Position numbers and translations under genes: made by a program | The notes under the pieces: model-generated | What the model was told of the DNA's origin: nothing | The model's input: only the letters and a program-made list of their open reading frames with translations | Database searches by the model: none | Shown here: positions 1-64,000 of the stretch, in pieces | How positions within the stretch are numbered: position 1 is the stretch's first letter | How the letters are laid out: each line of letters opens with the position of its first letter | Source of the DNA: an uncultured virus (IMG/VR IMGVR_UViG_3300017767_000007) | Lineage: Duplodnaviria; Heunggongvirae; Uroviricota; Caudoviricetes | Length of the DNA stretch: 64,000 nucleotides | IMG/VR virus record: IMGVR_UViG_3300017767_000007 | Reading direction: 5' to 3' (one strand)

Positions 1-289
1 AAGAGTTTGAAATTCCAACAGGACCATTATGATGAAATGTGCCGTAAAGTTCATGAGCAGTAATACCAGCACCACCAAATACTAAGGTGATTTCATTATG
101 CTGATGGTTAATTGAACCAAGAGAAGGAATATCTAAAACGCATATATTAACTATAACAGGAACACCAGTAGTAAATTGCATTGTATCTGCATTTGTTGGT
201 GCTGAACCTGGGACAACACCTCCAAGCAACCAATTGTTAGGGTTTGCTGCTGATGTATCTATTGCTCCAGTCCAATCATATACTGCCAT
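1..289 (-). CDS. Partial virion/fibre-like protein (runs off window start)
   Basis: Hand translation from ATG at 289: MAVYDWTGAIDTSAANPNNW..., open to base 1; lies in structural operon. Confidence 0.6.
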   Translation of the reverse strand, partial: MAVYDWTGAIDTSAANPNNWLLGGVVPGSAPTNADTMQFTTGVPVIVNICVLDIPSLGSINHQHNEITLVFGGAGITAHELYGTFHHNGPVGISNS

Positions 290-291
290 TC

Positions 292-699
292 TTAGCCACT
301 AATCCTACTACTCGTACTTTTTACTGCGAATGCAGTACCACCTGCTTCAGAGACTAAATTTAAAGCCTCCTTTGCTCTTTTTCTAAACATATCTAATTGG
401 TATTGATACCTTCTATCTTGGTATCGGCTATCGTCGCTATCTCCTGCTGACATTTGACCAGGTAAAGTATCAATAAGAATGCTTAAGCAATCAACTGCTA
501 CGAGCATTTTGATAGCGTCTTCTTTTAAAGCAGTAGTTACTGCGTTAGTATTATCATTGAGATTAACATCATCACGAGCAACTTTTTCCACAAAATTTGT
601 TCTCATGTTGATATATTCTGCAATCGTTACTGTTAGAAGACCTTTTGGCCTTCCTAATAAGTCTCGTATATTATCATTAGTTACTGCCATTGGGTTCAC
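292..699 (-). CDS. Putative head-tail connector/adaptor-like protein
   Basis: ~130 aa helical protein just downstream of capsid genes; likely start ATG 690. Confidence 0.45.
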   Translation of the reverse strand: MNPMAVTNDNIRDLLGRPKGLLTVTIAEYINMRTNFVEKVARDDVNLNDNTNAVTTALKEDAIKMLVAVDCLSILIDTLPGQMSAGDSDDSRYQDRRYQYQLDMFRKRAKEALNLVSEAGGTAFAVKSTSSRISG

Positions 700-1072
700 C
701 TATACATTCACAGATGACAACAGCATTACTTGAAGGTGTCGGAGTTCTTTTTAGAACAATCAACTTACGAGAATTTAGTATTTTAACACTGTCTTCACAG
801 TCGGGAAGGGCATAAACAACTTTCTTACTATCTATTCCTTTTGCTATTAGTTCAGGACTTGTGTTTCCTGCAAGCCTAACAAGCCAAAATAGGTTGCTTT
901 TGAAGTTATCAAGGATAGCCTTAAGTTGTGTAGCAGAAGCGTCAGCAGGATAGTAATAACCCTTAGCATCTAATTGCTTGATAAGTCCTGCTTTAGAATC
1001 TTTCTTTTTCTTAGCAGGTGCTTTAGCCTTTACAGGTGCTTCTTTTGCAGGAGATTTACTCTTCTTTGCCAT
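677..1072 (-). CDS. Hypothetical protein with Lys/Ala-rich N-terminus
   Basis: ORF track; overlapping gene arrangement in head operon. Confidence 0.6.
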   Translation of the reverse strand: MAKKSKSPAKEAPVKAKAPAKKKKDSKAGLIKQLDAKGYYYPADASATQLKAILDNFKSNLFWLVRLAGNTSPELIAKGIDSKKVVYALPDCEDSVKILNSRKLIVLKRTPTPSSNAVVICECIGEPNGSN

Positions 1073-1241
1073 CTTTCTTCACCTTTTTTGACTTCTTTGG
1101 TTTGACTATTGCTTTGATTTTATCTTCAGACCATTCAGTCTTAGGGAGCATAGCAACTTTAGCCCATACCTCATCGGAGATATCAGCATCTAATTCTAAG
1201 CAATACGCCCGAAGGTGTGAAGCCTTAGTAAAGTGACGCAA
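1056..1241 (-). CDS. Small hypothetical basic protein
   Basis: ORF track; GGTGA RBS upstream. Confidence 0.5.
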   Translation of the reverse strand: MRHFTKASHLRAYCLELDADISDEVWAKVAMLPKTEWSEDKIKAIVKPKKSKKVKKDGKEE

Positions 1242-1252
1242 AAAGCATCACC

Positions 1253-2161
1253 TTACTGTACGCCTGTAATCTTAACGATTCGCTTTGATTTTCCAGCAGC
1301 AGCGCCATCTTGGTGTTCGTGAACAACCATTCCCATGTAGCCAGTTAGCATCCAATCGAAACCAACACCAGGAAGACGGGTTAGTTCAGTTTCTCTGAAT
1401 CCAGGTCCGTTGTATTGGAAGAATTCTGCGGTTTGAGCACCAGGAACCATAACAAGTGCGTCACTTCCGATTGCGCCACTTGCACCATCGTCACGAGTAT
1501 ACTTGAAGTCCATTCCCAAAACACCCTTTAGGTGGTCTTGTAGGGATTGAATAACATTTCCAAACAGTTGTGTGTTTAACAAAGCACTTCGCTTTACAGC
1601 AGGTAGGACAACGGATAGGGTTTCGTTGCCAGATACACGAGCCAAGTCGAAGATTTTGTCAGCAGCAGCCAAAAGGTCTTTTTCTTCATCAGCACCACCA
1701 GCACCGAAAGCAGCAGTAGCAGCAACGGTTTCATCAGCACCAGCATGAAGTCCACTTAGAATTAGGTTGTCAATGGTATCAGCCAATGCTTGTGTAACAC
1801 CAAGTTGTTGTCGGTTCATGTTTTCAAAGGATTCGCCACGAAGTAGTGTTGAATCAAGGAAAGTCACACGACCCATACCTTTCTTTAGACCTACTGAATA
1901 GTTCTTTGTTCCAATCTTTGTTGCACCGACAGTTGCGGAGTCATCAATTGGGTAGGTGAAAGCACCGCCAACACCAGTGTACCAAGTAAATTCCAGCCAA
2001 GGAACAGTTCTTGTTCCTACGAGGTCAGTTCCGATTGACAAAACTTTGCTTTGTAGTTGGATAAAGTCACGCAATACTTGTTCTTTAAGAGCATCTCTGC
2101 TTCCAAAGGGTCCTGCGTTGTCGTCACGAGCTATAATTGTTTCTAAATTTTCATTTGCCAT
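1253..2161 (-). CDS. Major capsid protein (HK97 fold)
   Basis: 302 aa; position after protease/scaffold and decoration gene; 'ALADTIDNLIL' spine-helix-like segment. Confidence 0.8.
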   Translation of the reverse strand: MANENLETIIARDDNAGPFGSRDALKEQVLRDFIQLQSKVLSIGTDLVGTRTVPWLEFTWYTGVGGAFTYPIDDSATVGATKIGTKNYSVGLKKGMGRVTFLDSTLLRGESFENMNRQQLGVTQALADTIDNLILSGLHAGADETVAATAAFGAGGADEEKDLLAAADKIFDLARVSGNETLSVVLPAVKRSALLNTQLFGNVIQSLQDHLKGVLGMDFKYTRDDGASGAIGSDALVMVPGAQTAEFFQYNGPGFRETELTRLPGVGFDWMLTGYMGMVVHEHQDGAAAGKSKRIVKITGVQ

Positions 2162-2166
2162 TCAAA

Positions 2167-2589
2167 TCACCATCCTGCATTGTTAGTATTAACAAGGATT
2201 AAGTTTTCGTTATCAGTCACATTGTCAGCGCTAATTACTTCGCCAGGTCCGACATAAACACCGAGTACAGTTCCAGTTCCAGAAGTATTCTTTCCTGTTC
2301 CTGTTGCGGTAAGTTCGATTGCATCACCGACTACATAGGTTGCAGCATCAGCACGAATGTAAAGAACACCGCCACTTGGCATGTATGAAACACGGCCACC
2401 AGTGACAAGAGCATCGTCTTTGTCCCTTTCTGAAGATTCAATGGTGACACCCAATGGGGTATTACCAACAGCACTACATAGTGCTACTGTGTTTGTTCCA
2501 TCAGCCTTAAGCAAAAGCCCAGATAGTCCTGCGCTTGCACCAGCTTTCAAAGTTGCGTTAATTGGTCCTGTTCCGATTCCTGTTAGCAT
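2167..2589 (-). CDS. Head decoration/cement protein
   Basis: 140 aa Gly/Ala/Thr-rich beta protein between scaffold and MCP. Confidence 0.65.
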   Translation of the reverse strand: MLTGIGTGPINATLKAGASAGLSGLLLKADGTNTVALCSAVGNTPLGVTIESSERDKDDALVTGGRVSYMPSGGVLYIRADAATYVVGDAIELTATGTGKNTSGTGTVLGVYVGPGEVISADNVTDNENLILVNTNNAGW

Positions 2590-2590
2590 T

Positions 2591-4864
2591 TCAAATCATC
2601 CCCTTTGTTTTTGCTTCTTCAAATGATGGAGCGAGGTTTTCGCCACCACCACGATTGTATGCAGCAACAAGAGCGTTAAAAGAAGCAGAGTATTCTGCTT
2701 CGGAAGATTCAACCAAGTTGCCGTTTAGATAATTAGCAACAACAGCGGTTGATGATGAAACACTTGCTACTACATCAGATGCAGGTTCAACAGGTTTCAT
2801 TTCTTTAGAAGGTGCAGGTCGGGATGCTTCCCAAGAAGCCATCAATTCTTTGACAGTTTCAGCAGGTAGTGCTTCGTGACCCTTAAGTCCAATTTCAGAT
2901 GCTTCCTTGACAAGTGCCAATCGAGCGTTCTCTGCTTCTTCAGCCGCTTTTGCTTCAAATGCAGCAATGCGTGAATTTGCGAGAATTAGTGCTTTTTCCA
3001 TTTCAGCCACAGCATCAACTGATTCAACAGTTTCGGATGCGATAACTTCTTCAATTACTTCTTCGGACATTGTATTCGCCTTCTTCGTATGATAACCTTC
3101 AGGAGCTGAATCATACTTAAGCATTTCCTCAGAAACAGCCTCTTCAACCTTTACAGCATTTTCAATTCTTGCACGAGGATATGCTGGTTTATGGACTATT
3201 GCGAGATGGTCAAAAGTGAAGTCATGCTCGAATACCATTTGAGTTTTTCCGTCTTTTGCTTCAACAATTCTGTCGGGAACTCCTGTTCCACCGATGGAAA
3301 CACCGTATTCTGAGCGAAACCAGAGTCCTGATTCTAAAACTTCAAACAATTCACTTCTTTCAACGGTTGCTTCAAAGTGAACTTCCCAAGAATCTTCGTC
3401 GCCTTCGACCCAAGCCTTTGTGACTCGACCTACAACGCCTTCGTCAATACCAGCCATATTCCTCTTAAAGCGACCTTGTTCAGCCTTTGGATGATTAAGA
3501 GTTACATCTGCATCAAGCATTTGAGGCAAAATGTTGTCAACTCCAGCCCTTGTAATAGACCAGTTGTTTTTGTTCATACCTTCATGGAATGCAACACCAC
3601 TAATCTTTACAACAGTTTTACCTGTTGATGCTTCAATAATTGATTCTGCATAAGTCATAGTGGCATCAAGAGTTACTGCAACACGGACACATTTACCGTT
3701 TCGCATTTCTTTGCCTGGAGGACAAGTATCTTTTTCGTATGAAGCATATTTGTCCTTGTCTTTTTTATAACCTTCAACCTTCTTAGGAATGTCTTTGCCG
3801 ACCTTCTTAATGTATTCTTCATGGTTTTTACCTGGCATAAAGACTTTCTTCCCATCTTCTTCATGTGTATGGAAACCATCAAGACCTAATTCCTTTGCAC
3901 GACCAGATGCTTCTCCTGGATTATCGAATACATCTTTGCGAATCATTTTTGCTTCAACTGCTTCATCTTCACAACAGTCTCTGCCACAGTCATGACAGTC
4001 TTCGTCTGCTTCAATGATTTCTTCAAAGTCAAGCCAAATTGGCTGTTCTTCATGTTGTTCCCACAATTCAGCAAACAATAAATCAATTTCATCATTGACC
4101 TCATCATCTTCGTCGCTGGTATAATCAGTTACAGATTTAGAGCGTTCCCACATTCTACAAGACCAATAACCTGCAGATGTTTTGTCTTTCTTTTCAGAGC
4201 ATGAATGTCTATCACGGAAAGCCTTTCGTCGCTTAGGGTCGTCACGCTTAATTTCCATGTTGGGGTCGCCAAAGCGCACGATGACTACATTACCGCTCGA
4301 ATTTTGCACATATACAGCAAACTTCTTTGGTCCTCCCGATGTTCGGAATGGTTTGTTAAGTGTAACTTTACGCCCTTTGTATTCTGCTGCAATCCAGTCC
4401 ATACTTACATATGCAGCCTCGTCACTCATTTCAAAGTTTTCCTCGCTGGCTCTTGGGTGTGACTTAGGCAATAAGTCGTTGTCTTGCTTGTAATTTGGAT
4501 TGGAAGGTCTGCCGTTTCGCAAGAGGTAAAGGAAGGCTTTGACTCGAGCGACACCCCATCCACCTCTTGACATATTTGGTGCGTGACTACGGCTGAAAGC
4601 ACCAGCACCCCTACGATAAACGGTTTTGAGCATTCCCATAGATGCTTTGCTCCCTTTACCCTTCTTATTGTGTTCTTGCATAAGGGAACGGAGTCGTGCG
4701 TTTGTTTCTTTGCTAAATGAAATTGACTTGTTTGGCTTCTTTGCTGAGCCTGGTTTGTTTTTCTTTGAGCCTTTTCTGCGCTCACTTGGTTTAGCGGGAG
4801 TTTTTCGTACATCATTTTTTCCAGGCTTCCCGTATTGAAGTGCTTCAACAATTTCTTCAGACAT
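2591..4864 (-). CDS. Prohead protease fused to N-terminal basic domains and C-terminal scaffold
   Basis: Protease-like core (ISGVAFH...NKNNW...LNHP...VSIGG...HLAIVHKPAYP); acidic coiled-coil C-terminus; between portal and MCP. Confidence 0.8.
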   Translation of the reverse strand: MSEEIVEALQYGKPGKNDVRKTPAKPSERRKGSKKNKPGSAKKPNKSISFSKETNARLRSLMQEHNKKGKGSKASMGMLKTVYRRGAGAFSRSHAPNMSRGGWGVARVKAFLYLLRNGRPSNPNYKQDNDLLPKSHPRASEENFEMSDEAAYVSMDWIAAEYKGRKVTLNKPFRTSGGPKKFAVYVQNSSGNVVIVRFGDPNMEIKRDDPKRRKAFRDRHSCSEKKDKTSAGYWSCRMWERSKSVTDYTSDEDDEVNDEIDLLFAELWEQHEEQPIWLDFEEIIEADEDCHDCGRDCCEDEAVEAKMIRKDVFDNPGEASGRAKELGLDGFHTHEEDGKKVFMPGKNHEEYIKKVGKDIPKKVEGYKKDKDKYASYEKDTCPPGKEMRNGKCVRVAVTLDATMTYAESIIEASTGKTVVKISGVAFHEGMNKNNWSITRAGVDNILPQMLDADVTLNHPKAEQGRFKRNMAGIDEGVVGRVTKAWVEGDEDSWEVHFEATVERSELFEVLESGLWFRSEYGVSIGGTGVPDRIVEAKDGKTQMVFEHDFTFDHLAIVHKPAYPRARIENAVKVEEAVSEEMLKYDSAPEGYHTKKANTMSEEVIEEVIASETVESVDAVAEMEKALILANSRIAAFEAKAAEEAENARLALVKEASEIGLKGHEALPAETVKELMASWEASRPAPSKEMKPVEPASDVVASVSSSTAVVANYLNGNLVESSEAEYSASFNALVAAYNRGGGENLAPSFEEAKTKGMI

Positions 4865-4980
4865 AAAATCACTTCTTTTTCCCTGTAGTAAAACAAATTC
4901 CTGTTTCGGTTTCTGTTTCGTCTATTTCTTTTGACTTTGCATCAAACCATTCGTCAAGAAGAGTGCATCGTGTCATAGTA

Positions 4981-5403
4981 TCACTCCTTTTTCTTTATTG
5001 GTCTTAGAACAGTATTATTTTTCAACTCATCCATTTCATGTTTGTGAGTTTGAGCAGCCTTTTCTAATTCATGCTTATGCTTTTGAGCCAACTTTTCTAA
5101 GTCTATCATGTGTTCCTTTTGAGAAGCATCTCTTTCTCTATTATGCTTTAAGTCTGTTGGGATATTTTCAACTTCTTGTGACTGTTCGGATTCCCACATA
5201 CGGAGAACAGTTTGTAAAGCAGGAGCAGCAGTTCCGCCTATGATTGCGATAAGTGCTATGAAACCATCTAAGTTTTCCAATACAACTTCAGGCTTCCAAA
5301 TACCCATACCAACAACTGAACCACAGGCAAGAAGCCATAAGTATATTGAAGGGATAACGGTTCTCTTTACCATTCTATCGTTAAAAGTGTCTTGTTTACT
5401 CAT
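4981..5403 (-). CDS. Two-TM membrane protein with coiled-coil tail
   Basis: Two hydrophobic segments followed by a charged helical region. Confidence 0.6.
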   Translation of the reverse strand: MSKQDTFNDRMVKRTVIPSIYLWLLACGSVVGMGIWKPEVVLENLDGFIALIAIIGGTAAPALQTVLRMWESEQSQEVENIPTDLKHNRERDASQKEHMIDLEKLAQKHKHELEKAAQTHKHEMDELKNNTVLRPIKKKE

Positions 5404-6814
5404 TTGAAGTGCCTCCTTTATCTCCTTCGTTGATTTCTTGTTGAGGTCGAGGACTTATAGGTCTTTCTGATAGTTTCTTACCTTCTTTAAAATCTGCACC
5501 TTCTGATACAGGCTCAAACCCAAGAATTTCTCTTGCTTCATTCCTTGTTATAATACCGTCACGATACCCTAATGAAACCCTTTGGTATTCTTGATAGTTA
5601 TTTTCTTCATCAACAGGTTCAAAGTATAATTCAGGTAAGTCTTTCTTTGTACTAACAACACCCTTCATTTCACAGTGATGTAACCAAAGTTTGTGTACTG
5701 CTTGAACAACGACTTCTTGTAGCCTTGCGATTGCTTGCATAGACCACATATTAGCATTAAATGTGGCAGCAAATGTTGAACCTGATTCTTGGCCAGCAGC
5801 AACACGAGGCACCTGAAGAACAGCGGAAATGTCGCTATTAATCATATCAAGGAATTTACTGTTATCTGGGACATTTTTCATATCCATTTGTTGTATTTGC
5901 ACATAATCAGGTAAAATTGGGATTTGGTCAGCACGAAGATTTTCCAGCAATTTACCAACTTCAGTCATAATATGGGATAGTCTTTCACGCTGTTCCTTTG
6001 GGTCAGAGATATGTTCAACAGCCTTCATATCAATGCTGATAAATTGCTTTGTCATGCTATCTTCAATAGCAATACGATTATTCATTGTGTTGTATTTAGC
6101 ACGAATTGCCTGTTTCAAACTGCTAAATCGAGATGCACCCCATACACCATAAGTCCATCTGTTTAACCTATCCATCCACCAATTAGAGCGATAGTCAATT
6201 TTGATGTGAGATATTTCATCTGCTGGTATTTCTAATTCTCCATGTTGCATTTCTCTAAAGCGGTATGTGACCGCTTTCATTATTGGGTCATCTTTGCCGT
6301 ATGCTCTTGGGCTTTTGCTTGAATTAGGTCTTGAATCAACTATGGTGACTTGGGTGATAGGGATGCTTTGTAGGTCAGTAATACCTATTCCTGCCCTTCC
6401 AACAATCTTATCTATGGAATTACCATAAACTATAAGGTTTCGCATTGTGTTAATGATAAAGTCATCAAAGTCTATGGCATCAACAAATTCTTCAATACAC
6501 ATACGAATCTTTTGATTCTTGGCTTTTGAATAGTCAATCTTGTATTTGTTGCCTGTAAGGCTGACAGCTCTTACTGCACCGTTAAGTTCGGGGTCAAGTC
6601 TTAGCATATCATCGTACAAATCAAATTCAGTATCATACTTCGACCCGTATTGCTTGTAGCCTTGTGTCCTCATTGCCTCAGTTTCAGTTAGTATATCTTT
6701 GATAGAAGCAGTAAATGGTGAACCAATTGGCGAATTTAGTGGAAATTCGACAACTTCTGCTGTTTTTTCAACTTTTTCTGGAGTTCTGCCAAGAATTCTG
6801 TCGAAAAGACCCAT
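5396..6814 (-). CDS. Portal protein
   Basis: 472 aa; MGLFDRILG start; 'GIITRNEAREILGF' C-terminal portal motif; first gene of head operon. Confidence 0.9.
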   Translation of the reverse strand: MGLFDRILGRTPEKVEKTAEVVEFPLNSPIGSPFTASIKDILTETEAMRTQGYKQYGSKYDTEFDLYDDMLRLDPELNGAVRAVSLTGNKYKIDYSKAKNQKIRMCIEEFVDAIDFDDFIINTMRNLIVYGNSIDKIVGRAGIGITDLQSIPITQVTIVDSRPNSSKSPRAYGKDDPIMKAVTYRFREMQHGELEIPADEISHIKIDYRSNWWMDRLNRWTYGVWGASRFSSLKQAIRAKYNTMNNRIAIEDSMTKQFISIDMKAVEHISDPKEQRERLSHIMTEVGKLLENLRADQIPILPDYVQIQQMDMKNVPDNSKFLDMINSDISAVLQVPRVAAGQESGSTFAATFNANMWSMQAIARLQEVVVQAVHKLWLHHCEMKGVVSTKKDLPELYFEPVDEENNYQEYQRVSLGYRDGIITRNEAREILGFEPVSEGADFKEGKKLSERPISPRPQQEINEGDKGGTSNE

Positions 6815-6849
6815 AATTAATTCTCAGTCTCACAGCACCTTTAAGTGTT

Positions 6850-7200
6850 CCGCAATTGTTTTTATTCTTTCACTTGTGTTTAGGAAAGAATTAATCGCAT
6901 AGCAGCTCGGCATAAGTGTTTATTTTTTATTATTTCCTATAAGGTTGTTGAAGAGTTTTATACTCTTAGAGCCAATAAAGACCCAGAATAGTATCTCTAA
7001 AGTGATAAGTAGTATCGCCCACTTTCCGAACCCTTCATACGGGATAGGTATATCTGAAAAGTCCATAGGTTACACAATCGGACAAATACAATTAAGTCTG
7101 ACTGTGGATAGCCCCAACACCCCCTAAATTAATAAAAATAAATAAAGATTGGCGCTGTGACACATTTATTTTTCTCTATCAAGCGGAAAAATAATTATTC
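6850..7200. promoter_or_regulatory. AT-rich divergent control region with two copies of an A-tract/CGCTRTG-like core/T-tract element
   Basis: Non-coding gap between divergent portal and phosphoesterase genes; resembles 24740-25000 in inverted orientation. Confidence 0.55.
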
Positions 7201-7232
7201 AATAGGGGGTGCATTTATAGGTAAATGACTGT

Positions 7233-8702
7233 TTGGTTAGAGCAATGAACAATAAGAAGACCAAAAGGGCAAGTCCAGGTACAGGTTATGAAATAATCGA
7301 AAAGGAGTCTCATTTATTATCAACAATGTCAAGACTCGCATTTGCACGACACCTACACAATCTTTACCCCGTTAAGTCCGTTAAAGGATGGGAAATGGCT
7401 ACTCAAAGGTGGCAAAAGGGTAATAGTGTTATTAATCCAGAAGTTGTAGCAGCACCTACAACTCGTATGTATTCAACCGACGCATATTACTATAACAATG
7501 ATGAAGACCTTTACTTTACTTTCCTTCGTGCAGCCGACCAAGTAGTAAAAATAGAAGGTGATGTTCACCGACAAATGAAGGCTGATTATTCCAATATGGC
7601 AACTGACGCACTAACAATCAATGAAATGTGCAGAAAGTATGCAATGCCTCGACCCTGGTTGGAAGAATATCGAAAGAGGCATGGTTGGACTCACGATATG
7701 TCTCCTTTTACAGATGAAGAATTTGCAGAAAAGGACACAGATGAAATGGTAAAAGACCTTATTCATTGGAGAAAGAAGGAACTGTTTGAAAAGTTTGAAC
7801 AGGCTCGCTGGAAAGACCTTGAAAAAGATGCTTCAAAGTGGAGAAATCTTAACGACCACCTGTTAGAAGAGTTCCTAAATCTTATTCCAAACGCACCTGA
7901 AGCACCAAATCGCTTAGAATTAACCGATGATGAAAAGCCATATGCACTTGTAGTATCAGCAACTGACTTTCATTGGGGTAAATATGGTTGGGTTGATGAA
8001 GTAGGTGAAACATACGACTTCGATGAAGCAAAGCATAGACTAATGGATAGGACTCAAGACCTTGTATCTCGATTACCATACCAACCTGAAAAGATAATTA
8101 TGGGTACAGGCAGCGACTGGTTTCATGTTGATAACGACTTAGGGACAACTACAAAGGGTACTCCACAAGATATGTGCGGTACACCAGCCCAAATCCTTAA
8201 AAGTGGTTGTGAATTGGCTGTCGAACACATAGAATTACTTAGACAAGTAGCACCTGTTGAAATCTATAACATGGCAGGAAACCACGACAGAATGTCTGCT
8301 TTGGCTCTTATCATGTATCTTGACGCATATTACAGAAATGCTGATGATGTTAGCGTAGTAGTTTCACCATACCCAAGACAATACATGACTTATGGAAACA
8401 ATTTGATAGGTTTAACTCATGGTGATAAAGCAATGCAGAAGTTACCTGCACTAATGGCTAATGAAGCAAAGGCTGAATGGGGAGTAACTGACCACCATTA
8501 TTGGTTTCACGGACATTTGCACCATCAAACTGTTAAAGAAAGTGCTGGAACTCTTATTATTCAATTGGCTTCTCTTGCAGGGCATGACAGATACCACGCA
8601 AGGGCTGGTTATACAATGTCAAAAGCAGGTTTGTCTGGATATATGATTGACAAAGAAGAAGGTCTAATTTGCAGTTTGTTCTCTCCTGTGGAGGGGCATT
8701 GA
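7233..8702 (+). CDS. Calcineurin-like metallophosphoesterase with N-terminal extension
   Basis: Motifs TDFHWG, GSDWF, GNHD, THGD, HGHLHH. Confidence 0.85.
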   Translation: MVRAMNNKKTKRASPGTGYEIIEKESHLLSTMSRLAFARHLHNLYPVKSVKGWEMATQRWQKGNSVINPEVVAAPTTRMYSTDAYYYNNDEDLYFTFLRAADQVVKIEGDVHRQMKADYSNMATDALTINEMCRKYAMPRPWLEEYRKRHGWTHDMSPFTDEEFAEKDTDEMVKDLIHWRKKELFEKFEQARWKDLEKDASKWRNLNDHLLEEFLNLIPNAPEAPNRLELTDDEKPYALVVSATDFHWGKYGWVDEVGETYDFDEAKHRLMDRTQDLVSRLPYQPEKIIMGTGSDWFHVDNDLGTTTKGTPQDMCGTPAQILKSGCELAVEHIELLRQVAPVEIYNMAGNHDRMSALALIMYLDAYYRNADDVSVVVSPYPRQYMTYGNNLIGLTHGDKAMQKLPALMANEAKAEWGVTDHHYWFHGHLHHQTVKESAGTLIIQLASLAGHDRYHARAGYTMSKAGLSGYMIDKEEGLICSLFSPVEGH

Positions 8703-8828
8703 TGGGAAATAGGACTTGTTTGCGTGAATGTATGAATTGTGGTAAAAGAGGAATATACGCTACAACAGCTTGCAGGTCAAAAAAGAATGGTATTTCAATT
8801 TATTGTGGGTATTTACGGGTGGTTAGAA

Positions 8829-8972
8829 ATGAGCGAACATCATAGGTTTTGTGAAAAGGTATACTGTAAGTTTTGTGGCTTTGCTACAGGAATTATGGAA
8901 GCGTCAAAGGCAATGGCTGGTAAATGTCCCCACTGCAAAAAAGAAGGGGGGTTGATGCCTCTTGGGTATTAA
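8829..8972 (+). CDS. Small zinc-ribbon protein
   Basis: CKFC...CPHC from ATG 8829. Confidence 0.5.
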   Translation: MSEHHRFCEKVYCKFCGFATGIMEASKAMAGKCPHCKKEGGLMPLGY

Positions 8973-10446
8973 CACCACTCGTATGAGCCTTTTAAGGTCA
9001 AAAAACGATATTAAGTATTTCTATGAATGGTTAGGTTATACATGGGGAGAGCATATAGATGAATGGGTCAATCTTTATACTGATAGAAAAGATGCACAGG
9101 TTCACAGGACTTGTATTATTGCGCCTCGTGACCACAGTAAATCAACAACCCTCCGTATTGTATTGCTACACCATGCTCTTTTTCTAAAGTGGCGTAGCAA
9201 ACCTTTTACTTGTTGGTTGTTTTCCGCAAGCAGGGATACTGCTTCAAGGCGTTTACAAGAAATAAGAGAAGATATTCTAAAGCATCCTGAATTGTCAAAG
9301 TATCTTGATACTAAGCGTGGTGGCAAATATGAATTGTTTTTTACTAATGGCGCATGGATAAGAGCCACATCTGTTGGTTCTGCTATTCGTGGTGAGCATC
9401 CAGCCTGTATTGCTCTTGACGATGTTCTTATGGATATGGGAGATATGTCAATGGATTCAGTTAGAGGTTGGCTTAGAAAGGTTGTCACTCCTATGTTGTC
9501 TCCAGGAACCAGCCTATATTGTGTTGGAACTCCTATGGCTATGACTGATATTTACCATACTGAAATGTTAGGTAATAAGGTTTGGAAAGCAGGCGTTTGG
9601 TCTGCAATCCTCAATTGGGATGAATACAAAGCCGACCCTGATAATGTTAAGCCAGAATGCCTTTGGCCTCAACATAGACCCATAGATTTTATACTTGAAC
9701 AAAAAGAGGCTATGCAGGAATTAGAATTTACTCAAGAATACCTTTGTAGAGTTATTGATGAAGATTCACAAGTATTCCCAAGAAAGATAAGCCGTCAAAA
9801 TATGGATATGGAATTAATGTTAGAAAAGGAAAAATTTCATGATGGCAAGTATGTAATTGGTTTTGACCCCTCACATGGATTAGGAAAAGACTACTCAGTC
9901 CTTGTAGTATTGAGGCAAGACTCGGATGGTTACATTTATCTCGTTGATATTTGGAGAAAGAATGACTTTCCACCTGAAAAGCAGGTTAATGTCATAGCGC
10001 AGTATAACGAAAGGTATAACATGCCTCCTATCGCTATTGAAGATGTAGGGTTTCAAAGGTTGTATAATGCCATACTTATGCAAAAGGGAGTTACTATTGA
10101 TTACAGACCGTCTAAAGCAAGCAACAAATCCCTAAAGCAAGGGCTGATGAGCAGACTTAGAGCATGGTTTGAACAAGGGAGAATTGTATTACCCTTCGGA
10201 GATGAACCGACTCGCAGGGTTATCAGATTATTTTTAGAAGAGTTAGAAAGTCATGCCTGGAAAAATGGTGACATAGTGGACTTAGGAAAACACAATGATA
10301 TGGTTATGGCCTTCGCTCACGCCATAGACCAATTCATTATGCCAACCAAACATGAGTCATTTAGTATGTCAAGCACTTCTCTCAACAACTGGCAAAATTC
10401 TACTGAATCTCCAAAACCTGGCGGAAAATTCCCATTTTTCTTTTAA
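8962..10446 (+). CDS. terL: Terminase large subunit
   Basis: Walker A variant APRDHSKST, Walker B IALDD, VGTP coupling motif, nuclease IGFDPS and HNDMVMA. Confidence 0.92.
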   Translation: MGINTTRMSLLRSKNDIKYFYEWLGYTWGEHIDEWVNLYTDRKDAQVHRTCIIAPRDHSKSTTLRIVLLHHALFLKWRSKPFTCWLFSASRDTASRRLQEIREDILKHPELSKYLDTKRGGKYELFFTNGAWIRATSVGSAIRGEHPACIALDDVLMDMGDMSMDSVRGWLRKVVTPMLSPGTSLYCVGTPMAMTDIYHTEMLGNKVWKAGVWSAILNWDEYKADPDNVKPECLWPQHRPIDFILEQKEAMQELEFTQEYLCRVIDEDSQVFPRKISRQNMDMELMLEKEKFHDGKYVIGFDPSHGLGKDYSVLVVLRQDSDGYIYLVDIWRKNDFPPEKQVNVIAQYNERYNMPPIAIEDVGFQRLYNAILMQKGVTIDYRPSKASNKSLKQGLMSRLRAWFEQGRIVLPFGDEPTRRVIRLFLEELESHAWKNGDIVDLGKHNDMVMAFAHAIDQFIMPTKHESFSMSSTSLNNWQNSTESPKPGGKFPFFF

Positions 10447-10533
10447 TATAAAGTTTTTTTTCAGAAATTTTTTTTGTGTATTATGCGCTCTGGTGGGCGT
10501 TAGGTTAGTACAAAAAATCTTTTTTTTTGTCAT

Positions 10534-10543
10534 CATATATAAG
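10534..10543 (+). promoter_or_regulatory. TATA box for leader transcript
   Basis: CATATATAAG about 35 nt before a structured non-coding region. Confidence 0.5.
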
Positions 10544-10576
10544 CATTTACCATACTACTTCATATACTTGAATGAA

Positions 10577-10864
10577 TAGGCTTATTTGTCCCCGATGGCG
10601 GGGGCGGGGGGGCGACTTCCTACGGCATGCGTCGTGAAAAGTATGGCTATAGTAGTGTAAACTACGGTGGTGTTAAGGGGCGAAGCGTATAAAAAAGTGT
10701 TAAGGGTTCATAGGTGTAGAAACGCTACAAATCGGTTAGATGCCGAACCTATGGGCGAAGCCATAGCACTATCCAAAAAACGGATGTATAGCCATAGACC
10801 TTCCCGATGCGAAGGTGATACGATAGGTGATTGACCGATAAAACAAGTATAGCGAATAAGCCTA
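10577..10864 (+). ncRNA. Candidate structured ncRNA / long 5' leader
   Basis: Closing stem 10577-10588/10853-10864, inner 10-bp stem 10642-10651/10787-10796, several hairpins. Confidence 0.6.
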
Positions 10865-10915
10865 AGCCGAATAAATACGGGCGATAACGAACAAACCAAA
10901 AGGGGGTGTTTACGG

Positions 10916-11287
10916 ATGGCAAAAAACCAACCAAAGGCACAAACAAGCGTGGTTAAAGCGACACCAAAAACGCAACTTAACGCAATGGGGAAGCGCACAA
11001 AGCGTGGATTCAATGCGGAAGGTGTAGCGAATGGCTTGAATAAGGCTATTCGATGCGGTGAAGACTACTTAGAAGCATACTATATGGGCGAATACTACCG
11101 TTCATCAAATGCTTGCGACGGTGTAATTGCATTCATTAACGGTGCAATTCAATATGCCGAAGCGTATGTGGTCAAGGCTTCCGACGATGGCAACGACCTT
11201 GATGCAATGACTTCCAAGTCCATTGCTAAAGCGATAGGTTATGTCAAGATGTTAGAAGGCTTAACGCACACCAAGCAACAAGTTTGA
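10916..11287 (+). CDS. Hypothetical early protein, basic N-terminus
   Basis: GGGGGTG RBS; contains no CAG/GAG/CTG/CTC in any frame. Confidence 0.75.
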   Translation: MAKNQPKAQTSVVKATPKTQLNAMGKRTKRGFNAEGVANGLNKAIRCGEDYLEAYYMGEYYRSSNACDGVIAFINGAIQYAEAYVVKASDDGNDLDAMTSKSIAKAIGYVKMLEGLTHTKQQV

Positions 11288-11332
11288 ACCAAGAATGAAT
11301 AAGACATGAATGGCGAACTAACCCCCATAAGA

Positions 11333-11643
11333 CACACATTATGTGTGAATCCCATGCTTAGACCTAAGCCGTTCTTTAACGGGGTGTGATTTTGACACCA
11401 ACGATAGCAACGGGGGACTTAACGGGATTAACAAGGCGACCCATGCCATAATGAATAGATGGGCGAATATGGATAACGACACAATCCACGCATCACATAG
11501 CGATAGATGTGACCCTTTGGCCGAATGGGTGACAATCGGCCACCCTAACGGATAGGGGGATTGCATACGCTTCTAAAGGATTAAGTTGAATACCTAAAGG
11601 CGCACATGATAAACCCATGAATGTGCGTGTGTGCATCCCCCCC
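11333..11643 (+). ncRNA. Candidate structured ncRNA
   Basis: At least eight adjacent hairpins and nested stems in an intergenic gap. Confidence 0.6.
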
Positions 11644-11649
11644 GTAATT

Positions 11650-11844
11650 ATGGAAGAATACAATATAAACCAATTTTGTATAGGTTGCGAAACCATACAT
11701 CATAATTCAATCGTAATGGTTGAAATCGAAATGCAATTAATAGACGGGTCAATACTTGACTTCAAATTATGCGAAAGGTGTTATGCCACTATGAAAGCAC
11801 CACAAGAATGCGTGGCAATATTAGTTAAGGGGTATGAAGCATGA
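11650..11844 (+). CDS. Small zinc-finger protein
   Basis: CIGC...CERC; likely ATG 11650. Confidence 0.55.
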   Translation: MEEYNINQFCIGCETIHHNSIVMVEIEMQLIDGSILDFKLCERCYATMKAPQECVAILVKGYEA

Positions 11845-12032
11845 AGTCCCTATACATGCGAAATAGAACCCTATACAACCAACTACAAAGGCAATGTGCC
11901 GAATACAACAAGAAGGCACTACAATGGTGTTTCAACCGCCCAAGCATGGGGTATGCTATGATACACCCAACCGAAGATAAGGTAGTTATCTTCGATACAA
12001 ACAATAACACAATCACCCTTAAGGAATTGTGA
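11841..12032 (+). CDS. Hypothetical protein
   Basis: ATGA overlap with previous gene. Confidence 0.55.
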   Translation: MKSLYMRNRTLYNQLQRQCAEYNKKALQWCFNRPSMGYAMIHPTEDKVVIFDTNNNTITLKEL

Positions 12033-12448
12033 ACATGGTGGATTGGGTTGGGGGTCATGCCCCCTTCCCGACCATACACATGTTAGGAAACATTGTAATT
12101 GAAGGCGAAGTAGTTGTAGCACTTTGTTTGATTGTTGGCTTGATGCTTGGATGGTATCACGCACACATGAAGGCATTTGCTATGGCGGAACAAGATGGAA
12201 CACCAAAGCGTAGGCACAAATACTTCAATATACCCGTTATATTGGATATGCCTGAAACCCTGAAATATACGGGGCATTTAGGATTGCTTGAAGATGCAAT
12301 AGCATCAATCAAGGGATTGTCTGAATTAGCCGACGACGATAAGGAAGACCATCAACTTCATCTAAGATTGATGAAAGACCATTATAGACATGCGGAAGAT
12401 ATACTTTTTGATATTGGATGCGGTCTCGGTGAAAGAAGTCACGAATAG
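12029..12448 (+). CDS. Hypothetical protein with one TM helix
   Basis: VVVALCLIVGLMLGW segment. Confidence 0.55.
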   Translation: MNMVDWVGGHAPFPTIHMLGNIVIEGEVVVALCLIVGLMLGWYHAHMKAFAMAEQDGTPKRRHKYFNIPVILDMPETLKYTGHLGLLEDAIASIKGLSELADDDKEDHQLHLRLMKDHYRHAEDILFDIGCGLGERSHE

Positions 12449-12491
12449 ATGAATACCCATAATCCGACATGATACGGGGTCGTAATGAAGT

Positions 12492-12527
12492 CATAGGGGG
12501 TTCGCCCCCTATGGCTTCCCTTTTTTT
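12492..12527 (+). terminator. Hairpin + T-tract terminator
   Basis: CATAGGGGG-TTCG-CCCCCTATG then T7. Confidence 0.8.
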
Positions 12528-12553
12528 ATTTGTATAACACCAGATCTGCAGAT

Positions 12554-12742
12554 GAGATCTCCCCCGCAACCAAAAAAAATACTGCGTTCCTGCTGCTGCA
12601 CCAGATGAGGTCTGTATATGTAAAAAACACAGCGCCAGCCTGCTGCTGACGAGATCTCCTACAAAATAGTAAAAAACATCTGCGAGGTCCTGGGACCTCC
12701 CCCTGACAGACAAAACTAAAAGATAGCGCAGGCTGCTGCTGA
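12554..12742. repeat. Degenerate ~48 bp tandem repeat (about 4 units; further copy at ~13304-13355)
   Basis: Units of GAGRTCT/GGACCT ... A-tract ... GCG ... CTGCTGCTG. Confidence 0.6.
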
Positions 12743-12743
12743 T

Positions 12744-13079
12744 TCAATCTTCGTCAGGCCAGCAACTGCTGCATTCGCATCCAACATAGCACCAGGGTTC
12801 TTCAGACTTAGGCTGCAAAATAATCTTTGGTGGGCCTGCATCTTCAGCCCAGGGGTCAAATTCTTCTTCATCAGCAACAACAGGTTCTTCCTGGTGAAGC
12901 GTTTCCAGCATCCACAGGACGGATTCAACTTGGTCAGGTCTTAGCTGGCCATTGTTCTTGTTTACAGGAATCTGGGATTGGAACGCCTTATTGCAGGAAG
13001 GGCAGACCCATTTGTTGCCCAAGCAGGCCTCCATTACTATGCCACATTCGCAGGCAATCTGTACAGAAATCTGCATCAT
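12744..13079 (-). CDS. Zinc-ribbon hypothetical protein
   Basis: CECG...CPSC and C-terminal CECSSC. Confidence 0.55.
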   Translation of the reverse strand: MMQISVQIACECGIVMEACLGNKWVCPSCNKAFQSQIPVNKNNGQLRPDQVESVLWMLETLHQEEPVVADEEEFDPWAEDAGPPKIILQPKSEEPWCYVGCECSSCWPDED

Positions 13080-13219
13080 TCATCACCACACATGCAGGGC
13101 ATCAGAAATCCCTCGTTGTCTTTTATCGGCAGGCCTCGTGTTTTAAATCCACCACAAGTCAGGCATTGCTGCGCCATGACATTGCGGAAGATTGTTCCAG
13201 ATATGGTTTCGTTCCCCAT
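13076..13219 (-). CDS. Small zinc-ribbon protein
   Basis: CLTC...CMC; ATG 13219 about 22 nt after TATA at ~13241. Confidence 0.5.
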   Translation of the reverse strand: MGNETISGTIFRNVMAQQCLTCGGFKTRGLPIKDNEGFLMPCMCGDE

Positions 13220-13370
13220 GTAACTGCTACTACTAACTACTATATAAGTCTTTAAGAGGTCTCCACAGATGGTTATATCGGGAGAATTTAGCCTGCAGGC
13301 CAACAGATCTCCCCAGCCAGCATAATAAACAAAAAAAGCTGCGCCTGCTGCTGGCAGGCTTCCCAAACGG

Positions 13371-13407
13371 AAAAAGCTGATGCAGGGGCCTGAACCCCCG
13401 CACCAGC
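13371..13407 (-). terminator. Hairpin + T-tract terminator
   Basis: Minus strand GCTGGTGCGGGGG-TTCAGG-CCCCTGCATCAGC then T-run. Confidence 0.65.
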
Positions 13408-13555
13408 GGCCACCTGACTAAACAGGGTAATGCCCCATGAAACCCCGAACAGATCTCATAGGGCGGTTATGCGGTTGCTGTATCTGTGCCTTCCTCATCA
13501 CACGCATATCGGTATCATAACCTGCAAACCTGAAGATTGCTGCTAAGCTGAAGAA

Positions 13556-13891
13556 TCACTTCTTAGCCTTTGCTGCTTTTTTCTTCGGTGCTGCTTTAGC
13601 TGCTTCCTTTGCTTTCTTTGCGTCTGCAAGGGCTGTTGCCGTCTGCTTTGCCATCAAGGTTGCTCCCATAAGGTTTGTTGCTGCCTTTACTGTCTTAGCT
13701 GGGTGTGCCTCTACATTGCATAGAATAAGGTTCGCTACTGCTTCGCTGCTTACCACAAGGTTGCTGAACTCCTCTTCCGAAATGTTCCCGTCTGTTAGCT
13801 GTTGCATGTTATACATCTCAACTAATCTGCGTTGCTTGTTCACGGTATCGCAAATCTGCTTTTGCTGTGCGTCTCCAAATTTATTTGTCAT
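13556..13891 (-). CDS. Hypothetical protein with histone-H1-like Lys/Ala tail
   Basis: GGAGGTGG RBS before ATG 13891 (ORF track extends to 14005); ends AKKAKEAAKAAPKKKAAKAKK. Confidence 0.7.
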   Translation of the reverse strand: MTNKFGDAQQKQICDTVNKQRRLVEMYNMQQLTDGNISEEEFSNLVVSSEAVANLILCNVEAHPAKTVKAATNLMGATLMAKQTATALADAKKAKEAAKAAPKKKAAKAKK

Positions 13892-14303
13892 CTTTTCCAC
13901 CTCCTTCCCCTCTTGTCGTGGACTTTTTCGACCTGATTGGTCGGGCGTATTGCTGTCGCAATCTGATGGTATCGGGGCATCGCTACCTGTCATTATTTCC
14001 GCCATGAATCAGTTATTGCATCCAAGTATATAAGTGTTTAGCAGATGAGCACAGGGGGTATAATCACGATTTTTAGGCAGGTCTCCACAGCATGTTGGCT
14101 CAGGAAAAAGTAATCTGGTATGTCAGGTAAGTTTCCTGGCAGTACCTCACAGTTAAAAAAGATAATCCCTGCAATAAAGTTTATATCAGACCTCCTACTA
14201 AAAATATAATATATCAGTTCCTGTTCCTACAATCTCATAGAGGCTCAAGAACAGCACACTTCTTGGATTTCAAAATCAGGCTATTCCTCCAAACCTTTAA
14301 GTA

Positions 14304-14525
14304 TCAGATATCACATTCACAGGCAAATACAGCATTTGGAGCACCCTTCATACCAGCAGCCTGATTGTTGCCACCGCAGGTTTTACAGAAATGCTTCACA
14401 TTCAGCATACAAGAGGTATCATTGCAAAATCCTGTTCCATCAACATCAACACCGCAGATGCAGGTTTCGCTGGTGGTAGCACAAATAATGCAGGAAGGGG
14501 GACAAATATCAGGCATCAAATACAC
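14304..14525 (-). CDS. Cys-rich hypothetical protein
   Basis: ORF track; multiple CxxC. Confidence 0.45.
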   Translation of the reverse strand: MYLMPDICPPSCIICATTSETCICGVDVDGTGFCNDTSCMLNVKHFCKTCGGNNQAAGMKGAPNAVFACECDI

Positions 14526-14794
14526 CGCCAGCGTGTAGGAGGAGTTACAGTTTTACCACCAGGTTTTACTTCACCGCAGGAACATTCAGCAACATGAGGG
14601 AATTGAATCCTTGACAGTTTATTCAGCAAGATTGCAGATACTTCGTGTATGCAGAAGCCATCACCATGTTCAGCAACAACAGGTTTACCACCTATTTTCA
14701 GGCTGAACCATTCAAATGATTCCAGACTATCAGGACTATACCGTATATGAGTATGCCCCAGACTTTCTATTTCTATTGTGAAACCAGCAACCAT
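14516..14794 (-). CDS. Hypothetical protein
   Basis: ORF track; coupled to neighbours. Confidence 0.5.
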   Translation of the reverse strand: MVAGFTIEIESLGHTHIRYSPDSLESFEWFSLKIGGKPVVAEHGDGFCIHEVSAILLNKLSRIQFPHVAECSCGEVKPGGKTVTPPTRWRCI

Positions 14795-15126
14795 CAGATG
14801 TCACCCCACTTCAGGACTTTCCTGCTTTTGTATCTTTCAAAGCCAGATTTTTCTCCACCAACAGGATGCGGGATAACATTTTGCAGGCCGATGAAGAACA
14901 TCAGGTCATGGAGCACCATCAGGTTTTCTTGGTGGCATAATCGCAGACTTACCAGTTTTCTATATGCTATAATTTCAGCAATTTCAGATATACCCATGTT
15001 CAGGACATCAGGCCATTCTTCTTTTTCGACCAGCGACATCAGTTTTCTTCTATACAATTCAGGGATATATTCTATTCCCAAATGTTGCAGGTATTCCTCC
15101 AATGCTTCATCTTCAATCAGTGACAT
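14794..15126 (-). CDS. Hypothetical protein
   Basis: ORF track; coupled; heavy CTG usage. Confidence 0.55.
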   Translation of the reverse strand: MSLIEDEALEEYLQHLGIEYIPELYRRKLMSLVEKEEWPDVLNMGISEIAEIIAYRKLVSLRLCHQENLMVLHDLMFFIGLQNVIPHPVGGEKSGFERYKSRKVLKWGDI

Positions 15127-15400
15127 CAGATTTACCCCACAAGTTCAGATTATACCATACAATACCAGCAACAACAGGTTTTTCCCTAATATCCGCACCA
15201 GATTGCAGACAATGCAGGCTAACGGGTGTCGCTACAGTTATGTTCAGGTGACCAGACCATATAGATACTTCTAACAGGTAGTCAGGTGTGTCGAGATTAA
15301 CCAATTGTTCATCAGTTAATCTGTCTTTTCGTTCTTCAGATTTTGTCAGGGATTTCCCCCCTTCAGGTTTTTCTTCCATGTTATGAGGTAGTAAGTTCAA
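15113..15400 (-). CDS. Hypothetical protein
   Basis: Likely leaderless ATG 15379 after TATA at ~15404. Confidence 0.5.
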   Translation of the reverse strand: MNLLPHNMEEKPEGGKSLTKSEERKDRLTDEQLVNLDTPDYLLEVSIWSGHLNITVATPVSLHCLQSGADIREKPVVAGIVWYNLNLWGKSDVTD

Positions 15401-15634
15401 GTATATAAGGTTTTAGCAGGTCTCCTAAGCAAGCCAAATCAAGCCATCAGGTCTCCTTTTATCGTTGAGATAGATAATATATTGTGTGTCTGGAGGTAGC
15501 ATCTGTCACCATGAGCGATAAAAAACCTAAAAAGCCTCTATTCCTGCTGCTCGACTTCCCAACAGACCTCCCAATCAATAGACTTTGACAGGCATCTGTG
15601 GCCTTCTGCATGGATAATAGACCAAAATTCAGAT

Positions 15635-15901
15635 TTACAATATTGACAGATATACCTCTTCACCAGTTTCCTCCCCATCATATACTATCTCACCGAACAG
15701 ACGAGTAAATTCTGCACCGTATGTTTCCCAGCAATTAAATTCATTGCATCTGCTTGAACAGGCTGGACCTGAACAATCGAGGAAATTTGGGTCATGTGTG
15801 AGAAACCACTCATGTTGCTGTTTTGTAATTGGTCGCCACAGATATTCAGTTACCATCTGATTCAACCTCCTTAACTGCGTCAAGCAGGGATATGTCGTCA
15901 C
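15635..15901 (-). CDS. Hypothetical protein
   Basis: ORF track. Confidence 0.45.
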   Translation of the reverse strand: MTTYPCLTQLRRLNQMVTEYLWRPITKQQHEWFLTHDPNFLDCSGPACSSRCNEFNCWETYGAEFTRLFGEIVYDGEETGEEVYLSIL

Positions 15902-15976
15902 ACTTCAGGCAACGGCTGGTATCACCAACAAGAGCCATCATCTGCGAACAATTGATACAAGCACGAGGAATACTGC

Positions 15977-16453
15977 TTAACATCTTAATTCCTCATCTGT
16001 GAACCACAAGTCATCATGGTTGGCTGTTCTATCTCTTATTGCCATTAGAATATCTGATGGGATTGTGAAATAACTGCCCTTGCCTCGTGTGAAGTCATAG
16101 TCAGTTCCTGTATTCATCCAACCTATTGTTGCCTGTTTGTACTGTTTGAACCATTGCATCTGCATAAACTGTGTCACAAGTTTTTGCCTGATAGTGTATT
16201 CGGCCTGTAATGGGACATTTGCGTCTGGGCAATGATGTTCCCTGCACCAATTTTCCCACAATTCATCTGATAATGCTCCTTCATGTTCAAGGATTATCTG
16301 TTCCCTGTCTTCGCTGTTCACCCAACCCATAATTCCTGATTCTGCGAAGTCCCATGCGTAGGGCTCCTCTTCCTCTTGGGTTGTTCCTGCTTGCTCATTC
16401 GTTAATTCCTGCCATCTGTATAGATGGTATGGAATCGCTGTTTCTTTTTCCAT
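15977..16453 (-). CDS. Hypothetical acidic protein
   Basis: ATG about 24 nt after TATA at ~16477. Confidence 0.7.
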   Translation of the reverse strand: MEKETAIPYHLYRWQELTNEQAGTTQEEEEPYAWDFAESGIMGWVNSEDREQIILEHEGALSDELWENWCREHHCPDANVPLQAEYTIRQKLVTQFMQMQWFKQYKQATIGWMNTGTDYDFTRGKGSYFTIPSDILMAIRDRTANHDDLWFTDEELRC

Positions 16454-16627
16454 ATTACGAGATAGATAGTTCCAATATATAAGGTTTTGGCAGAAGTTAT
16501 CTGTTTATTTTAATCAAGCAATCTGAATCGCAGTCGAAGCATACCAAATGCAGGGTATCATACGAATCTCCAACAGCAATGATATTATCGCTGCCACAAT
16601 CTGCACATGCCATGTAAAAATCTGAAC

Positions 16628-16897
16628 TCATACTTTCCACCCGTCTGCTGTTGCTTGTGCATCTGCAATCTTTTGAATCTTGTCAGACCATTCCTGCGTA
16701 TAACCACCTTCCCTGATAATCTGTCCGATGGTTTGTCCGTTATCAAGCCTCAAATACAGAAATCGTCTGGCCATGTCAAGGCTCATTTTATCTATTGGAA
16801 TCTCCTCAAAGAAGGTATGAGCAAGTGCTCCTATTATGCCCTTTAATTCGTGAATCTGCATTTCTGCCTTTTCTAAATCGGTAAAATCTGGATTCAT
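16628..16897 (-). CDS. Hypothetical protein
   Basis: Likely ATG 16897 just after stop of upstream gene. Confidence 0.55.
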   Translation of the reverse strand: MNPDFTDLEKAEMQIHELKGIIGALAHTFFEEIPIDKMSLDMARRFLYLRLDNGQTIGQIIREGGYTQEWSDKIQKIADAQATADGWKV

Positions 16898-16898
16898 C

Positions 16899-17453
16899 TC
16901 AATGACCACCACTAATGCTGGCTTCGTAGTAATCTGATTCGTATTTGGATATCTCACATTGCTCATCTTCGTCGTGAACATAATCTGCAAACTTGGTATA
17001 TTCCTCACAATCTGTATTACCATCGAATAAATCCCAGATATACTCAAACGCCCTATCCAGTTTTACTGATAAATGATTGTAAAGATTCCAAAAACTGCCG
17101 TAAAATGCTGGTTTGGCTACAATTGGCTCTTCGCTGAAGTGTTGCTTTGTCGTCTCCATACCCTGTATAGCGCATGAATAGTGTCCTGCTAATTTCAACA
17201 AAAGATTCTTTTGCTGTTCCATCTCTTCTTTAGTCCAATTTACATAATCTGGTGTAGCATCGTTATATCTGATTGATGCACCTAAAACTGACATAAGCCA
17301 TTCCGCCTCAATAACGGGTGGGGTATCTGGAACGCAACCAAATCCTGTAATTGCATTTTCCATTGCCTGTTTTTCCTCATCACTAAGATTTTCCCTGATT
17401 ATAATAGGTTTATCTGGTGCTGGTAATCTGAAATATTTTTCAATATCTGTCAT
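16899..17453 (-). CDS. Hypothetical protein
   Basis: ORF track; promoter at ~17507. Confidence 0.65.
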   Translation of the reverse strand: MTDIEKYFRLPAPDKPIIIRENLSDEEKQAMENAITGFGCVPDTPPVIEAEWLMSVLGASIRYNDATPDYVNWTKEEMEQQKNLLLKLAGHYSCAIQGMETTKQHFSEEPIVAKPAFYGSFWNLYNHLSVKLDRAFEYIWDLFDGNTDCEEYTKFADYVHDEDEQCEISKYESDYYEASISGGH

Positions 17454-17616
17454 TCGTTCTTCACTTCCCTGCTTTCTTTTCGCATAATATCAGATAGACC
17501 TAACTTATATATAAGGTTTTGGCAGATCTCCACAAGTCGTTCAGACGCCCAACATGGGGGATATAGGGAGTATCAGCAGGCGCAATTTCATGTGAGCACA
17601 AGATAAAAAACCTGAA

Positions 17617-17967
17617 TCATTCTTCTTCCTGCTGCTCGTCTTCTATGAATGCTTGCAGATGTTTTTCCGCCCTGTCTAACTCATCAATCTCTTTGTCATC
17701 ATCCCATGTGCAGGTTTTAAGCCAAACTGATGATACACCTGTATGGTCTGCATGTAATTCCCAATGCCACAATCGCTGGTTACTGTAATGTAGGTCGCCA
17801 AGAGGACAATGTGTTCTTTCCAGTAAACTATCTATTCGCAGGTTTACTGCAAGACTAATTTCTGATTTAGCAAAGAGGCTGATATGCTCAATACCGTATC
17901 TTGTTTTACATTTCTCTAACAACAGCAAAGAATCTTTGCTATTCCTGATTAGGATTTCGTAGGCCAT
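17617..17967 (-). CDS. Hypothetical protein
   Basis: ORF track; promoter at ~17992. Confidence 0.6.
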   Translation of the reverse strand: MAYEILIRNSKDSLLLLEKCKTRYGIEHISLFAKSEISLAVNLRIDSLLERTHCPLGDLHYSNQRLWHWELHADHTGVSSVWLKTCTWDDDKEIDELDRAEKHLQAFIEDEQQEEE

Positions 17968-18080
17968 GTATTGAGGTAAATACTAATAGTATTTATAGTT
18001 TTAGCAGACCGCATGAGCACTAATACAGATTCAGATCTCCTACGCTAAATACTTATATACTATTACTAATTACCTCTATT

Positions 18081-18190
18081 TGTTCCGTTAGGTGAAAAGA
18101 TGAAGCAGACGACACCCCCTCCAACGCTTTCGTTCAGCGTGTTTCTGATTTCTTTCATGTCTTTCGTTTGCAGATTTTCCCTGCGGAACA
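18081..18190 (+). ncRNA. Candidate ~110 nt stem-rich RNA
   Basis: TGTTCCG/CGGAACA closing stem starting about 25 nt after a TATA box; internal ACGCT/AGCGT hairpin. Confidence 0.45.
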
Positions 18191-18200
18191 CCTATTTACT

Positions 18201-18272
18201 GGGCTACAAGTATCAAGGAGATACACTGTCTTTGGTTTGGCAGAGGGCGAGGTTCAATTCCTCGGTAGGCCT
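18201..18272 (+). tRNA. Atypical tRNA-like gene (Pro-TGG-like, 8-nt anticodon loop)
   Basis: Acceptor GGGCTAC/GTAGGCC (1 mismatch), D stem GTAT/ATAC, anticodon stem CTGTC/GGCAG, T arm CGAGG-TTCAATT-CCTCG. Confidence 0.7.
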
Positions 18273-18308
18273 CCTATTCCACCCTAATACAGAAGTGGAG
18301 GTAATAAT

Positions 18309-18515
18309 ATGGTAAAGATAAGCAGAAGAAACAGTAAAGAAGTATGGCAAACAGATATACCTAAAGATAAACTCAGCAAGTGGGGTTATCCTGATGAAAG
18401 GTTTTTCAGTTTCAGCCGTTGTGTATGGCGAACAGAAGAAAAGTATGAATCCCTGTGGATTCCTCGACATTCCTCACACAACCCCTATAATCAATTGGAG
18501 GCATTAGATGTCTGA
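18309..18515 (+). CDS. Hypothetical protein
   Basis: GGAGGT RBS. Confidence 0.55.
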   Translation: MVKISRRNSKEVWQTDIPKDKLSKWGYPDERFFSFSRCVWRTEEKYESLWIPRHSSHNPYNQLEALDV

Positions 18516-18861
18516 TTTGAATGCAAAAGGCAGAACAGCAGTTTTTGATATGCTTGGAAGTCAGTTAATTACAGGTAAAGAATATCAATTCTTTGTCGCT
18601 GATAAGGATATGGCACTTCAGGGGCAACTCGATGATAATAAACTCGTAGCATTTCAGGTATGGCCTGGTGACGGCTCAACCCTCTTCATGTCCTTACGCT
18701 CAAATAGAATCGTATCTGAAAGAACGGCTGGTTTAATGGCTGTAAAGATGATTATTGACTGGTGTGAAGACCAAGAAGAGCTCGATTCAGGGGCAATTTC
18801 AGACAACCTCTATGACTTCTTAGAAACAGACGAAGGGAAAGCCCTGTGGGAGGGAAACTGA
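18508..18861 (+). CDS. Hypothetical protein
   Basis: GGAGG RBS. Confidence 0.6.
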   Translation: MSDLNAKGRTAVFDMLGSQLITGKEYQFFVADKDMALQGQLDDNKLVAFQVWPGDGSTLFMSLRSNRIVSERTAGLMAVKMIIDWCEDQEELDSGAISDNLYDFLETDEGKALWEGN

Positions 18862-19038
18862 TGGCTCATTACATGTATTGTAGTATTCCTGACTGTGATA
18901 ACAAAACAGATATGATGGGATTTGCTATCTGTTCCTCTTGTTTCCAAAAAGCAGTAGAAATAACACAAAAAGCAGAGGCATCCTCTTAAAATCTTATATA
19001 TTAGTAGGTAATAGCAGTAATAACACACAAAAGAACAG

Positions 19039-19575
19039 GTGAAACGAATGACAGAATTAAGAGGATTAGGATTAAAATGTTGTGGTCAGCAACGCAGGTA
19101 TGACAGAAAGATATTTACTGTGATGGGTTCACAGTCAGGTGCGGGACTATCAATGAGTTGTATCTGCGGTTATTGTGGTGCTTCACATCAGGTTAAACTT
19201 CCATACCCTCATTTTATCAGGCATCTTCCGATAAAAGACCAGATAGAATCTCTTAGCCACCACATGATACATTCGCAGATAGGCGGTCAGTATTGGTATA
19301 GTGTCAGGAAGATGCAAAGAAAGCACAGCATCGGCCAGCATAAGCAAATGCTCGACGCAGAAACCGATGAATTACACCACGCAAGAGGTTCTGATACAAG
19401 AAAATTCTTCAACCAATTAGAGCGTGAACTCATGGATAGGAATCTGGGGCTCGCATCCAAGAAACAGCAACTTAATTATTGGGACAGGAAGCACAGGCGT
19501 ATGGAACACTTTGATGAGAAGTGGGAGAAATTTATCGCAGGTCACAACCTATCGGAGGTGTTGTATTGGCAATAA
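19039..19575 (+). CDS. Hypothetical Cys/His-rich protein
   Basis: Own promoter; likely ATG 19048. Confidence 0.6.
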   Translation: MKRMTELRGLGLKCCGQQRRYDRKIFTVMGSQSGAGLSMSCICGYCGASHQVKLPYPHFIRHLPIKDQIESLSHHMIHSQIGGQYWYSVRKMQRKHSIGQHKQMLDAETDELHHARGSDTRKFFNQLERELMDRNLGLASKKQQLNYWDRKHRRMEHFDEKWEKFIAGHNLSEVLYWQ

Positions 19576-19964
19576 ATCTGTGGAAATTGGAGGACTACAA
19601 AGAATACCTCAGCGACTTAGGTTGGTCTGATGAAAGAATTGAAGATGAGGCCGAATACCGCTTTACAGATGTTCAGGGTGAACAAATCAAATACAGGATT
19701 AGACCTGACGGCTCATGGCATTGGCAGGAATTGTGTGATACAGGCGGATATTGGGAGCCAATAGAGGACCTAACAGAACACCTCCTATGGTATTTCAAAT
19801 ATACAGAAGGCGAGGGATTTAGATGTGTCTGTCATGATTCTCAATTCCTCACACTCAAATTAGTAAAGAACCCTGAAGGGTCTGAATACCCATACAGGTA
19901 TGAAGCAGATGATGACTGCGTATGCTGTCACCACAACAAAACTGATGCAGGAGTCCCCTCTTAA
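19521..19964 (+). CDS. Hypothetical acidic protein
   Basis: ORF track; true start probably later. Confidence 0.55.
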   Translation: MGEIYRRSQPIGGVVLAINLWKLEDYKEYLSDLGWSDERIEDEAEYRFTDVQGEQIKYRIRPDGSWHWQELCDTGGYWEPIEDLTEHLLWYFKYTEGEGFRCVCHDSQFLTLKLVKNPEGSEYPYRYEADDDCVCCHHNKTDAGVPS

Positions 19965-20022
19965 AACCTTATATATGATGACTAACTAACTCATAATAAC
20001 CGAAAAAAGAACAGGTGATGTA

Positions 20023-21189
20023 ATGAATGAAACAGATTTAGATATAGCAATGGGTATGCTGGAAGATGATGCAAAGGCCAGCAAAGCCCGTCAAGAACGC
20101 AGGAATAAAGCCATTGGGCGAAGGAAAGAGATAGAGGAAGAGTTTACAAGCAGGGTCATTGAAGCCCTTGAATCAGGCTCACCTCTTGGAAAGTGGGATA
20201 TAGGCCACAATGCTGCTGACCATCTTGGCGGAGGCTTCCCTCTTAACTTCAAAACAGGCAAACATTATCGTGGTATAAATGTATTTTTCCTGTGGTTTGC
20301 TCAAATGGATTCTGGAGGCTCATCTAAGTGGGGAACGAGGAAACAATGGTTCGACTATCTCCAAAGACTCTATGACAGCATTACCAAGAAGATGCCTGAA
20401 CACATGAAACCAGATATCAACCAATTCATACCTGAGGCTGGCGAGGGTTCACCTATTGTATTCTATAAGCCTGTTAAGGGTAAGAAGAAGGACAAGGCAA
20501 CAGGCAAACTCACTGACAAGGATGCCTGGATTCCGATGATGCGAGTTTATGAAGTATTCAATCAGGGGCAACTCAAACTTGACCCTGTTCTCAAAGCAAT
20601 GATGGGTCTGGAGGCACCAAGAGAATTACCTGAAGATGAAAGGGAAGCGAGGTGTTGGCAGATTGTTAATGATTATGTCAAGCGAACAGGTATCACCATA
20701 GAGCATAAAGGCACTTCCTCATATAACATGGATTCTGGAGGTAAAGATAAGAAGGGTCTGGTTGTGACTCCCGAAAGGGACTTCTTCAAGACACCAGCAA
20801 TATTCTGGGGTCATCTGTGGCACGAATTAGTGCATTCAACAGGTCACGCTCTTAGACTTAACCGACCTAAATCCTCCAACCTCAACACATGGACTGAAGA
20901 TGATTATGCTGACGATGAGATGTGGGATAAGTTATCTCGTGAAGGCTCTTATGCAAGGGAAGAACTCGTAGCGGAATTAGGTGCTGGTATGCTATGCCTG
21001 ATGATGGGCTTTGAATACGACACCAGACATGCAATATACCTCAAGTCATGGATTGCTGCTCTTAATGACGACCACTCAATGATTATCAGGATGGCTACGG
21101 CTGCTCAAAAGGCTCTTGACCTCATCTTAGGAACTGAATACGACAATAAGGAGGACGCTGAAGATGGCGCTGAAACCTCCGAATCCTGA
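20023..21189 (+). CDS. ardC: ArdC-like ssDNA-binding antirestriction protein with zincin domain
   Basis: PLNFKTGKHYRGIN, YEVFN, HELVHSTGH, YAREELVAELGA, YLKSW motifs. Confidence 0.85.
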   Translation: MNETDLDIAMGMLEDDAKASKARQERRNKAIGRRKEIEEEFTSRVIEALESGSPLGKWDIGHNAADHLGGGFPLNFKTGKHYRGINVFFLWFAQMDSGGSSKWGTRKQWFDYLQRLYDSITKKMPEHMKPDINQFIPEAGEGSPIVFYKPVKGKKKDKATGKLTDKDAWIPMMRVYEVFNQGQLKLDPVLKAMMGLEAPRELPEDEREARCWQIVNDYVKRTGITIEHKGTSSYNMDSGGKDKKGLVVTPERDFFKTPAIFWGHLWHELVHSTGHALRLNRPKSSNLNTWTEDDYADDEMWDKLSREGSYAREELVAELGAGMLCLMMGFEYDTRHAIYLKSWIAALNDDHSMIIRMATAAQKALDLILGTEYDNKEDAEDGAETSES

Positions 21190-21577
21190 AACCGAAAGGA
21201 TATTGATTGAGTTGCAAGAGGAACAGAAGCAACTATACGATTCAATTAACAGGATAAGCCACTTAACTGCTTATGCAGAAGTAAAAAAATTATTTCATGC
21301 TCACCATACAGAAGACCTGTATAGATTCATCCAAAATGTAAATGCAGAATTTACAACAGTAAGGGGAGAGATACTCGCAATGAATAATACCCTGTGCCAA
21401 TGCGGTTGCAGAAGATGCTCAGGCCTTGACTTCCAGACTTATACACACTATAACATAGAAAAAGGAGGTAATATTACCCTGACATTGTGTGGCATGTGTC
21501 GCTCAAACGCTTGTGGACCTCATGTAAAGTCAAACGACTCGCAACGATATATACCTTCAAGGACTGGTTGGTGCTGA
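21164..21577 (+). CDS. Hypothetical protein with Zn-binding C-terminus
   Basis: ORF track. Confidence 0.55.
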   Translation: MALKPPNPETERILIELQEEQKQLYDSINRISHLTAYAEVKKLFHAHHTEDLYRFIQNVNAEFTTVRGEILAMNNTLCQCGCRRCSGLDFQTYTHYNIEKGGNITLTLCGMCRSNACGPHVKSNDSQRYIPSRTGWC

Positions 21578-21864
21578 TGGAAACTACTGATGATGTCAAA
21601 GAGTGGAATCCTGAAAAGCATTATTCTCTATTCACTATGAACTGTGAGTTGTGTGAGGCTCACGACTACTTAATTTTCAGCGAGGTCTTGAAACTTTTTT
21701 GCTGTGAAAAATGCTACAACAATCTGGGAGGGAAAGACTGATGAAAAAGAGAACCAGATGCTTCTCCGATTTAGACGGTATTATACCCCAACCCAAAAAA
21801 CTAATCAGAAAAATCCTGCTAAAGACTTATATACTAAGACGGACTAACTCAAAATAACGGACAA

Positions 21865-22458
21865 GTGAAGAAAATGCCTAACCATTGCCAGAATACACTG
21901 ATAATTACAGCCCATACCAATGATAAATTAGATGAGGTAATACAACATCTAATGACAGAAGAACAGGACTTATCCTTTTCTAAGATTGCTCCTCCTCCTA
22001 ATGACCCAGCATACCGTGATGAACCAAGTCAGGGTGAAGTAAGGCATTCTCCTAATTGGTGGTATAACTGGAATGTTGAAAACTGGGGAACAAAGTGGGA
22101 CTGTTATGAAGTCAATATGAGAAGACCTGACTACAACCCCGAATGGGGAGAGAAGCCTCATGTAGTATATCAATTTGAAACAGCGTGGTCTCCTCCAAAC
22201 GAAACCCTCATATCTTACCTATCACACTTATTCCCTGAAGTAACTGTTGTTAATTGGTTTCAAGAAACAGGGATGGACTTTGCAGGGCATGGTGTATATG
22301 TCAATGGTCAGCAAACAGAATTCCAAGAATACAAACCCAATGTGCAGGAAAGTGATTTAGTCTGGAAAGGCCAACATAGATTGCCTGAAATTATACAAGA
22401 AAGAAAAGAAACTCAACTGGTAAAGAAGGGATTAAAAGATTTGGAGGAAGAAGAATGA
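21865..22458 (+). CDS. DUF1281/YubB-like ferredoxin-fold protein
   Basis: MPNHCQN start (ATG 21874), WYNWNVENWGTKW, FETAWSPP. Confidence 0.8.
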   Translation: MKKMPNHCQNTLIITAHTNDKLDEVIQHLMTEEQDLSFSKIAPPPNDPAYRDEPSQGEVRHSPNWWYNWNVENWGTKWDCYEVNMRRPDYNPEWGEKPHVVYQFETAWSPPNETLISYLSHLFPEVTVVNWFQETGMDFAGHGVYVNGQQTEFQEYKPNVQESDLVWKGQHRLPEIIQERKETQLVKKGLKDLEEEE

Positions 22459-22691
22459 AAACATCAAGACAGAAGAAAGCAGCAAACGCTCGTTTCAGAA
22501 GCAAATACAAGAGGCATGTTCGTAAAGGAGCAAAAGACTTAGAAGTTTCAGAAGCAGGTGTTTCACTAATAAGATTGGAGGAAGAGGAATGAAATCCGAA
22601 TGGCAATGGATGCTCATGTGCTCAAAATGCCTACACAGCGTAGGATATTGTGCATCTCATGGTTGTAACAATCAGGTAAAACTTAATATAG

Positions 22692-23372
22692 TTGATAAGG
22701 GGTGGAGTTAATATGGGAACAAGAACAAACATCAGCATTACGACTGAAGGAAAGTATAGACCAGAACAACAAATGATGATTTACAGGCACTATGACGGTT
22801 ATCCTGAATCGGTTATGCCTGACTTACTCACCTTAGTCAATATACATCTTAAAAATGAGCATCTAACTGTTTCACCAAACAAAACGAAGCAGACCTTAGA
22901 CTTCATCAGCAGCAATGTCACAGGGTTGCTCAAGCAAGCACCCGTTCAAAAGGCAGGTGAAGAAATAAAGCCTCGCCTATTGGGACAATTCCAAACAAAA
23001 ATCAGCCAATACGAAGAAACAGATGGTTTGCATGGTGATATAGAATACTTTTATGAGGTAGAACTGATACCCCAATTTGCTACAATCGAAGTTCATGAGG
23101 TGTCATACCCTAAGAATGACGATGGAGAATATGACTGGTCAATCCCAATGGAAGATAGACTCAAATCAGTTGCCAAGTTTGTCTTCTCACCTAAAGATAC
23201 TATCGGCAATCAGGAATTGATTGACTATATCAAACAAGAACCTGCACTTTACAATTGTGGGTTCAACAGAAGCGAAGTCCTAAATCAGAATGCTGAAGCA
23301 TGGCGGTATATTCCTGCTGATTGGTGGGAAGCCATTGATAGCAGTTCTGCCTGTTACAAACTTAGGCGATAG
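22692..23372 (+). CDS. Conserved phage protein (YRHYDGYP type)
   Basis: MGTRT start (ATG 22713), IYRHYDGYP, HGDIEYFY. Confidence 0.65.
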   Translation: MIRGGVNMGTRTNISITTEGKYRPEQQMMIYRHYDGYPESVMPDLLTLVNIHLKNEHLTVSPNKTKQTLDFISSNVTGLLKQAPVQKAGEEIKPRLLGQFQTKISQYEETDGLHGDIEYFYEVELIPQFATIEVHEVSYPKNDDGEYDWSIPMEDRLKSVAKFVFSPKDTIGNQELIDYIKQEPALYNCGFNRSEVLNQNAEAWRYIPADWWEAIDSSSACYKLRR

Positions 23373-23400
23373 AATTAAATGAATTTCAGTCAATGGAGAG

Positions 23401-23607
23401 GTGATGATAGACCATGAGCCGTTATGTCTTTGGGAATGCTGGTGCTGTGATAAGCAATTTGCATACCCTTCAGCAACAACCCCTCTCGTCTGTCCTTTCT
23501 GCTTTGAGGTTGGAGTTATACATTTTGTTGATAACCTTGAGGAGCCTGAATGGCGACCCATTGATGATGCAGAGGACATAGACGACGAGGTTGAATATTA
23601 TGAGTAA
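23401..23607 (+). CDS. Zinc-ribbon protein
   Basis: CWCC...CPFC. Confidence 0.5.
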   Translation: MMIDHEPLCLWECWCCDKQFAYPSATTPLVCPFCFEVGVIHFVDNLEEPEWRPIDDAEDIDDEVEYYE

Positions 23608-23905
23608 AACGAGAAGAAGAGGTGCATCAAGCATCCGTGTGAAAAGAGAGATTGTTGAGATATTGAAAAGTAATCCTGATGGACTGCCATCAACAAAAAT
23701 CATGGAAAAACTGAAAGAAAGTAAAATGAGCCGTAAGGCTTGTCCTTCAGGTGTTCAGTTAGGTCAAATACTTAGAGGAACATTAGGTGTCAGCAATGTG
23801 GGTCATACCTATGAATTTGCTGGCGAATCAAAAGTAAAGTATGTTCTGTGGCAACTCACCGACCTCCCAAAGTTTGAAGCATGGTGCGAAAGGAGGCTTG
23901 ACTAA
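23591..23905 (+). CDS. Winged-helix-like DNA-binding protein
   Basis: IVEILKSNPDGLPSTKIME pattern; basic. Confidence 0.5.
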   Translation: MNIMSKTRRRGASSIRVKREIVEILKSNPDGLPSTKIMEKLKESKMSRKACPSGVQLGQILRGTLGVSNVGHTYEFAGESKVKYVLWQLTDLPKFEAWCERRLD

Positions 23906-24735
23906 TGGTGGTAAATGCCCTGTTAGGAACTCACACTATCATTTTTTCATCAGACGAAATGGAGTTTGTTGATTATCAGCCTGTGACAAAAACAAAAGGT
24001 AATATCATAAACACTCCTCAACTGCTAATTAAAGTTAGAGGATGCGATATTCAGGTTAGGGGTAAAATACTAATCAAAAAACTGGTAATGCTCATGGTCG
24101 AAAAATACAGCGAATATGAAGGTATATGGGACTTCATTATCAGCGAAAGGGGCAGGATTGATGATGCTGAATGCCCAAGTTTCATTGAAGAGATAGCCCA
24201 TGAACAAGCCCATAACAAGCCCGTTTTTATGTCGGTGGTGGTATCACCCACCGAAGGCAAAAGGTCGCCACATAGCCCCATTTATGGGTCATTCTCGGCC
24301 ATGTTTATCGAAGGGTCAAACCCCTATCATTCAAGGACTAATAACGATTGGTTGGCAGATTTCATTCCTTCTCTATCCTTCCGCTACGGCAGGAAGTTGT
24401 GGCGTGGTTCGCAGGGCACACGCATGATTGAGGCATCGGAATCAGATTTGCACACGGAAAACCCTGCATCCTTAACACTATACGACTTCGGAAAGAGCAT
24501 AGGAGTTTCATCTCGATTTAATTGTGGGATAAGACCTCACCTAATAATAGAAGTCAAAAAGGAGTCGGAAAATTATATGTCTGATTTGAAAAAGGCCGTG
24601 ATTGAATCTGTAGCATCAGCACAAAGGCTCGACAAAAAGTTCTGGTATGGTGAATTTAGAGATATACCAAAGCCAAACTCAACTATGAGTAGTTTGGATA
24701 TTGACAAGTGGGAGTATTCCTCTTGGGATTTGTGA
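23905..24735 (+). CDS. Hypothetical protein
   Basis: ORF track. Confidence 0.65.
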   Translation: MVVNALLGTHTIIFSSDEMEFVDYQPVTKTKGNIINTPQLLIKVRGCDIQVRGKILIKKLVMLMVEKYSEYEGIWDFIISERGRIDDAECPSFIEEIAHEQAHNKPVFMSVVVSPTEGKRSPHSPIYGSFSAMFIEGSNPYHSRTNNDWLADFIPSLSFRYGRKLWRGSQGTRMIEASESDLHTENPASLTLYDFGKSIGVSSRFNCGIRPHLIIEVKKESENYMSDLKKAVIESVASAQRLDKKFWYGEFRDIPKPNSTMSSLDIDKWEYSSWDL

Positions 24736-24739
24736 TTTC

Positions 24740-25000
24740 TCGGTTATTATTTTTTTATATTTCTATCAGTCAGAAAAGAATAAATGGGGCGCTGTGCATC
24801 GGTTTTCTTATTTCTTTATTTATCTCAAGGGGTGGGGGCATATGATAACATCAAATAATCAGACTATACTATTATTATTATACTCTAAATCATCTTATGT
24901 AATTATTAAAAATAAAAGTAATCTCCCACGCTATGCAACGATTAATTCTTTTTGTAAATCGAGTAAAATAAAAAAATTAATTCCGATATGTATATTAACC
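24740..25000. promoter_or_regulatory. AT-rich element, candidate replication origin
   Basis: Non-coding; upstream of helicase operon; inverted similarity to 6850-7200. Confidence 0.5.
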
Positions 25001-25033
25001 TTCAATTCAAAGATAAAAATACGGGGCGATTGA

Positions 25034-25861
25034 ATGGCACTAAACAACTTTGACAGCACTTCAGACTTAGATGTAATAGAATACGATTGGCAGATTAGTC
25101 CAACACCCAAACGCATATACATTACAATTTCCAGCGAACCTGCCTTTGGCGGTCTGCTTATATCAAATGGTATTATTGGTAATAGAAAGCCTGTAGTAAA
25201 ATTTCACTCTAAGTGGTTCTATGACTCAACCTTTGGGCATAATAGCATGAAAATGGGAGATACAGGTGCATGTCTATACAAACTCAAGGGCGACAATTAC
25301 TTCTTAGAACTCGCAAATTGGCGACCATTCAATCTACATGACCCTGCTGCTGATTGGCTTTCGACTTATCCCCTTGTATCTGGTATATGCAAGTGGCTTT
25401 ATAGCAATCAATTTACAGAAGTTGTATCGCTATCCTCATCCGTCATACATGGATTTATTGACAGTCCAAAGTATTTACAATTCCCACCTGAAGAATTATA
25501 CATTCTTGACACTCAATCAGCCAAATACATACAAAAACCTGCCAAACCAAAAAACAAGAAACAACAGTTAATGCTGTCCCCACCACACTATCTCTTTACA
25601 AGGGTATGGGCTGAATACCTACCAACAGGGAAGTCATTAAATGTAGTCGCAGGGTCTGAAGGTATAGATAGCATAGACATTAAATCAGTAAATACATTAT
25701 CCACTTGGCTTAGGAGTCAAGGCATAACAATATCTCAAAAATCCATAGACAAGACTTACGCTGAAATAAAGAAAGCACAAAAAGAAGAATCTGTCGCTAT
25801 CTCGGAAAACCTTATAAGCAATAAGGTTAAGCCTTCAAATAACGGGGTGATGTATGGATGA
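25034..25861 (+). CDS. PAC2 (proteasome assembly chaperone)-like protein
   Basis: Pattern resemblance (GGLLISNGII...YPLVSGICKWL...FTEVVSLSS). Confidence 0.45.
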   Translation: MALNNFDSTSDLDVIEYDWQISPTPKRIYITISSEPAFGGLLISNGIIGNRKPVVKFHSKWFYDSTFGHNSMKMGDTGACLYKLKGDNYFLELANWRPFNLHDPAADWLSTYPLVSGICKWLYSNQFTEVVSLSSSVIHGFIDSPKYLQFPPEELYILDTQSAKYIQKPAKPKNKKQQLMLSPPHYLFTRVWAEYLPTGKSLNVVAGSEGIDSIDIKSVNTLSTWLRSQGITISQKSIDKTYAEIKKAQKEESVAISENLISNKVKPSNNGVMYG

Positions 25862-27222
25862 CCGACATAACTAATATATTTCATAGTGTTCAGGAATTTT
25901 GTGATGGAAACCATCTTATTGATGTAGCAGACAAAGTTCCCATATTCGTATGTAGCATAGGTGCTCACATCTTCAATGCTATCAATAAATGCTCAAGATG
26001 CGACTTTGACCCTATTAAGGTTGAAAACCCTGAAGACTTTACTATTGACTATTGCCCTCTTAGGCATGACAATAATCCAATTTACACTCCAATGTCACAA
26101 TTGGCTGACACAAGAGTTCACATTCTAATTCGTGGTGACAAAGGTTCAGGTAAGTCTGCTCTTATCAAGATGTTCTTAGCCGAAGGAACAGGATTATTGC
26201 ATCATAAGGATGCTTTTACTGCGGGTGTAGGTTTTCGTGCCATGACAGGTCCGAACTCAGTTACCGAATCGGGTTTGTTTGGTTCTGTTCAAGAAGACGG
26301 AACGATAGCAGGTCGCCCTTTGGCTCGTGAATTGTGTGGTGGATTCTTAGGCTTTGAAGAATTTTCTTCTCTTACTGATGCTATGCGTAAAGACCATAGC
26401 GTTGATATGAAGAATCAATTGCTCACTTCAACAGACAATGGTCGTGTAATGAAGGCATTGAAGCAGGGTTGGGTTCGATACAATACCCGATACACTATAT
26501 GGGCTGGTACTCAGCCTGGTCGTTTTGAAATGGCTTCTGGTCTTGACCGACGATTCTTTATTCTGGATATTGATATGTCCCCCTCCAAAGAACAAGTGTT
26601 CAAACAGGCTATGGCTAAACAATCAGCCATGACAAGTGCTACAAGGGCGGAGTTAGCCTCGCTCGCTATTGACATAAAAGAATGGGTTAAATCTCGTATG
26701 ACCGATGCTATACTCAACCCACCAACGGGTGTATGTTTTTCAGATGAATTGACCGAATGGATTCAACAACCTGCGGTTCGTTCTTTTGAATCAGACCTAT
26801 TCCGCAGATTGGCTATTGGTTATACCATGATGAAACCTGAATACAAGGGTGGTCAGATTCTTATGGTTGAATTAGATGAGCCTTTGCTTGAATTGTTAGA
26901 TGATTCGCTCAAGATGCGACGAAATGTTATGGATGCAGACTTGGCTCTAATCAAGGCATCTCTTTGGGGCAAAGATGTTGCGAAGTCCACTCTTATTAAA
27001 GAAGTATCTCGCATGGTAACTTCGGGTGACTATCAACAGGCAAAGCGTTGGATTGAAGATAACCTACATCATCAGTCTTGGTTTGAAGAATTTATTCCAC
27101 CATCTTCAGGTCGTGGTCGTAAAGGTGTCATTTGTCGTATAGGGTTCAAGAATCAGCAAATGGATGCTACTAATACAAGGGAAGTCACAACTCAAAAACT
27201 TCAATGGGGGCAAAAGCAATGA
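25858..27222 (+). CDS. mcm: MCM-like AAA+ replicative helicase
   Basis: HILIRGDKGSGKS, SVTESGLFGSV, GGFLGFEEF, TIWAGTQP, LDRRF. Confidence 0.75.
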   Translation: MTDITNIFHSVQEFCDGNHLIDVADKVPIFVCSIGAHIFNAINKCSRCDFDPIKVENPEDFTIDYCPLRHDNNPIYTPMSQLADTRVHILIRGDKGSGKSALIKMFLAEGTGLLHHKDAFTAGVGFRAMTGPNSVTESGLFGSVQEDGTIAGRPLARELCGGFLGFEEFSSLTDAMRKDHSVDMKNQLLTSTDNGRVMKALKQGWVRYNTRYTIWAGTQPGRFEMASGLDRRFFILDIDMSPSKEQVFKQAMAKQSAMTSATRAELASLAIDIKEWVKSRMTDAILNPPTGVCFSDELTEWIQQPAVRSFESDLFRRLAIGYTMMKPEYKGGQILMVELDEPLLELLDDSLKMRRNVMDADLALIKASLWGKDVAKSTLIKEVSRMVTSGDYQQAKRWIEDNLHHQSWFEEFIPPSSGRGRKGVICRIGFKNQQMDATNTREVTTQKLQWGQKQ

Positions 27223-27872
27223 AGTCGTATAATCAAATAAAGGCTCGATTGGGACAACTTAGAGTCTTAGCGGTGTCTAATACCAACTATTTACCTCTTG
27301 TTGAGGAATTAGAATGGGTTTTAGAATCAATGACAGATTGTCCTCTATGTTCCCATCCCGACAGACTAAAGATTGAATTGTCAATACGAAGTGAAACTGC
27401 CACACCAGAATTTTTGGAAACAAAGTATCGCTGGCCTACGGGAACAGTCATGGAACACATGAATGAACATTTAGAATACAAACCTGAAGAAGGTCAAGCA
27501 ATAGAAGCAATGAGGAAAGATACCATCAATACACTTAATTCAGCAGACAATCTCCTACAACGCATGAATACATGGCTCGATGAATGGGAAGAGAAGAAGG
27601 ATGCAGAAGGTATAACAGAAGAATGGGTTCAAACAGCAACAAGACTCGCTTCCGAATGTAACAGGGGTTTGAAACTCATTGGGACATTGAAGAAGGAGAT
27701 AGGTGTTGATTCACAACTCATGTTGGCCGACAGGAAGATGGATATGGTGATGGGTATATTGGTTCATACCCTGTCCGAACAACCACATCTCTTAGACCAA
27801 ATAGAATTACAAATGTCTGCTCTTAAAGACCCTACTCACATACAAGATGTTGATTATGAGGTGATTGACTAA
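27204..27872 (+). CDS. Zn-finger/HTH helical protein, possible terminase small subunit
   Basis: CPLCSHPDR...HMNEH; C-terminal DVDYEVID; likely ATG 27219. Confidence 0.4.
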   Translation: MGAKAMKSYNQIKARLGQLRVLAVSNTNYLPLVEELEWVLESMTDCPLCSHPDRLKIELSIRSETATPEFLETKYRWPTGTVMEHMNEHLEYKPEEGQAIEAMRKDTINTLNSADNLLQRMNTWLDEWEEKKDAEGITEEWVQTATRLASECNRGLKLIGTLKKEIGVDSQLMLADRKMDMVMGILVHTLSEQPHLLDQIELQMSALKDPTHIQDVDYEVID

Positions 27873-28093
27873 TGGATGACCTCACTATGAAGTGCGACTA
27901 TCCAATTGTTCTCGCCACACTAAATTCAGATGGAATACACTATACGCATACATTTTCAGGTATAGAATGGTGGTATCACGGACAGGAAGGAAGGGTATAT
28001 AAGGTATTACCTTCTCACATCAAGAGAGCGCATACCATAAATGATAGCACATGGCGCAGATTTATTGATTGGTTGGTGAAGGTGAATCCATGA
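27872..28093 (+). CDS. Hypothetical protein
   Basis: GGTGA RBS; coupled. Confidence 0.55.
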   Translation: MDDLTMKCDYPIVLATLNSDGIHYTHTFSGIEWWYHGQEGRVYKVLPSHIKRAHTINDSTWRRFIDWLVKVNP

Positions 28094-28761
28094 CTCTAAT
28101 TTTTACTGCAGACGATACTCCATACAAAGGCGGAGATGTTGTTGTCATGTATAAGTCAATCACTTATCCTCCGACTGCACCAAACACAACCTACATTCTG
28201 CACACTAATAAGGTTGTAATGTCTGATTTGATAGAATGGTTACCTCTTATTTCTTACAGATTAGTTGTAGTAACAGACAAGAAGCCCACTATACCTAAGC
28301 ATTTACAGGATGAAATAGTAATTCACCCATCACTAAACAAGGACAAAACAAACCATTTTAACGCCATCAATCCCATATTCCGATGGTCGGATAGACTAAG
28401 GGTGTTTAATGGCCTTGTAGGTGTCCCTATGCCCCTTATTTTGGCATTCTTGAAAGCGAACCGAACCACCGATATTGAAACCTTCAGACGATTGGCTAAA
28501 TCAACATATACACTCCCAGAGATTTATTCACAGGCTATCTTAGCGTATAGTGTTCAACCTATAAGTGGCAGGGTCGAATGGCCTAAGAAGAATCCGAAGT
28601 CAGATGAGCCAAACTCAACCATATTTAGGCATTCCGATGAATACCAAGACATTATAAGCCTCTATGCTGAAGATGTACTCAATGTCATTAGGGTTATTGC
28701 ACCTGAAGAAGTCCCAAAGGGGCAACCTAAGAGACAAACAAGCATAGTAGAGTGGTTATAG
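28069..28761 (+). CDS. PIP-box protein, possible degenerate clamp-loader large subunit
   Basis: C-terminal QTSIVEWL; likely ATG 28090. Confidence 0.45.
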   Translation: MVGEGESMTLIFTADDTPYKGGDVVVMYKSITYPPTAPNTTYILHTNKVVMSDLIEWLPLISYRLVVVTDKKPTIPKHLQDEIVIHPSLNKDKTNHFNAINPIFRWSDRLRVFNGLVGVPMPLILAFLKANRTTDIETFRRLAKSTYTLPEIYSQAILAYSVQPISGRVEWPKKNPKSDEPNSTIFRHSDEYQDIISLYAEDVLNVIRVIAPEEVPKGQPKRQTSIVEWL

Positions 28762-28929
28762 TGGCTGATGATGGATTAACTTCTATATGGTTTTTATTAC
28801 TGATATGGATTGCTATAAGCGTATTGGCTTATTCCCCTCCACCTGTGCCTAAGAAGAAGGAGGAAGTCTTGTCATCAGAAGAAGGCATTGACGACTCGTT
28901 TCTCACTAATTTAATGTGGTTGAGCCAGA

Positions 28930-29337
28930 ATGACTAATAATAAGACTATCAAGAGATTAATTGTTCGCATAGTCTATGGTAACGGTCCTCTTACAAAGAA
29001 CAGCCTTATCGGTCATTTACAAGAAATACTGGGTAATGTGAATAGAACAGAAGGCTCAATATCTTCTCTATTGGCTAAGAATACTCAAATACTTAGGATA
29101 GGGACAGTTAGAGAGCCTAACAAGTATGGCAGAAGAATTGCTACGCCTCAATATGATGTGGATAGGGATTTGATTCAATCAGCGAAAGACATCGTATATA
29201 CCACACCTTTATCTCTTATGACACCAGATGAAATTGCTAAATCGTCAAGATGTCCTGAATGTCACAAAGTTCGTGTTCTGCCCGATGATAGTCCTATATG
29301 TCATAAATGCCTGAAAGTTTCTGCCAAACCTTTATAA
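28930..29337 (+). CDS. wHTH + zinc-ribbon protein (possible transcription factor)
   Basis: GPLTKNSL...SISSLL; CPEC...CHKC. Confidence 0.5.
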   Translation: MTNNKTIKRLIVRIVYGNGPLTKNSLIGHLQEILGNVNRTEGSISSLLAKNTQILRIGTVREPNKYGRRIATPQYDVDRDLIQSAKDIVYTTPLSLMTPDEIAKSSRCPECHKVRVLPDDSPICHKCLKVSAKPL

Positions 29338-29360
29338 CCCTTAGTGCCTTCGTCTAAAAT

Positions 29361-30026
29361 ATGAAGATAATTGCCCTTAGTGGGAAGATGAGAAGCGGGA
29401 AGACTACACTCGGTGCTCTTTTGGAAAAGCACCTCAATGGATGCAAAAGGGTATCATTCGGAGATGAAGTGCGAAGAGAAGTGGCTCGTGGTATGGGTTA
29501 TGACTCTAACGATTGGAAGTTCCCTTTTACTACTCACGATAAGAAAGCACTAAGACCTGTTCTTCAAGCATGGGGACATAATATGCGTAAAGTTAGAGGG
29601 GAACGATATTGGATAGACAAACTCATGACTCGTATATTGGGAGATACAATTTACAATGACGACCAAATCTGGGTCATTGATGATGTGCGATATCTCAATG
29701 AATTAGAAGCAATTACAGAATTAGAATACGATGGTATAGGCTCATACCAATACCACATAATCAGACTTGAATGTAGTGAAGAAACTCAAATCAGAAGGGG
29801 ATGCGACCCATCTAATATGAGCCATGAATCTGAAATTGGGTTTACTGACTATACTTGGAATCACCCATATACAGATGTTATCCATTCCGATAACGATGAC
29901 TGCACTAATCTATATGTTACTGCTATCACTAAGTTATATGATATAGGTTTGATTGAAGATTATCAAATGAAAGATGCAATAACTGACTTTCAGTTCTATT
30001 CGGGCAAGGTTGAATCATGGCAGTAA
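29361..30026 (+). CDS. dNMP kinase-like P-loop kinase
   Basis: SGKMRSGKTT, SFGDEVR, RPVLQAWG, IDDVRYLNE. Confidence 0.8.
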   Translation: MKIIALSGKMRSGKTTLGALLEKHLNGCKRVSFGDEVRREVARGMGYDSNDWKFPFTTHDKKALRPVLQAWGHNMRKVRGERYWIDKLMTRILGDTIYNDDQIWVIDDVRYLNELEAITELEYDGIGSYQYHIIRLECSEETQIRRGCDPSNMSHESEIGFTDYTWNHPYTDVIHSDNDDCTNLYVTAITKLYDIGLIEDYQMKDAITDFQFYSGKVESWQ

Positions 30027-30310
30027 TTAGAGAAGAAGGCAACAACCTAATTTTCGAGAACGGTATGATTTGTGCATACCACTCCGATGAGATAGACAAT
30101 TGGGTTCTCAACTTTCATGCAACTAATAACACTAAAATGTCTGGATTGTGGAAAGAGTTTACCGAATATGCGAAACGGGTTGGCTGGAAAGAACACACTA
30201 TACTAATCGGAAGAGGAAGATGGATGGTGGATAAGACAGTAATTCCTTATGTGGTAATACGATGCACTTTGCAGAATTGTTCTCATTGTGTCTCGGCAAA
30301 GTATATATAG
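30017..30310 (+). CDS. Hypothetical protein
   Basis: ORF track. Confidence 0.5.
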   Translation: MAVIREEGNNLIFENGMICAYHSDEIDNWVLNFHATNNTKMSGLWKEFTEYAKRVGWKEHTILIGRGRWMVDKTVIPYVVIRCTLQNCSHCVSAKYI

Positions 30311-30709
30311 TAGTAAATGAAGGGGATAATATGACCGAAGCAAGCGAACTTCAACGAATGGCCGACGACCTAAAGTATCTGAATAGAATGAATTACGATG
30401 ATTTCTGCAAGGTTCTATTCCCGAATGCAACTGCTAATTACCTAATACCTAAGTGGGAACTGTTTAAGACAGACAAACTCAGTTTCATTTGGTCTTGTTC
30501 AACAGACAAGATTCAACTGATTTGTGACTACATCAAAGGGGAGATGAATGAATGACATTCCAGAATGACTTCGATGTATATATTTACAGGGGCAAACACT
30601 ATTACCGTTGCACCCTGCCAAGACAAGCAATCAACAGAACAATGGATGGATATAATCTGTTTAAGTTTGTTGATGGCAAACAAGTCCTGATTCCAATAGG
30701 TGAACCAAT

Positions 30710-31267
30710 ATGAATATCTTTGCTCTTTCACATGACCCAACGGAGGCTGCTCGCTTCCAATGCGACAAACATATCACCAAAATGACAGTCGAAGCATACC
30801 AATGTTTAGGTTCAGCCGTCATTCGTCATGGTGCTACGCCTGACATGATGCCACTCACTAAGAAGGGAACTCCGCTTAAGGGAGGTTATCACAATCACCC
30901 TGCTACCCGTTGGGCTGGAGATTCACAAGACAATTTCCTATGGCTTTGCTTCCATGCTGCTGCTCTATCAGAAGAATTTGAACGACGATTCGGTAATACG
31001 CACTTTTGTTCTGATGGTATAGAACACCTCTTCCACATGCACAATATCATTCCAAAGGGAGAAATGACTCCGTTTGCTCGTTGCTTCAATCAAAGCAAGG
31101 GTGAAAATCTTGACCTCTTAGAATGGGAATGTCCTGTGGAAGCATACCGTGAATTTTACAGGCGTGACAAAGCGACTATCGCTGAATGGAATCACTTTCG
31201 CAAAGCACCTGAATGGTGGAATGATAACGAATACCTATACGGAATAAAATATGAGGTGGCACAATGA
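30710..31267 (+). CDS. Pyrimidine-dimer DNA glycosylase/endonuclease V-like protein
   Basis: MNIF...CDKHITKM...HNHPATRW, PVEAYREFY family motifs. Confidence 0.7.
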   Translation: MNIFALSHDPTEAARFQCDKHITKMTVEAYQCLGSAVIRHGATPDMMPLTKKGTPLKGGYHNHPATRWAGDSQDNFLWLCFHAAALSEEFERRFGNTHFCSDGIEHLFHMHNIIPKGEMTPFARCFNQSKGENLDLLEWECPVEAYREFYRRDKATIAEWNHFRKAPEWWNDNEYLYGIKYEVAQ

Positions 31268-31379
31268 CTGACCAAGAAAGAATAAGATTTATGCTATGGG
31301 CTGAAAGGACTCATCCAAGAATACTAAATGAACTGCTTAGTGGATATAATAGAAGTCTTATCCCAAAGGAGGAATTACA

Positions 31380-31655
31380 ATGAATGCCAATGAAATAGCA
31401 GCTGATTGTGGATTTGATTCAGCATGGAATATGCTAAAGACTAATTGCGAAACAGACGAATTACTTGACTTACTGCATGAACTACTACATGATGATTCGC
31501 AGAAAGGTTCTGACATTATGTATGATTGGATAAAGGAAATCGCTTCAGACAAATACGAATGGGTTGATTGGGAGCAACTACAAGCCGATGCTGACGATGC
31601 TCGGTATGACGCTTGGAAAGATGACCAATATGAACAGTTTTTTGGAGAGGATTAA
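31380..31655 (+). CDS. Acidic hypothetical protein
   Basis: GGAGG RBS. Confidence 0.55.
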   Translation: MNANEIAADCGFDSAWNMLKTNCETDELLDLLHELLHDDSQKGSDIMYDWIKEIASDKYEWVDWEQLQADADDARYDAWKDDQYEQFFGED

Positions 31656-32014
31656 TATGTCGCTGTGGAATGATTTGAAAAATAAATTAGATGAAACAAT
31701 ATCTCGAATAGAAGAATTAACTTCTGCAAAGGAGTCAGTTGAAAACTTACTGATTGACCTTGAAGCATTGGATTTGCCTGACGGGATAGAAGGCTCGCAT
31801 CATGCTGAAATGGAACTGAATGATACACTTTCTTCAATAGAAGAAGAATTGCAGGAATTACAAGGCAAGGTGGCTCACCTATGACATGGAGAGCGTGGAG
31901 GCCTCAAGTCAATGTGGCTCAAAACTACAAGTGTTTGAAGTGCGGTCACATCTATCTGGCTTATCCATTGAATACGAAATGTCCTAAATGTTAATCTGTT
32001 AAAACCTTATATAT

Positions 32015-32455
32015 GTGAATGAATTGGTGATAAATATGTCCGAAGAAGAATACTATGTAGGCGACCCTTGTTATGTAATACGAGATGAAGATTGGCACTT
32101 ATTTTGTGCAAAGACATTTGAAAGTTCTGCTCAATCAAAAGCAACTCATCAAAACATGGATTCAGTAGTTGAATGGAATGGCGCACTTCTTGAAATTTGG
32201 TCTAATGGTGGCGACGGCTCATGGTCGTGGGGTTCTGATTCCTTTTGTGTTGATGCAGGAATCTTTGCGGTAATACCACTTAGTTGTCTGCGTGAAGATG
32301 AGCAGGAAGAAGCCCGAAGAATCATGGGTAGTTACGCTATCAGATTTACAAAAAAACCAGACTTGTATGTTGAAGATTACATCATCTATCTAAACGATGA
32401 AGCAGACGATGAAGGCCAAAGACGATTAGATGAAGAACGCAGAGGATGGTATTGA
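32015..32455 (+). CDS. Conserved phage protein (GDPCY type)
   Basis: YYVGDPCYVI, GGDG, VDAG; likely ATG 32036. Confidence 0.6.
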   Translation: MNELVINMSEEEYYVGDPCYVIRDEDWHLFCAKTFESSAQSKATHQNMDSVVEWNGALLEIWSNGGDGSWSWGSDSFCVDAGIFAVIPLSCLREDEQEEARRIMGSYAIRFTKKPDLYVEDYIIYLNDEADDEGQRRLDEERRGWY

Positions 32456-32609
32456 TAATGTCTGAACGCCCTTATTTCCCAGCAACAAAGACTAATACCG
32501 TTGATACTTCAGACATTGCTCGCATGACTATTGTGTATGGAGATGGTTCTATGGATATTATGATTCGCCAGCCTAACGGCACATTTTCCGTTGAAAGGAG
32601 AAATGCAAG

Positions 32610-33509
32610 ATGAAGGTTGTTTGGGCTGAAAAACACCGACCATCGGACATGGAAAACTTTAGAGGTCAAGAACATCTAAGGGCTGAAATGGAAGCCATAA
32701 TGTCGGGTAAATCCCAGATGCAACACTTCGTATTCTATTCCCGTGAGCCTGGCACAGGCAAAACTACACTTGCCTATATGTTGGCAAATAATCTCGGTTA
32801 TCAAATCCACAAATACAATGCCTCGTCTAAGAAACAGCGTGGTATTGAATTTATTGAGGAAGAAATATCCCTTATCGCAAGGTCAGGTCAAAATGAAGTA
32901 ATAGTGCTTCTTGACGAGGCCGACCAACTAACGCCAGCGGCTCAATCAGCACTAAAGGGTGTCATAGAAGATTCAACCTGTTTCTTTATCCTAACTTGTA
33001 ATGACCTATCCAAAGTCAGCCCCTGGTTGCAATCTCGGTGTCAAGTGCGAACATTTGAGCCTGTCCCTATCAAAGATATGGAAATTCAGTTGGCAACGAT
33101 TTGTGCCACCGAAGGAGTTGAAATCAAAGATGTTTCAATCAAGGTAATAGCGAAGCGACATGAGGGCGATATGCGAAACGCTATCGGTGCTTTACAGGCA
33201 TACGCTTCCCTTCCCGACAATCAGAAAGAACAATTCCTTAATAGCCTAACAACACCAGACATTGACTCAAAGAAGTTCTTACAAATGTGTTTCAAGGAAA
33301 GAGCAATTGACGATGCCTATACCATACTTTTATCAGCCCCACCTCGACAAGCGGTGAGGCAAGTCTTTACATTCGCTATCACAGGGGTTGCATCTGTGGA
33401 TAACAAACTGAAGGTAATTGATGCCTCCGTCACAACTGAGCGTGACTTAATCAATGGAGTAAATGAGCAAATTGCGCTTTATAACTTCGTTAGAATGCTG
33501 GCTAAATAG
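32610..33509 (+). CDS. rfcS: Replication factor C small subunit (clamp loader)
   Basis: WAEKHRP, PGTGKTT, NAS, LLDEAD, QSRC, GDMR. Confidence 0.92.
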   Translation: MKVVWAEKHRPSDMENFRGQEHLRAEMEAIMSGKSQMQHFVFYSREPGTGKTTLAYMLANNLGYQIHKYNASSKKQRGIEFIEEEISLIARSGQNEVIVLLDEADQLTPAAQSALKGVIEDSTCFFILTCNDLSKVSPWLQSRCQVRTFEPVPIKDMEIQLATICATEGVEIKDVSIKVIAKRHEGDMRNAIGALQAYASLPDNQKEQFLNSLTTPDIDSKKFLQMCFKERAIDDAYTILLSAPPRQAVRQVFTFAITGVASVDNKLKVIDASVTTERDLINGVNEQIALYNFVRMLAK

Positions 33510-33572
33510 GCCGAAACGACACGCTTATATACCCCTATGATAACCGAATAATAACAAGGAAAGGAATGTCCT

Positions 33573-34808
33573 ATGAATAATAACCAACCCGATATAGAAA
33601 AAGTAGCCAGCCAAATTGGTGTGTCTGTTGATGCACTTAATTCAAGAATGAACCAAGTTTCTGCTTCACAATCTGAAGCATGGAAAGCGTCAGGGTATGA
33701 CGATGATAAAATTGCATCTCTAACCCTTCGTATTTCAGCAAGACAACTACATTCTGAAGCAACCAAGATTAAGAATTCTGGTGCTACTGTCCTTGAAGGT
33801 ATGGCATTGCGCTCTCCAAGATACAAAGACTGGGGCAAACTGCGCTATGACAAAATGACTAATCAACTGAAGACTTGTGATGAAGCAGTTCGTTCTAACT
33901 TGATTGAACAGGGTGCTATCGTTCTGTTTGAAAACAACCATGACGGCACTTGGACTCGTCACATCAATGAATCTCTTCGTAATAAAGAAGCGTTTGAAAT
34001 TGGTGCTATTGAAGATTCAGTTTCAACTCCACATGCTAAGGCAGTTGAAGTTGATGAAAACACTATGTATTACATTGTTGCAGATAAGTCTTCTCCTACA
34101 TGGCCTTCTGGTGATTCTAATTGGAGATACGGTTCTCCTTCTCCTGTATCGGATAAGAAAAGAACTGTTTACTTCTTAGGTCGTAAGCAAGGCTCAAACG
34201 ATGACATTTCTGAAATCCAATTGGTATTTAGTGGTGACATGGCAGAAGCATCTTTCCCTACATTCGTTCCTGGTTCTATCGCAGTTAAGATGAATCAAAA
34301 GAACACAGTTGGCTATGCTAAGGCTGGTGTCACAAGTCTAAATGAAGACCCTGCTCTTGCTTCTATCTTCCCTAATGCACCTGTCATGTTTGATGGTGAT
34401 GCACCTGCTGGTATGATGGTTGATGCTTTGGGTGGTCTTGAACCTCAAGGTCGCTTCTTGAAAGGATTTGACTCTATGGCTTCATACCTACAATCAGTCC
34501 CTGAAAGTGAAAAGTGGACTTCTTATTGTGGCCTAATCGCTGAAGTAGTTCACATTGACCCTCGTGACAAAGGTGGATATACTATTACTGTTGGCGACCT
34601 TGACATTCTATCATCAGCACCGACTCAAGATATATGGGTTGATGCAGACCAAGAACACCTAATCAACTTTGGTGTGGGTTCTCAATTGGCTCTATTCGGT
34701 ACTGTATGGCAGACCAAAGAAGGTGAACATCGTTTCTCCTGTCAAGGTTGGTATGTTGTTGAAACTGTTGAAGCATTGGCTGTTGAAGAAGATGGGTGGG
34801 ATGCCTGA
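33573..34808 (+). CDS. Putative OB-fold ssDNA-binding protein (RPA-like)
   Basis: Position between RFC and ATPase; acidic C-terminus EEDGWDA; OB-like C-terminal strands. Confidence 0.5.
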   Translation: MNNNQPDIEKVASQIGVSVDALNSRMNQVSASQSEAWKASGYDDDKIASLTLRISARQLHSEATKIKNSGATVLEGMALRSPRYKDWGKLRYDKMTNQLKTCDEAVRSNLIEQGAIVLFENNHDGTWTRHINESLRNKEAFEIGAIEDSVSTPHAKAVEVDENTMYYIVADKSSPTWPSGDSNWRYGSPSPVSDKKRTVYFLGRKQGSNDDISEIQLVFSGDMAEASFPTFVPGSIAVKMNQKNTVGYAKAGVTSLNEDPALASIFPNAPVMFDGDAPAGMMVDALGGLEPQGRFLKGFDSMASYLQSVPESEKWTSYCGLIAEVVHIDPRDKGGYTITVGDLDILSSAPTQDIWVDADQEHLINFGVGSQLALFGTVWQTKEGEHRFSCQGWYVVETVEALAVEEDGWDA

Positions 34809-35743
34809 TGTCTTGGGCTAATACTAATCAAAAGTCAGCGCCACCTGCTAAAACGGCATTCGGTGAAGAATACTACGCCAACCTGTTCGCTAAGAAGGTT
34901 GCTGCTCAAGAAGGTTCTCAAATCCGTATGGCTCTTGTAGGGCATGAAAATACGGCTAAGACAGGTCTTGCACTATCCTTTGCATATACTGAAGCCGACA
35001 AGAAGGCTGGTAAAAAGGTATTCATCTTTGACTTTGACAACTCGGCTCAATCCATTATTGACTACGCATACCCAGATGACCCAAACATCATCCGTCTGCC
35101 TATCCATGATGAAAACGACGAATCCATCTTCAATGAGGACAACACTGTTAATTGGTTGGCATTGATTGATAAGACTCAATGGTTTGTAAATATCGTCGCC
35201 AAAGAAGACCCTGCTAATGTTGCTGGTGTAGTCTTTGATGGTGGCTCATCTTTCCTAAAGATTTGTGAAATGGCTATGCGTGAATCTCTGGTTCGCAAAG
35301 GCATTATTTCAGATGAAGGCGATACCTTTAATCAAAAGGAATGGCAGGAAAGAAACCGTTTGTTCCGTCAAACTCTTAACCGTGTTCATGGACTTTCATT
35401 CAGCAAAGTGTTCTTTACCTTCCACCTGAAACCTATCAAACAATACATGGATGATGGCTCAGGCCGTAAAGTGCTCATGTCTATTGGTGAAAGACCTGAA
35501 TGGGAAAATGGTTCAATGCGACTGTTCTCTCAACAAATCTTCTTGAACCGATACATGAAGAAGGCTGACCCAGCGGCTGGTGTCAAGGCTGACAAATCTA
35601 TGGGTGAAGGCGAATGGTCTATCAGAGCAACTGTTGAAGAAATGAAGGGTAAAAACATGGAACATCTCGGACAAACATACGATGTATTAACTGTCAAGAA
35701 GGGAGATGTCAAGTGGAATGGCCTGCCTATGCTTGAATGGTGA
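34796..35743 (+). CDS. RecA-fold/Sak4-like (AAA_24) ATPase
   Basis: GHENTAKT P-loop, FDFD, VVFDG, FTFH; likely ATG 34808. Confidence 0.65.
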   Translation: MGCLMSWANTNQKSAPPAKTAFGEEYYANLFAKKVAAQEGSQIRMALVGHENTAKTGLALSFAYTEADKKAGKKVFIFDFDNSAQSIIDYAYPDDPNIIRLPIHDENDESIFNEDNTVNWLALIDKTQWFVNIVAKEDPANVAGVVFDGGSSFLKICEMAMRESLVRKGIISDEGDTFNQKEWQERNRLFRQTLNRVHGLSFSKVFFTFHLKPIKQYMDDGSGRKVLMSIGERPEWENGSMRLFSQQIFLNRYMKKADPAAGVKADKSMGEGEWSIRATVEEMKGKNMEHLGQTYDVLTVKKGDVKWNGLPMLEW

Positions 35744-35744
35744 T

Positions 35745-35993
35745 ATGATGCGTATTGCTCGTAATCAAATCCTGTGTTCATTATTGACGGCACATGAGGT
35801 AAATGGGTTCATGCAAAATCTTGACCCTCCGCAACTTGTGTATGTCAGACATGACGATAATTCAGACATCTATGATTATCTAAAGTTATCTGTGGGTGAT
35901 ATAGTCTATACTAAACAGACGCATACTGAATATGTTAGGACAATAAGCAATATGTTTATAATCCCTATTGAGGAAGTTGTGGGTGTTGAATAG
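35745..35993 (+). CDS. groES: GroES-like co-chaperonin
   Basis: ~82 aa directly before GroEL; LSVGDIVY and FIIPIEEVVGV resemble GroES VKVGDKV and LILRESDILAV. Confidence 0.55.
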   Translation: MMRIARNQILCSLLTAHEVNGFMQNLDPPQLVYVRHDDNSDIYDYLKLSVGDIVYTKQTHTEYVRTISNMFIIPIEEVVGVE

Positions 35994-37491
35994 TATGCTG
36001 AACGGTAAAGAAGCCAAAGATAAACTGCTTATAGGTATTGATAAGGTGTATAGTGCTCTTGCGCCCACACTTGGTCCTGCGCCTCGATTAGTGTTGATTG
36101 ATTCTGACGAACATGATAAAGACCCACTCATTCTTGACGATGGAGTAAACATTTCTAAGTTCATCAAATCAGATTGTCCCTATGAAATGGCAGGTATCAA
36201 GTTAATGCGTATGGTTGCTCACGAAGCACAAAAGGCTTCTGGTGACGGAACAACATCTGCTACCGTGATAGCAAAGCACCTAATAACAAACTTATTTGAG
36301 GAAGAACATCACCCAGTTAGGCTTGAGAAAAACTTGCTTAAGGCATGGGAGAGTTTTAAGAATAGTTTAGAGGAATCCAAGTGGGATGCAAGCCCAGAAG
36401 AATTGCGTGAAGTCTGTTTGTCGGCACTTAATTATGACGAATTATCAGCGGGTTGCATCATGGAAGCGTTTGACAGCGTTGGTGCTGAAGGAATTGTAAT
36501 GGTGCATGAGCATCCAGGAGAATTAACTAAGGTCGAAACGACTCAAGGTTTGACTCTCAATAAGGGCTTTGTATCTCATCTATTTGCTGGTTCTCGTGAT
36601 GGTAAAGTAGTCTATGAAAACCCTGCAGTATTAGTTACAGACCATGATATTGTCACCTTTGATGAATTAATTCCTGCGCTACAATGTGCTGCTGAAAACA
36701 AGAAGCCACTAATCATTATCGCTGCTGGTTGGAAACCACACGCTATACAGAATCTTTTGCTAAACGCTGTAAATGGTAAAGTTATGGCCTGTGCTATCAA
36801 TGCGCCTGCTGGTGGTGAAGAACGGGCTGAAATCTATGAAGATATAGCAACTTCATTAGGCTGTAAACCAATACTTGCTGCTAAAGGTGAGCGATTAGAA
36901 GATAGAGATTATTCCCTTGAAGACTTTGGGTCTGCGGAATTGGTTTCCATTGACCGTAATACAACCGTATTTTCAGGCGTTGGTGGTAATGATGAAGAAA
37001 TTGAGGCTCGTATAGAACACTTAGAACAACTCAAAGCCGACGCAGACCATCCATTCTATGAACAAAAATACAACATGAGAATCGCTAAACTAAGAGGTAA
37101 GATTGCTACTATAAAGGTCGGTGGCCTGACCGATGTTGAAGTTCGTGAAAGACATGAAAGAATTGATGATGCCGTAAATGCCGTTAGAAGTGCTTTAACG
37201 GGCGGTGTTGTGCTTGGTGGGGGTATGATGCCCTACAAGATAAAAACGGGCTTTGTAGCCTTCGATAATGCCCTTAAATCGCTTGTTCAAACAATGGTAA
37301 AGAATTGGGGTCGGGAAATGCCCCAGACCGACGATGATTGGATATTCTTTGATGCTTCAACAGGAAGATTTAACGCTTATGATAATCATTTGGTTGATTC
37401 GCACGATGTAATTCTCAATTCGGTAAAGGCTGCTGTTTCTGTGGCAACACTTGTATTAAAGACGGAAACAATTTTGTCCGAAAGCAAATGA
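35968..37491 (+). CDS. groEL: Group I chaperonin (GroEL-like)
   Basis: TLGP, DDGVNI, GDGTTSA, KPLIIIA, RIDDAVNA; likely ATG 35995. Confidence 0.92.
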   Translation: MRKLWVLNSMLNGKEAKDKLLIGIDKVYSALAPTLGPAPRLVLIDSDEHDKDPLILDDGVNISKFIKSDCPYEMAGIKLMRMVAHEAQKASGDGTTSATVIAKHLITNLFEEEHHPVRLEKNLLKAWESFKNSLEESKWDASPEELREVCLSALNYDELSAGCIMEAFDSVGAEGIVMVHEHPGELTKVETTQGLTLNKGFVSHLFAGSRDGKVVYENPAVLVTDHDIVTFDELIPALQCAAENKKPLIIIAAGWKPHAIQNLLLNAVNGKVMACAINAPAGGEERAEIYEDIATSLGCKPILAAKGERLEDRDYSLEDFGSAELVSIDRNTTVFSGVGGNDEEIEARIEHLEQLKADADHPFYEQKYNMRIAKLRGKIATIKVGGLTDVEVRERHERIDDAVNAVRSALTGGVVLGGGMMPYKIKTGFVAFDNALKSLVQTMVKNWGREMPQTDDDWIFFDASTGRFNAYDNHLVDSHDVILNSVKAAVSVATLVLKTETILSESK

Positions 37492-37520
37492 TTATATACC
37501 CCTAAGTTTGGTGAATAAAC

Positions 37521-38342
37521 ATGATAACCGTTAATGCTTCCGCTTTGAAACGCCTACTATGCCTGACCCAACGAAGACAAACCGTTGCTGGAAAGAATAA
37601 TCCTCAAGTTGTTGCTTGTGTGCTTAGAGCAGACAACCAAAGACTATCCACAACCTCTTTAGTGCGTGATGGTAAAACATCAGTTTCATACTTCCATGTC
37701 CCATGTGTGCATGAAGGAGAAGCACTTGATGGTATGCCCGTTCCAGACATTGACAGACTAATGGGTGTCCTAAAACACTTTACAGGTGAAATCAAAGTTA
37801 GCACATCTAAGACAGGTATTGTAGTCAAATCTTCTAAGAAGCAATCAACTCTTCAAGCCAACCTTAATGGTCTTGCTTTCCCTCATTCGACAGAAACTAT
37901 CGGGGCTTGGGAAGAAAAATCAATGGGTCTGGCTCAAAAGATAGATGGTAATACCTATAAGTTAGCAGACGGAAGTGTAATCAAACCGATGTGTTCTATA
38001 ACGATTAATGCTGATGAATTGGCTGATGCTTTGTCTGCTGACAACATGAACAACCAAAAACTAAACAGATACAAATTCCACATGGGCGGTGAATTTACCG
38101 ACTCTTATCTTCATGTGGGCGACCCACTCAAGGGTCAGACTATCGTTAAACTTGTTGAAGAATTGAAGCATGACTGTGATGAATGGGAATGGTCTTTTGA
38201 AGGAGGACTTGAAAATGTTGTGTCTTTCCTAAGCGGTGAACTCATCCTAAGTTTCTTAGACTTCCGACCATACGAACAGGGAATCCGTATGATTCTATCT
38301 GCTGACAATGGTTGGTTTATGCAAGCAGGGGTATTGGAATGA
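37521..38342 (+). CDS. Putative sliding clamp (PCNA-like)
   Basis: 273 aa two-domain pattern; context with RFC and PolB. Confidence 0.55.
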   Translation: MITVNASALKRLLCLTQRRQTVAGKNNPQVVACVLRADNQRLSTTSLVRDGKTSVSYFHVPCVHEGEALDGMPVPDIDRLMGVLKHFTGEIKVSTSKTGIVVKSSKKQSTLQANLNGLAFPHSTETIGAWEEKSMGLAQKIDGNTYKLADGSVIKPMCSITINADELADALSADNMNNQKLNRYKFHMGGEFTDSYLHVGDPLKGQTIVKLVEELKHDCDEWEWSFEGGLENVVSFLSGELILSFLDFRPYEQGIRMILSADNGWFMQAGVLE

Positions 38343-38635
38343 CCGAAGAAACCCTGCGTAAAAAGATGAAAACAATCATCATCACAGCAAGGCATATAGG
38401 GTTCATGGAATCTGAGGTAAAGGATGAATATAAGATATTATCTCTTGAAGATTCACTCAATGAATTGATTGAAGAATTTTTTGCTCAATTAGGTAATGGT
38501 GAATAATAATGGGTCTTATGCAGGTGCCAAACGATGACGCAGATATGTGCGCCAAGTGTGGTATCAGTACCAAAGGTCATTACATAATGTGGAATAAACG
38601 CAGATATTGTTTGCCTTGTTTATCGGATATGGGAG

Positions 38636-39811
38636 TTGATGCAATTGACGAATGATATAGTGCTTGAATGTGAGGTGCCAACTGATGATGCACTTCAGTA
38701 TGCTCTCGACATGTATGACATTGAAAAGGGTGCAGGATTAAAGACTGTCATTCCCGATAGAATCAATCCCCCTGAAGGTTGGGCTATTGGTGCTATTGTA
38801 GGTGCTTCTGGTGCTGGTAAAACAACGCTATTAAGTAATCGTTTCGGACACAATGAGGATGCAATCATACCCACCGATGGCAGTTCTGTAATATCGAACA
38901 TATCACGCATTTTGGGTGGTAATCCTGCCGAAGCATCTCGTATTCTATCAAGTGTCGGATTGGGGTCTGTCCCTGCTTGGATTAGACCACCGTTTTGCCT
39001 GTCAAATGGTGAACGATTCCGATTTGATTTGGCCTGCACTATCGCAGATGCCATAGCAAATGACATAGAAATTATCACCATAGATGAGTTTACATCTGTT
39101 GTTGATAGGAATGTAGCAAAGGCAGCCTCATTTGCGCTACAAAAGTTTGCTCGTAAGACGGGTCAAAAGTTGGTTGTCGCCTCATGCCATGACGATATAG
39201 TTGAATGGCTAAATCCAGATTGGGTTTACAATCCTCACGATGGCGAAACCGTTGTGAGCGACGACAGGGGGTGGTCGGTTCAACGACCTAAGATTGAACT
39301 CAAAATTCTCAGAGCAGAATATGATGCGTGGGACATGTTCAAGAAACATCATTATCTGACCGAAGATTTGAATAAGGCATGCAGATTATTTGTTGCTTAT
39401 TGGGATGGAAAACCTGTTGCCTGTAATGCTATTCTTCCATTCCCTAACGGTGGCATACAGAATGGTTGGCGTTCTTCTCGTGTTGTAGTATTGCCTGATT
39501 ATCAAGGATTAGGATTAGCGGGTGCATTGTCTGAATTTGTATCTTCTATGATAAAATCTCAAGAAGGAAGATTATTTGCTCGACTACGCCACCCTGCCTT
39601 AGCGAATCACAGATTGAACCGACCTAATACATGGAAAGAAACAGCCGTATCTCGCAAAGTGCATACGCATTCAGGTAATGAAGAATGGGGTTGGAAACAG
39701 AATGACCGTGAATGCTGGTCTTTTGAATACATTGGTGAACCATCAAGTCTGCATGACGCAGAACTGTTTTGGGGTATAAAATTTGAATCAGACAAACATG
39801 AGTGGCTATAA
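38636..39811 (+). CDS. ABC-type ATPase fused to Mom-like GNAT acyltransferase
   Basis: GASGAGKTT, LSNGE, ITIDEF, ASCH; then FKKHHYL and SRVVVLPDYQGLGLA; no TM partner. Confidence 0.8.
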   Translation: MMQLTNDIVLECEVPTDDALQYALDMYDIEKGAGLKTVIPDRINPPEGWAIGAIVGASGAGKTTLLSNRFGHNEDAIIPTDGSSVISNISRILGGNPAEASRILSSVGLGSVPAWIRPPFCLSNGERFRFDLACTIADAIANDIEIITIDEFTSVVDRNVAKAASFALQKFARKTGQKLVVASCHDDIVEWLNPDWVYNPHDGETVVSDDRGWSVQRPKIELKILRAEYDAWDMFKKHHYLTEDLNKACRLFVAYWDGKPVACNAILPFPNGGIQNGWRSSRVVVLPDYQGLGLAGALSEFVSSMIKSQEGRLFARLRHPALANHRLNRPNTWKETAVSRKVHTHSGNEEWGWKQNDRECWSFEYIGEPSSLHDAELFWGIKFESDKHEWL

Positions 39812-40125
39812 CATTTATATGTAATCAGCAGGAAGGACTTTATATGCACGATATAAGCACAGACAACATTGTCGCAGAAGTCCTCTGTCATGGAGATATT
39901 AACCGAACAACAGAATTTGAAGGGGAAGAATATATCCTTCAAATAACAGTAACTAAATTTGAAAACAAGTTATACCGTGATAAGCAGTGGCTCGTTGAAA
40001 ATTACATCAACAAGAACAGAACAATGGCAGACATTGCTGATAAAGCAAATGTTACTCCAGCAACAATCAATCAATGGCTCGTAAAGCACGAAATCCCTAC
40101 AAGAAGTCGTGGCAGACGCCAATGA
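39802..40125 (+). CDS. HTH DNA-binding protein
   Basis: RTMADIADKANVTPATINQWL. Confidence 0.7.
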   Translation: MAITFICNQQEGLYMHDISTDNIVAEVLCHGDINRTTEFEGEEYILQITVTKFENKLYRDKQWLVENYINKNRTMADIADKANVTPATINQWLVKHEIPTRSRGRRQ

Positions 40126-40177
40126 ATACCTTTATAACCCCCTAATATGACCTATGTTTGGGTCGGTCTAAGTCGTC

Positions 40178-40450
40178 GTGGCACTTTGCCGTACCCCCAG
40201 AGGTCTCAATATGGTAACATGGATAGCAGTGTTTTTCGGTTTAGGATTAGGAATTTTAATCTCTTTACTAAACCCCATATCAGTAAGGATTGCTAAACGA
40301 TTTATGAAAGGTCGAGGTATTGAATTTTGTCGGTGTTGTGACGATGCTATCGCACACTCGCCTATCGGCTTATGCTCACCGTGTCAATACTTCTATGATG
40401 AAGAAGAAACAGCAAGATTAGAATATGAAAGATTGGAGATGGCTCAATGA
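40178..40450 (+). CDS. TM + zinc-finger protein
   Basis: Hydrophobic N-terminus, CRCC...CSPC. Confidence 0.5.
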   Translation: MALCRTPRGLNMVTWIAVFFGLGLGILISLLNPISVRIAKRFMKGRGIEFCRCCDDAIAHSPIGLCSPCQYFYDEEETARLEYERLEMAQ

Positions 40451-42645
40451 TTGTGGATAGAGGCAAAGGTAAGACTGTCTATATCAGATATCGTGACCCA
40501 ATAACACTTGAAAGGCAGAAGAAGACGATTAATAACATCTATCCCTACTGCTTTGTTGAAGATGAATCAGCACCATACATTGAAGCAGTTTCTAAAGAAG
40601 GTGGATATACGGGTCTTTACGGAGAATCACTCACTAAGGTCACTATGTATGACCCTGCTGAAGTAGGGAAATTGAAGAATATAGGTGCTACATGGGAGGC
40701 AAATATCCCCTTCGTCAATCGTGTTCTTGCAGACGCAAAACCCGACATACCAGATTACAAACACCGTATCTGGTATCTTGATGGTGAATGGTCTGTTAAT
40801 ACGGGTCAAATAACTCTTCTATCAGTCTATGACAACTATACGGAGAAGATGTTCACATGGTTTACTGCGGAAGGTTACAATGCAGGTAAGCATAAACAAG
40901 TGGGCGAATATACCCTTGATAACCCAGCATTAGCGTTTGATACTGAAAAAGAATTGCTGGCACACTTCATACAATTTATGAGAAGGCATGACCCAGATGT
41001 GATAACTGGTTGGTTCGTTGTTGGCGCTGACATAAAGCAAATAGTTGAGCGTTGCCGTAAAGTAGGAGTGGATTCTCGCAAAATGTCTCCATACAATCGA
41101 ATTAGATATGAATTTGATGATTGGTCGCAACCTATACCTGGCAGAAATTGTATTGACTTAATGCTCGCATTTAGCAAACTTTGGGAGATGAAGAACGGTA
41201 AATTGCCTGGCCTCAAGTTAGATGATGTAGCAGAAGAATGTTTGGGTGAAAGAAAGTTGGAGTTACCAGACGGACACGACACTTATTTCACTAACTTCCC
41301 TCTTTACTTGAGATACAACCAATTAGATGTCGAATTGTTACCTAAATTAAATGCCCTAAATAACGCCATAGAACACTATCTAAGCATCCAAACCATCGTC
41401 AAGTGCGATATACGCACAACACCATTTATTACCCGTATTTTCACTTGTTTAGCACTACAAGACGATGAATTTACTCTTAGAATCCCTTCTAAGGCTCAGT
41501 TTGCTAAAGTGCCTTATCCTGGAGCTGACATACAACAACCTGTGCCTGGAGTTTATGACAATGTTGCTATCATGGATATTAAGGCAATGTATCACTCAAA
41601 TGTCAATTTGCACAATATATCTTGGGAAACTCTCGATGAAGAGGGAAATGACTGTGGTAACGGTTCTAAGTTTAGGCATGGAAAGCGAGGTTTGTTGGGT
41701 CGTCAGATGGATAAGATGACCGAGTTAAGAAATCACTATAAGAAGTTAATGAAGGAGGCCAAGACACCCGAAGAGGCAAAGCGATACGATGCCTTACAAT
41801 ATGCTACTAAATCCCTCGTCGCTTCTATGTATGGTTGTGCTGGTGACAGTAAGTATGCTCTTTATCACCCAGAAGTTGCATCTGCTATCACATATACTTC
41901 CCGTCAAACCCTGTTCCGACTACGAGACGAATGTAAAAGTTTGGGATATGATGTTATATACGGTCATACTGACTCTATCTTCTGCACCGTTCCTTCACCC
42001 GAAGAAGGAGTCAAAGCAATGGATATTATCAATGAGAGAATGTCACCCATCGAGACTGAATTTGAAAGGTTTGCTAATACCATGTTAATATCAGCCAAGA
42101 ACAGGTATGTGGGTAATGTCACATGGGTTGATGGTGAATATGTTGAGCCACAAATGTATCTCAAGGGCATGGAGATTAAGCAATCTCGTATGCCACCTGC
42201 TATGAAAGATGCCGTAAAGACTGTAATAACAAGCATTCTTGAGCGAAAGCAACCACCTGTTGATGAATTAGCCAGAATAATTGAAGATATTATGGCGGGT
42301 GATATCTCACTTGAGGATTTGGCTATGAAGGGTAAATTGACTCAAGACCTTGACAAATACAAGGTTTTGTCTGGTGCTTCAGCAGGTGCTAAGTGGGCTA
42401 ATGATTATCTCGGCAAAGGTTATCGTGGAGGTGACTACTTCAAGACAACTCTTAACAGCGAAGGAAACTACATAGCATTTGACAAACCATCAGACCTTGA
42501 AGGCCTGAACATTGAAATTGGTTATTTACAAATTGTTCAGCGATTTATTATTGATAAGGTGAAACCCTTATTTGAAATAGCAGGCTGGTCTATCATACCA
42601 CTTGAGAATGCTCGAGACGGCAAATCTAAGGTTGCTTGGTTGTGA
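40447..42645 (+). CDS. polB: Family B DNA polymerase
   Basis: Exo YLDGE, DVITGW; DIKAMY, K...SMYG, YGHTDSIF, KNRY. Confidence 0.95.
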   Translation: MIVDRGKGKTVYIRYRDPITLERQKKTINNIYPYCFVEDESAPYIEAVSKEGGYTGLYGESLTKVTMYDPAEVGKLKNIGATWEANIPFVNRVLADAKPDIPDYKHRIWYLDGEWSVNTGQITLLSVYDNYTEKMFTWFTAEGYNAGKHKQVGEYTLDNPALAFDTEKELLAHFIQFMRRHDPDVITGWFVVGADIKQIVERCRKVGVDSRKMSPYNRIRYEFDDWSQPIPGRNCIDLMLAFSKLWEMKNGKLPGLKLDDVAEECLGERKLELPDGHDTYFTNFPLYLRYNQLDVELLPKLNALNNAIEHYLSIQTIVKCDIRTTPFITRIFTCLALQDDEFTLRIPSKAQFAKVPYPGADIQQPVPGVYDNVAIMDIKAMYHSNVNLHNISWETLDEEGNDCGNGSKFRHGKRGLLGRQMDKMTELRNHYKKLMKEAKTPEEAKRYDALQYATKSLVASMYGCAGDSKYALYHPEVASAITYTSRQTLFRLRDECKSLGYDVIYGHTDSIFCTVPSPEEGVKAMDIINERMSPIETEFERFANTMLISAKNRYVGNVTWVDGEYVEPQMYLKGMEIKQSRMPPAMKDAVKTVITSILERKQPPVDELARIIEDIMAGDISLEDLAMKGKLTQDLDKYKVLSGASAGAKWANDYLGKGYRGGDYFKTTLNSEGNYIAFDKPSDLEGLNIEIGYLQIVQRFIIDKVKPLFEIAGWSIIPLENARDGKSKVAWL

Positions 42646-42681
42646 CAATACTATTATATACCCTTATGCGAAGTTGATATT

Positions 42682-42948
42682 ATGGCGGGAAAAAGACCAC
42701 TTGTTGATAGGATGGTAAAGGGTGCTTTGCGCTCATGGTTTGAAGTTATGGGTGTCAAAACATTTACCTCGCACGATTTATTTACATGGATGAATACAAT
42801 GGATATGATACCTCACAGTTCAAATAACTTTTCATCACAGATGATTGGCTCAAGATTATCCTTTTGGGCTAAGACAGGTAAAGTTGAAGGGTTGGTACTT
42901 CACTCAAACCACGAATACCAACTAAATACATTCAGGATGGTGAGATAA
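42682..42948 (+). CDS. Hypothetical (possible wHTH) protein
   Basis: Own TATA at ~42654. Confidence 0.55.
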   Translation: MAGKRPLVDRMVKGALRSWFEVMGVKTFTSHDLFTWMNTMDMIPHSSNNFSSQMIGSRLSFWAKTGKVEGLVLHSNHEYQLNTFRMVR

Positions 42949-43250
42949 TGTTAGACCAAACAGACTTCGATATTTTTCAAGGCAGACTTGACATAAACAG
43001 ACTTCCAAAGAAGGTTCTGCTTGGCAGGTATAAGAACCTTATTACACAATTGATGATTATATCCAACACTAATACTGCAATGTGTATTTGGTTGCAAGAC
43101 AATCACGCTGAAGCATGGGAAGAATTGCTCAATGCTGACCTTTCACAAATGGGACAACCCGAATCAGACGCAATAGCACATGATGAAGATGAGGCAAGAA
43201 TGCTCGATGAAACCCATTCAGATATTAGACAGGTGGATGATGATGAGTGA
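42948..43250 (+). CDS. Hypothetical protein
   Basis: Coupled; GGTGA RBS. Confidence 0.55.
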   Translation: MLDQTDFDIFQGRLDINRLPKKVLLGRYKNLITQLMIISNTNTAMCIWLQDNHAEAWEELLNADLSQMGQPESDAIAHDEDEARMLDETHSDIRQVDDDE

Positions 43251-44070
43251 AGTCGTTTCATCATACAATCCTGCTGAAGAAGGCGCATTAAGGATAAGTA
43301 AATCCTCCTTTGGGACATACGATAAGTGTCCTCGCCTTTACTATTGGAATTACATTCAGAGATTATCCCCACCTGCTAACGATGCTATGATTAGGGGTTC
43401 ACTAATACACGAAGTTTTAGAGGTATCACTCACCGAAGATAAACCTATTCCTCAAGTTGTCACCGAAATGGAAGTTAAACCAGACTTAGGTATAGATGCT
43501 ATGGATGAAATTATGCAGGCAATAACCGAACAATTTCCTGATTGGGTATTGGTCGAAGCAGAAGTCAAACACACTATTCCCTATACCGTTGAATTTACAG
43601 ACGATGAGTTAGTTTTGCATAACTATGAAGTTGTGCTCGTAGGTAAGATTGATGGTGTGTTCAGAGATAAAGACGGTAAACTCATCATTGTCGAATTGAA
43701 GACAGGTGAATTGGGGTCGAGCAAGGTATCTCGGACTCGTAAAGAACTGAACTACTACAAGTTTATGCTGGAAGAAGCAGGATATGATGTTGAAGATTGC
43801 AGGTATCTTGTAATTGCTCCAGACGCTACGAATGTTGATGTAGCAATGAAGTTAGAGTCAAGCAAGCGAAAGACTGTAATATGGGGTGAAACATCAGGTA
43901 TTGCTTATCTCGAAAAGCCGAATGGTCGCTCATACAACACCACTATACGCAAGTTTGGTGAGGCGGTTCATGGTATCAGCTCCGAACAATGGCCTATGAA
44001 TTGGTCTGAATACTACTGCCCTGAATGGTGTGAATACCACTTAGGTTGCGAACAGGAGTTGTTATCTTGA
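43180..44070 (+). CDS. Cas4-like PD-(D/E)XK exonuclease
   Basis: CPR, RGSLIH, GKIDG, VELKTG, CPEWCEYHLGC Fe-S pattern. Confidence 0.85.
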   Translation: MMKMRQECSMKPIQILDRWMMMSEVVSSYNPAEEGALRISKSSFGTYDKCPRLYYWNYIQRLSPPANDAMIRGSLIHEVLEVSLTEDKPIPQVVTEMEVKPDLGIDAMDEIMQAITEQFPDWVLVEAEVKHTIPYTVEFTDDELVLHNYEVVLVGKIDGVFRDKDGKLIIVELKTGELGSSKVSRTRKELNYYKFMLEEAGYDVEDCRYLVIAPDATNVDVAMKLESSKRKTVIWGETSGIAYLEKPNGRSYNTTIRKFGEAVHGISSEQWPMNWSEYYCPEWCEYHLGCEQELLS

Positions 44071-44176
44071 TTTGCGAAGAATGTGATGCTGAATTTGATG
44101 TGTCTACTGCTAAGGCAATCTTATTGGGAAAAGAAGATGTGAAACCCTTATTAGTGTGTCCTGTGTGCGGTAATTA

Positions 44177-45229
44177 TTGCCCGATGGAATGATTGATATG
44201 CAGATACAATTTCCCAGACAAATAGGTCTTAAGAGGTCAATGTGTCATAATCGTAAAGACTTTGAAAAGTATTTATCTGTTTTGGGAAGTAAGTCCTCGT
44301 GCTACACTTCACTATACGCTTTCACTAAACTCAATCCTGACAAGCGACCAGATTATTCGACTGCAATCATTGATAGAGCATGGTGGGATTTTGATTTAGG
44401 TCATAATGGCGTTGAAATGCCTGAAGTAAAAGATGATGTGGCGTTGCTAATACGAAGAATTTATGAGGACTATCCACAATCCGATGTGAGAGTTGTGGCA
44501 ACAGGTCGTGGGTTTCATGTTCACCAAATGTTCTCAAAGACTGTTAGTGGTGTGCATTGGTCTTCTGAATTACAGCGTTATGAAGCAAAGATGGCTGAAA
44601 ACTTGAGGTCACTTGACGGTATTGGTTATGCTGAAAAATTGACTCGTATTCCCAATACATACAATCCATCTCGCAAACGCTGGGCTGTTATGGTTGATAC
44701 TCAAAAATTTATGGAAAATCCACACGATTATTCTATCCCTTCCCACCCATCGGAAGCACCTAAAGATTCTTGCCCGTTTTTGGGTGTTCCTGTGGCTTCT
44801 ATGGCGTTTAATTTGGTTGATTGGGTTGCCACCCACCCAAAGCAAAAGAAGGCCGTTAAGCGCACTTGTGGGGCTTTCGCAGTTGGGCTTGCAGGGGAAG
44901 TCCCTATCCCACCTTGTATCAACAGCATTATCAAACAACCTAATCCCGAACATCAGGCTCGTATATTCTTGGTTACTGAAATGGCACATAATATGCGTTG
45001 GTTTGCAGACCCAGACACAATATCCGAAGAACAACAGCAAGATATTGAAGACTCAATATGTGCATACATCGAAACGCTGGATTGGATTGACTATAACGCT
45101 TCAATAACTCGCAAGGCAGTAAAGTCTTTGATAAGACTACAAAATCCTCCAAGTTGTAGGGTAATACAACGCAGGGGTTGGTGCAAGGGCAGTTGTTGGA
45201 GAGACGATGGGACTATGGAGGTTCTATAA
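44177..45229 (+). CDS. Archaeo-eukaryotic primase, PriS fused to PriL-like C-terminal domain
   Basis: WDFD, TGRGFHVH, RIPNTYN; PPCI...HQAR...PPSC...C...C. Confidence 0.85.
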   Translation: MPDGMIDMQIQFPRQIGLKRSMCHNRKDFEKYLSVLGSKSSCYTSLYAFTKLNPDKRPDYSTAIIDRAWWDFDLGHNGVEMPEVKDDVALLIRRIYEDYPQSDVRVVATGRGFHVHQMFSKTVSGVHWSSELQRYEAKMAENLRSLDGIGYAEKLTRIPNTYNPSRKRWAVMVDTQKFMENPHDYSIPSHPSEAPKDSCPFLGVPVASMAFNLVDWVATHPKQKKAVKRTCGAFAVGLAGEVPIPPCINSIIKQPNPEHQARIFLVTEMAHNMRWFADPDTISEEQQQDIEDSICAYIETLDWIDYNASITRKAVKSLIRLQNPPSCRVIQRRGWCKGSCWRDDGTMEVL

Positions 45230-45507
45230 TGAAGGCAAAGAAGTTTAAGAGATTTAGAGATTTTTCAGCAAAGTTGATTCGTGACACTGGTGATGAATAT
45301 ATCGTGTCTGAGTTGATTGACAAATACATTACTCATTTGACAAGAGATGGGAGACCTGGAACAAAGGGTGTTCCTAATGCTCTTGCTGCTGGTCAAGTTT
45401 TAAGATGGGATGAGCGTTTTATTTGGAGTGAAACAAAGTGGTTCGGTGATGTAGGAAAGTCAGGGCAAAGAGTATGCGTTTGGTATCTCAAGCCCGAATA
45501 CCTATGA
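45178..45507 (+). CDS. Hypothetical protein
   Basis: Likely ATG 45229 with GGAGG RBS. Confidence 0.55.
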   Translation: MVQGQLLERRWDYGGSIMKAKKFKRFRDFSAKLIRDTGDEYIVSELIDKYITHLTRDGRPGTKGVPNALAAGQVLRWDERFIWSETKWFGDVGKSGQRVCVWYLKPEYL

Positions 45508-45541
45508 AGACTTTATATGAGAACAATCTCAACCACTATAT

Positions 45542-46243
45542 ATGCTCTTAGTTGATGACAGGGAAAACCCCACTATAATACAAAAAATTCTGGCTAAGTG
45601 TGGTGACTCAGAATTAGAAAAAACAGGCTTTGCTAAAGTCTGTCGAATGAAATCTGGTGATTATGTCATCGGAAAAACAGGAATAGAAGCCAAAGAAATC
45701 AATGACTTGTATCACTCGATTATGGGTCATGGCAGATCTCGCACGATAGTTGGTCAGTTAGTTGAATTGCAGGAAACCTTTGAAAATCCTATGTTGGTTG
45801 TCTATAACAAAAAACTCAAACCGATGAAAAAGGGGCGACATCTGAACGGTGCTGAAGCGGTGAGGGAAATAGCCCGTATGGTGGCTGTCATAAAAAAGTT
45901 TAAAAGGGAGTTTTACAGCCACTTTCCTCGTATTAAGTATATGGAATTAGATAGCATGGATGAGATGGTGGACTTCTTAGCAGGTACTCACTATCAAGAA
46001 ACAGTCAAAGGAACTTCTAAACCTACACTACGCAGCAACTCAAAACCACTTCTTGATAATAGGGTCGCTGCGCTTTCTGCAATAAAAGGAATTAGCGTAA
46101 AAAACGCTGGTGACCTGTTAGACAAATTTGGTTCATTACCAAAAATACTACGCAGTCGCACCACCCAAAAACAGCTCATGTCGGTGAAGGGTATTGGCAG
46201 GTCTAAAGCAAAAAGTATTTTGGAATTGAGAAACTCGATTTAA
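45542..46243 (+). CDS. ERCC4/XPF-type structure-specific nuclease with tandem HhH
   Basis: VDDRE, GDY, IEAK; IKGIS and VKGIG HhH motifs. Confidence 0.88.
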   Translation: MLLVDDRENPTIIQKILAKCGDSELEKTGFAKVCRMKSGDYVIGKTGIEAKEINDLYHSIMGHGRSRTIVGQLVELQETFENPMLVVYNKKLKPMKKGRHLNGAEAVREIARMVAVIKKFKREFYSHFPRIKYMELDSMDEMVDFLAGTHYQETVKGTSKPTLRSNSKPLLDNRVAALSAIKGISVKNAGDLLDKFGSLPKILRSRTTQKQLMSVKGIGRSKAKSILELRNSI

Positions 46244-46293
46244 TTTTGTGTATATAAAAAGAAATAAACGCAGTACAGCGTAGCATTTCTTTA

Positions 46294-46755
46294 TTAATTT
46301 ATAATTTCCAAGTGTGGCGACCACCATACTTCTCTATGCTCAAAATGCTTCCAAGTACTGTTAGACATAATTTTTTTGGCTTCAGAATGTGCAAGTTTAA
46401 TATAACCTAAATTGCTGACAACGCTCTTTAACTGAGACATTTTCGATTCTTCAATTGGATTTAATACTGCTACAATCGGTTTTCTAATTCGTTTGTTTCT
46501 TTCCTGTAAAATTTTAGTGTGATAACCTTTACCTCTAAAACCTCTCTTAACATAGGTATTTCCGACCAAAATAAAAGAATCTATGTATGCTGTGCAAGTG
46601 TATGCCACTGGGACATCTCCTTCATACAAAAACCAATATGTCGCAAAATCAAAAAGAGGTGGATAGCCCTTTTCTGTCGCTGGAATAATTTTTTCTCCCC
46701 AAATACTTTCAGCGTTTTCAATACCCATAACTAATTTTAAGAAAATGCTCATCAC
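46294..46755 (-). CDS. GNAT acetyltransferase
   Basis: NTYVKRGFRGKGY motif A; last gene of tail operon. Confidence 0.7.
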   Translation of the reverse strand: MMSIFLKLVMGIENAESIWGEKIIPATEKGYPPLFDFATYWFLYEGDVPVAYTCTAYIDSFILVGNTYVKRGFRGKGYHTKILQERNKRIRKPIVAVLNPIEESKMSQLKSVVSNLGYIKLAHSEAKKIMSNSTWKHFEHREVWWSPHLEIIN

Positions 46756-49700
46756 CTTGAAACTACATTTGTGTCAAAGACTTCTCCAGGACCATCAACC
46801 ATATTTGCGCCTGTTTTCATAGTTACGCTGATTGATGAAAGTTTTACGGATTCTTGAGCTGCTGTATCACCATTGATACCAGCCGCTCTTCTGATTGTAA
46901 TTTCTAAGTGATTACCTGCTACATCAGCACCTTCTATCTTTTGATTGAATAAATTGTGTCTTAAACCATTTTGGTTTATAGGGATGACAAGAGTTTCCGT
47001 TTTGCTAAATCCTGTTTCAACAACCTTTACAGTAGTGTATATCTTGGCAAACCCTTCTGCCGTTGGATTTGTATTAAGCCCTATTCCACTTGGAGTTGGA
47101 ATGGTACTTTGGTTAGTTTGAGCAGACTCTGAATGCACAGTAGTATCAACCTTAGAAAGAATAGTTACTGAATTATTTGTAACATTGTTAGGTACTACTT
47201 GTATTCCAGAAACTTCTGATACTTCGGCTTGTTCAGAATCACCAGCTGCAAATGTTCTGCCTGGCAATGAAATTCCAGTTTCGCTTAGAGCAGCACTTCC
47301 CCCCGATGGAGTAAAAACACCGTCATTAGAAACTAAAACAGAAGTTTCTATTGCTGCTGGCAATGGTCTGTCTTGACCTAATAACCCCCATTCCGAATTA
47401 CCCATAGGCACCTGCATTTTCTTTTTTAGTCTTCCCATAATGCCTTTAGATACTTGATTAATACCTATTGTGCTTGCAGTAGTGTAGCCTGTTTGACTAC
47501 CAAATGTTCCTGGTGGGGTCAATTCAGGTCTTGGTCTTGGTTTGGGTGCAGGACCTGTTGTATCTCCGCCTGGAGGCACAGGTTCGCCATCGTCTTCATC
47601 AGAATCTCCACGACCCGATGTTCCACCTGGTCCTGCTGGACTTGGTTTAGGGTCATTAATAATAGGAGGAGTCAAAAACATAGAACCTAAATTACTTAAG
47701 AAATGAGATTCATCAGTTGTTAGACCTAATACTACTTCTTCATGTCTTAGTGGGTTTATTTTCCATTGAACATTATTAATAATCAAAGGTTTGTTTGTAA
47801 ATCCATAGGTTGAATCGCTATACTGTAGAGCAGTTCCTGTTCTAAAGTTAATGTCGTCATTGATAATCAATCTCGGTGCATACCACAAAGTCCTGTCCCT
47901 CATACCAGACCCAAATTCGTCATAATATCTGCACCCAAGAGGGAATATAGACTTGTCATTATATGAACCGCTGCCGAGGAGGGTGAAGTAATTTGTCGGT
48001 GCGGATTCAACAGGTACTCCGTGAGCAGGATTTAAGATATTTCCTAATGTATCTCCACAACGCATTCTGATTAAAGATTCTAAGTATTCTCTGTTTACTG
48101 AAACTATAATTTTATTGACAATACCAGTTCCAAATGCGTATGTGGGTGGCAAATTAAGTTCAAGAAAACCATTATCCAATGAGCCATAACTAACGGTCTG
48201 TGAAAAGAAATCGTTTGCGTGGCTATGCCCTTGACCAGCTGCATTAACTGCTGCAATGTGATTCAAATCTCCTCTATTACAAGCCCCAAACCATTCTGCT
48301 TCACCTATTAGATTTGGGTCTCCATTTGAGTCAGTACCGTTAGAAGAAACAAAGCCTGTGTTTCTTGTTGCATTATCTCTGAATATAGGGTCAATAACTG
48401 TTATAATAAACTTTGCCGATGTAGCAGCCTCGTCAATTGTTCCAGGAGTAGGCGCACCACTTCTTGTCCCATCAACGCTAATAATAAATCTTAATTGATT
48501 TCCTGTTGTCATACTGTATTTAGGTAAGCCTTGAGGAACATAAACAACTTCAATAGCATTAGCAAGGCTGTTTGCACCATACCAATAATTATTTCCAGCC
48601 CAAGTAATTTCATCAGAAGCATTTACAACTGAAGCATCCCTGTTAGATGCTCCAATAAGAGGAGTATTGGTGTTATTGAGTTGGCCGTCAAGAGCACTTA
48701 CTGAACCAGAAAAGAAATTGTTGTTCATCCTTCCCATCATATAGTGCGGGTACTTACCGTATACTGTCCTTTGTGGGTCAGCAATATACCCATACCTTGC
48801 ACCATCAAGCATAACATCATCTGATTGCGTTCCTCGCACTACTTTTGCATTTAATGAAACGGGTGCTTTCTTTGCTTTCAAGTATTCTTGTTTTGCTAAA
48901 TACTCTGCTTCTGCTTTAGTTCCCACATCGGGCATATCCATAATTTTCCAGCGAATGTTTTCTGTCCCTACTACTTTTGGATAGTCACAAAATGACTTAG
49001 AATCATTGAAGTAAACTCTAACATGAGTTACTCTTTGTTGTATGCTTGTGTTCATATTAGATATATTCAAAACGCTTCTGTCGAGCGAGCGGAAAGAATT
49101 GTAGCCAGGTCTAAGTTCTATTCTGCCATCAGGACCAATTTGATAAGTAAATGTTTGTCCGAGGCCTGAAGTTCCAGTACCAGCTGCTTTTTGAATTTTT
49201 ACTATGGCACTATACATTGTTGAATTTTTAGCATTTACTACACTGCCAAAACTGTCAAATTGTGTATTATTGTGACCCCAGTGGGGACTGCCAATAGTTG
49301 CAGAGCCATTAGTGCTCATTATTTTTGTTTGTGGCACATTCTTAAAGGATGAAATACCTGTAAATTGAGATTTACCCAACCAATTTTTTGTCAAAGACAA
49401 CATATTTAAGAATCTAAACTTTTCGCTTTCAAACCATGTTCCGCTGTTTTCGTTTTCGACCTTACCAGAAATACGCATCATAAATCTCATACCACTAAGA
49501 GGAGCATACGAGTTATACGCAGTAACACTATCATAATCTTCTAAGTCAAATATCGCTCTTGAAGATGAACCGTTTTGTTGAGCAGCCTTAATGTTATTTG
49601 CTGCTATTGTTCTTTCAGCAGCAGTCTTGGTTGGAACTCCGTTCAAACCTCCTACAATATCAACGAACACATTGTTTAAATAGTTATCAACTGTATTTCG

Positions 49701-52700
49701 ACCAGACCAAGCATAATACCATGTATATGTTGTCTTTGTCTGTCCAGCTCCTTCAACTGCTACTATTCTTCCAACTCCGCTATCATCCCATTCTGTAACA
49801 TCGTCGAGGTATAACCTGTTAATTCCACTAAAATTATCTGGTTGGTTTCTTTTTACTTCCGACGCATCTTGAATAAAGTCCATTTGTTGAGGGTGAGGCA
49901 TATATGGGTGTTGAATAGTTTTGTATGAAGGCATTGCTTCAATCCAATAGTTATCCATCATAATTGGGAATCCGTGACCTACTGCAAAGTAATCTTGTAG
50001 GTCTGTCCTCCCACCACCTATTCTTCCTGTCCTTCCAAGATTTGCTTCAGTATTCACATTCCAGAATTTGCTTGTGTCAATAACAACAAAGGAACCTGCT
50101 TTATCTTCCCAATTGTGGTATATTGAATTAGAGTCAGAGTTTGAGCCAAGAGGTAAAGCAGACCAGGGTGCTTGAGTTACAGGTTCAAGCGTTGAATCTA
50201 ATTCCCATATGTCTAAGTCTTCACCAACCTTCAAATCAGCAAACTTAACAGGCGAGCCGTCAGGTTCTTCTGAATCAACAAATTCCATGCTAACACTATA
50301 ATTATTAGAAATAGGCATCATTAAACCAAACTTCTTTTTCCTTAAACCAGAATCAGCGTTAGCAGTTCCATCATTTCTCATATCAGCCCAGAGAATCCAA
50401 ATGTGTTTGTAATCGTTATCAATTTCTCTAAATCTTACAATACTTCCTGCAGAGTGGAATTTAGACAAAAATTGTACTCCTGTAATTGAAGCATAAGTCT
50501 GGTCGACTGCGTTAAAACCAGCTAAACCTGTAAATGTAAAAGAATCTACTGTTCCGTCAGCATCCACAATTTCTCCAACGCCACCTGATGTAGCCATTGT
50601 AGTTACTAATCCTATTGGGTTTCCTGTTGTTTGGTCGTTTAATGCTAATCTTGTATTTGCTATTGATACTGTTTGACCAGTTGTATATGCGTTAGGAAAA
50701 ATATCTGAAGATAATAATACATCTGGGTGATAGGTTGAACCATTTTTACCTTGACTGATTTTCTTTTCCTTGATACGCCCAAACTGCATTTGAAACCACT
50801 TAGATTTAGGCATATCTTGAATCCAACGAGAATGTACTGCTCTATATGGTCTGGCAATAGAATTATTAGCAGCAGCAAGAGGTGCAGTCGCTTGTTCGTT
50901 GCAATATTCTAAGTCAGGACTATCATACAAAAACCAGCCAACTTCTCCAGCAGTTCCTAATCCAAGCCCTGTTATTTCGTTGTGGTTATAATATAGGTTC
51001 GCTAAATCTCCATAAGTAGCGTTATATGTTCCGTTACCTAATTGAGAAACTTCAAGATAATGTGTCCCATCAATCCATGTTTGGCCTGGGTCTGGCATAT
51101 TACCAAAGCCTGTGATTTCAAATACAAGAGTTACAATCCCATCCCAATTATTACCTGTTGTCCCTTGTGGAATTTGAATTGGGTTTCCTTGAGCGTCATT
51201 CCCACCATATCTAATTACCAAGCGTTGCCCAATGTATAAATCCCAGATGTTGATATTTTCACCTGTCTTAAAGTAAAGTTTTGTTATTAAATTCCCAGCA
51301 GGTTCTGAGCCACCATGAGCATTATCAAGTATATTAGTAGCACTCCAATATTGCCAAACATTGTCGCCATTAGAATTAACTCTAAACCAACCCAACCTAT
51401 TTAACCAATCTTGCTGAGTATAGGAAAGTGTAGAATGAGCAGCATTCCAACTGGCATCAAACATTTGTCCAGCAAAAGTATCGTTATTTTGATTTTGACT
51501 TGTTGGTGGGCCTGGTAAAGCAGACCCAAACCCATTCCAACTTCTATACAAATTATCAAACGGAGTACTTCCTACAGTATAACCTCCACCAGGAACTTGT
51601 GCTCTTCCTGTCTTTGGGTTGTTAGGAATATCAGCGTCAATCAAAGCAAAATGATAACCACAATTTGAGCTCCTTGTTGTTTGTTGCCAATTTGTAGGGT
51701 CAGGAATATCTCCAGACCAAAGGGTATTAGGGTAATCGTGTTGAAGTGGTGTAATGTTTGCTGTTGTGTGCTTAACCCTATTACTGCTGGTTAATCTCAT
51801 TGGAATATCAAGGTTACCTCTTGTTAGGTCACGAGGAGTTACTGTTACTCCATTAATTGTGGTGGATGAGTCGCTTGGTAATTCAGATATTCTATTATAC
51901 CTTTGACCTGACTGACTTGCACCTCTAAAAACTCTTGTGTCTGAAATAGTAACATATTGCTTTTCCCAATCTATTAAATGTCTTGTGTTGCCTGCAGAAG
52001 AACTAACAAATTCACCACCTAAAAGAGCTGGATTTTTATAGATTTCATCGAATTGCAAAGTCCAGTAATGCTTTAGTCCTGTCTTATGCCTTCCGTCATC
52101 ATAACTGTCATTGTTGTCAATAGCCAAAATTTTACCTGATGGGACATATGTTTTGTCAATGTAAAAGTGATTTGTTGATGGGTCGTGAACTGTAAATGAG
52201 CCACTATAATTAGTTGAGCCTTGTATGTTTATTGTTTCTCCTTGAGTATATCCGTGAGCATCAGAATAAACTCTTAGTGGGTTTGTAAGTGCAGATGGAT
52301 TAGCATAAGTCGCTTCAGGCTTTTGGAATCCATAAATGTGAGTTTGACCTACATAATCGTATATAGTATCAGGTGCTCCTCCTTCTTCATTATACATTTG
52401 AATTGGGTGTCCCGAATTTAATCTCATTCTTGTTGATGTATCTGCATTATAGTTCGGTCTTTCATAACCTAAAGTACCTGTGCCTCTTTCAAGAGAAGTA
52501 GCACCTAAATGCAACTTTTCAATAAAGTTTGCAGATTCGTATGGTCGCCAGCCAATAGGTTCGGTTTCATCTATTTGTTCACTTTGTCCTACTTCCCAAA
52601 TAGGTATTGTTCGGTCAAGAGAAGCCAAATAATCTCTGGCACTCAACTTTATGATTTTTTCTCCAGGTCGGTTTTGGTTGCTGGTGTATCTTTCAATATG

Positions 52701-54365
52701 CCCTCTCCAAACGCAACGATGGATATTATCACGGAATAGCATCAGTTCTTGCAGTTGGTTTGTTTCTTCTTCAAAGACCTTAAAAATATCTAAGTTATCG
52801 AAATCATCATGTATGTCTAACTGGCATTGAGATATACCGTTTGAAGTATAGTTAATAGAAGCCCTTGACAAAGTAACCTGTTCACCGCCAATGCCAGATG
52901 AATCTGCAATATCACGCCAAAGATATGCTCGGTCAAGAAGTGTTGTAATTTGAACATAATCTGTGTCTGTCCCTGCTTCTTGGTAGCCATCAACCAATCC
53001 ACTATCAAGGGACAAATCCCAACCAAAAACTTCTGGTGCTTTGTATTTATTTCCTGTATCGGGGTTAATTCCTATTGCTTGTGCTGAAGCAACAACTTCA
53101 CCGTCATGTAATACATCATAAGTTCCTGCAGTCCAGTCAAACTTAAATTCAATATCATTCCAAATTTGCAGCAAAGTCCAGCGCCTTGTTTGGTCGGCTG
53201 ATGGTATAGCATTATCAGATGGAAAAGATGTGCTTTCAGGCGTTTGTCCGAAGTTTGCTAATACATTGTAGCCTCCGTCAACTGCGCCACCAGCCATTAC
53301 AAGAGAAGCAGAGTTTGAACCTGTTAATGCTGATTTTTTAAACCAGGGGTTTCTGTCAAGATAACCTGTTTTTAGACCTGTTGCTTCGGCTGTCAAAGGC
53401 GAGCCGCTGATTGCTGCGTTTTGTTTTCTTGAAGAAGTGGTAAATGTGTATGTAGCAGCTGGTACTGCTGAAGAAAATCCGTTAGCGTCAGTGTAGTCAT
53501 CCCTTCTAAATCCTACTTTTATTGTGTAAGAATGACCTGTTGATTGTCCGTTGTCCCAACCAGACCAATTGCGCCAAGCCATTCTAAGTCCAAAAATGTC
53601 TTTATCAGATGCAGCTCCTAAATTAGCGTTATAGGAAACAAGCCTTCTGGTCATATTTTCTCTAATGTGAGTGTTAATTGCTAACATAGGTTTTCCAGAA
53701 TCAAGAGATTCAATTGGTTCTAAGATAGCCTTTGAAAATGGGTCTCCTGCATAACCTGTTTTTAGTTGGTTAGCGTCTGGAGCAACTTCTCCTACATGAA
53801 CGCTGCAAATGTTTGCATATTGAAAGATGTTAGTCGCTGAAGCAAAGGAATCAGATTCAGCACTCCCACCTTTGTATAAATTGCTTGAAACCATATCAGG
53901 AATCGTGATTGCTGCGCTTTTTCCTTGCGATGGGTCATTGTTACCCAAATGAACAGAATAACGCCCAGAAGTGTTATATCCGTTTGTTAAAGTTTGAAAG
54001 GAATCAAGAGATGCGTCTGCACCAAATTTGTATCGGTTGCCTTGTGTAATACCATCGGGATATGAGGGTTGAGCCTTTCCTTCATACTTCCCAGAGTTTT
54101 TTCTCATAGTGTCGTTTGTTAAAAATTCATGAGCACCTAAATTATGAGTTTCATCTCCGTCAACTCGCTCTTTGTATGCCTTTTTGTATCGAGGGTTAAG
54201 GCGAGCCTCACCATTTAAAGAATTACCAAAATGGCTTGCTGTGTGAACAATTAGTCCAGTTAAATTAGGGTTGTTTTCATCATCAGCAATTGCTCGACTT
54301 GCGTTAAAGTCGTCATAGTAACCTGCCAAAAATACTGAATACTTTCTATCTACTGACTTTGCCAT
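46752..54365 (-). CDS. Very large tail tip/central fibre protein
   Basis: 2537 aa directly after tape measure; hub-like segment (WRGHIERY...SARDYL); Pro/Gly linker. Confidence 0.75.
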   Translation of the reverse strand: MAKSVDRKYSVFLAGYYDDFNASRAIADDENNPNLTGLIVHTASHFGNSLNGEARLNPRYKKAYKERVDGDETHNLGAHEFLTNDTMRKNSGKYEGKAQPSYPDGITQGNRYKFGADASLDSFQTLTNGYNTSGRYSVHLGNNDPSQGKSAAITIPDMVSSNLYKGGSAESDSFASATNIFQYANICSVHVGEVAPDANQLKTGYAGDPFSKAILEPIESLDSGKPMLAINTHIRENMTRRLVSYNANLGAASDKDIFGLRMAWRNWSGWDNGQSTGHSYTIKVGFRRDDYTDANGFSSAVPAATYTFTTSSRKQNAAISGSPLTAEATGLKTGYLDRNPWFKKSALTGSNSASLVMAGGAVDGGYNVLANFGQTPESTSFPSDNAIPSADQTRRWTLLQIWNDIEFKFDWTAGTYDVLHDGEVVASAQAIGINPDTGNKYKAPEVFGWDLSLDSGLVDGYQEAGTDTDYVQITTLLDRAYLWRDIADSSGIGGEQVTLSRASINYTSNGISQCQLDIHDDFDNLDIFKVFEEETNQLQELMLFRDNIHRCVWRGHIERYTSNQNRPGEKIIKLSARDYLASLDRTIPIWEVGQSEQIDETEPIGWRPYESANFIEKLHLGATSLERGTGTLGYERPNYNADTSTRMRLNSGHPIQMYNEEGGAPDTIYDYVGQTHIYGFQKPEATYANPSALTNPLRVYSDAHGYTQGETINIQGSTNYSGSFTVHDPSTNHFYIDKTYVPSGKILAIDNNDSYDDGRHKTGLKHYWTLQFDEIYKNPALLGGEFVSSSAGNTRHLIDWEKQYVTISDTRVFRGASQSGQRYNRISELPSDSSTTINGVTVTPRDLTRGNLDIPMRLTSSNRVKHTTANITPLQHDYPNTLWSGDIPDPTNWQQTTRSSNCGYHFALIDADIPNNPKTGRAQVPGGGYTVGSTPFDNLYRSWNGFGSALPGPPTSQNQNNDTFAGQMFDASWNAAHSTLSYTQQDWLNRLGWFRVNSNGDNVWQYWSATNILDNAHGGSEPAGNLITKLYFKTGENINIWDLYIGQRLVIRYGGNDAQGNPIQIPQGTTGNNWDGIVTLVFEITGFGNMPDPGQTWIDGTHYLEVSQLGNGTYNATYGDLANLYYNHNEITGLGLGTAGEVGWFLYDSPDLEYCNEQATAPLAAANNSIARPYRAVHSRWIQDMPKSKWFQMQFGRIKEKKISQGKNGSTYHPDVLLSSDIFPNAYTTGQTVSIANTRLALNDQTTGNPIGLVTTMATSGGVGEIVDADGTVDSFTFTGLAGFNAVDQTYASITGVQFLSKFHSAGSIVRFREIDNDYKHIWILWADMRNDGTANADSGLRKKKFGLMMPISNNYSVSMEFVDSEEPDGSPVKFADLKVGEDLDIWELDSTLEPVTQAPWSALPLGSNSDSNSIYHNWEDKAGSFVVIDTSKFWNVNTEANLGRTGRIGGGRTDLQDYFAVGHGFPIMMDNYWIEAMPSYKTIQHPYMPHPQQMDFIQDASEVKRNQPDNFSGINRLYLDDVTEWDDSGVGRIVAVEGAGQTKTTYTWYYAWSGRNTVDNYLNNVFVDIVGGLNGVPTKTAAERTIAANNIKAAQQNGSSSRAIFDLEDYDSVTAYNSYAPLSGMRFMMRISGKVENENSGTWFESEKFRFLNMLSLTKNWLGKSQFTGISSFKNVPQTKIMSTNGSATIGSPHWGHNNTQFDSFGSVVNAKNSTMYSAIVKIQKAAGTGTSGLGQTFTYQIGPDGRIELRPGYNSFRSLDRSVLNISNMNTSIQQRVTHVRVYFNDSKSFCDYPKVVGTENIRWKIMDMPDVGTKAEAEYLAKQEYLKAKKAPVSLNAKVVRGTQSDDVMLDGARYGYIADPQRTVYGKYPHYMMGRMNNNFFSGSVSALDGQLNNTNTPLIGASNRDASVVNASDEITWAGNNYWYGANSLANAIEVVYVPQGLPKYSMTTGNQLRFIISVDGTRSGAPTPGTIDEAATSAKFIITVIDPIFRDNATRNTGFVSSNGTDSNGDPNLIGEAEWFGACNRGDLNHIAAVNAAGQGHSHANDFFSQTVSYGSLDNGFLELNLPPTYAFGTGIVNKIIVSVNREYLESLIRMRCGDTLGNILNPAHGVPVESAPTNYFTLLGSGSYNDKSIFPLGCRYYDEFGSGMRDRTLWYAPRLIINDDINFRTGTALQYSDSTYGFTNKPLIINNVQWKINPLRHEEVVLGLTTDESHFLSNLGSMFLTPPIINDPKPSPAGPGGTSGRGDSDEDDGEPVPPGGDTTGPAPKPRPRPELTPPGTFGSQTGYTTASTIGINQVSKGIMGRLKKKMQVPMGNSEWGLLGQDRPLPAAIETSVLVSNDGVFTPSGGSAALSETGISLPGRTFAAGDSEQAEVSEVSGIQVVPNNVTNNSVTILSKVDTTVHSESAQTNQSTIPTPSGIGLNTNPTAEGFAKIYTTVKVVETGFSKTETLVIPINQNGLRHNLFNQKIEGADVAGNHLEITIRRAAGINGDTAAQESVKLSSISVTMKTGANMVDGPGEVFDTNVVSR

Positions 54366-54367
54366 TA

Positions 54368-57300
54368 CTAATCCACTGCTCCACTTCTAACCACTCCAGC
54401 ATCAACTAAAGCACTAACTACTTCTTCGGTAATCGTATCAACCATTTCATGTAGCAACATACCATTAAAGTTGTTAGTTACAACCAGCTCAGTGTTTGCT
54501 ATAAGGTTTTCGACTCCTTTATTTTGGACTTGCTTAACGAAGTCACCTGATATACCTGATTGGGAAAGACCGAAGAACATTGCTTCACGGTTGTTGTTAA
54601 ATTCCAACATTGTATCTCCTAAATGTTGTATTGAATCAGCCACATCATCAATATCATTCATGCCACCAGACCCCATGCTGCTAATTTCATCAACGAGGAA
54701 TTGTGCTTCTTCAGTCGTCATAGAAAATTGCTTTTCTAAGTCATCCACTACCTCTTTGTATTTCATAACAGAGCCTGTGTCAAAGTCGCCTGAATCATCA
54801 ACTGCTACTGCCAACATTTCTATTTCTTTATCGGTAAAGTTTTTGTCTAAGAAGTCCATAAATTCAGTAGTATATTCACCACTACTTGCTACTGCATTTG
54901 CGTAAGTTTCACTAAAGTTTGAAGCTGAATTTCCTATAACTTCGAGCAAATCTTCCATTTGAGCAGCACTTGCATTAATTCCTTCTTCTTGTTGGAAAGC
55001 AGCAATTATGGCAGCAACAGTCTTTGTTGTATCATCTTGCAGACCTTTAGTTTCTCGATATGAGCCCATACTTGCTCCACCAGTAACATAATTTAGAATA
55101 CCCATTCCCAGTGCATCATCGTATTCGTCTTCATATTCGTCTCTAAATTGACTCACTGCGCTGGCTGCATTTGCACTTGCGTCATCAGACATTTTCTTTT
55201 GCATTTCTGCTAATTCGCCTTGTAATACGAGTTGAGCAATCAATAGAGTTTCTTGAGTTTGCAAAGCACCAACATACTTTTGAGCGGCCTCTAATTGCAT
55301 CATAAAGAGCCTTTCTTGAACAGTAGCACCGTCACCTGCTTTTTCTTTTAATTCATCCATTTCATCTTTTACAATTCCAATGGCTGTTTGAGTTTGCTCT
55401 AATCCCATTGCATTAATTGTATCAGAATCTATTCCAGCTTCTAAAAAGGCATCACGAACCATTGTTGGAACATCTTCTAATGCTGGTTCTAAACCTGTAT
55501 TTCTTAAGTCTGTTAAAAGTGTGAGGCTGTCAGTTAAGTGTCCGTTAAATTCAACAACACCCTCGCTCATGCTGTCTACTGAATCTGTAAATAAGTATGT
55601 GGCAGCAGTAATAGCAACTACAAGAGCGATACCAAGACCTGTGCTTACCAAAAAGGCTTTCATACCAGCAGCAGCAGCTCCAGCAGCAGCAGCAACACCT
55701 TTTAAGGAAAAGGAAAGTGTGTTGTTTGCAACAGCAGCACCCATACCTGCCGTTGCTTGTGCGAGCATAGAATTTGTCATCTGCATCATTTGTACTGTGC
55801 TCATAATCATAACAGGCATCATTAACGCCATGCTTGCTTTAGCACCCTTAGATGAATCGTCAAATAAAGTAATTAATGCAGATGCACCTCCTAAAATACC
55901 ACTATACTTTGTCATTGTAGCATTCATAGCCATTTGCTTTGCCATCATCCTATCTTGGGTTTGAGCATGAGCAGTTTGAGCCATAATTATTTGAAACAAA
56001 TTGGCAATTTGTTCCTCAGTTTGGAAGTTGTTTTCTTTCATTAACTGTGTTAAAATTTTAAGAGCCAAAGCCTCTTGGTCAGTCAAATCTTCCTTAATGA
56101 ATTTTTTGGCAGTTACCCTTTCTATAATGGCAATTTCTTCTTGGCTCACATTATTTAGCATATCTTGAGCACTCATGTGTTTATTCAAAGACAAAGCAAT
56201 TTTTTCATTTTGCACTAACCTTTGAACCATCATTTGTAGATTTTTACCCTTTCTTTTGTCCTCTTCACCACCAATCAGCTTTTCTAATTCAAGTGACTGT
56301 CGAGCCATCAACAAGTCTGATTCGCTAATGCTTAACTTCATTCTTTTATCATTGAGAAGTTGATTTGCTAAGTCTTGCTCTATCATTCCTAACTCAACCA
56401 ACCTCCCAAGCAGTTGAACTTCATGTCCTGCATTTTGTACAGTTGTAGTACCACTTCCAACCTTAGCCATTTGTATCGCATGAATATTTCTCAATGCTTG
56501 TTCTTCTTGGTTAATTAGCATCAATTCATTACTTCTTAGTGCTACACCAGCCCTAACTGCTTCTAATTCTTCAGCAGACATTACTTGATTAGCAGCTGCC
56601 CTCGCTTGCACAACAGCAAGAATGCTGTTTTGTGCCTGTTCACTTTGCTTTACAGCATTAAGAATTTGACCTTCTAAACCAGCAATTTCAGCAGCAAGTC
56701 CTCGTCTTCGATTAGCAAGAGCGTTTATATCGCCTGCAGCTGAAGCCTGCATGTGCATTTTCAATAAAGTATTAGTCCCAGAAAATTCTTTCATCTGCTC
56801 ATATGCGAGTGCTGTTTTACCTATGTTAGCAATCCTTTGTCTAACTTGCATTTCTTTTATTGCCATATCCGTTGTAAAACTTTGCATTTGTGCTGCTTGG
56901 TTATAGATTTGTGGATTAACCAATTGCTCGCCTTGCATAGCCCTTAGAATCGTTTGCTGGGTCTGCATTGCTACACTTAGGGATTTAATGTTAATCATGG
57001 CTTCCACGACAGGCCCCATCACCTTTTGCACCCTTTGGAATGCAAAAGCAAAGTCCATACCTTTTTTTACTACTGAGCCTAAAACAGCATCCATAATATC
57101 GAAGTTTTCAAAGTCTAATTTTGCTAATGCCTTAAAATCATTAGTTATACCTCCAAGAGGACCCTCAGACCCAGATTCGTAAAAGTCGGTCATAGCCCTG
57201 TTAAATGATATTTGTTGTTTTGTCGCTTTCATTTGTGCTGGGATAAAAGCAGTACCCATTGCTGCTTCGGTATTCTTTAACTCGGCTTGGAGTTTCTGGA

Positions 57301-58375
57301 GTTTAGTTGCTTGGTCGTCAAGTTTAATATTAACTTCATCTTGAGCATCTGATAACCCAAGAGCAGCCTGAGTCGCTAATGTTTGTTGTCTATCAGCACC
57401 TTCAACTAACTTAAGGAATCTTACATAGTGGTCGTTACCAGCAACTATTTGAGCAATATGTTGCTTTTCAGCATCTTCTAACTTAGGGAATTGTTGCGCT
57501 AACTGTTGAACAATGTCAGAAAGAGGAAGCAAGTTGCCTGCAGTATCTTTAACTTGAACACCATAAGCCTGTAAAATCTTATTGTTATCGTGGGTATCAG
57601 AACCTAATCGAGCATAAATCATTTTGAGGGCACGACCAGCCTTACCCATCTCTTCACCAGATTCAACCATTACTGCAGCACTTGCAGCCATATCAGCAAT
57701 AGATTCACCTGTCATGTGTGCCTGACTTGCGAATTGATTCATAATGAAAGTAATTTGTTGCATTGTAGCAGCAGATCTGTTTTCAACTGTGTTTAGTTGA
57801 GTCAAAGTCTTCATAGAATTTGCTCTAACAAAGTTTGCTCTTTCTTCAGCATCCATAGCCTCAATTTGAGACTTAGCCATACCACCGAACATAAAGTTAG
57901 TCTGTTGTTGCAGGTTTACCATCTTTTGCATAGCATCTTGGGTTTCCATATCACCAATCAACGCAAACTTAATACCTACCTCAGTCGCAGCAACAACTGA
58001 ACCTTCACCACCTACTACATCTTTAAGTTGTGCCATTTTAGCACCAGCCTCAAGAGCCTTATCAGCAGTAAATCCAAATTGTAAACCAATGCTCTTAATT
58101 TGTTCTCTGACTTCTTCAAGATTTTCAGTTTCACCCATAAACTTGTCAAATTGAATACGAGCCTTAGCAAATTCTTGAGCCAAAGGGACAGTTGCTTGGA
58201 CTAATCCATCCATTTGCTCTGTTATCTGGTCAACTGCTTGGTGAACACCCGAAAGACCGTTAAGCATAATAGCATTCATAATGTTCATCTGTGCTCTTGC
58301 ATCAGACAAAAGACGCTTCGCTTGAAATGAACCAACCACTTCAAACATTACCATTGCTGCGCCTGTGGTTGCCAT
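54368..58375 (-). CDS. Tail tape measure protein
   Basis: 1335 aa Ala/Gln-rich helical; GEEMGKAGRALK pattern; hydrophobic segments. Confidence 0.9.
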   Translation of the reverse strand: MATTGAAMVMFEVVGSFQAKRLLSDARAQMNIMNAIMLNGLSGVHQAVDQITEQMDGLVQATVPLAQEFAKARIQFDKFMGETENLEEVREQIKSIGLQFGFTADKALEAGAKMAQLKDVVGGEGSVVAATEVGIKFALIGDMETQDAMQKMVNLQQQTNFMFGGMAKSQIEAMDAEERANFVRANSMKTLTQLNTVENRSAATMQQITFIMNQFASQAHMTGESIADMAASAAVMVESGEEMGKAGRALKMIYARLGSDTHDNNKILQAYGVQVKDTAGNLLPLSDIVQQLAQQFPKLEDAEKQHIAQIVAGNDHYVRFLKLVEGADRQQTLATQAALGLSDAQDEVNIKLDDQATKLQKLQAELKNTEAAMGTAFIPAQMKATKQQISFNRAMTDFYESGSEGPLGGITNDFKALAKLDFENFDIMDAVLGSVVKKGMDFAFAFQRVQKVMGPVVEAMINIKSLSVAMQTQQTILRAMQGEQLVNPQIYNQAAQMQSFTTDMAIKEMQVRQRIANIGKTALAYEQMKEFSGTNTLLKMHMQASAAGDINALANRRRGLAAEIAGLEGQILNAVKQSEQAQNSILAVVQARAAANQVMSAEELEAVRAGVALRSNELMLINQEEQALRNIHAIQMAKVGSGTTTVQNAGHEVQLLGRLVELGMIEQDLANQLLNDKRMKLSISESDLLMARQSLELEKLIGGEEDKRKGKNLQMMVQRLVQNEKIALSLNKHMSAQDMLNNVSQEEIAIIERVTAKKFIKEDLTDQEALALKILTQLMKENNFQTEEQIANLFQIIMAQTAHAQTQDRMMAKQMAMNATMTKYSGILGGASALITLFDDSSKGAKASMALMMPVMIMSTVQMMQMTNSMLAQATAGMGAAVANNTLSFSLKGVAAAAGAAAAGMKAFLVSTGLGIALVVAITAATYLFTDSVDSMSEGVVEFNGHLTDSLTLLTDLRNTGLEPALEDVPTMVRDAFLEAGIDSDTINAMGLEQTQTAIGIVKDEMDELKEKAGDGATVQERLFMMQLEAAQKYVGALQTQETLLIAQLVLQGELAEMQKKMSDDASANAASAVSQFRDEYEDEYDDALGMGILNYVTGGASMGSYRETKGLQDDTTKTVAAIIAAFQQEEGINASAAQMEDLLEVIGNSASNFSETYANAVASSGEYTTEFMDFLDKNFTDKEIEMLAVAVDDSGDFDTGSVMKYKEVVDDLEKQFSMTTEEAQFLVDEISSMGSGGMNDIDDVADSIQHLGDTMLEFNNNREAMFFGLSQSGISGDFVKQVQNKGVENLIANTELVVTNNFNGMLLHEMVDTITEEVVSALVDAGVVRSGAVD

Positions 58376-58415
58376 GTTATCACTCCCTCTTAATACTCAA
58401 GAACCTCATATTCGT

Positions 58416-58673
58416 TTAATCGTTCCGCTTGGCTCGCTTTTGTTTTCGCTTTTCCCATGCTGAACGAGCGCTTTTTGAGCCACCCTTTTTGCCTTTCTTG
58501 GCTTTTTCTGTTGCTTCTCCAATTTGGTCTTGTATCTCGCAAGCAACTGCTAAATCTAATTCCAAACGGTATGCTCCGCCTGGCTCGCAATACTTCATTA
58601 CTAAGTCCGATGGAAGGACACCCTTGTAGGCTTGGCACAAGACGGGTGCTATCTTGTAAATTAGACCAAAGGG
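58416..58673 (-). CDS. Tail assembly chaperone -1 frameshift extension (gpGT-like)
   Basis: -1 frame open from slippery C CCT TTG (58673-58667) to stop 58416. Confidence 0.75.
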   Translation of the reverse strand, partial: PFGLIYKIAPVLCQAYKGVLPSDLVMKYCEPGGAYRLELDLAVACEIQDQIGEATEKAKKGKKGGSKSARSAWEKRKQKRAKRND

Positions 58674-59032
58674 ACTGCGCCCTCATTCGTGTCACCCCTA
58701 ACAAACATCAACAATTCTCTGAGTTCGTTAGAAGTTAGAATGCCCAAATCAAAATCGGCAGGTTCAACAATACATTTTGGAATCCATTCTGTGATTTGCA
58801 TTTCAACACCGACATTTTGTTCTTCGAGGTATTCAACAAACTCCGCTTGTTGGTCTTCAGTCCATTCTTCGACTGACATACCAAAGTCACGGAATTTACG
58901 CAAGGCTCGACCTTGAGCTGCTTCCCACTTCATTCTATCTAAACCGCTGGCTTGTCGGACTACGAGTTTAACTTTTCCTGATTCGTCGTCTCCGAACTCA
59001 AATTCTTTTTTCATTACTGGCATTTTTTTCAC
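58661..59032 (-). CDS. Tail assembly chaperone (gpG-like)
   Basis: Between tail tube and tape measure genes. Confidence 0.8.
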   Translation of the reverse strand: MKKMPVMKKEFEFGDDESGKVKLVVRQASGLDRMKWEAAQGRALRKFRDFGMSVEEWTEDQQAEFVEYLEEQNVGVEMQITEWIPKCIVEPADFDLGILTSNELRELLMFVRGDTNEGAVPLV

Positions 59033-59084
59033 TTCGCTACTAAACTATTCTAAACTTTGTCTTAAAGACACTAACTAATACTAA

Positions 59085-60089
59085 TCAAATGTATGCGCTT
59101 GCTTGTGCGCTTCTAATGGTGCATTCGGCCATACAAGTGTTTGTATTGTCGAACAACCCAAAGAAAGGAGTTGTCATGGTTTGGTGGTCACGACCAGAAA
59201 CAGATGTTTCAGGTGAATCAAATACAACCTTGAAGAAGTCAAATTCAATGTCAGCGTTTGCTGTTTCAATATACTTCATACGGAGTGCTGGAGTACCAAC
59301 AACGGATGAATCGTAAATGAATGTTGAACCAGATGCTTGAGTCAAACCGTTGTATGTTGGCTCTGATGCGCCAGCAGTATACATTGGTTCGTTAAATTCA
59401 ATGTTTCCGCTAATAGCCCTACGAGTAACAGGAGGTGCTTGTGTAAGAGTCAAGTTTCCAATAGAGAAACCAGAATCAAGGTCACGGTTAATTGAAAGTT
59501 CAAAGTCAGAAGATTTAACCGATGCAGACTTTGTTGCATTGCCGTTAAAGAAAATTTCTGCGTTAGCATAATACATTGGTTCATTGTCTGGGAAAGAAGG
59601 AGTCGCCATTGTTCCAGATGAAGGAGATTCAGATTTTCCTTGACATTCAAAGGACATAGTAGTAAAGTCACCAACGCTTGCAGATACAGACATTTTGTTT
59701 ACAGACATACCTGTAAAGATGTGGTCACGAGCAGTTCTTCCGATGTGGATAGAAAAGGTTGGGTAAAAGTCAGTAGTTGCAGCACCTTCTTCAAGTGTAT
59801 GGACATTCGGAGAACCTGCCACTACAGTATCAGTAGCGAATAGTCCAGCAATCATCGAACAAGTAAAGTCATCAGTCATCATAACGGTATTCAAAGAACC
59901 TTCACAGTATTCTTTACCACGAACCACCTTCGATGCACCATACTTAGACATATCTTCACGAACCATTGTTTCGTAAATATGTTTGAATGATTCGTCGTCT
60001 ATTTCACCATATACAGGTGAGGTTGCAGGGTCTGTTCCATAAGTTGTTTCTTTCTCGATTGATACATAACGGCTGTCGAAGTCTCCCAT
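59085..60089 (-). CDS. Major tail tube protein
   Basis: KETTYGT N-terminal motif; 334 aa; position. Confidence 0.8.
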   Translation of the reverse strand: MGDFDSRYVSIEKETTYGTDPATSPVYGEIDDESFKHIYETMVREDMSKYGASKVVRGKEYCEGSLNTVMMTDDFTCSMIAGLFATDTVVAGSPNVHTLEEGAATTDFYPTFSIHIGRTARDHIFTGMSVNKMSVSASVGDFTTMSFECQGKSESPSSGTMATPSFPDNEPMYYANAEIFFNGNATKSASVKSSDFELSINRDLDSGFSIGNLTLTQAPPVTRRAISGNIEFNEPMYTAGASEPTYNGLTQASGSTFIYDSSVVGTPALRMKYIETANADIEFDFFKVVFDSPETSVSGRDHQTMTTPFFGLFDNTNTCMAECTIRSAQASAYI

Positions 60090-60143
60090 ATTATCATCTC
60101 CTAATACTCACTCTTCACCAGTCAATCACACTTAAAGTCTGTG

Positions 60144-61184
60144 TTATCTCTTACGATAATTGCTTCTGCGTCTAAACTTAAATGTGTGATGGTTTACACA
60201 AACTACTTCATCTTCTTCCAATTTCATATCAATGTTAGAACTGAAGTCAGCAACTGCGTCTGTATTATCGTTTTGTCCTGTTTTTGAATAAATTTCTTCA
60301 ACGACTTCTCCTGATATTTCAGCACAAAGTCGGTGTGCATATCTAAAGTCAGCCGCACGAGTTACTACAAAGACTTCAACTGTGTAATCGTGATAAACTA
60401 CTCCACCGCCTAATGCTTCTATGTTTGTATTAAGTGAAGGAACTACAACAAATATCGTAGGGGGTTGTAATCTTGCTGTAACTGAAGGTGAAAGGTCATT
60501 GGCATAGACAATAGAAGCATCTTCAACGAATGTCTTAAGATACATTCGCTTTGAATTTTTTAAGACTTCTATGATTCTATAACCATTTCTTACCAGCAAA
60601 TCAGTAGTCCAAATAGACGAGGCTAATTCTTCTGTACCAAATGCACCGTCACTTGAATAATAAACATTACCAAACAATACTGAACCATCGTCACAACCAA
60701 ATGATACATCAGTTGTGCTGGAAGTGCTGATAACTTCATTGTATAGTGTTTCTCCTGTTTCTGTTTCTTGCATATCAAATGGATAGAATCTGCCAACTGC
60801 ACCGTTAAGTGTTAGTCTAAAAAAGAAGGGTTTACTCAAGTCTAAATTGCTTATGGTTACATCAGTAGCACCCGCACCACTTATCTTCAAGGAAGTAGTG
60901 TTTCCTGTGGATTTAACGATGATTTCTCCTACACCATTACCAAGTGAAGCCAACTTTGTTCCATCAACGGGTGTAGTATCATATTTTAGCGATACTATCA
61001 TTGTAAGTCCTGTATTTGTTGTGCTGATTGTATTATATCCAGCAGCACTCACTTTCCAATAATCTTCATCTTCGGCACCTGCTACTGTTGTATTCCACGA
61101 ACCTTGATTTTGCCCGATAGGGTTTGCAGGGTCTTCTCCATTTAATCTATGCGACCACGAAACTAATCTGCCTGCTACACTCAT
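60144..61184 (-). CDS. Tail terminator-like protein with N-terminal beta-sandwich domain
   Basis: C-terminal PTIFVV...YTVEVFVV pattern; position before tail tube. Confidence 0.55.
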   Translation of the reverse strand: MSVAGRLVSWSHRLNGEDPANPIGQNQGSWNTTVAGAEDEDYWKVSAAGYNTISTTNTGLTMIVSLKYDTTPVDGTKLASLGNGVGEIIVKSTGNTTSLKISGAGATDVTISNLDLSKPFFFRLTLNGAVGRFYPFDMQETETGETLYNEVISTSSTTDVSFGCDDGSVLFGNVYYSSDGAFGTEELASSIWTTDLLVRNGYRIIEVLKNSKRMYLKTFVEDASIVYANDLSPSVTARLQPPTIFVVVPSLNTNIEALGGGVVYHDYTVEVFVVTRAADFRYAHRLCAEISGEVVEEIYSKTGQNDNTDAVADFSSNIDMKLEEDEVVCVNHHTFKFRRRSNYRKR

Positions 61185-61960
61185 CTCAACATCAACTCCA
61201 TAAACTTATCCATTGTCAAACTTGTAGTATTGACACTCCATTGCTGTAAGAATGGAAGTGGTTTAACTCGCCTAACAGGATTCATTTTGTTCTTATTGTT
61301 TGAATCAATAGCCATTTGGAACAAATTGTCTAAGTCATTACCTGCAGCTGATTCAGTCCATTCAGGGCTACTGGGAGTCCAATTAACGCTTGCTGCTACA
61401 GGGAACATTGGCGCACGAGGTTCACTCCCAGCCTTAAGTCCTTCAACAAGTGGTGCTAATTTTGCGCCTCTTGAACCTGTTAGTGGTGTTCCCATATCTT
61501 TACCTACAAATCCTATAAATCTTGCTTGTTCAACATCAAAGTCATAGTTTAGGTGTTTTCCTACTAACTTGTAAATTGACATTCCTGTGCTATCACGCTT
61601 AAGTCTTTCTCGGATAAATGAACTTTGTATAGAAGGTGCTTTTTTGTGATAACCCTGTCCTTGCTGTAAAAATAACTTGGTCTTTGTAGTGCTCATACGG
61701 GCAGCATGACCTGTAGCCAAAGCAAATGTTTTCTTTAGTCCTGATTCGCTTAGTTGTTTCATATACTTCTTTAGTTGAGACCAATCCCACTTAATCATCA
61801 TTGCTCCCTGTTTAGGAGAAATTACTCTTTGCATTTCGTCTTTAAATGCTCTATCAATAAATGCAGCATCAGAAGAAGTGACATCTGGTAACGACCTCAC
61901 TTTAGACATATAGTCTGATATATTAAATGATTCTCCTAAAACCTGTGAAACACTCATCAT
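61181..61960 (-). CDS. Putative neck/tail completion protein
   Basis: Position; KPLPFL C-terminal pattern. Confidence 0.45.
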   Translation of the reverse strand: MMSVSQVLGESFNISDYMSKVRSLPDVTSSDAAFIDRAFKDEMQRVISPKQGAMMIKWDWSQLKKYMKQLSESGLKKTFALATGHAARMSTTKTKLFLQQGQGYHKKAPSIQSSFIRERLKRDSTGMSIYKLVGKHLNYDFDVEQARFIGFVGKDMGTPLTGSRGAKLAPLVEGLKAGSEPRAPMFPVAASVNWTPSSPEWTESAAGNDLDNLFQMAIDSNNKNKMNPVRRVKPLPFLQQWSVNTTSLTMDKFMELMLR

Positions 61961-63171
61961 TAGTTAATGCCTCCGTGATGTGCAATTCTGTTAAGGGACT
62001 CAGTACCTCTTTTACGGAAGGTATTTGCTCTTAGGTCTTTGCCATCACCGAAAACTGCTTGGTCTTCATAGATATAGCCAGCTGCTAAATCAGCACAAAC
62101 CTCTCTTATGATATGCGCTATTTCTCCTTCTTGTACTGTTACTCCGCTTGCGTGGTCAAATGATAATCCTGTTGCCCCTGTTAATCTTGTAAATGTAAAT
62201 GTTGGAATTATTGAACCATTACTATCACCGCTTTCTGAAATAGTAATTCCTGTTGGTGCTACGGTATAGACACCAGGAGAAGTAATGGAAGTGCTTGATA
62301 TAATTCCTGTTGTATTCAAAACAACAGTTACAGTAGCATTGCCAAAAGAAGATGACGAAGTTATTGTTGGGGTCGAAGCATACTTTGTAGTATCGGTAAC
62401 TGTAATTGATTGTAGTTGTCCTGTGGAATCAAGGACTGCTGTTAGTGTGTTAGTACCAAAGTCAGTAGAATCAGCAACTGTGATAGGTGGAATAGATGGA
62501 TAATATGTAGTGTCTGTAATAACTATATTGCTAATAACTCCAGAAGTAACTGTAAATGTGCCACCTGCACTACTGCCGATATTAAATGTGCCAGTTCCGT
62601 CTGTTGAGCCATCATCTGCTAAAGCACCACCATTAACACCACTCAAAGTTATACTGCTAACTTGAAAGTGAACAGTATAAGAGCCAATGCTGACTCCGTT
62701 TACAAGATAGTTTCCTGGCTGGCAATTTGTGTTAGTGCCTCCGATAGTATATGATGCTGTTGTTGCGCTAATTCCGTATGTTCCAGCAAATCCACTACCT
62801 GTTCCACCTGTTGCAGTTAATGTTCCTACAGGATAAGTGTCGCCAGCAACTGCAATAGTTAAAGCAGATATTCCTCCGTCTTTTCCAGTCCATTGAAATG
62901 AATCGCCATCAACATTGCCCTTTGCAGAAGCAGTAAATAGATTAGCGTTAGTGACAGTTACTTCAGTTGCTTGAGCCAAAGAATCGGCATTTGTTGTAGT
63001 AGCAGCCAATGACTTGCTTGGTTCATCACGACCTCTTGAAAAAAATTCTTGGTCTATGTCAATACAAGCCCTTCTTATTGCTCCTGTTAATCTTGATGCA
63101 GCTGCAATACGCTCTTGAGAACTAAGTCCCATTCGGTCAGCAACATCAGATGTGGAACAATAATAAACCAT
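61960..63171 (-). CDS. Head-tail adaptor-like protein with large beta-rich insertion
   Basis: YCSTSDV...RACIDID N-terminus and IIREVCADLAAG C-terminus flank a Gly/Thr/Ser-rich region. Confidence 0.6.
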   Translation of the reverse strand: MVYYCSTSDVADRMGLSSQERIAAASRLTGAIRRACIDIDQEFFSRGRDEPSKSLAATTTNADSLAQATEVTVTNANLFTASAKGNVDGDSFQWTGKDGGISALTIAVAGDTYPVGTLTATGGTGSGFAGTYGISATTASYTIGGTNTNCQPGNYLVNGVSIGSYTVHFQVSSITLSGVNGGALADDGSTDGTGTFNIGSSAGGTFTVTSGVISNIVITDTTYYPSIPPITVADSTDFGTNTLTAVLDSTGQLQSITVTDTTKYASTPTITSSSSFGNATVTVVLNTTGIISSTSITSPGVYTVAPTGITISESGDSNGSIIPTFTFTRLTGATGLSFDHASGVTVQEGEIAHIIREVCADLAAGYIYEDQAVFGDGKDLRANTFRKRGTESLNRIAHHGGIN

Positions 63172-63172
63172 T

Positions 63173-63337
63173 TCACATCAGCACCTGAGCATCCATTCCG
63201 AGAGAAGCAAGCATAGCAAAGAAGGCATATTTCAAGTATTTAGCCATTGTTGATAATTCAAAGACTGCTTGTTCAAGCAAACGAACCCTGTCGTCTAAAT
63301 CTTCAACTCTATCTTCTAAATTTGCCATTACAATCAT
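63173..63337 (-). CDS. Small coiled-coil + TM protein (holin-like?)
   Basis: Hand translation MIVMANLEDRVEDLDDRVRLLEQ...YAFFAMLASLG. Confidence 0.5.
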   Translation of the reverse strand: MIVMANLEDRVEDLDDRVRLLEQAVFELSTMAKYLKYAFFAMLASLGMDAQVLM

Positions 63338-63513
63338 TCCTCTTCAATCATTTCTTTTGCGTCTTCTGCTATACCTGTTACTTCTTCAATAATTTCCTCG
63401 ATTTCATCAAGGGTAATTTTTCCGTCAGCCATAACTCTTTTGTAAAGAGCAAGACCCTTTTCACCTACATAGGCAGCAACCATAGCATACAGCACAATAC
63501 TTTCTAATTCCAT
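63334..63513 (-). CDS. Small TM protein
   Basis: Hand translation MELESIVLYAMVAAYVG...DGKITLDEIEE. Confidence 0.5.
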   Translation of the reverse strand: MELESIVLYAMVAAYVGEKGLALYKRVMADGKITLDEIEEIIEEVTGIAEDAKEMIEEE

Positions 63514-63515
63514 TT

Positions 63516-63743
63516 TTAGTCCTCACTTTGAATTTGAACGACTTTGCTCCAGGGAATTACTAAGAAGTGTCGCTCACCCTTCTTCTTAGAAACCAACAAA
63601 CCATGAGGTGTTTCTTTGATATACACATTGGTATAGCATCTTTCAGGAGGTTGATAAACAACCTTTCCTCTATATACCATCTCATCAGTCATATTCTTAG
63701 CACGAGACGATGCTCTTTTAACATTAACGGACATATTTATCAC
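63516..63743 (-). CDS. Hypothetical protein
   Basis: ORF track. Confidence 0.5.
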   Translation of the reverse strand: MINMSVNVKRASSRAKNMTDEMVYRGKVVYQPPERCYTNVYIKETPHGLLVSKKKGERHFLVIPWSKVVQIQSED

Positions 63744-63746
63744 TAA

Positions 63747-64000
63747 CTACATTCTTAATTCGTAATTATTCATCAACCATCTTCCTCTATCATGTAGTTG
63801 TTGATAATCAACAATAAGAAGTATTCTTACAGGCATTGGTTCTTCCGTAGGCTCACCCGTATTTGGGTCAATCATAAATGCTTCGTGTTTCCCTGCATCC
63901 ATTACTCTAACATTGTTTAGTCTTGTATCTCTCGACGCAGGATAAATTCTTAGTCTGGTGCTGGCGACCATTCCCGAAGCAACATCTCTCATACTTTCAA
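63747..64000 (-). CDS. Partial hypothetical protein
   Basis: ORF runs in from window end. Confidence 0.45.
   Translation of the reverse strand, partial: ESMRDVASGMVASTRLRIYPASRDTRLNNVRVMDAGKHEAFMIDPNTGEPTEEPMPVRILLIVDYQQLHDRGRWLMNNYELRM

Follow-up and report, generated by a model that had tools for sequence, protein, structure and literature searches.

Organization of the early gene region

The stretch of DNA analysed here (the window; 64 kb) covers approximately 97% of the ~65.7-kb genome of an archaeal tailed virus from the marine environment, which resembles the magroviruses. Its early region is mosaic among relatives, lies where the cumulative GC skew reaches a minimum (near 17-18 kb), and contains a cluster of small leaderless genes that run leftward in five transcription units (U1-U5), each led by a near-identical BRE/TATA promoter (Table 1). 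Assignment of these genes to the minus strand, as proposed in an earlier sequence-only reading, is borne out by the tiling of open reading frames (ORFs), by homologues and by the BRE/TATA boxes. Plus-strand coding within 14010-15500, represented by an ORF of 175 amino acids (14747-15274), was considered as the source of the apparent alternation described below and was rejected. Four minus-strand ORFs tile 15379-14304 and match relative L002 at 69%, versus 61% for the plus-strand ORF, and the corresponding values for relative L003 are 86% and 72%. When minus and plus frames of this region were compared, only the minus frames found distant homologues; substitutions counted by codon position in 14010-15500 are too noisy to favour either strand.

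The promoters of the early units belong to a class (class 1) with the consensus CTS-YY-AAAAY-CTTATATA, wherein the ATG lies 29-30 nucleotides past the TATA box in the five minus-strand units. Near-identical BRE/TATA sequences precede many small genes (at least four on the plus strand and five on the minus strand), in the manner of an archaeal-virus early consensus. A CTS trinucleotide (CTG or CTC) occupies position -11 from TTATATA in nine of the 12 hits in the window and in 23 of 29 hits in the ingroup, and among the 29 ingroup promoters SAG (CAG or GAG) occurs at -21 in 12 and at -16 in 10. An additional element, SAGRTCTCC, recurs just upstream of BRE/TATA, always on the plus strand. The tetranucleotide GATC is almost absent elsewhere in the window, with seven of its nine sites located in 12543-18034; six of these seven reside within SAGRTCTCC or an AGATCT variant of it, and the remaining one (13452) is in a near-match.

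No tRNAs were found, and no Rfam family was matched at its gathering score. A weak ctRNA-like match is present at 12460-12531 (30.3 bits; threshold 45). Public data for this locus comprise 24 runs in the form of assembled contigs, and the RNA contigs carry neither strand nor end information. Among them, run X19 provides seven unstranded pieces at a depth of 2-3.6, and run X20 provides a single unstranded piece (15643-16018) at a depth of 30. A joint in run X5 (12102>17184) was distrusted, as its flanks span only ~18 nucleotides.

Table 1. Positions of genes, promoters and SAG-defined segments in the window
Feature	Position	Strand	Remarks
Unit U1	16899-17453, 16628-16903, 16497-16640	-	Genes
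Unit U2	15977-16453 (first gene), 15846-15983, 15635-15901	-	Terminator near 15543; CCTGCTGCT element at 15543
Unit U3	15113-15379, 14794-15126, 14516-14794, 14304-14525	-	Genes
Unit U4	13556-14005	-	Gene plus 3' tail of ~100 nt; within 13453-14009
Unit U5	12744-13079, 13076-13219		Genes; in 12252-13452
SAG/CTS-free stretch	10491-12251	both	Directly after large-terminase gene 8962-10446
Genes in site-free stretch	10916-11287, 11617-11844, 11841-12032, start of 12029-12448	+	Small genes
Region dense on both strands	12252-13452		U5; CAGCAGCAGG+T-run transcript ends; SAGRTCTCC elements
S block (U4)	13453-14009	-	SAG only on coding (minus) strand
T block (U3)	14010-15450	SAG on plus (template)	Minus-strand genes; includes 294-bp stretch down to U4 start
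Mixed stretch	15459-15976		End of U2; minus strand CAG 16, GAG 8, CTG 12, CTC 8
S block	15977-17500	-	First gene of U2 plus unit U1
Class-1 TATA boxes	13241-13248, 14027-14034, 15402-15409, 16476-16483, 17508-17515	-	Promoter search
Class-1 TATA boxes	18993, 19968, 21826, 32006	+	Promoter search
SAGRTCTCC element	Ten copies, 12541-18032; two in 15417-15456	+ (all)	Just upstream of BRE/TATA

Distribution, selection and spacing of SAG sites

The small minus-strand genes of the early region confine SAG to one DNA strand, and the strand that carries the word varies from gene to gene. We refer to genes with SAG on the coding strand as S class and to those with SAG on the template strand as T class. 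The enriched word is CAG, at about three times its background frequency, and the opposite strand is purged of both CAG and GAG. Counts on the plus strand agree with those reported previously for three segments: 13453-14009 contains 27 CTG and 10 CTC with neither CAG nor GAG (earlier about 37 versus 0), 14794-15126 contains 18 CAG and one GAG with one CTG and two CTC (about 19 versus 3), and 15977-16453 contains 23 CTG and eight CTC with one CAG and no GAG (about 30 versus 1). Across larger segments, the plus strand of 14304-15379 holds CAG 62, GAG 8, CTG 6 and CTC 2, and that of 15951-17525 holds 14 SAG and 87 CTS. The region 12252-13452 is dense in both orientations, with approximately 20 CAG and 20 CTG per 500 bp. 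No SAG polarity is evident genome-wide, and the remaining genome has an ordinary density of SAG on both strands.

Blocks of 0.5-1.6 kb flip between adjacent genes, and orientation changes three times within 4 kb (near 14010, 15450 and 15977). The alternation recognized in the earlier reading is therefore real, although the unit that switches is the gene family rather than the transcription unit. Its placement of the switch points near promoters holds for two of the three (near 14010 and 15450), whereas the one at 15977 coincides with the border between two genes of one transcription unit.

A second unusual feature is the stretch directly behind the large-terminase (TerL) gene that lacks SAG and CTS entirely. 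This gap of 1762 bp is the longest in the window, where the runner-up measures 198 bp, and about 92 sites would be expected from window frequencies. The purge includes the antisense strand and non-coding parts. A stretch of this kind, 1364-2320 bp long, is found in all 12 loci that have TerL identity of at least 80% and extend past TerL. When seven diverged loci were pooled (12,428 bp), CAG/CTG occurred 0 times versus 354 expected, and GAG/CTC 0 times versus 238.

The sequence-only reading had named codon shuffling and general purine skew as ways in which the strand skew might be reproduced, and neither accounts for it. We resampled synonymous codons 2000 times, with codon frequencies taken from 16 large genes in the window. 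For gene 13556-14005, the observed 29 SAG (12.5 expected) and 0 CTS (13.8 expected) were each reached in 0 of 2000 resamplings. By the same procedure, gene 15977-16453 carries 31 SAG versus 13.4 expected and one CTS versus 9.9, gene 16899-17453 carries 31 SAG and two CTS versus 13.7 expected for each, and gene 14794-15126 carries 18 CTG versus 3.4 (z 9.6). A second null, in which codons were permuted within each gene to preserve that gene's own codon usage, was used to count out-of-frame sites; these lean in the same direction, with SAG at 19 versus 14.4 (62/2000) and 19 versus 14.9 (90/2000), and CTS at 0 versus 2.8 (31/2000). The CAG sites of the S block at 13453-14009 are distributed over all three frames (4/13/4). 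Synonymous choice is exploited heavily: S genes use 88 of 151 synonymously possible CAG sites (58%), T genes use 61 of 87 possible CTG sites (70%), and in the T block leucine is encoded by CTG in 5/6 and 11/16 cases while Gln and Glu are nearly always CAA and GAA. Coding strands are purine-rich in both classes (0.52-0.62), and selection for unstructured mRNA was likewise rejected, as three mRNAs fold like their dinucleotide shuffles (z -0.96, -0.99 and -0.91). We conclude that selection acts strongly on 5'-SAG-3' as a nucleotide word rather than on codons.

The sites are also regularly spaced. Nearest same-strand gaps in the window cluster at 8-10, 16-20 and 26-30 nucleotides, with few at 11-15, and the same clustering is seen in relatives L001, L002, L003, L006 and L007. 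Neither nine control trinucleotides nor CAG in 20001-64000 shows this lattice; GAG falls on it, and CAA is in anti-phase. Gaps of 11-15 are depleted relative to sites drawn at random from those possible (4 versus 13.6, 0/1000; 2 versus 6.2, 14/1000). Inverted pairs obey the same distances, with head-to-head CAG>CTG pairs numbering 106 at distance 9, 78 at 10 and 10 at 11, and with tail-to-tail pairs giving a weak peak only. Within 12252-17600, SAG-N7-CTS occurs 19 times versus 6.9 expected per offset, the N8 and N9 forms occur three times and once, respectively, and 10 of 21 CAG-N6-7-CTG pairs fall in 12252-13452. The array spacing of ~9.4 bp is below the 10.5 bp of B-DNA. Periodograms reveal modest power at 9.3-9.8, which indicates that the order is short-range and lacks long-range phase.

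Strand choice is preserved per gene family at 34-46% protein identity. Orthologues of T-block genes are also T class in L001, L002, L003 and L006, and class travels with gene families wherever these are placed in relatives. Relatives with TerL identity below 70% have no site-free stretch, arrays, lattice or promoters of this type, and none of the 14 outgroup loci lacks a trinucleotide to a similar extent. Among outgroups, the strongest contender for another word in the same role, ATA/TAT with a gap of 1163 bp (L029), was rejected with a score of 16 versus 65-72 for the SAG islands. Beyond the early region, the strongest purges of coding-strand SAG affect the capsid-like gene 1253-2161 (9 versus 32.7) and the tail-tube gene (12 versus 30), and the coding-strand SAG:CTS ratio of the capsid-like gene is flipped from 1.3-3.8 in outgroups to 0.16-0.47 in the ingroup. 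Together, these data support the conclusion that the choice of SAG-carrying strand is under selection, is inherited, and is linked to genes and promoters rather than to composition.

A possible reader of SAG and competing explanations

We tentatively favour a reading in which a protein binds duplex DNA cooperatively with SAG as its half-site, such that the orientation of an array sets a gene-specific response. Since the lattice is common to direct and inverted pairs, and since sites hold fixed positions at promoters, a protein on duplex DNA is indicated rather than a mark on a base. The putative half-site, with CAGRT preferred, would be recognized in a sequence-specific manner, and adjacent protein copies would touch one helical turn apart, in head-to-tail order within genes and in head-to-head order at operators. 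On an array of uniform orientation the protein could coat a gene with defined polarity, and we conjecture that the orientation of this coat relative to RNA polymerase might decide whether transcription is blocked or allowed to pass. Genes with sense arrays would then be shut off, genes with antisense arrays would escape shut-off, and the stretch without sites behind the terminase gene would be blind to the factor. The binding model itself neither requires strand purity nor explains the flipped SAG:CTS ratio of the capsid-like gene. Furthermore, the complete loss of a 3-bp word over 1.4-2.3 kb exceeds what the model predicts, because a cooperative binder should tolerate lone half-sites. The ~9.4 bp spacing, short for B-DNA, and the weak tail-to-tail peak likewise count against it, as do the negative database searches for a DNA-binding protein described below. 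A broader and more doubtful version holds that SAG orientation might be a cis-written address for one factor with four gene states (none, sense, antisense and both), in which case kilobases of protein-coding sequence would bear a superimposed regulatory code, a stretch invisible to the factor would lie next to the packaging gene at one end, and the capsid and tail genes of the clade would have been reshaped.

Two small proteins, the products of gene 13556-14005 and of the island gene 10916-11287, are first candidates for the SAG reader. Both are virus-specific three-helix proteins, and theirs are the sole families that extend past L001-L003 within the ingroup, occurring in six and five of the seven distinct genomes. 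The product of 13556-14005 has an invariant stretch, DTVNKQRRL, and a Lys/Ala tail. AlphaFold models of both candidates are generic three-helix bundles (pLDDT 76-77), and their Foldseek matches are all nonspecific helical bundles (best E 0.15 and 0.5). A wide VIA-align search with the 13556-14005 model reached Z 9.8 at most, too low to be meaningful for helical bundles, and the ESM Atlas gave no usable match for 10916-11287. Profile-profile comparison between the two families yielded a probability of 6.8%, and a profile search with the 13556-14005 family recovered 22 unannotated metagenomic proteins with no Pfam domain. No early protein has a significant match in Pfam (32 proteins) or PHROGs (61 proteins). 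The same databases revealed no methyltransferase, Mom-like or other DNA-modifying enzyme among the ORFs scanned, which comprised 54 ORFs of at least 110 amino acids across the window together with shorter ones, most of them from the early region and its surroundings; many ORFs carry no annotation. GNAT-like ORFs are located at 38636-39811 and 46294-46755 (E 0.006), and the single HNH gene (39802-40125) is also present in an outgroup contig without the pattern.

Strand-specific chemistry at SAG, wherein a viral or host enzyme modifies the adenine or nicks the SAG strand, is in our judgement unlikely, although several observations suit it well. Pure blocks would spare one strand and the site-free stretch would be immune, zero sites in 12.4 kb of pooled islands fit a harmful single event better than binding, and a nickase or hemi-modifying enzyme would select for strand purity. 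The capsid-like and tail-tube genes bear SAG mainly on the template, as a scheme in which late genes have loaded templates predicts, and the virus avoids other sites, with ACGT, CCGG, CGCG and CTAG each occurring 0 times in the 64-kb window. Enzymes with 3-nucleotide sites are also known, including a chlorella-virus nickase (RAG) and Mu Mom (SASNY). However, Pfam and PHROGs searches covering ~97% of the genome yielded no methyltransferase, Mom-like enzyme or clade-specific nuclease, SAG density is ordinary on both strands outside the pattern, and such chemistry leaves unexplained the threefold enrichment, the 58-70% use of possible sites, the fixed promoter positions and the 9-10 bp lattice of direct and inverted pairs. 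One form of this explanation, with clean and loaded templates, had been put forward in the sequence-only reading, in which a modifiable motif mutes parental DNA according to template load; given that no modifying enzyme was found in these searches and that lattice and promoter positions favour protein binding, it has gained no support so far and seems unlikely, although a host-encoded or novel enzyme might still supply the activity. That the pattern is a functionless by-product of codon usage, amino-acid composition, purine skew, mutation bias or mosaic gene origin is almost certainly wrong. The mosaic early region and purine-rich coding strands are what such an origin might leave, yet both nulls refuse it, S and T genes alike have purine-rich coding strands, sites occur in every frame, control words lack the lattice, and class persists between proteins that are 34-46% identical, a divergence at which synonymous sites are saturated.

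Reading at the RNA level, by which an endoribonuclease or RNA-binding protein would see SAG and make mRNAs with sense arrays short-lived and SAG-free mRNAs resistant, would explain why orientation tracks the coding strand whichever DNA strand a gene occupies. It would also give a clade-specific coding-strand purge in the capsid-like and tail-tube genes, as expected from selection for mRNA resistance in highly expressed genes. We nonetheless regard it as quite unlikely, because there are fixed sites upstream of TATA that are untranscribed from that promoter, inverted CAG>CTG pairs keep the same lattice, the site-free stretch lacks the word on its antisense strand and in its non-coding parts as well, CTG in T genes is enriched beyond mere SAG depletion, and the three mRNA folding energies resemble those of shuffles. 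Similarly unlikely, in our view, is the second alternative offered earlier, in which oriented SAG steers or loads a strand-tracking machine such as a translocase, helicase or primase. Strict co-orientation within blocks, a spacing that could fit ring subunits, and the position of the early region at the skew minimum accord with this idea, and primases begin at trinucleotides, as E. coli DnaG does at CTG. Against it, orientation flips three times within 4 kb and follows gene families rather than the direction of replication or packaging, there is no genome-wide polarity, and neither promoter operators nor head-to-head pairs would be expected.

Implications and relation to known systems

If the arrays are binding sites for a cooperative protein, then kilobases of regulatory information would be written in synonymous positions with strand choice as a variable, which would offer a compact genome a new way to set gene-specific behaviour and would mean that 'silent' sites are not silent. 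If the chemical explanation were true instead, archaeal viruses would possess a DNA-modifying or nicking activity with a 3-nucleotide site. To our knowledge, these marine archaeal viruses are abundant and neither they nor their hosts are in culture, and the analysis offers two small candidate proteins for viruses that resist cultivation. Other viral clades could be screened for the same three-part signature built on different words: a stretch lacking the word, arrays confined to one strand, and a lattice of 9-10 bp. Our full-text literature searches found no description of such arrays, although one may exist in print.

The omega repressor heptads, ParR-parC and phi29 p6 all involve short half-sites that are repeated near the helical repeat in direct or inverted orientation and bound cooperatively. 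Such arrays overlap promoters, and a viral protein that coats the DNA switches early transcription. The SAG arrays, as read from sequence alone, resemble these systems in their short half-sites, fixed near-helical spacing in direct and inverted combinations, and sites placed at promoters, as is typical of cooperative operator or iteron-type arrays. The known arrays span tens to a few hundred base pairs of non-coding DNA, whereas those described here extend for kilobases inside ORFs with strand choice made per gene.

An asymmetric short word is likewise held in one orientation by selection in the EcoP15I sites of phage T7, in Chi and in KOPS, and the early region is similar in that its word keeps one orientation over a stretch. 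However, those words are rare and keep a single orientation throughout a genome or replichore, without enrichment in the T7 case, whereas SAG is 3 bp long, threefold enriched and flips between neighbours. Inverted pairs, which the T7 arrangement lacks, are enriched in 12252-17600, and orientation does not follow replication or translocation over long distances as it does for Chi and KOPS. Very short purine words that contain AG also mark a temporal transcript class or are read as spaced triplets in RNA leaders: T4 RegB acts on GGAG, and TRAP and HutP read NAG triplets. In contrast to these RNA-based systems, the signal here is not confined to the transcribed sense strand, and the promoter positions, inverted pairs and two-strand purge point to DNA.

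The part of PMC11065993 considered here describes clustered small genes, most of them unannotated, in rudiviruses of Sulfolobales, each gene with a nearly identical strong BRE/TATA sequence, and proposes that the viral repressor Aca8 (wHTH) binds the shared regulatory sequence. These early/anti-defence genes and the cluster described above are alike in pairing small genes with nearly identical BRE/TATA sequences. As far as that part of PMC11065993 describes it, the sequence is upstream only, whereas the putative operator word of the present virus fills gene bodies in phased, strand-pure arrays; moreover, the virus is a marine tailed virus rather than a Sulfolobales rudivirus, and searches of its early proteins found no repressor. 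According to the portion of PMC12455610 used for comparison, a leading, first-injected genome region that is variable and carries early genes is devoid of restriction motifs. The likeness is one of map position: in both cases a motif tolerated elsewhere is missing from a region at an end of the gene map. In that portion of PMC12455610 the motif is a bipartite Type I motif with few sites, whereas here a degenerate 3-bp word is gone from both strands over 1.4-2.3 kb.

Strand sorting and phasing of SAG in the early genes

The early genes of this virus (leftward units U1-U5, about 12252-17500) are under nucleotide-level selection for a strand-pure, phased pattern of SAG (CAG or GAG), a site that reads as CTS (CTG or CTC) on the opposite strand. 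Plus-strand counts of CAG+GAG versus CTG+CTC are 0 versus 37 in 13453-14009, 19 versus 3 in 14794-15126 and 1 versus 31 in 15977-16453, agreeing to within one with those of a sequence-only reading that had described early units alternating in the strand that carries SAG. That reading had also placed all the genes here on the minus strand, an assignment confirmed by ORF tiling, by conservation in relatives and by the presence of a minus-strand promoter for each early unit. Specifically, four minus ORFs tile 15379-14304, where they outmatch an overlapping 175-aa plus ORF against relatives, and distant homologues are found with the minus ORFs only.

We call genes with SAG on the coding strand S-class and those with SAG on the template strand T-class. 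Leu in T-class genes is encoded by CTG, and Gln and Glu almost exclusively by CAA and GAA; S-class genes use CAG and GAG and wholly avoid CTG and CTC. These skews lie far beyond synonymous resampling, they remain at out-of-frame positions when codons are permuted with each gene's codon usage kept, and the sites occur in all three reading frames. Purine skew is likewise no explanation, since S and T genes alike have purine-rich coding strands. Such null tests rule out artefacts of composition or codon usage.

CAG is enriched on the rich strand (165 versus 55.5 expected), where GAG hardly rises (48 versus 33.8), and on the poor strand both words are depleted (CTG, 21 versus 55.4 expected; CTC, 13 versus 38.1). 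CAGAT (38 versus 4.6 expected) and TCAGG (23 versus 2.7) are favoured longer words. Occupancy of synonymously possible positions reaches 88 of 151 for CAG in S genes and 61 of 87 for CTG in T genes. Gaps between nearest same-strand sites peak at 8-10, 16-20 and 26-30, with values of 11-15 and below 8 avoided; with a period of about 9.4, the arrays are ordered over short range only. Compared with random subsets of possible sites, gaps of 11-15 number 4 versus 13.6 in S genes (0/1000) and 2 versus 6.2 in T genes (14/1000).

This lattice is strand-independent, in that head-to-head CAG>CTG pairs are commonest at 9-10, with a drop at 11; tail-to-tail pairs give a weak peak. The 21 CAG-N6-7-CTG pairs in 12253-19600 have varied sequences and are not one copied element. 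GAG lies on the lattice, and CAA, the synonymous alternative, is in anti-phase. This gap histogram recurs in five relatives (L001, L002, L003, L006 and L007). The lattice is missing from nine further trinucleotides of this DNA, from CAG in 20001-64000, which shows codon periodicity only, and from 11 outgroup loci (large terminase, TerL, below 70% identity).

Conservation in relatives and the site-free stretch

The SAG pattern follows gene families and promoter architecture and is confined to one viral clade. It is present in the ingroup loci (those with arrays and TerL identity of at least 80%), in every one of which a dense region of plus-only, minus-only and both-strand blocks follows a site-free stretch. 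SAG class follows gene family: the four T genes have T-class orthologues in 12 of 12 comparisons with L001, L002, L003 and L006, including some of 34-46% identity, and S genes remain S in L001 and L006. Two S-gene families in L002 and L003 have sites on both strands.

Selection on SAG extends past the early region. On the coding strand of a capsid-like gene (1253-2161), SAG:CTS ratios are 0.16-0.47 across the ingroup (the window, L003, L006, L010 and L020) versus 1.3-3.8 in six outgroup loci (L019, L023, L026, L027, L031 and L033), and the ratio of the Mre11-like exonuclease gene shifts in the same direction. The tail-tube gene and 33573-35743 are T-polarised too. An ArdC-like gene at 20023-21189 (ArdcN plus zincin peptidase) has 53 coding-strand CTS versus 26.9 (z 6), with normal SAG.

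Directly 3' of the terminase gene, 10491-12251 (1762 bp) contains no CAG, GAG, CTG or CTC on either strand, where about 92 are expected. Such a stretch, 1.4-2.3 kb long, is found in all 12 loci that have TerL at least 80% identical and extend past the gene, and it is retained though the encoded proteins are just 30-50% identical; pooled over seven loci, the stretches hold 0 sites versus 592 expected. The CpG observed/expected ratio is 1.0 in 10491-12251 versus 0.6 elsewhere, and CpG-containing triplets are raised, which is what SAG-avoiding recoding would yield. About 425 bp of the stretch is non-coding, with G-runs near 10590-10620.

Genome setting, promoters and transcript ends

A public contig of 46.8 kb, 99.9% identical, exits the window's end and re-enters its start, with about 1.7 kb between positions 64000 and 1 in the bridging near-identical contig (L020:1-1039). 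From this, the map should be circular or permuted with a length of about 65,737 bp, of which the window would be about 97%. In a phage collection, the best matches of the polymerase are haloarchaeal tailed viruses. The chaperonin is of GroEL type, a likeness to the magroviruses of Marine Group II archaea, several groups of which are reported to encode such chaperonins. Other ORFs include a P-loop+GNAT fusion (38636-39811; phrog_11143, E 5e-97) and a small one with a weak GNAT match (46294-46755; E 0.006).

Coordinates of annotated genes and recurrent elements in the window
Feature	Position	Basis
Portal	5396-6814	Pfam
Large terminase (TerL)	8962-10446	Pfam
Family-B DNA polymerase	40447-42645	Pfam
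Clamp-loader-like ATPase, chaperonin, ArdC, tail tube, tape measure	in window	Pfam
Second promoter type TTATATACCCY, without upstream CTS	33524, 37491, 42653 (plus); 28003 (minus)	
CCTGCTGCT (plus) = CAGCAGCAGG (minus)	12589, 12639, 13344, 15543, 17628	

None of ACGT, CCGG, CGCG and CTAG is present in the 64 kb, versus about 107-230 expected for each, GATC occurs only nine times, and AGCT and GTAC are strongly depleted; on composition, this depletion across the window is a pattern of heavy restriction-site avoidance.

The archaeal promoters consist of an A-rich BRE and then the motif CTTATATA, with the ATG 29-30 nt downstream of the box, which makes the mRNAs leaderless. CTS stands exactly 11 nt upstream of TTATATA in 9 of 12 promoter-type matches in the window, the exceptions being the early promoter at 18052, a second-class promoter (TTATATACCCC) and a TATA element in the site-free stretch. 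Among ingroup promoters, CTS is at -11 in 23 of 29, and SAG is at -21 in 12 and at -16 in 10, counts that include L001 and L002 promoters which, as orthologues of the window's, are not independent. Only a single match to this promoter type occurs across 13 outgroup loci. The second promoter type is found within the replication module and ahead of the T-polarised genes 33573-35743.

Ten SAGRTCTCC elements lie in 12541-18032. This stretch holds seven of the nine GATC sites, six of them inside these elements or an AGATCT variant; since GATC is nearly absent elsewhere, SAGRTCTCC is kept against the genome's own avoidance. On the minus strand, CAGCAGCAGG precedes a T-run at the ends of leftward units, also in relatives, and together with its complement CCTGCTGCT is probably a terminator-associated element. 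L001 and L002 also retain TATATCAGACCTCC (14178-14200), which lies between U3 and U4 and may be either a promoter on the plus strand that fires antisense into U3 or a weak element of the minus strand.

A putative duplex-reading protein and known systems

The observation is real, conserved and without any ordinary explanation, and its best reading from these sequences is that strand placement of SAG would be a regulatory device. Helical-turn spacing common to direct and inverted pairs, together with fixed positions by BRE/TATA, points to a protein that recognises duplex DNA and touches neighbouring copies of itself. SAG would be the half-site of this putative protein, and the arrays would be tracks along which it covers a gene in a fixed direction; conceivably, whether transcription is blocked depends on the orientation of this coat relative to RNA polymerase. 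Such a block would explain an early-gene module with opposite orientation, the loss of sense-strand sites in highly expressed late genes and one stretch that tolerates no site. A weakness of the binding reading is that the total purge of the site-free stretch exceeds what cooperative binding needs.

Strand-specific modification or nicking at SAG, which we consider unlikely, would also suit the strand purity and the complete purge, but it leaves enrichment, lattice and promoter positions unaccounted for. Pfam and PHROGs searches of 54 ORFs of at least 110 aa, and of smaller ones chiefly near the early region, in a window of about 97% of the genome found no such enzyme. The general idea of the sequence-only reading is the one favoured here, but the mechanism it gave, a modifiable motif on the template strand that sets expression, is not supported in that form. 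Upstream sites, the inverted-pair lattice and the antisense purge do not fit a reader of SAG at the RNA level, which we regard as quite improbable even though it suits how the sites are oriented with respect to coding and their purge from abundant late genes. That the sites serve a tracking machine or primase is very improbable: co-orientation agrees with this, but the strand flips three times in 4 kb, following gene families.

As binders of SAG in duplex DNA, the products of 13556-14005 and 10916-11287 may be considered, as candidates for testing only. The most widespread families among ingroup loci are two virus-specific three-helix proteins; the 13556-14005 product has an invariant DTVNKQRRL and a Lys/Ala tail, and that of the island gene 10916-11287 an invariant KRG...N..NK..R. 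Structural searches with models of both gave no informative fold match, and the 13556-14005 family has only 22 relatives, all unannotated.

The SAG arrays resemble those of the cooperative repeat binders omega, ParR and phi29 p6, although we know of no kilobase-scale, in-ORF, strand-pure arrays in these systems. Full-text literature searches found no description of such arrays, which is not proof of their absence in print. The promoter side is like the shared regulatory sequences that archaeal viruses place before their early and anti-defence genes (PMC11065993), and the site-free stretch is like the leading regions without motifs that some phages have (PMC12455610); neither is known to have arrays of this kind.

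Follow-up and report, generated by a model that had tools for sequence, protein, structure and literature searches.

What does an ABC-type ATPase fused to a GNAT domain do among the replication genes of a tailed virus? This question is raised by a gene in a 64,000-nucleotide stretch of DNA, hereafter called the window, from an uncultured member of the Caudoviricetes (IMG/VR record IMGVR_UViG_3300017767_000007). The original prediction was that the encoded protein is the best candidate in the window for a Mom-like, replication-coupled base modifier that acts on DNA at the trinucleotide SAG. The structure of the protein, its viral relatives, its neighbouring genes, its C-terminal tail, and a SAG-free zone elsewhere in the genome each bear on a different part of this prediction.

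Architecture of the fusion protein

The fusion protein consists of an N-terminal ABC-type nucleotide-binding domain and a C-terminal GNAT domain (Table 1). Its entry in the ESM Atlas begins at the residue encoded by the ATG at position 38639. The motifs originally reported for this ORF, that is, a complete set of ABC motifs followed by the HHYL and acyl-CoA motifs of a fused GNAT domain, were all located in it on the plus strand, and an alignment of 39 homologues found the ABC and GNAT motif positions to be mostly invariant. In strand 4 and the CoA loop, the residues invariant in the homologue alignment are R282, V284, L286, P287, D288, Q290, and G291. The loop itself has the canonical acyl-CoA form, QGLGLAG, and is conserved among homologues.

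Further evidence for the two domains comes from profile and structure comparisons. The protein matched the Pfam families Acetyltransf_7 (E 6.7e-7) and Acetyltransf_1 (5.7e-6), and its match to ABC_tran (8.7e-5) fell slightly below the cut-off of that family. The AF2 model of the protein had a pLDDT of 86.5 and a pTM of 0.78, and Foldseek matched the N-terminal half of the model to ABC nucleotide-binding domains, for example those of FbpC and MalK (E ~1e-8). Likewise, profile matches of the ABC half in the PDB included OpuCA (8e-14), ABC-F proteins, and UvrA, and PADLOC returned matches to the fusion protein at the P-loop level only. The GNAT domain was modelled separately with a pLDDT of 84.7. 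As judged from its sequence and models, the fusion protein is a soluble ABC-type ATPase, with all of its motifs intact, joined to a GNAT domain that carries HHYL and an acyl-CoA loop. Its single intact ABC nucleotide-binding domain, which has no membrane partner, is predicted to be hydrolysis-competent.

Table 1. Positions of the fusion gene, its domains and motifs, and its neighbours in the window.
Feature	Position	Strand	Basis or remark
ABC-ATPase/GNAT fusion gene	38636..39811	+	391 aa from TTG 38636; probable ATG start 38639
ABC-type nucleotide-binding domain, ~residues 1-210	38636..39265	+	AF2 model, Foldseek, PDB profile matches
Walker A GASGAGKT, residues 56-63	38801..38824	+	Motif position, homologue alignment
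ABC signature variant LSNGE, residues 122-126	38999..39013	+	L122, S123, G125 invariant (39 sequences)
Walker B IITIDEF, residues 146-152, catalytic Glu151	39071..39091	+	D150, E151 invariant
D-loop SVVD, residues 154-157, after Walker B	39071..39106 (Walker B and D-loop)	+	T153, S154, V156 invariant
H-loop SCHDD, residues 183-187	39182..39196	+	C184, H185 invariant
GNAT domain, ~residues 217-370	39284..39745	+	Pfam, domain model, Foldseek/VIA
HHYL, residues 238-241, end of GNAT helix 1	39347..39358	+	H239 invariant, Y240 almost invariant
Strand 4 and acyl-CoA pyrophosphate loop RVVVLPDYQGLGLAG, residues 282-296	39479..39523	+	Contains Q/RxxGxG/A
Extreme C-terminal tail HEWL, candidate clamp-binding peptide	39797..39808	+	Shared ending type, conservation
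273-aa ORF upstream, possible gp45-like sliding clamp	37521..38342	+	ESM Atlas lead
107-aa HTH protein downstream	39802..40125	+	Overlaps the end of the fusion gene by 10 nt
Family B DNA polymerase (PolB), ends ...KVAWL	40447..42645	+	Closest to PolBs of haloarchaeal tailed viruses

The GNAT domain and its comparison with Mom

The GNAT model superposed best on RimI (Z 12.7), Naa50 (12.2), and Naa10/Ard1 (11.8), at an rmsd of ~3 Å over ~134 aligned residues. The four entries for these enzymes have 12-17% sequence identity to the GNAT domain. Because many other GNATs, including those that act on small molecules, tie with them at Z 11-12.7, the fold gives no hint that the acceptor is a nucleic acid. 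RimI, Naa10, and Naa50 also contain neither an ATPase nor a clamp-type tail, whereas the fusion protein has both.

Is the GNAT domain Mom-like, as originally proposed? Mu Mom (PF25680, PDB 8BV8) has the GNAT superfamily fold and is encoded by a phage whose DNA it modifies once replication has taken place, a role that is also proposed for the fusion protein. However, the profile and structure comparisons suggested along with that proposal revealed no specific similarity between the two. The fusion protein had no match to PF25680 at E<=0.01. In profile-profile alignment by hhalign, the GNAT domain scored a probability of 0.09% when compared with Mu Mom and 0.46% when compared with an alignment of 28 Mom members. 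A PDB search with the GNAT profile gave 33 matches at E<=10, and the Mom structure 8BV8 was not one of them, though it was present in the library searched. The only stretch that hhalign placed on Mom was HHY, on H58-Y59, in a match that was not significant, and the Mom catalytic residues R111, S124, D149, and R151 were not significantly aligned. The essential HTH-like insertion of Mom (residues ~175-209) has no evident counterpart in the GNAT model, which displays only a loop of low confidence around domain residues ~125-150, contains no helical insertion, and could not be aligned reliably with Mom. Mom was not among the matches listed by Foldseek and VIA-align for the model either, which is not evidence for a different fold.

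Homology to Mom was rejected because none of the comparisons by Pfam, sequence-profile, or profile-profile search was positive. The best structural matches in Foldseek and VIA were generic GNATs. Two further differences separate the enzymes. The ABC ATPase of the fusion protein is missing from Mom. Moreover, Mom takes its donor group from Gly-tRNA(Gly), according to PMC13219725, whereas the fusion GNAT retains the CoA loop.

A viral family of ABC-ATPase/GNAT proteins

The fusion protein matched the phrog_11143 family with an E value of 5.1e-97, its residues 8-371 aligning to profile positions 3-354 of 357. Related proteins are present in 86 GenBank phage records, in at least 593 IMG/VR stretches, and in thousands of protein clusters, and phages that carry the gene include Nonlabens P12024S and Gordonia BiggityBass. 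Three homologues, at 85%, 64%, and 59% identity, are encoded on contigs of 65,710, 72,143, and 69,617 bp, respectively. A homologue in Tenacibaculum phage pT24 shares 47% identity with the fusion protein, with an alignment that covers 70% of the protein. This phage is the example named for the ABC ATPase/GNAT system in PMC7824862, where Iyer et al. (NAR 2013) are cited for the prediction that a GNAT coupled with an ABC ATPase acylates a DNA base. In other words, the fusion gene is not new in kind, but a member of an already predicted viral family. The literature found on this family consists of predictions, and a search for experiments on any phrog_11143 member returned none. What is new is the EWL tail that matches the virus's own PolB, together with the Q..[LIM]F tails of homologues in bacterial phages.

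The phrog_11143 family is overwhelmingly viral and is located in DNA-metabolism modules. Across 80 IMG/VR loci, the genes that flank it encode, among others, DnaB, a DnaA_C HTH protein, ERF, NinG, PD-(D/E)XK nucleases, and PolB, and no conserved permease partner was present among them. Placement in replication, recombination, and packaging modules is thus constant for the family. Adjacent genes recur in several phages. A Formyl_trans_N protein is encoded immediately 3' of the family gene in Porphyromonas, Gordonia, and Burkholderia phages, and ParB_N immediately 5' of it in Streptococcus 315.4 and Lactococcus P335. Among annotated +1 neighbours, ASCH/DUF3850 is the most frequent (7 of 73 distinct +1 proteins), and it is also found at +2 in Streptococcus 315.4. 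Such ASCH partners are compatible with an RNA target as much as with DNA. In the Mu-like phage phiE255, the family gene and its partner form a pair located after the tail-fibre genes, which is the place of com-mom in Mu. The window copy shares with its relatives the two-domain architecture, the invariant motifs, and the DNA replication module. It differs from them in belonging to an archaeal-type virus, in ending in EWL instead of the bacterial Q..LF, and in being a lone gene that lacks a ParB_N, ASCH, or formyltransferase partner.

The locus of the fusion gene

In the window, clamp-loader, chaperonin, and clamp-like genes lie on one side of the fusion gene and PolB lies on the other, the immediately flanking large genes being the 273-aa ORF and PolB. 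The virus PolB is closest to the PolBs of haloarchaeal tailed viruses. A chaperonin within the replication cluster is also found in magroviruses, and the fusion gene goes unmentioned in the magrovirus literature. The originally reported position between a clamp-like gene and polB was right as to location, while support for the clamp label is limited to an ESM Atlas lead. Of the named clusters in that atlas, gp45 sliding clamps come nearest to the 273-aa ORF (0.90-0.91), and sequence and profile searches of Pfam, PHROG, and the PDB gave no match to it. The ORF is kept in five relatives at 27-48% identity. Its putative clamp-like identity is only a lead.

The fusion gene is accessory, because four complete relatives (G002-G005; TerL identity 61-70%) lack it at the corresponding locus. 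Protein and profile searches of these genomes did not find it, the positive control for such searches being the relative G001 (2e-170). The distance from the start of the clamp-like gene to the start of the HTH gene is 895-1169 bp in the four relatives versus 2281 bp in the window. Two small ORFs separate the fusion gene from PolB, one encoding the HTH protein and the other 90 aa. The HTH gene was considered as a dedicated partner of the fusion gene and rejected, because it is retained, at 50-56% identity, in all four relatives from which the fusion is missing.

The virus genome is ~65.7 kb long, and the ~1.7 kb outside the window is filled by one ORF of 759 aa. Among the 79 window ORFs of at least 70 aa, and in the 759-aa ORF, Pfam searches found neither an ABC membrane domain nor a DNA methyltransferase family. 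Hence the earlier statements that the window encodes no transporter membrane subunit and no DNA methyltransferase held, and the remainder of the genome supplied no methyltransferase that could explain the SAG pattern instead. An ASCH gene was likewise not found in the window.

C-terminal tails and proposed clamp tethering

How might the enzyme be coupled to replication? Endings of the (E/A)WL type are found in three of the 79 window ORFs, namely the fusion protein, PolB (...VAWL), and ORF 28069-28758 (...VEWL). Residues E389 and W390 of the fusion protein are invariant among 14 close homologues, and all five PolB orthologues examined end in xW[LV]. Homologues in bacterial phages display another ending. 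Of 47 distinct full-length IMG/VR homologues, 19 end in Q..[LIM]F, compared with 5 of 1007 other ORFs in the same loci. One phage homologue, for example, carries the ending AQNQISLF. Q..[LIM]F is the type of motif that binds the beta clamp. The tail type thus appears to suit the domain of life of the host, with Q..LF in bacterial phages and a PolB-like EWL in the archaeal-type virus. Because the tails are of a clamp-binding type suited to the hosts in this way, the substrate is argued to be replicating DNA. The tails support clamp-tethered, replication-coupled action on DNA, with clamp binding as a prediction.

Recruitment of this kind is familiar from other systems. DNMT1 is a clamp-tethered DNA writer with a PIP box, and gp43, gp33, and gp55 of T4 bind gp45 through their C-terminal tails. 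Similarly, a short C-terminal peptide held in common with the replicative polymerase would recruit the fusion enzyme to the clamp. The fusion protein differs from DNMT1 in that its chemistry would be acyl transfer rather than methyl transfer, and its clamp binding is predicted from motif statistics. Acetylation of a replisome protein would be just as feasible for an enzyme tethered to the clamp.

The SAG-free zone beside terL

The proposed SAG specificity relates to a zone adjoining terL, in which 1762 bp contain no [GC]AG or CT[GC] on either strand (mean spacing 19 bp). The SAG-free zone scored 91.6, whereas every other motif and genome scanned scored at most 39. It is kept beside terL in all 12 loci that have TerL of at least 80% identity and extend 1.4 kb or more downstream, and its DNA is largely unalignable between versions. 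In six versions of the zone, the most strongly enriched triplets are CGG/CCG (2.3-3.4x) and GGG/CCC (1.7-2.9x). These triplets are the products of A-to-G change at SAG and therefore point to adenine. In addition, the template strand of the genes at 13.5-17.5 kb is SAG-poor. The ORFs of the zone and of the early block had no PHROG or Pfam match, and SAG, CTSAG, and magroviruses all go unmentioned in Hiraoka 2022.

Does the zone accompany the fusion gene? The proposed check of their co-occurrence gave results on both sides. In its favour, the zone and the gene are jointly missing from the four complete relatives. However, ~40 other window ORFs, including the entire 10.5-25.8 kb block, are likewise missing from these genomes, so that the co-occurrence is a single phylogenetic contrast among ~40 differing ORFs and the SAG link is unproven. 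Four zone-bearing fragments (G006-G009, 27-53% complete) carry no copy of the fusion gene and, by the window map, do not reach its locus; they link the zone to the gene in no case because they are too short. G001 carries both zone and gene, but it is essentially the same virus as the window. G010 encodes the fusion at 60% identity and has no terL on the fragment, and in the one metagenome scanned close fusion homologues were found on contigs of at most 20 kb only. Against co-occurrence, no motif-free zone was found in two complete gene carriers, Nonlabens P12024S (best score 24) and Streptococcus 315.4 (19.8), or in 47 gene-bearing IMG/VR loci of at least 8 kb (best score 18). There was none in 25.5 kb of phiE255 either.

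Models for the action of the fusion protein

The fusion protein probably marks freshly copied DNA. We give about an even chance to a specific form of this model, in which it is an acyltransferase that depends on acyl-CoA, is gated by ATP, is tethered to the clamp, and acts on viral DNA as soon as this has been replicated, with an accessory role in self-marking or anti-restriction. The enzyme would be held on the viral sliding clamp by its C-terminal tail. ATP-sandwich homodimerisation is common to all ABC ATPases, and the ABC domains of the fusion protein would form such a homodimer that closes on DNA. The acceptor would be DNA rather than protein, most likely the exocyclic amine of a base, with SAG as one candidate target motif, and the acyl mark on progeny DNA would serve for self-marking or against restriction. 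The published prediction, the clamp-type tails, and the module context make the originally suggested replication-coupled, DNA-directed role plausible, while its SAG target is neither shown nor refuted.

The most explicit version of DNA marking is that an acyl mark is written on the SAG adenine (or CTS cytosine) during replication, the SAG-free zone and the SAG-poor template strands being places where the mark is forbidden. We regard this as quite unlikely. A mechanism for it, which is similarly doubtful, is that a clamp-riding enzyme acylates the SAG adenine on all progeny DNA, that the modified template blocks or misleads polymerases, and that the first ~1.4-2.3 kb by terL and the neighbouring template strands were purged of SAG, largely by A-to-G change. 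The extreme score of the zone and its retention in 12 of 12 loci, the absence of both zone and gene from the complete relatives, the adenine-directed triplet enrichment, and the lack of a methyltransferase family in the whole genome all favour SAG writing, as does the SAS motif given for Mom in PMC13219725. On the other hand, the co-occurrence amounts to one contrast shared with many other missing ORFs, the sole relative that links zone and gene is essentially the same virus, and the complete carriers P12024S and Streptococcus 315.4 and the 47 loci have no zone. The GNAT domain also has no specific Mom similarity, and N6-acyl adenine is reported to be unstable in PMC13219725. A protein could be the acceptor instead, the enzyme being a clamp- or replisome-associated acetyltransferase of a viral or host protein (replisome component, clamp, or host factor), with the ABC domain serving as its ATP-gated adaptor. 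RimI, Naa50, and Naa10/Ard1 as best structural matches and the canonical acetyl-CoA loop are consistent with this, and there are known cases of host proteins being acetylated by a phage GNAT, such as Rac of phiKMV (PMC7824862). We nevertheless consider it unlikely, as those matches tie with small-molecule GNATs at Z 11-12.4, which makes the fold uninformative, and the ParB_N, ASCH, and formyltransferase partners and the mom-like position in phiE255 fit nucleic-acid chemistry better.

The nucleic acid in question might also be RNA. TmcA and NAT10 combine a P-loop ATPase with an acetyl-CoA-dependent GNAT that acts on a nucleobase amine, a logic shared with that proposed for the fusion protein, which by this analogy would be an ATP-dependent RNA or tRNA cytidine acetyltransferase producing ac4C. 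The ASCH proteins associated with the phrog_11143 family, at +1 in 7 of 73 cases, would then be its erasers; members of the ASCH family are ac4C amidohydrolases that remove N4-acetyl groups from cytidine (PMC6972931 and bioRxiv 2026.02.27.708502). Weak profile matches to the CoA loop of these enzymes (E 0.03-0.075; NAT10, 0.03) and the presence of ABC-F proteins among the nearer ABC relatives point the same way. But the ATPase of TmcA and NAT10 is helicase-type and that of the fusion protein ABC-type, and the fusion protein matched none of their Pfam domains (TmcA-type helicase, GNAT_acetyltr_2, or tRNA-binding domain), its only Pfam matches being Acetyltransf_7, Acetyltransf_1, and ABC_tran. 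In addition, TmcA and NAT10 act on RNA, whereas the clamp-type tails and replication-module context of the fusion family point to DNA, and the window has no ASCH gene. An RNA cytidine acetyltransferase is thus very unlikely. The naming of some database entries, for example 'ABC transporter ATP-binding protein', along with a nucleotide-binding fold that is nearest to those of transporters in Foldseek, suggests yet another identity, an orphan ABC transporter ATPase subunit fused to a small-molecule acetyltransferase as an auxiliary metabolic or resistance gene. With no membrane subunit in the window, no permease partner in 80 loci, tails of the clamp-binding type, and an overwhelmingly viral family located in DNA-metabolism modules, this identity is extremely improbable.

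Significance for the family

ABC-ATPase/GNAT proteins are among the commonest viral families that have a predicted DNA-modifying role and no known product. If the gene and the SAG-free zone are unlinked, the fusion gene would be an ordinary accessory member of its family, and the zone would require another explanation. If they are linked, the family would gain its first sequence specificity, together with an adenine-directed chemistry that parallels that of Mom but is CoA-dependent. Should SAG writing prove true, the specificity of an uncharacterised DNA-acylation family could be read from its genomic footprint, the zone beside terL.

The fusion protein and its family

The ORF between the clamp-like gene and PolB was originally predicted to join an ABC ATPase with complete motifs to a GNAT domain, and this observation is confirmed because motifs, Pfam matches, the AlphaFold2 model and Foldseek placement agree. 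The N-terminal ~210 residues carry the full ABC ATPase motif set; in the C-terminal ~175 residues lies a GNAT domain that includes HHYL and the loop RVVVLPDYQGLGLAG. Across 39 aligned homologues (40-86% identity), most motif positions did not vary. Pfam returned two GNAT families above cut-off, with ABC_tran slightly under its own. The AlphaFold2 model built from the 39-homologue alignment reached a pLDDT of 86.5 and a pTM of 0.78, and Foldseek matched the N-terminal half to ABC nucleotide-binding domains (E about 1e-8). The ATG at 38639 is probably the start codon, matching the form in the ESM Atlas. The 79 window ORFs of at least 70 aa gave no match to ABC membrane families or DNA methyltransferase families, as had also been anticipated. 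In one IMG/VR homologue (L006), a single in-frame stop interrupts the GNAT domain within its CoA loop; the gene may be a pseudogene, the stop may be recoded or the sequence may contain an error, and L006 was excluded from the homologue alignment.

The match of the fusion to phrog_11143, annotated 'unknown function', runs from one end to the other (profile E 5e-97). Its relatives are numerous: a protein search gave 2480 clusters at E≤1e-3 among 8000 candidates scored, at least 593 IMG/VR stretches encode one (593 of 598 pattern-matched stretches), and the ESM Atlas holds many clusters of the same ABC/GNAT architecture, viral in the main. In tblastn, relatives appeared in 86 GenBank phage records, every one below 60% identity, with hosts among Bacteroidota, Actinobacteria, Firmicutes, Proteobacteria and Spirochaetes. 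Tenacibaculum phage pT24, one of these matches, is an example of the ABC ATPase-coupled GNAT system for which Iyer et al. had already predicted acylation of a DNA base (PMC7824862). A literature search found no experimental work on the family. The fusion adds a virus of archaeal type to the carriers of this known viral family, whose function is predicted.

Genome context

The window encodes a portal, large terminase, tail genes, ArdC-like protein, PolB, GroEL-like chaperonin, clamp-loader-like AAA+ protein, AAA_24 ATPase, Cas4-like nuclease and ERCC4 nuclease. The PolBs closest to its own are those of haloarchaeal tailed viruses (23-25% identity). The virus is probably archaeal because its chaperonin gene sits in the replication cluster, a magrovirus trait (PMC5434244). 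Coordinate comparison with the near-identical record G001 indicates a circular or permuted genome of ~65.7 kb, of which the window is nearly the whole. Pfam found no match for the 759-aa ORF spanning the window-end junction, nor for a 2537-aa ORF that adjoins a tape-measure-like gene and whose counterparts in relatives are only 26-31% identical.

Coordinates of features in the window and in related records
Feature	Coordinates	Strand	Remarks
ABC-ATPase/GNAT fusion ORF	38636-39811	+	real ORF; ends ...DKHEWL
Walker A GASGAGKT; signature LSNGE; D-loop SVVD; H-loop SCHDD			fusion N-terminal part
Walker B IITIDEF			fusion N-terminal part; includes catalytic Glu
Clamp-like ORF	37521-38342	+	273 aa
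PolB	40447-42645	+	ends ...KVAWL
230-aa ORF	28069-28758	+	ends ...IVEWL
AAA_24 protein	34796-35743	+	ends LEW
SAG-free zone	10490-12252	both	1762 bp; begins 47 bp past terL
SAG-free stretch, one strand	10462-12541	+	
123-aa ORF	10916-11284	+	in zone
SAG-rich/CTS-poor ORF	13559-14005	-	
SAG-rich/CTS-poor ORF	14747-15271	+	
SAG-rich/CTS-poor ORF	15980-16453	-	
SAG-rich/CTS-poor ORF	16902-17453	-	
Block without tblastn match in G002-G005	10500-25800		~29 ORFs
ArdC-N/zincin protein	20023-21186		in this block
2537-aa ORF	46752-54365	-	
Region with the 759-aa junction ORF	G001:C1:30300-33000 (L194)		ORF takes in the ~1.7 kb beyond window
ParB_N, ABC ORF, GNAT ORF	L189 13548-15552		Streptococcus 315.4
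Homologue with in-frame stop	L006 2540-3088		

The fusion is encoded by an accessory gene. G002-G005, four complete relatives (CheckV 100%, TerL 61-70% identical to that of the window), retain the gene order clamp-like, HTH, PolB, with clamp-like and HTH starts 895-1169 bp apart versus 2281 bp in the window. None of the four matched the fusion protein or its family profile, while the positive control G001 matched at 2e-170. In locus L002 the fusion is present at 60% identity. Its flanking ORFs at -1 and +1 correspond in size and place to those of the window, and the one at -1 shares 47% identity with the clamp-like protein.

A SAG-free zone beside terL

The zone contains no SAG ([GC]AG) and no CTS (CT[GC], its opposite-strand reading), whereas the mean spacing of such sites is 19 bp and every other triplet is present. 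Its gap-times-density score was 91.6, versus at most 39 for every motif in all other genomes scanned. A zone of 1364-2320 bp occupied the same place in 12/12 IMG/VR loci that have a TerL at least 80% identical and 1.4 kb or more of sequence past it. The zone was absent (longest gap at most 274 bp) from 12 loci with TerL identity of at most 70% and at least 2 kb downstream. Several versions could not be aligned with that of the window at the DNA level, yet all were SAG-free. Among zone genes, only the 123-aa ORF, which has no family match, recurred in each of the 11 zone-bearing relatives that were compared, at 30-94% identity (L102, essentially the same virus, left out).

In six versions (window, L084, L085, L088, L089 and L104), the most enriched triplets were CGG/CCG (2.3-3.4x) and GGG/CCC (1.7-2.9x), the triplets that an A-to-G change at SAG yields. 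CAA/TTG and GAA/TTC, the synonymous escapes, stayed near 1 in these versions, and zone G+C was 3-9 points above the surroundings. A related bias marks four ORFs between 13.5 and 17.5 kb, which had no Pfam or PHROG match. Their sense strands carry 29-32 SAG versus 0-3 CTS, which leaves hardly any SAG on the template strand and amounts to a strand-specific form of the avoidance in the zone. The ~29 ORFs of the block at 10.5-25.8 kb had no tblastn match in G002-G005, which share the structural and replication modules of the window.

Does the fusion write SAG? The proposed co-occurrence of gene and zone held to the extent that G002-G005 lack both. However, ~40 further window ORFs are missing there too, including the entire block at 10.5-25.8 kb, and the four genomes amount to a single phylogenetic contrast. 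The four zone-bearing fragments in which the gene was sought (G006-G009) do not extend as far as its locus, and the fusion-bearing relatives at 59-98% identity lie on contigs of at most 26 kb that end short of terL. A scan of other carriers of the family found no motif-free zone for any 3- or 4-mer. The zone pattern is real, with only a thin link to the fusion gene. A role of the fusion as SAG writer seems unlikely, and is an open, testable hypothesis rather than a finding.

Comparison with Mom

The original prediction called the GNAT domain Mom-like. For Mom itself Pfam now lists a separate family (PF25680), and the fusion gave no match to it at E≤0.01. Profile-profile comparison of the GNAT-domain alignment by hhalign gave a probability of 0.09% with Mu Mom as the partner and 0.46% when an alignment of 28 Mom members was used, and the Mom crystal structure 8BV8, although included in the PDB set, was not among the 33 PDB matches of the GNAT-domain profile (E≤10). 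Folded alone from a 44-sequence alignment (pLDDT 84.7), the domain found its best structural matches among generic GNATs in Foldseek and VIA-align; the latter ranked RimI top (Z 12.7), with Naa50, Ard1 and numerous small-molecule GNATs next, all within Z 11-12.7. The only stretch aligned by hhalign placed FKxHHYL on Mom H58-Y59, both listed in the 2026 Mom paper as putative active-site positions at which substitution by alanine drastically lowered activity (PMC13219725); this alignment is suggestive, not significant. Donor chemistry also differs: Mom transfers glycine from Gly-tRNA, whereas the fusion keeps a CoA pyrophosphate loop. The Mom-like label does not fit in any specific sense and should be dropped.

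C-terminal tails, neighbourhoods and a possible mechanism

Three of the 79 window ORFs, the fusion among them, end in (E/A)WL, versus ~0.3 expected from residue frequencies. In G002-G005 and L002, every PolB orthologue (5/5) ends in xW[LV], and E389 and W390 of the fusion are invariant among 14 close homologues. Among bacterial-phage members a different ending, Q..[LIM]F (e.g. AQNQISLF, SQNQLSLF), recurs: of 47 distinct full-length homologues from IMG/VR, 19 have it, versus only 5 of the 1007 other ORFs in the same loci (at least 80 aa). Q..[LIM]F is of the type of the bacterial beta-clamp-binding motif. A W-hydrophobic tail common to several replication proteins points to a docking site that they share, perhaps the clamp. 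The clamp-like ORF is conserved in relatives, and its closest named ESM Atlas clusters are gp45 sliding clamps (0.90-0.91); a PDB search gave no sequence match, and its assignment as a gp45-like sliding clamp is a lead only. Similar endings occur in the Cas4-like nucleases of three relatives (EEW[IT]) and in the AAA_24 protein.

Within five genes of the family gene, 80 IMG/VR loci encode DnaA_C-type HTH proteins (20 loci), AAA_25/DnaB-like (17), DUF6291 (17), DUF3799 PD-(D/E)XK (13), NinG (12), DnaB (10, at -1 in 8), ERF (9) and DUF3850/ASCH (8). Pfam found no match for 83 of the 144 distinct immediate neighbours; the others included DnaB_C at -1 (7/71) and ASCH/DUF3850 (7/73), DnaA_C (5/73) and NinG (4/73) at +1. 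A Formyl_trans_N protein lies directly 3' of the family gene in Porphyromonas phage008a (L192), Gordonia BiggityBass (L191) and Burkholderia phiE255 (L195). In Mu-like phiE255 the pair follows the tail-fibre genes, the place that com-mom occupies in Mu. The ABC-GNAT gene and a short Formyl_trans_N gene, often overlapping, form a conserved two-gene module in phages of three bacterial phyla. The two domains are encoded apart, by an ABC ORF and a GNAT ORF, in P335, 315.4 and Enterococcus 9184. ParB_N directly precedes the family gene in Streptococcus 315.4 (L189) and Lactococcus P335 (L190), where ParB_N, ABC and GNAT ORFs, with an ASCH protein after the GNAT ORF in 315.4, lie in order immediately 5' of the terminase genes. 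The window encodes none of these partners (Formyl_trans_N, ParB_N, ASCH).

How might the fusion act? The best-supported mechanism, for and against which we find the balance even, is that the enzyme would be tethered to the clamp and would transfer an acyl group, gated by ATP, from acyl-CoA onto replicating DNA. A protein or an RNA is also possible as the acceptor. The neighbourhoods agree with a DNA role for the family, and the tail statistics are new evidence for a DNA-directed role coupled to replication.
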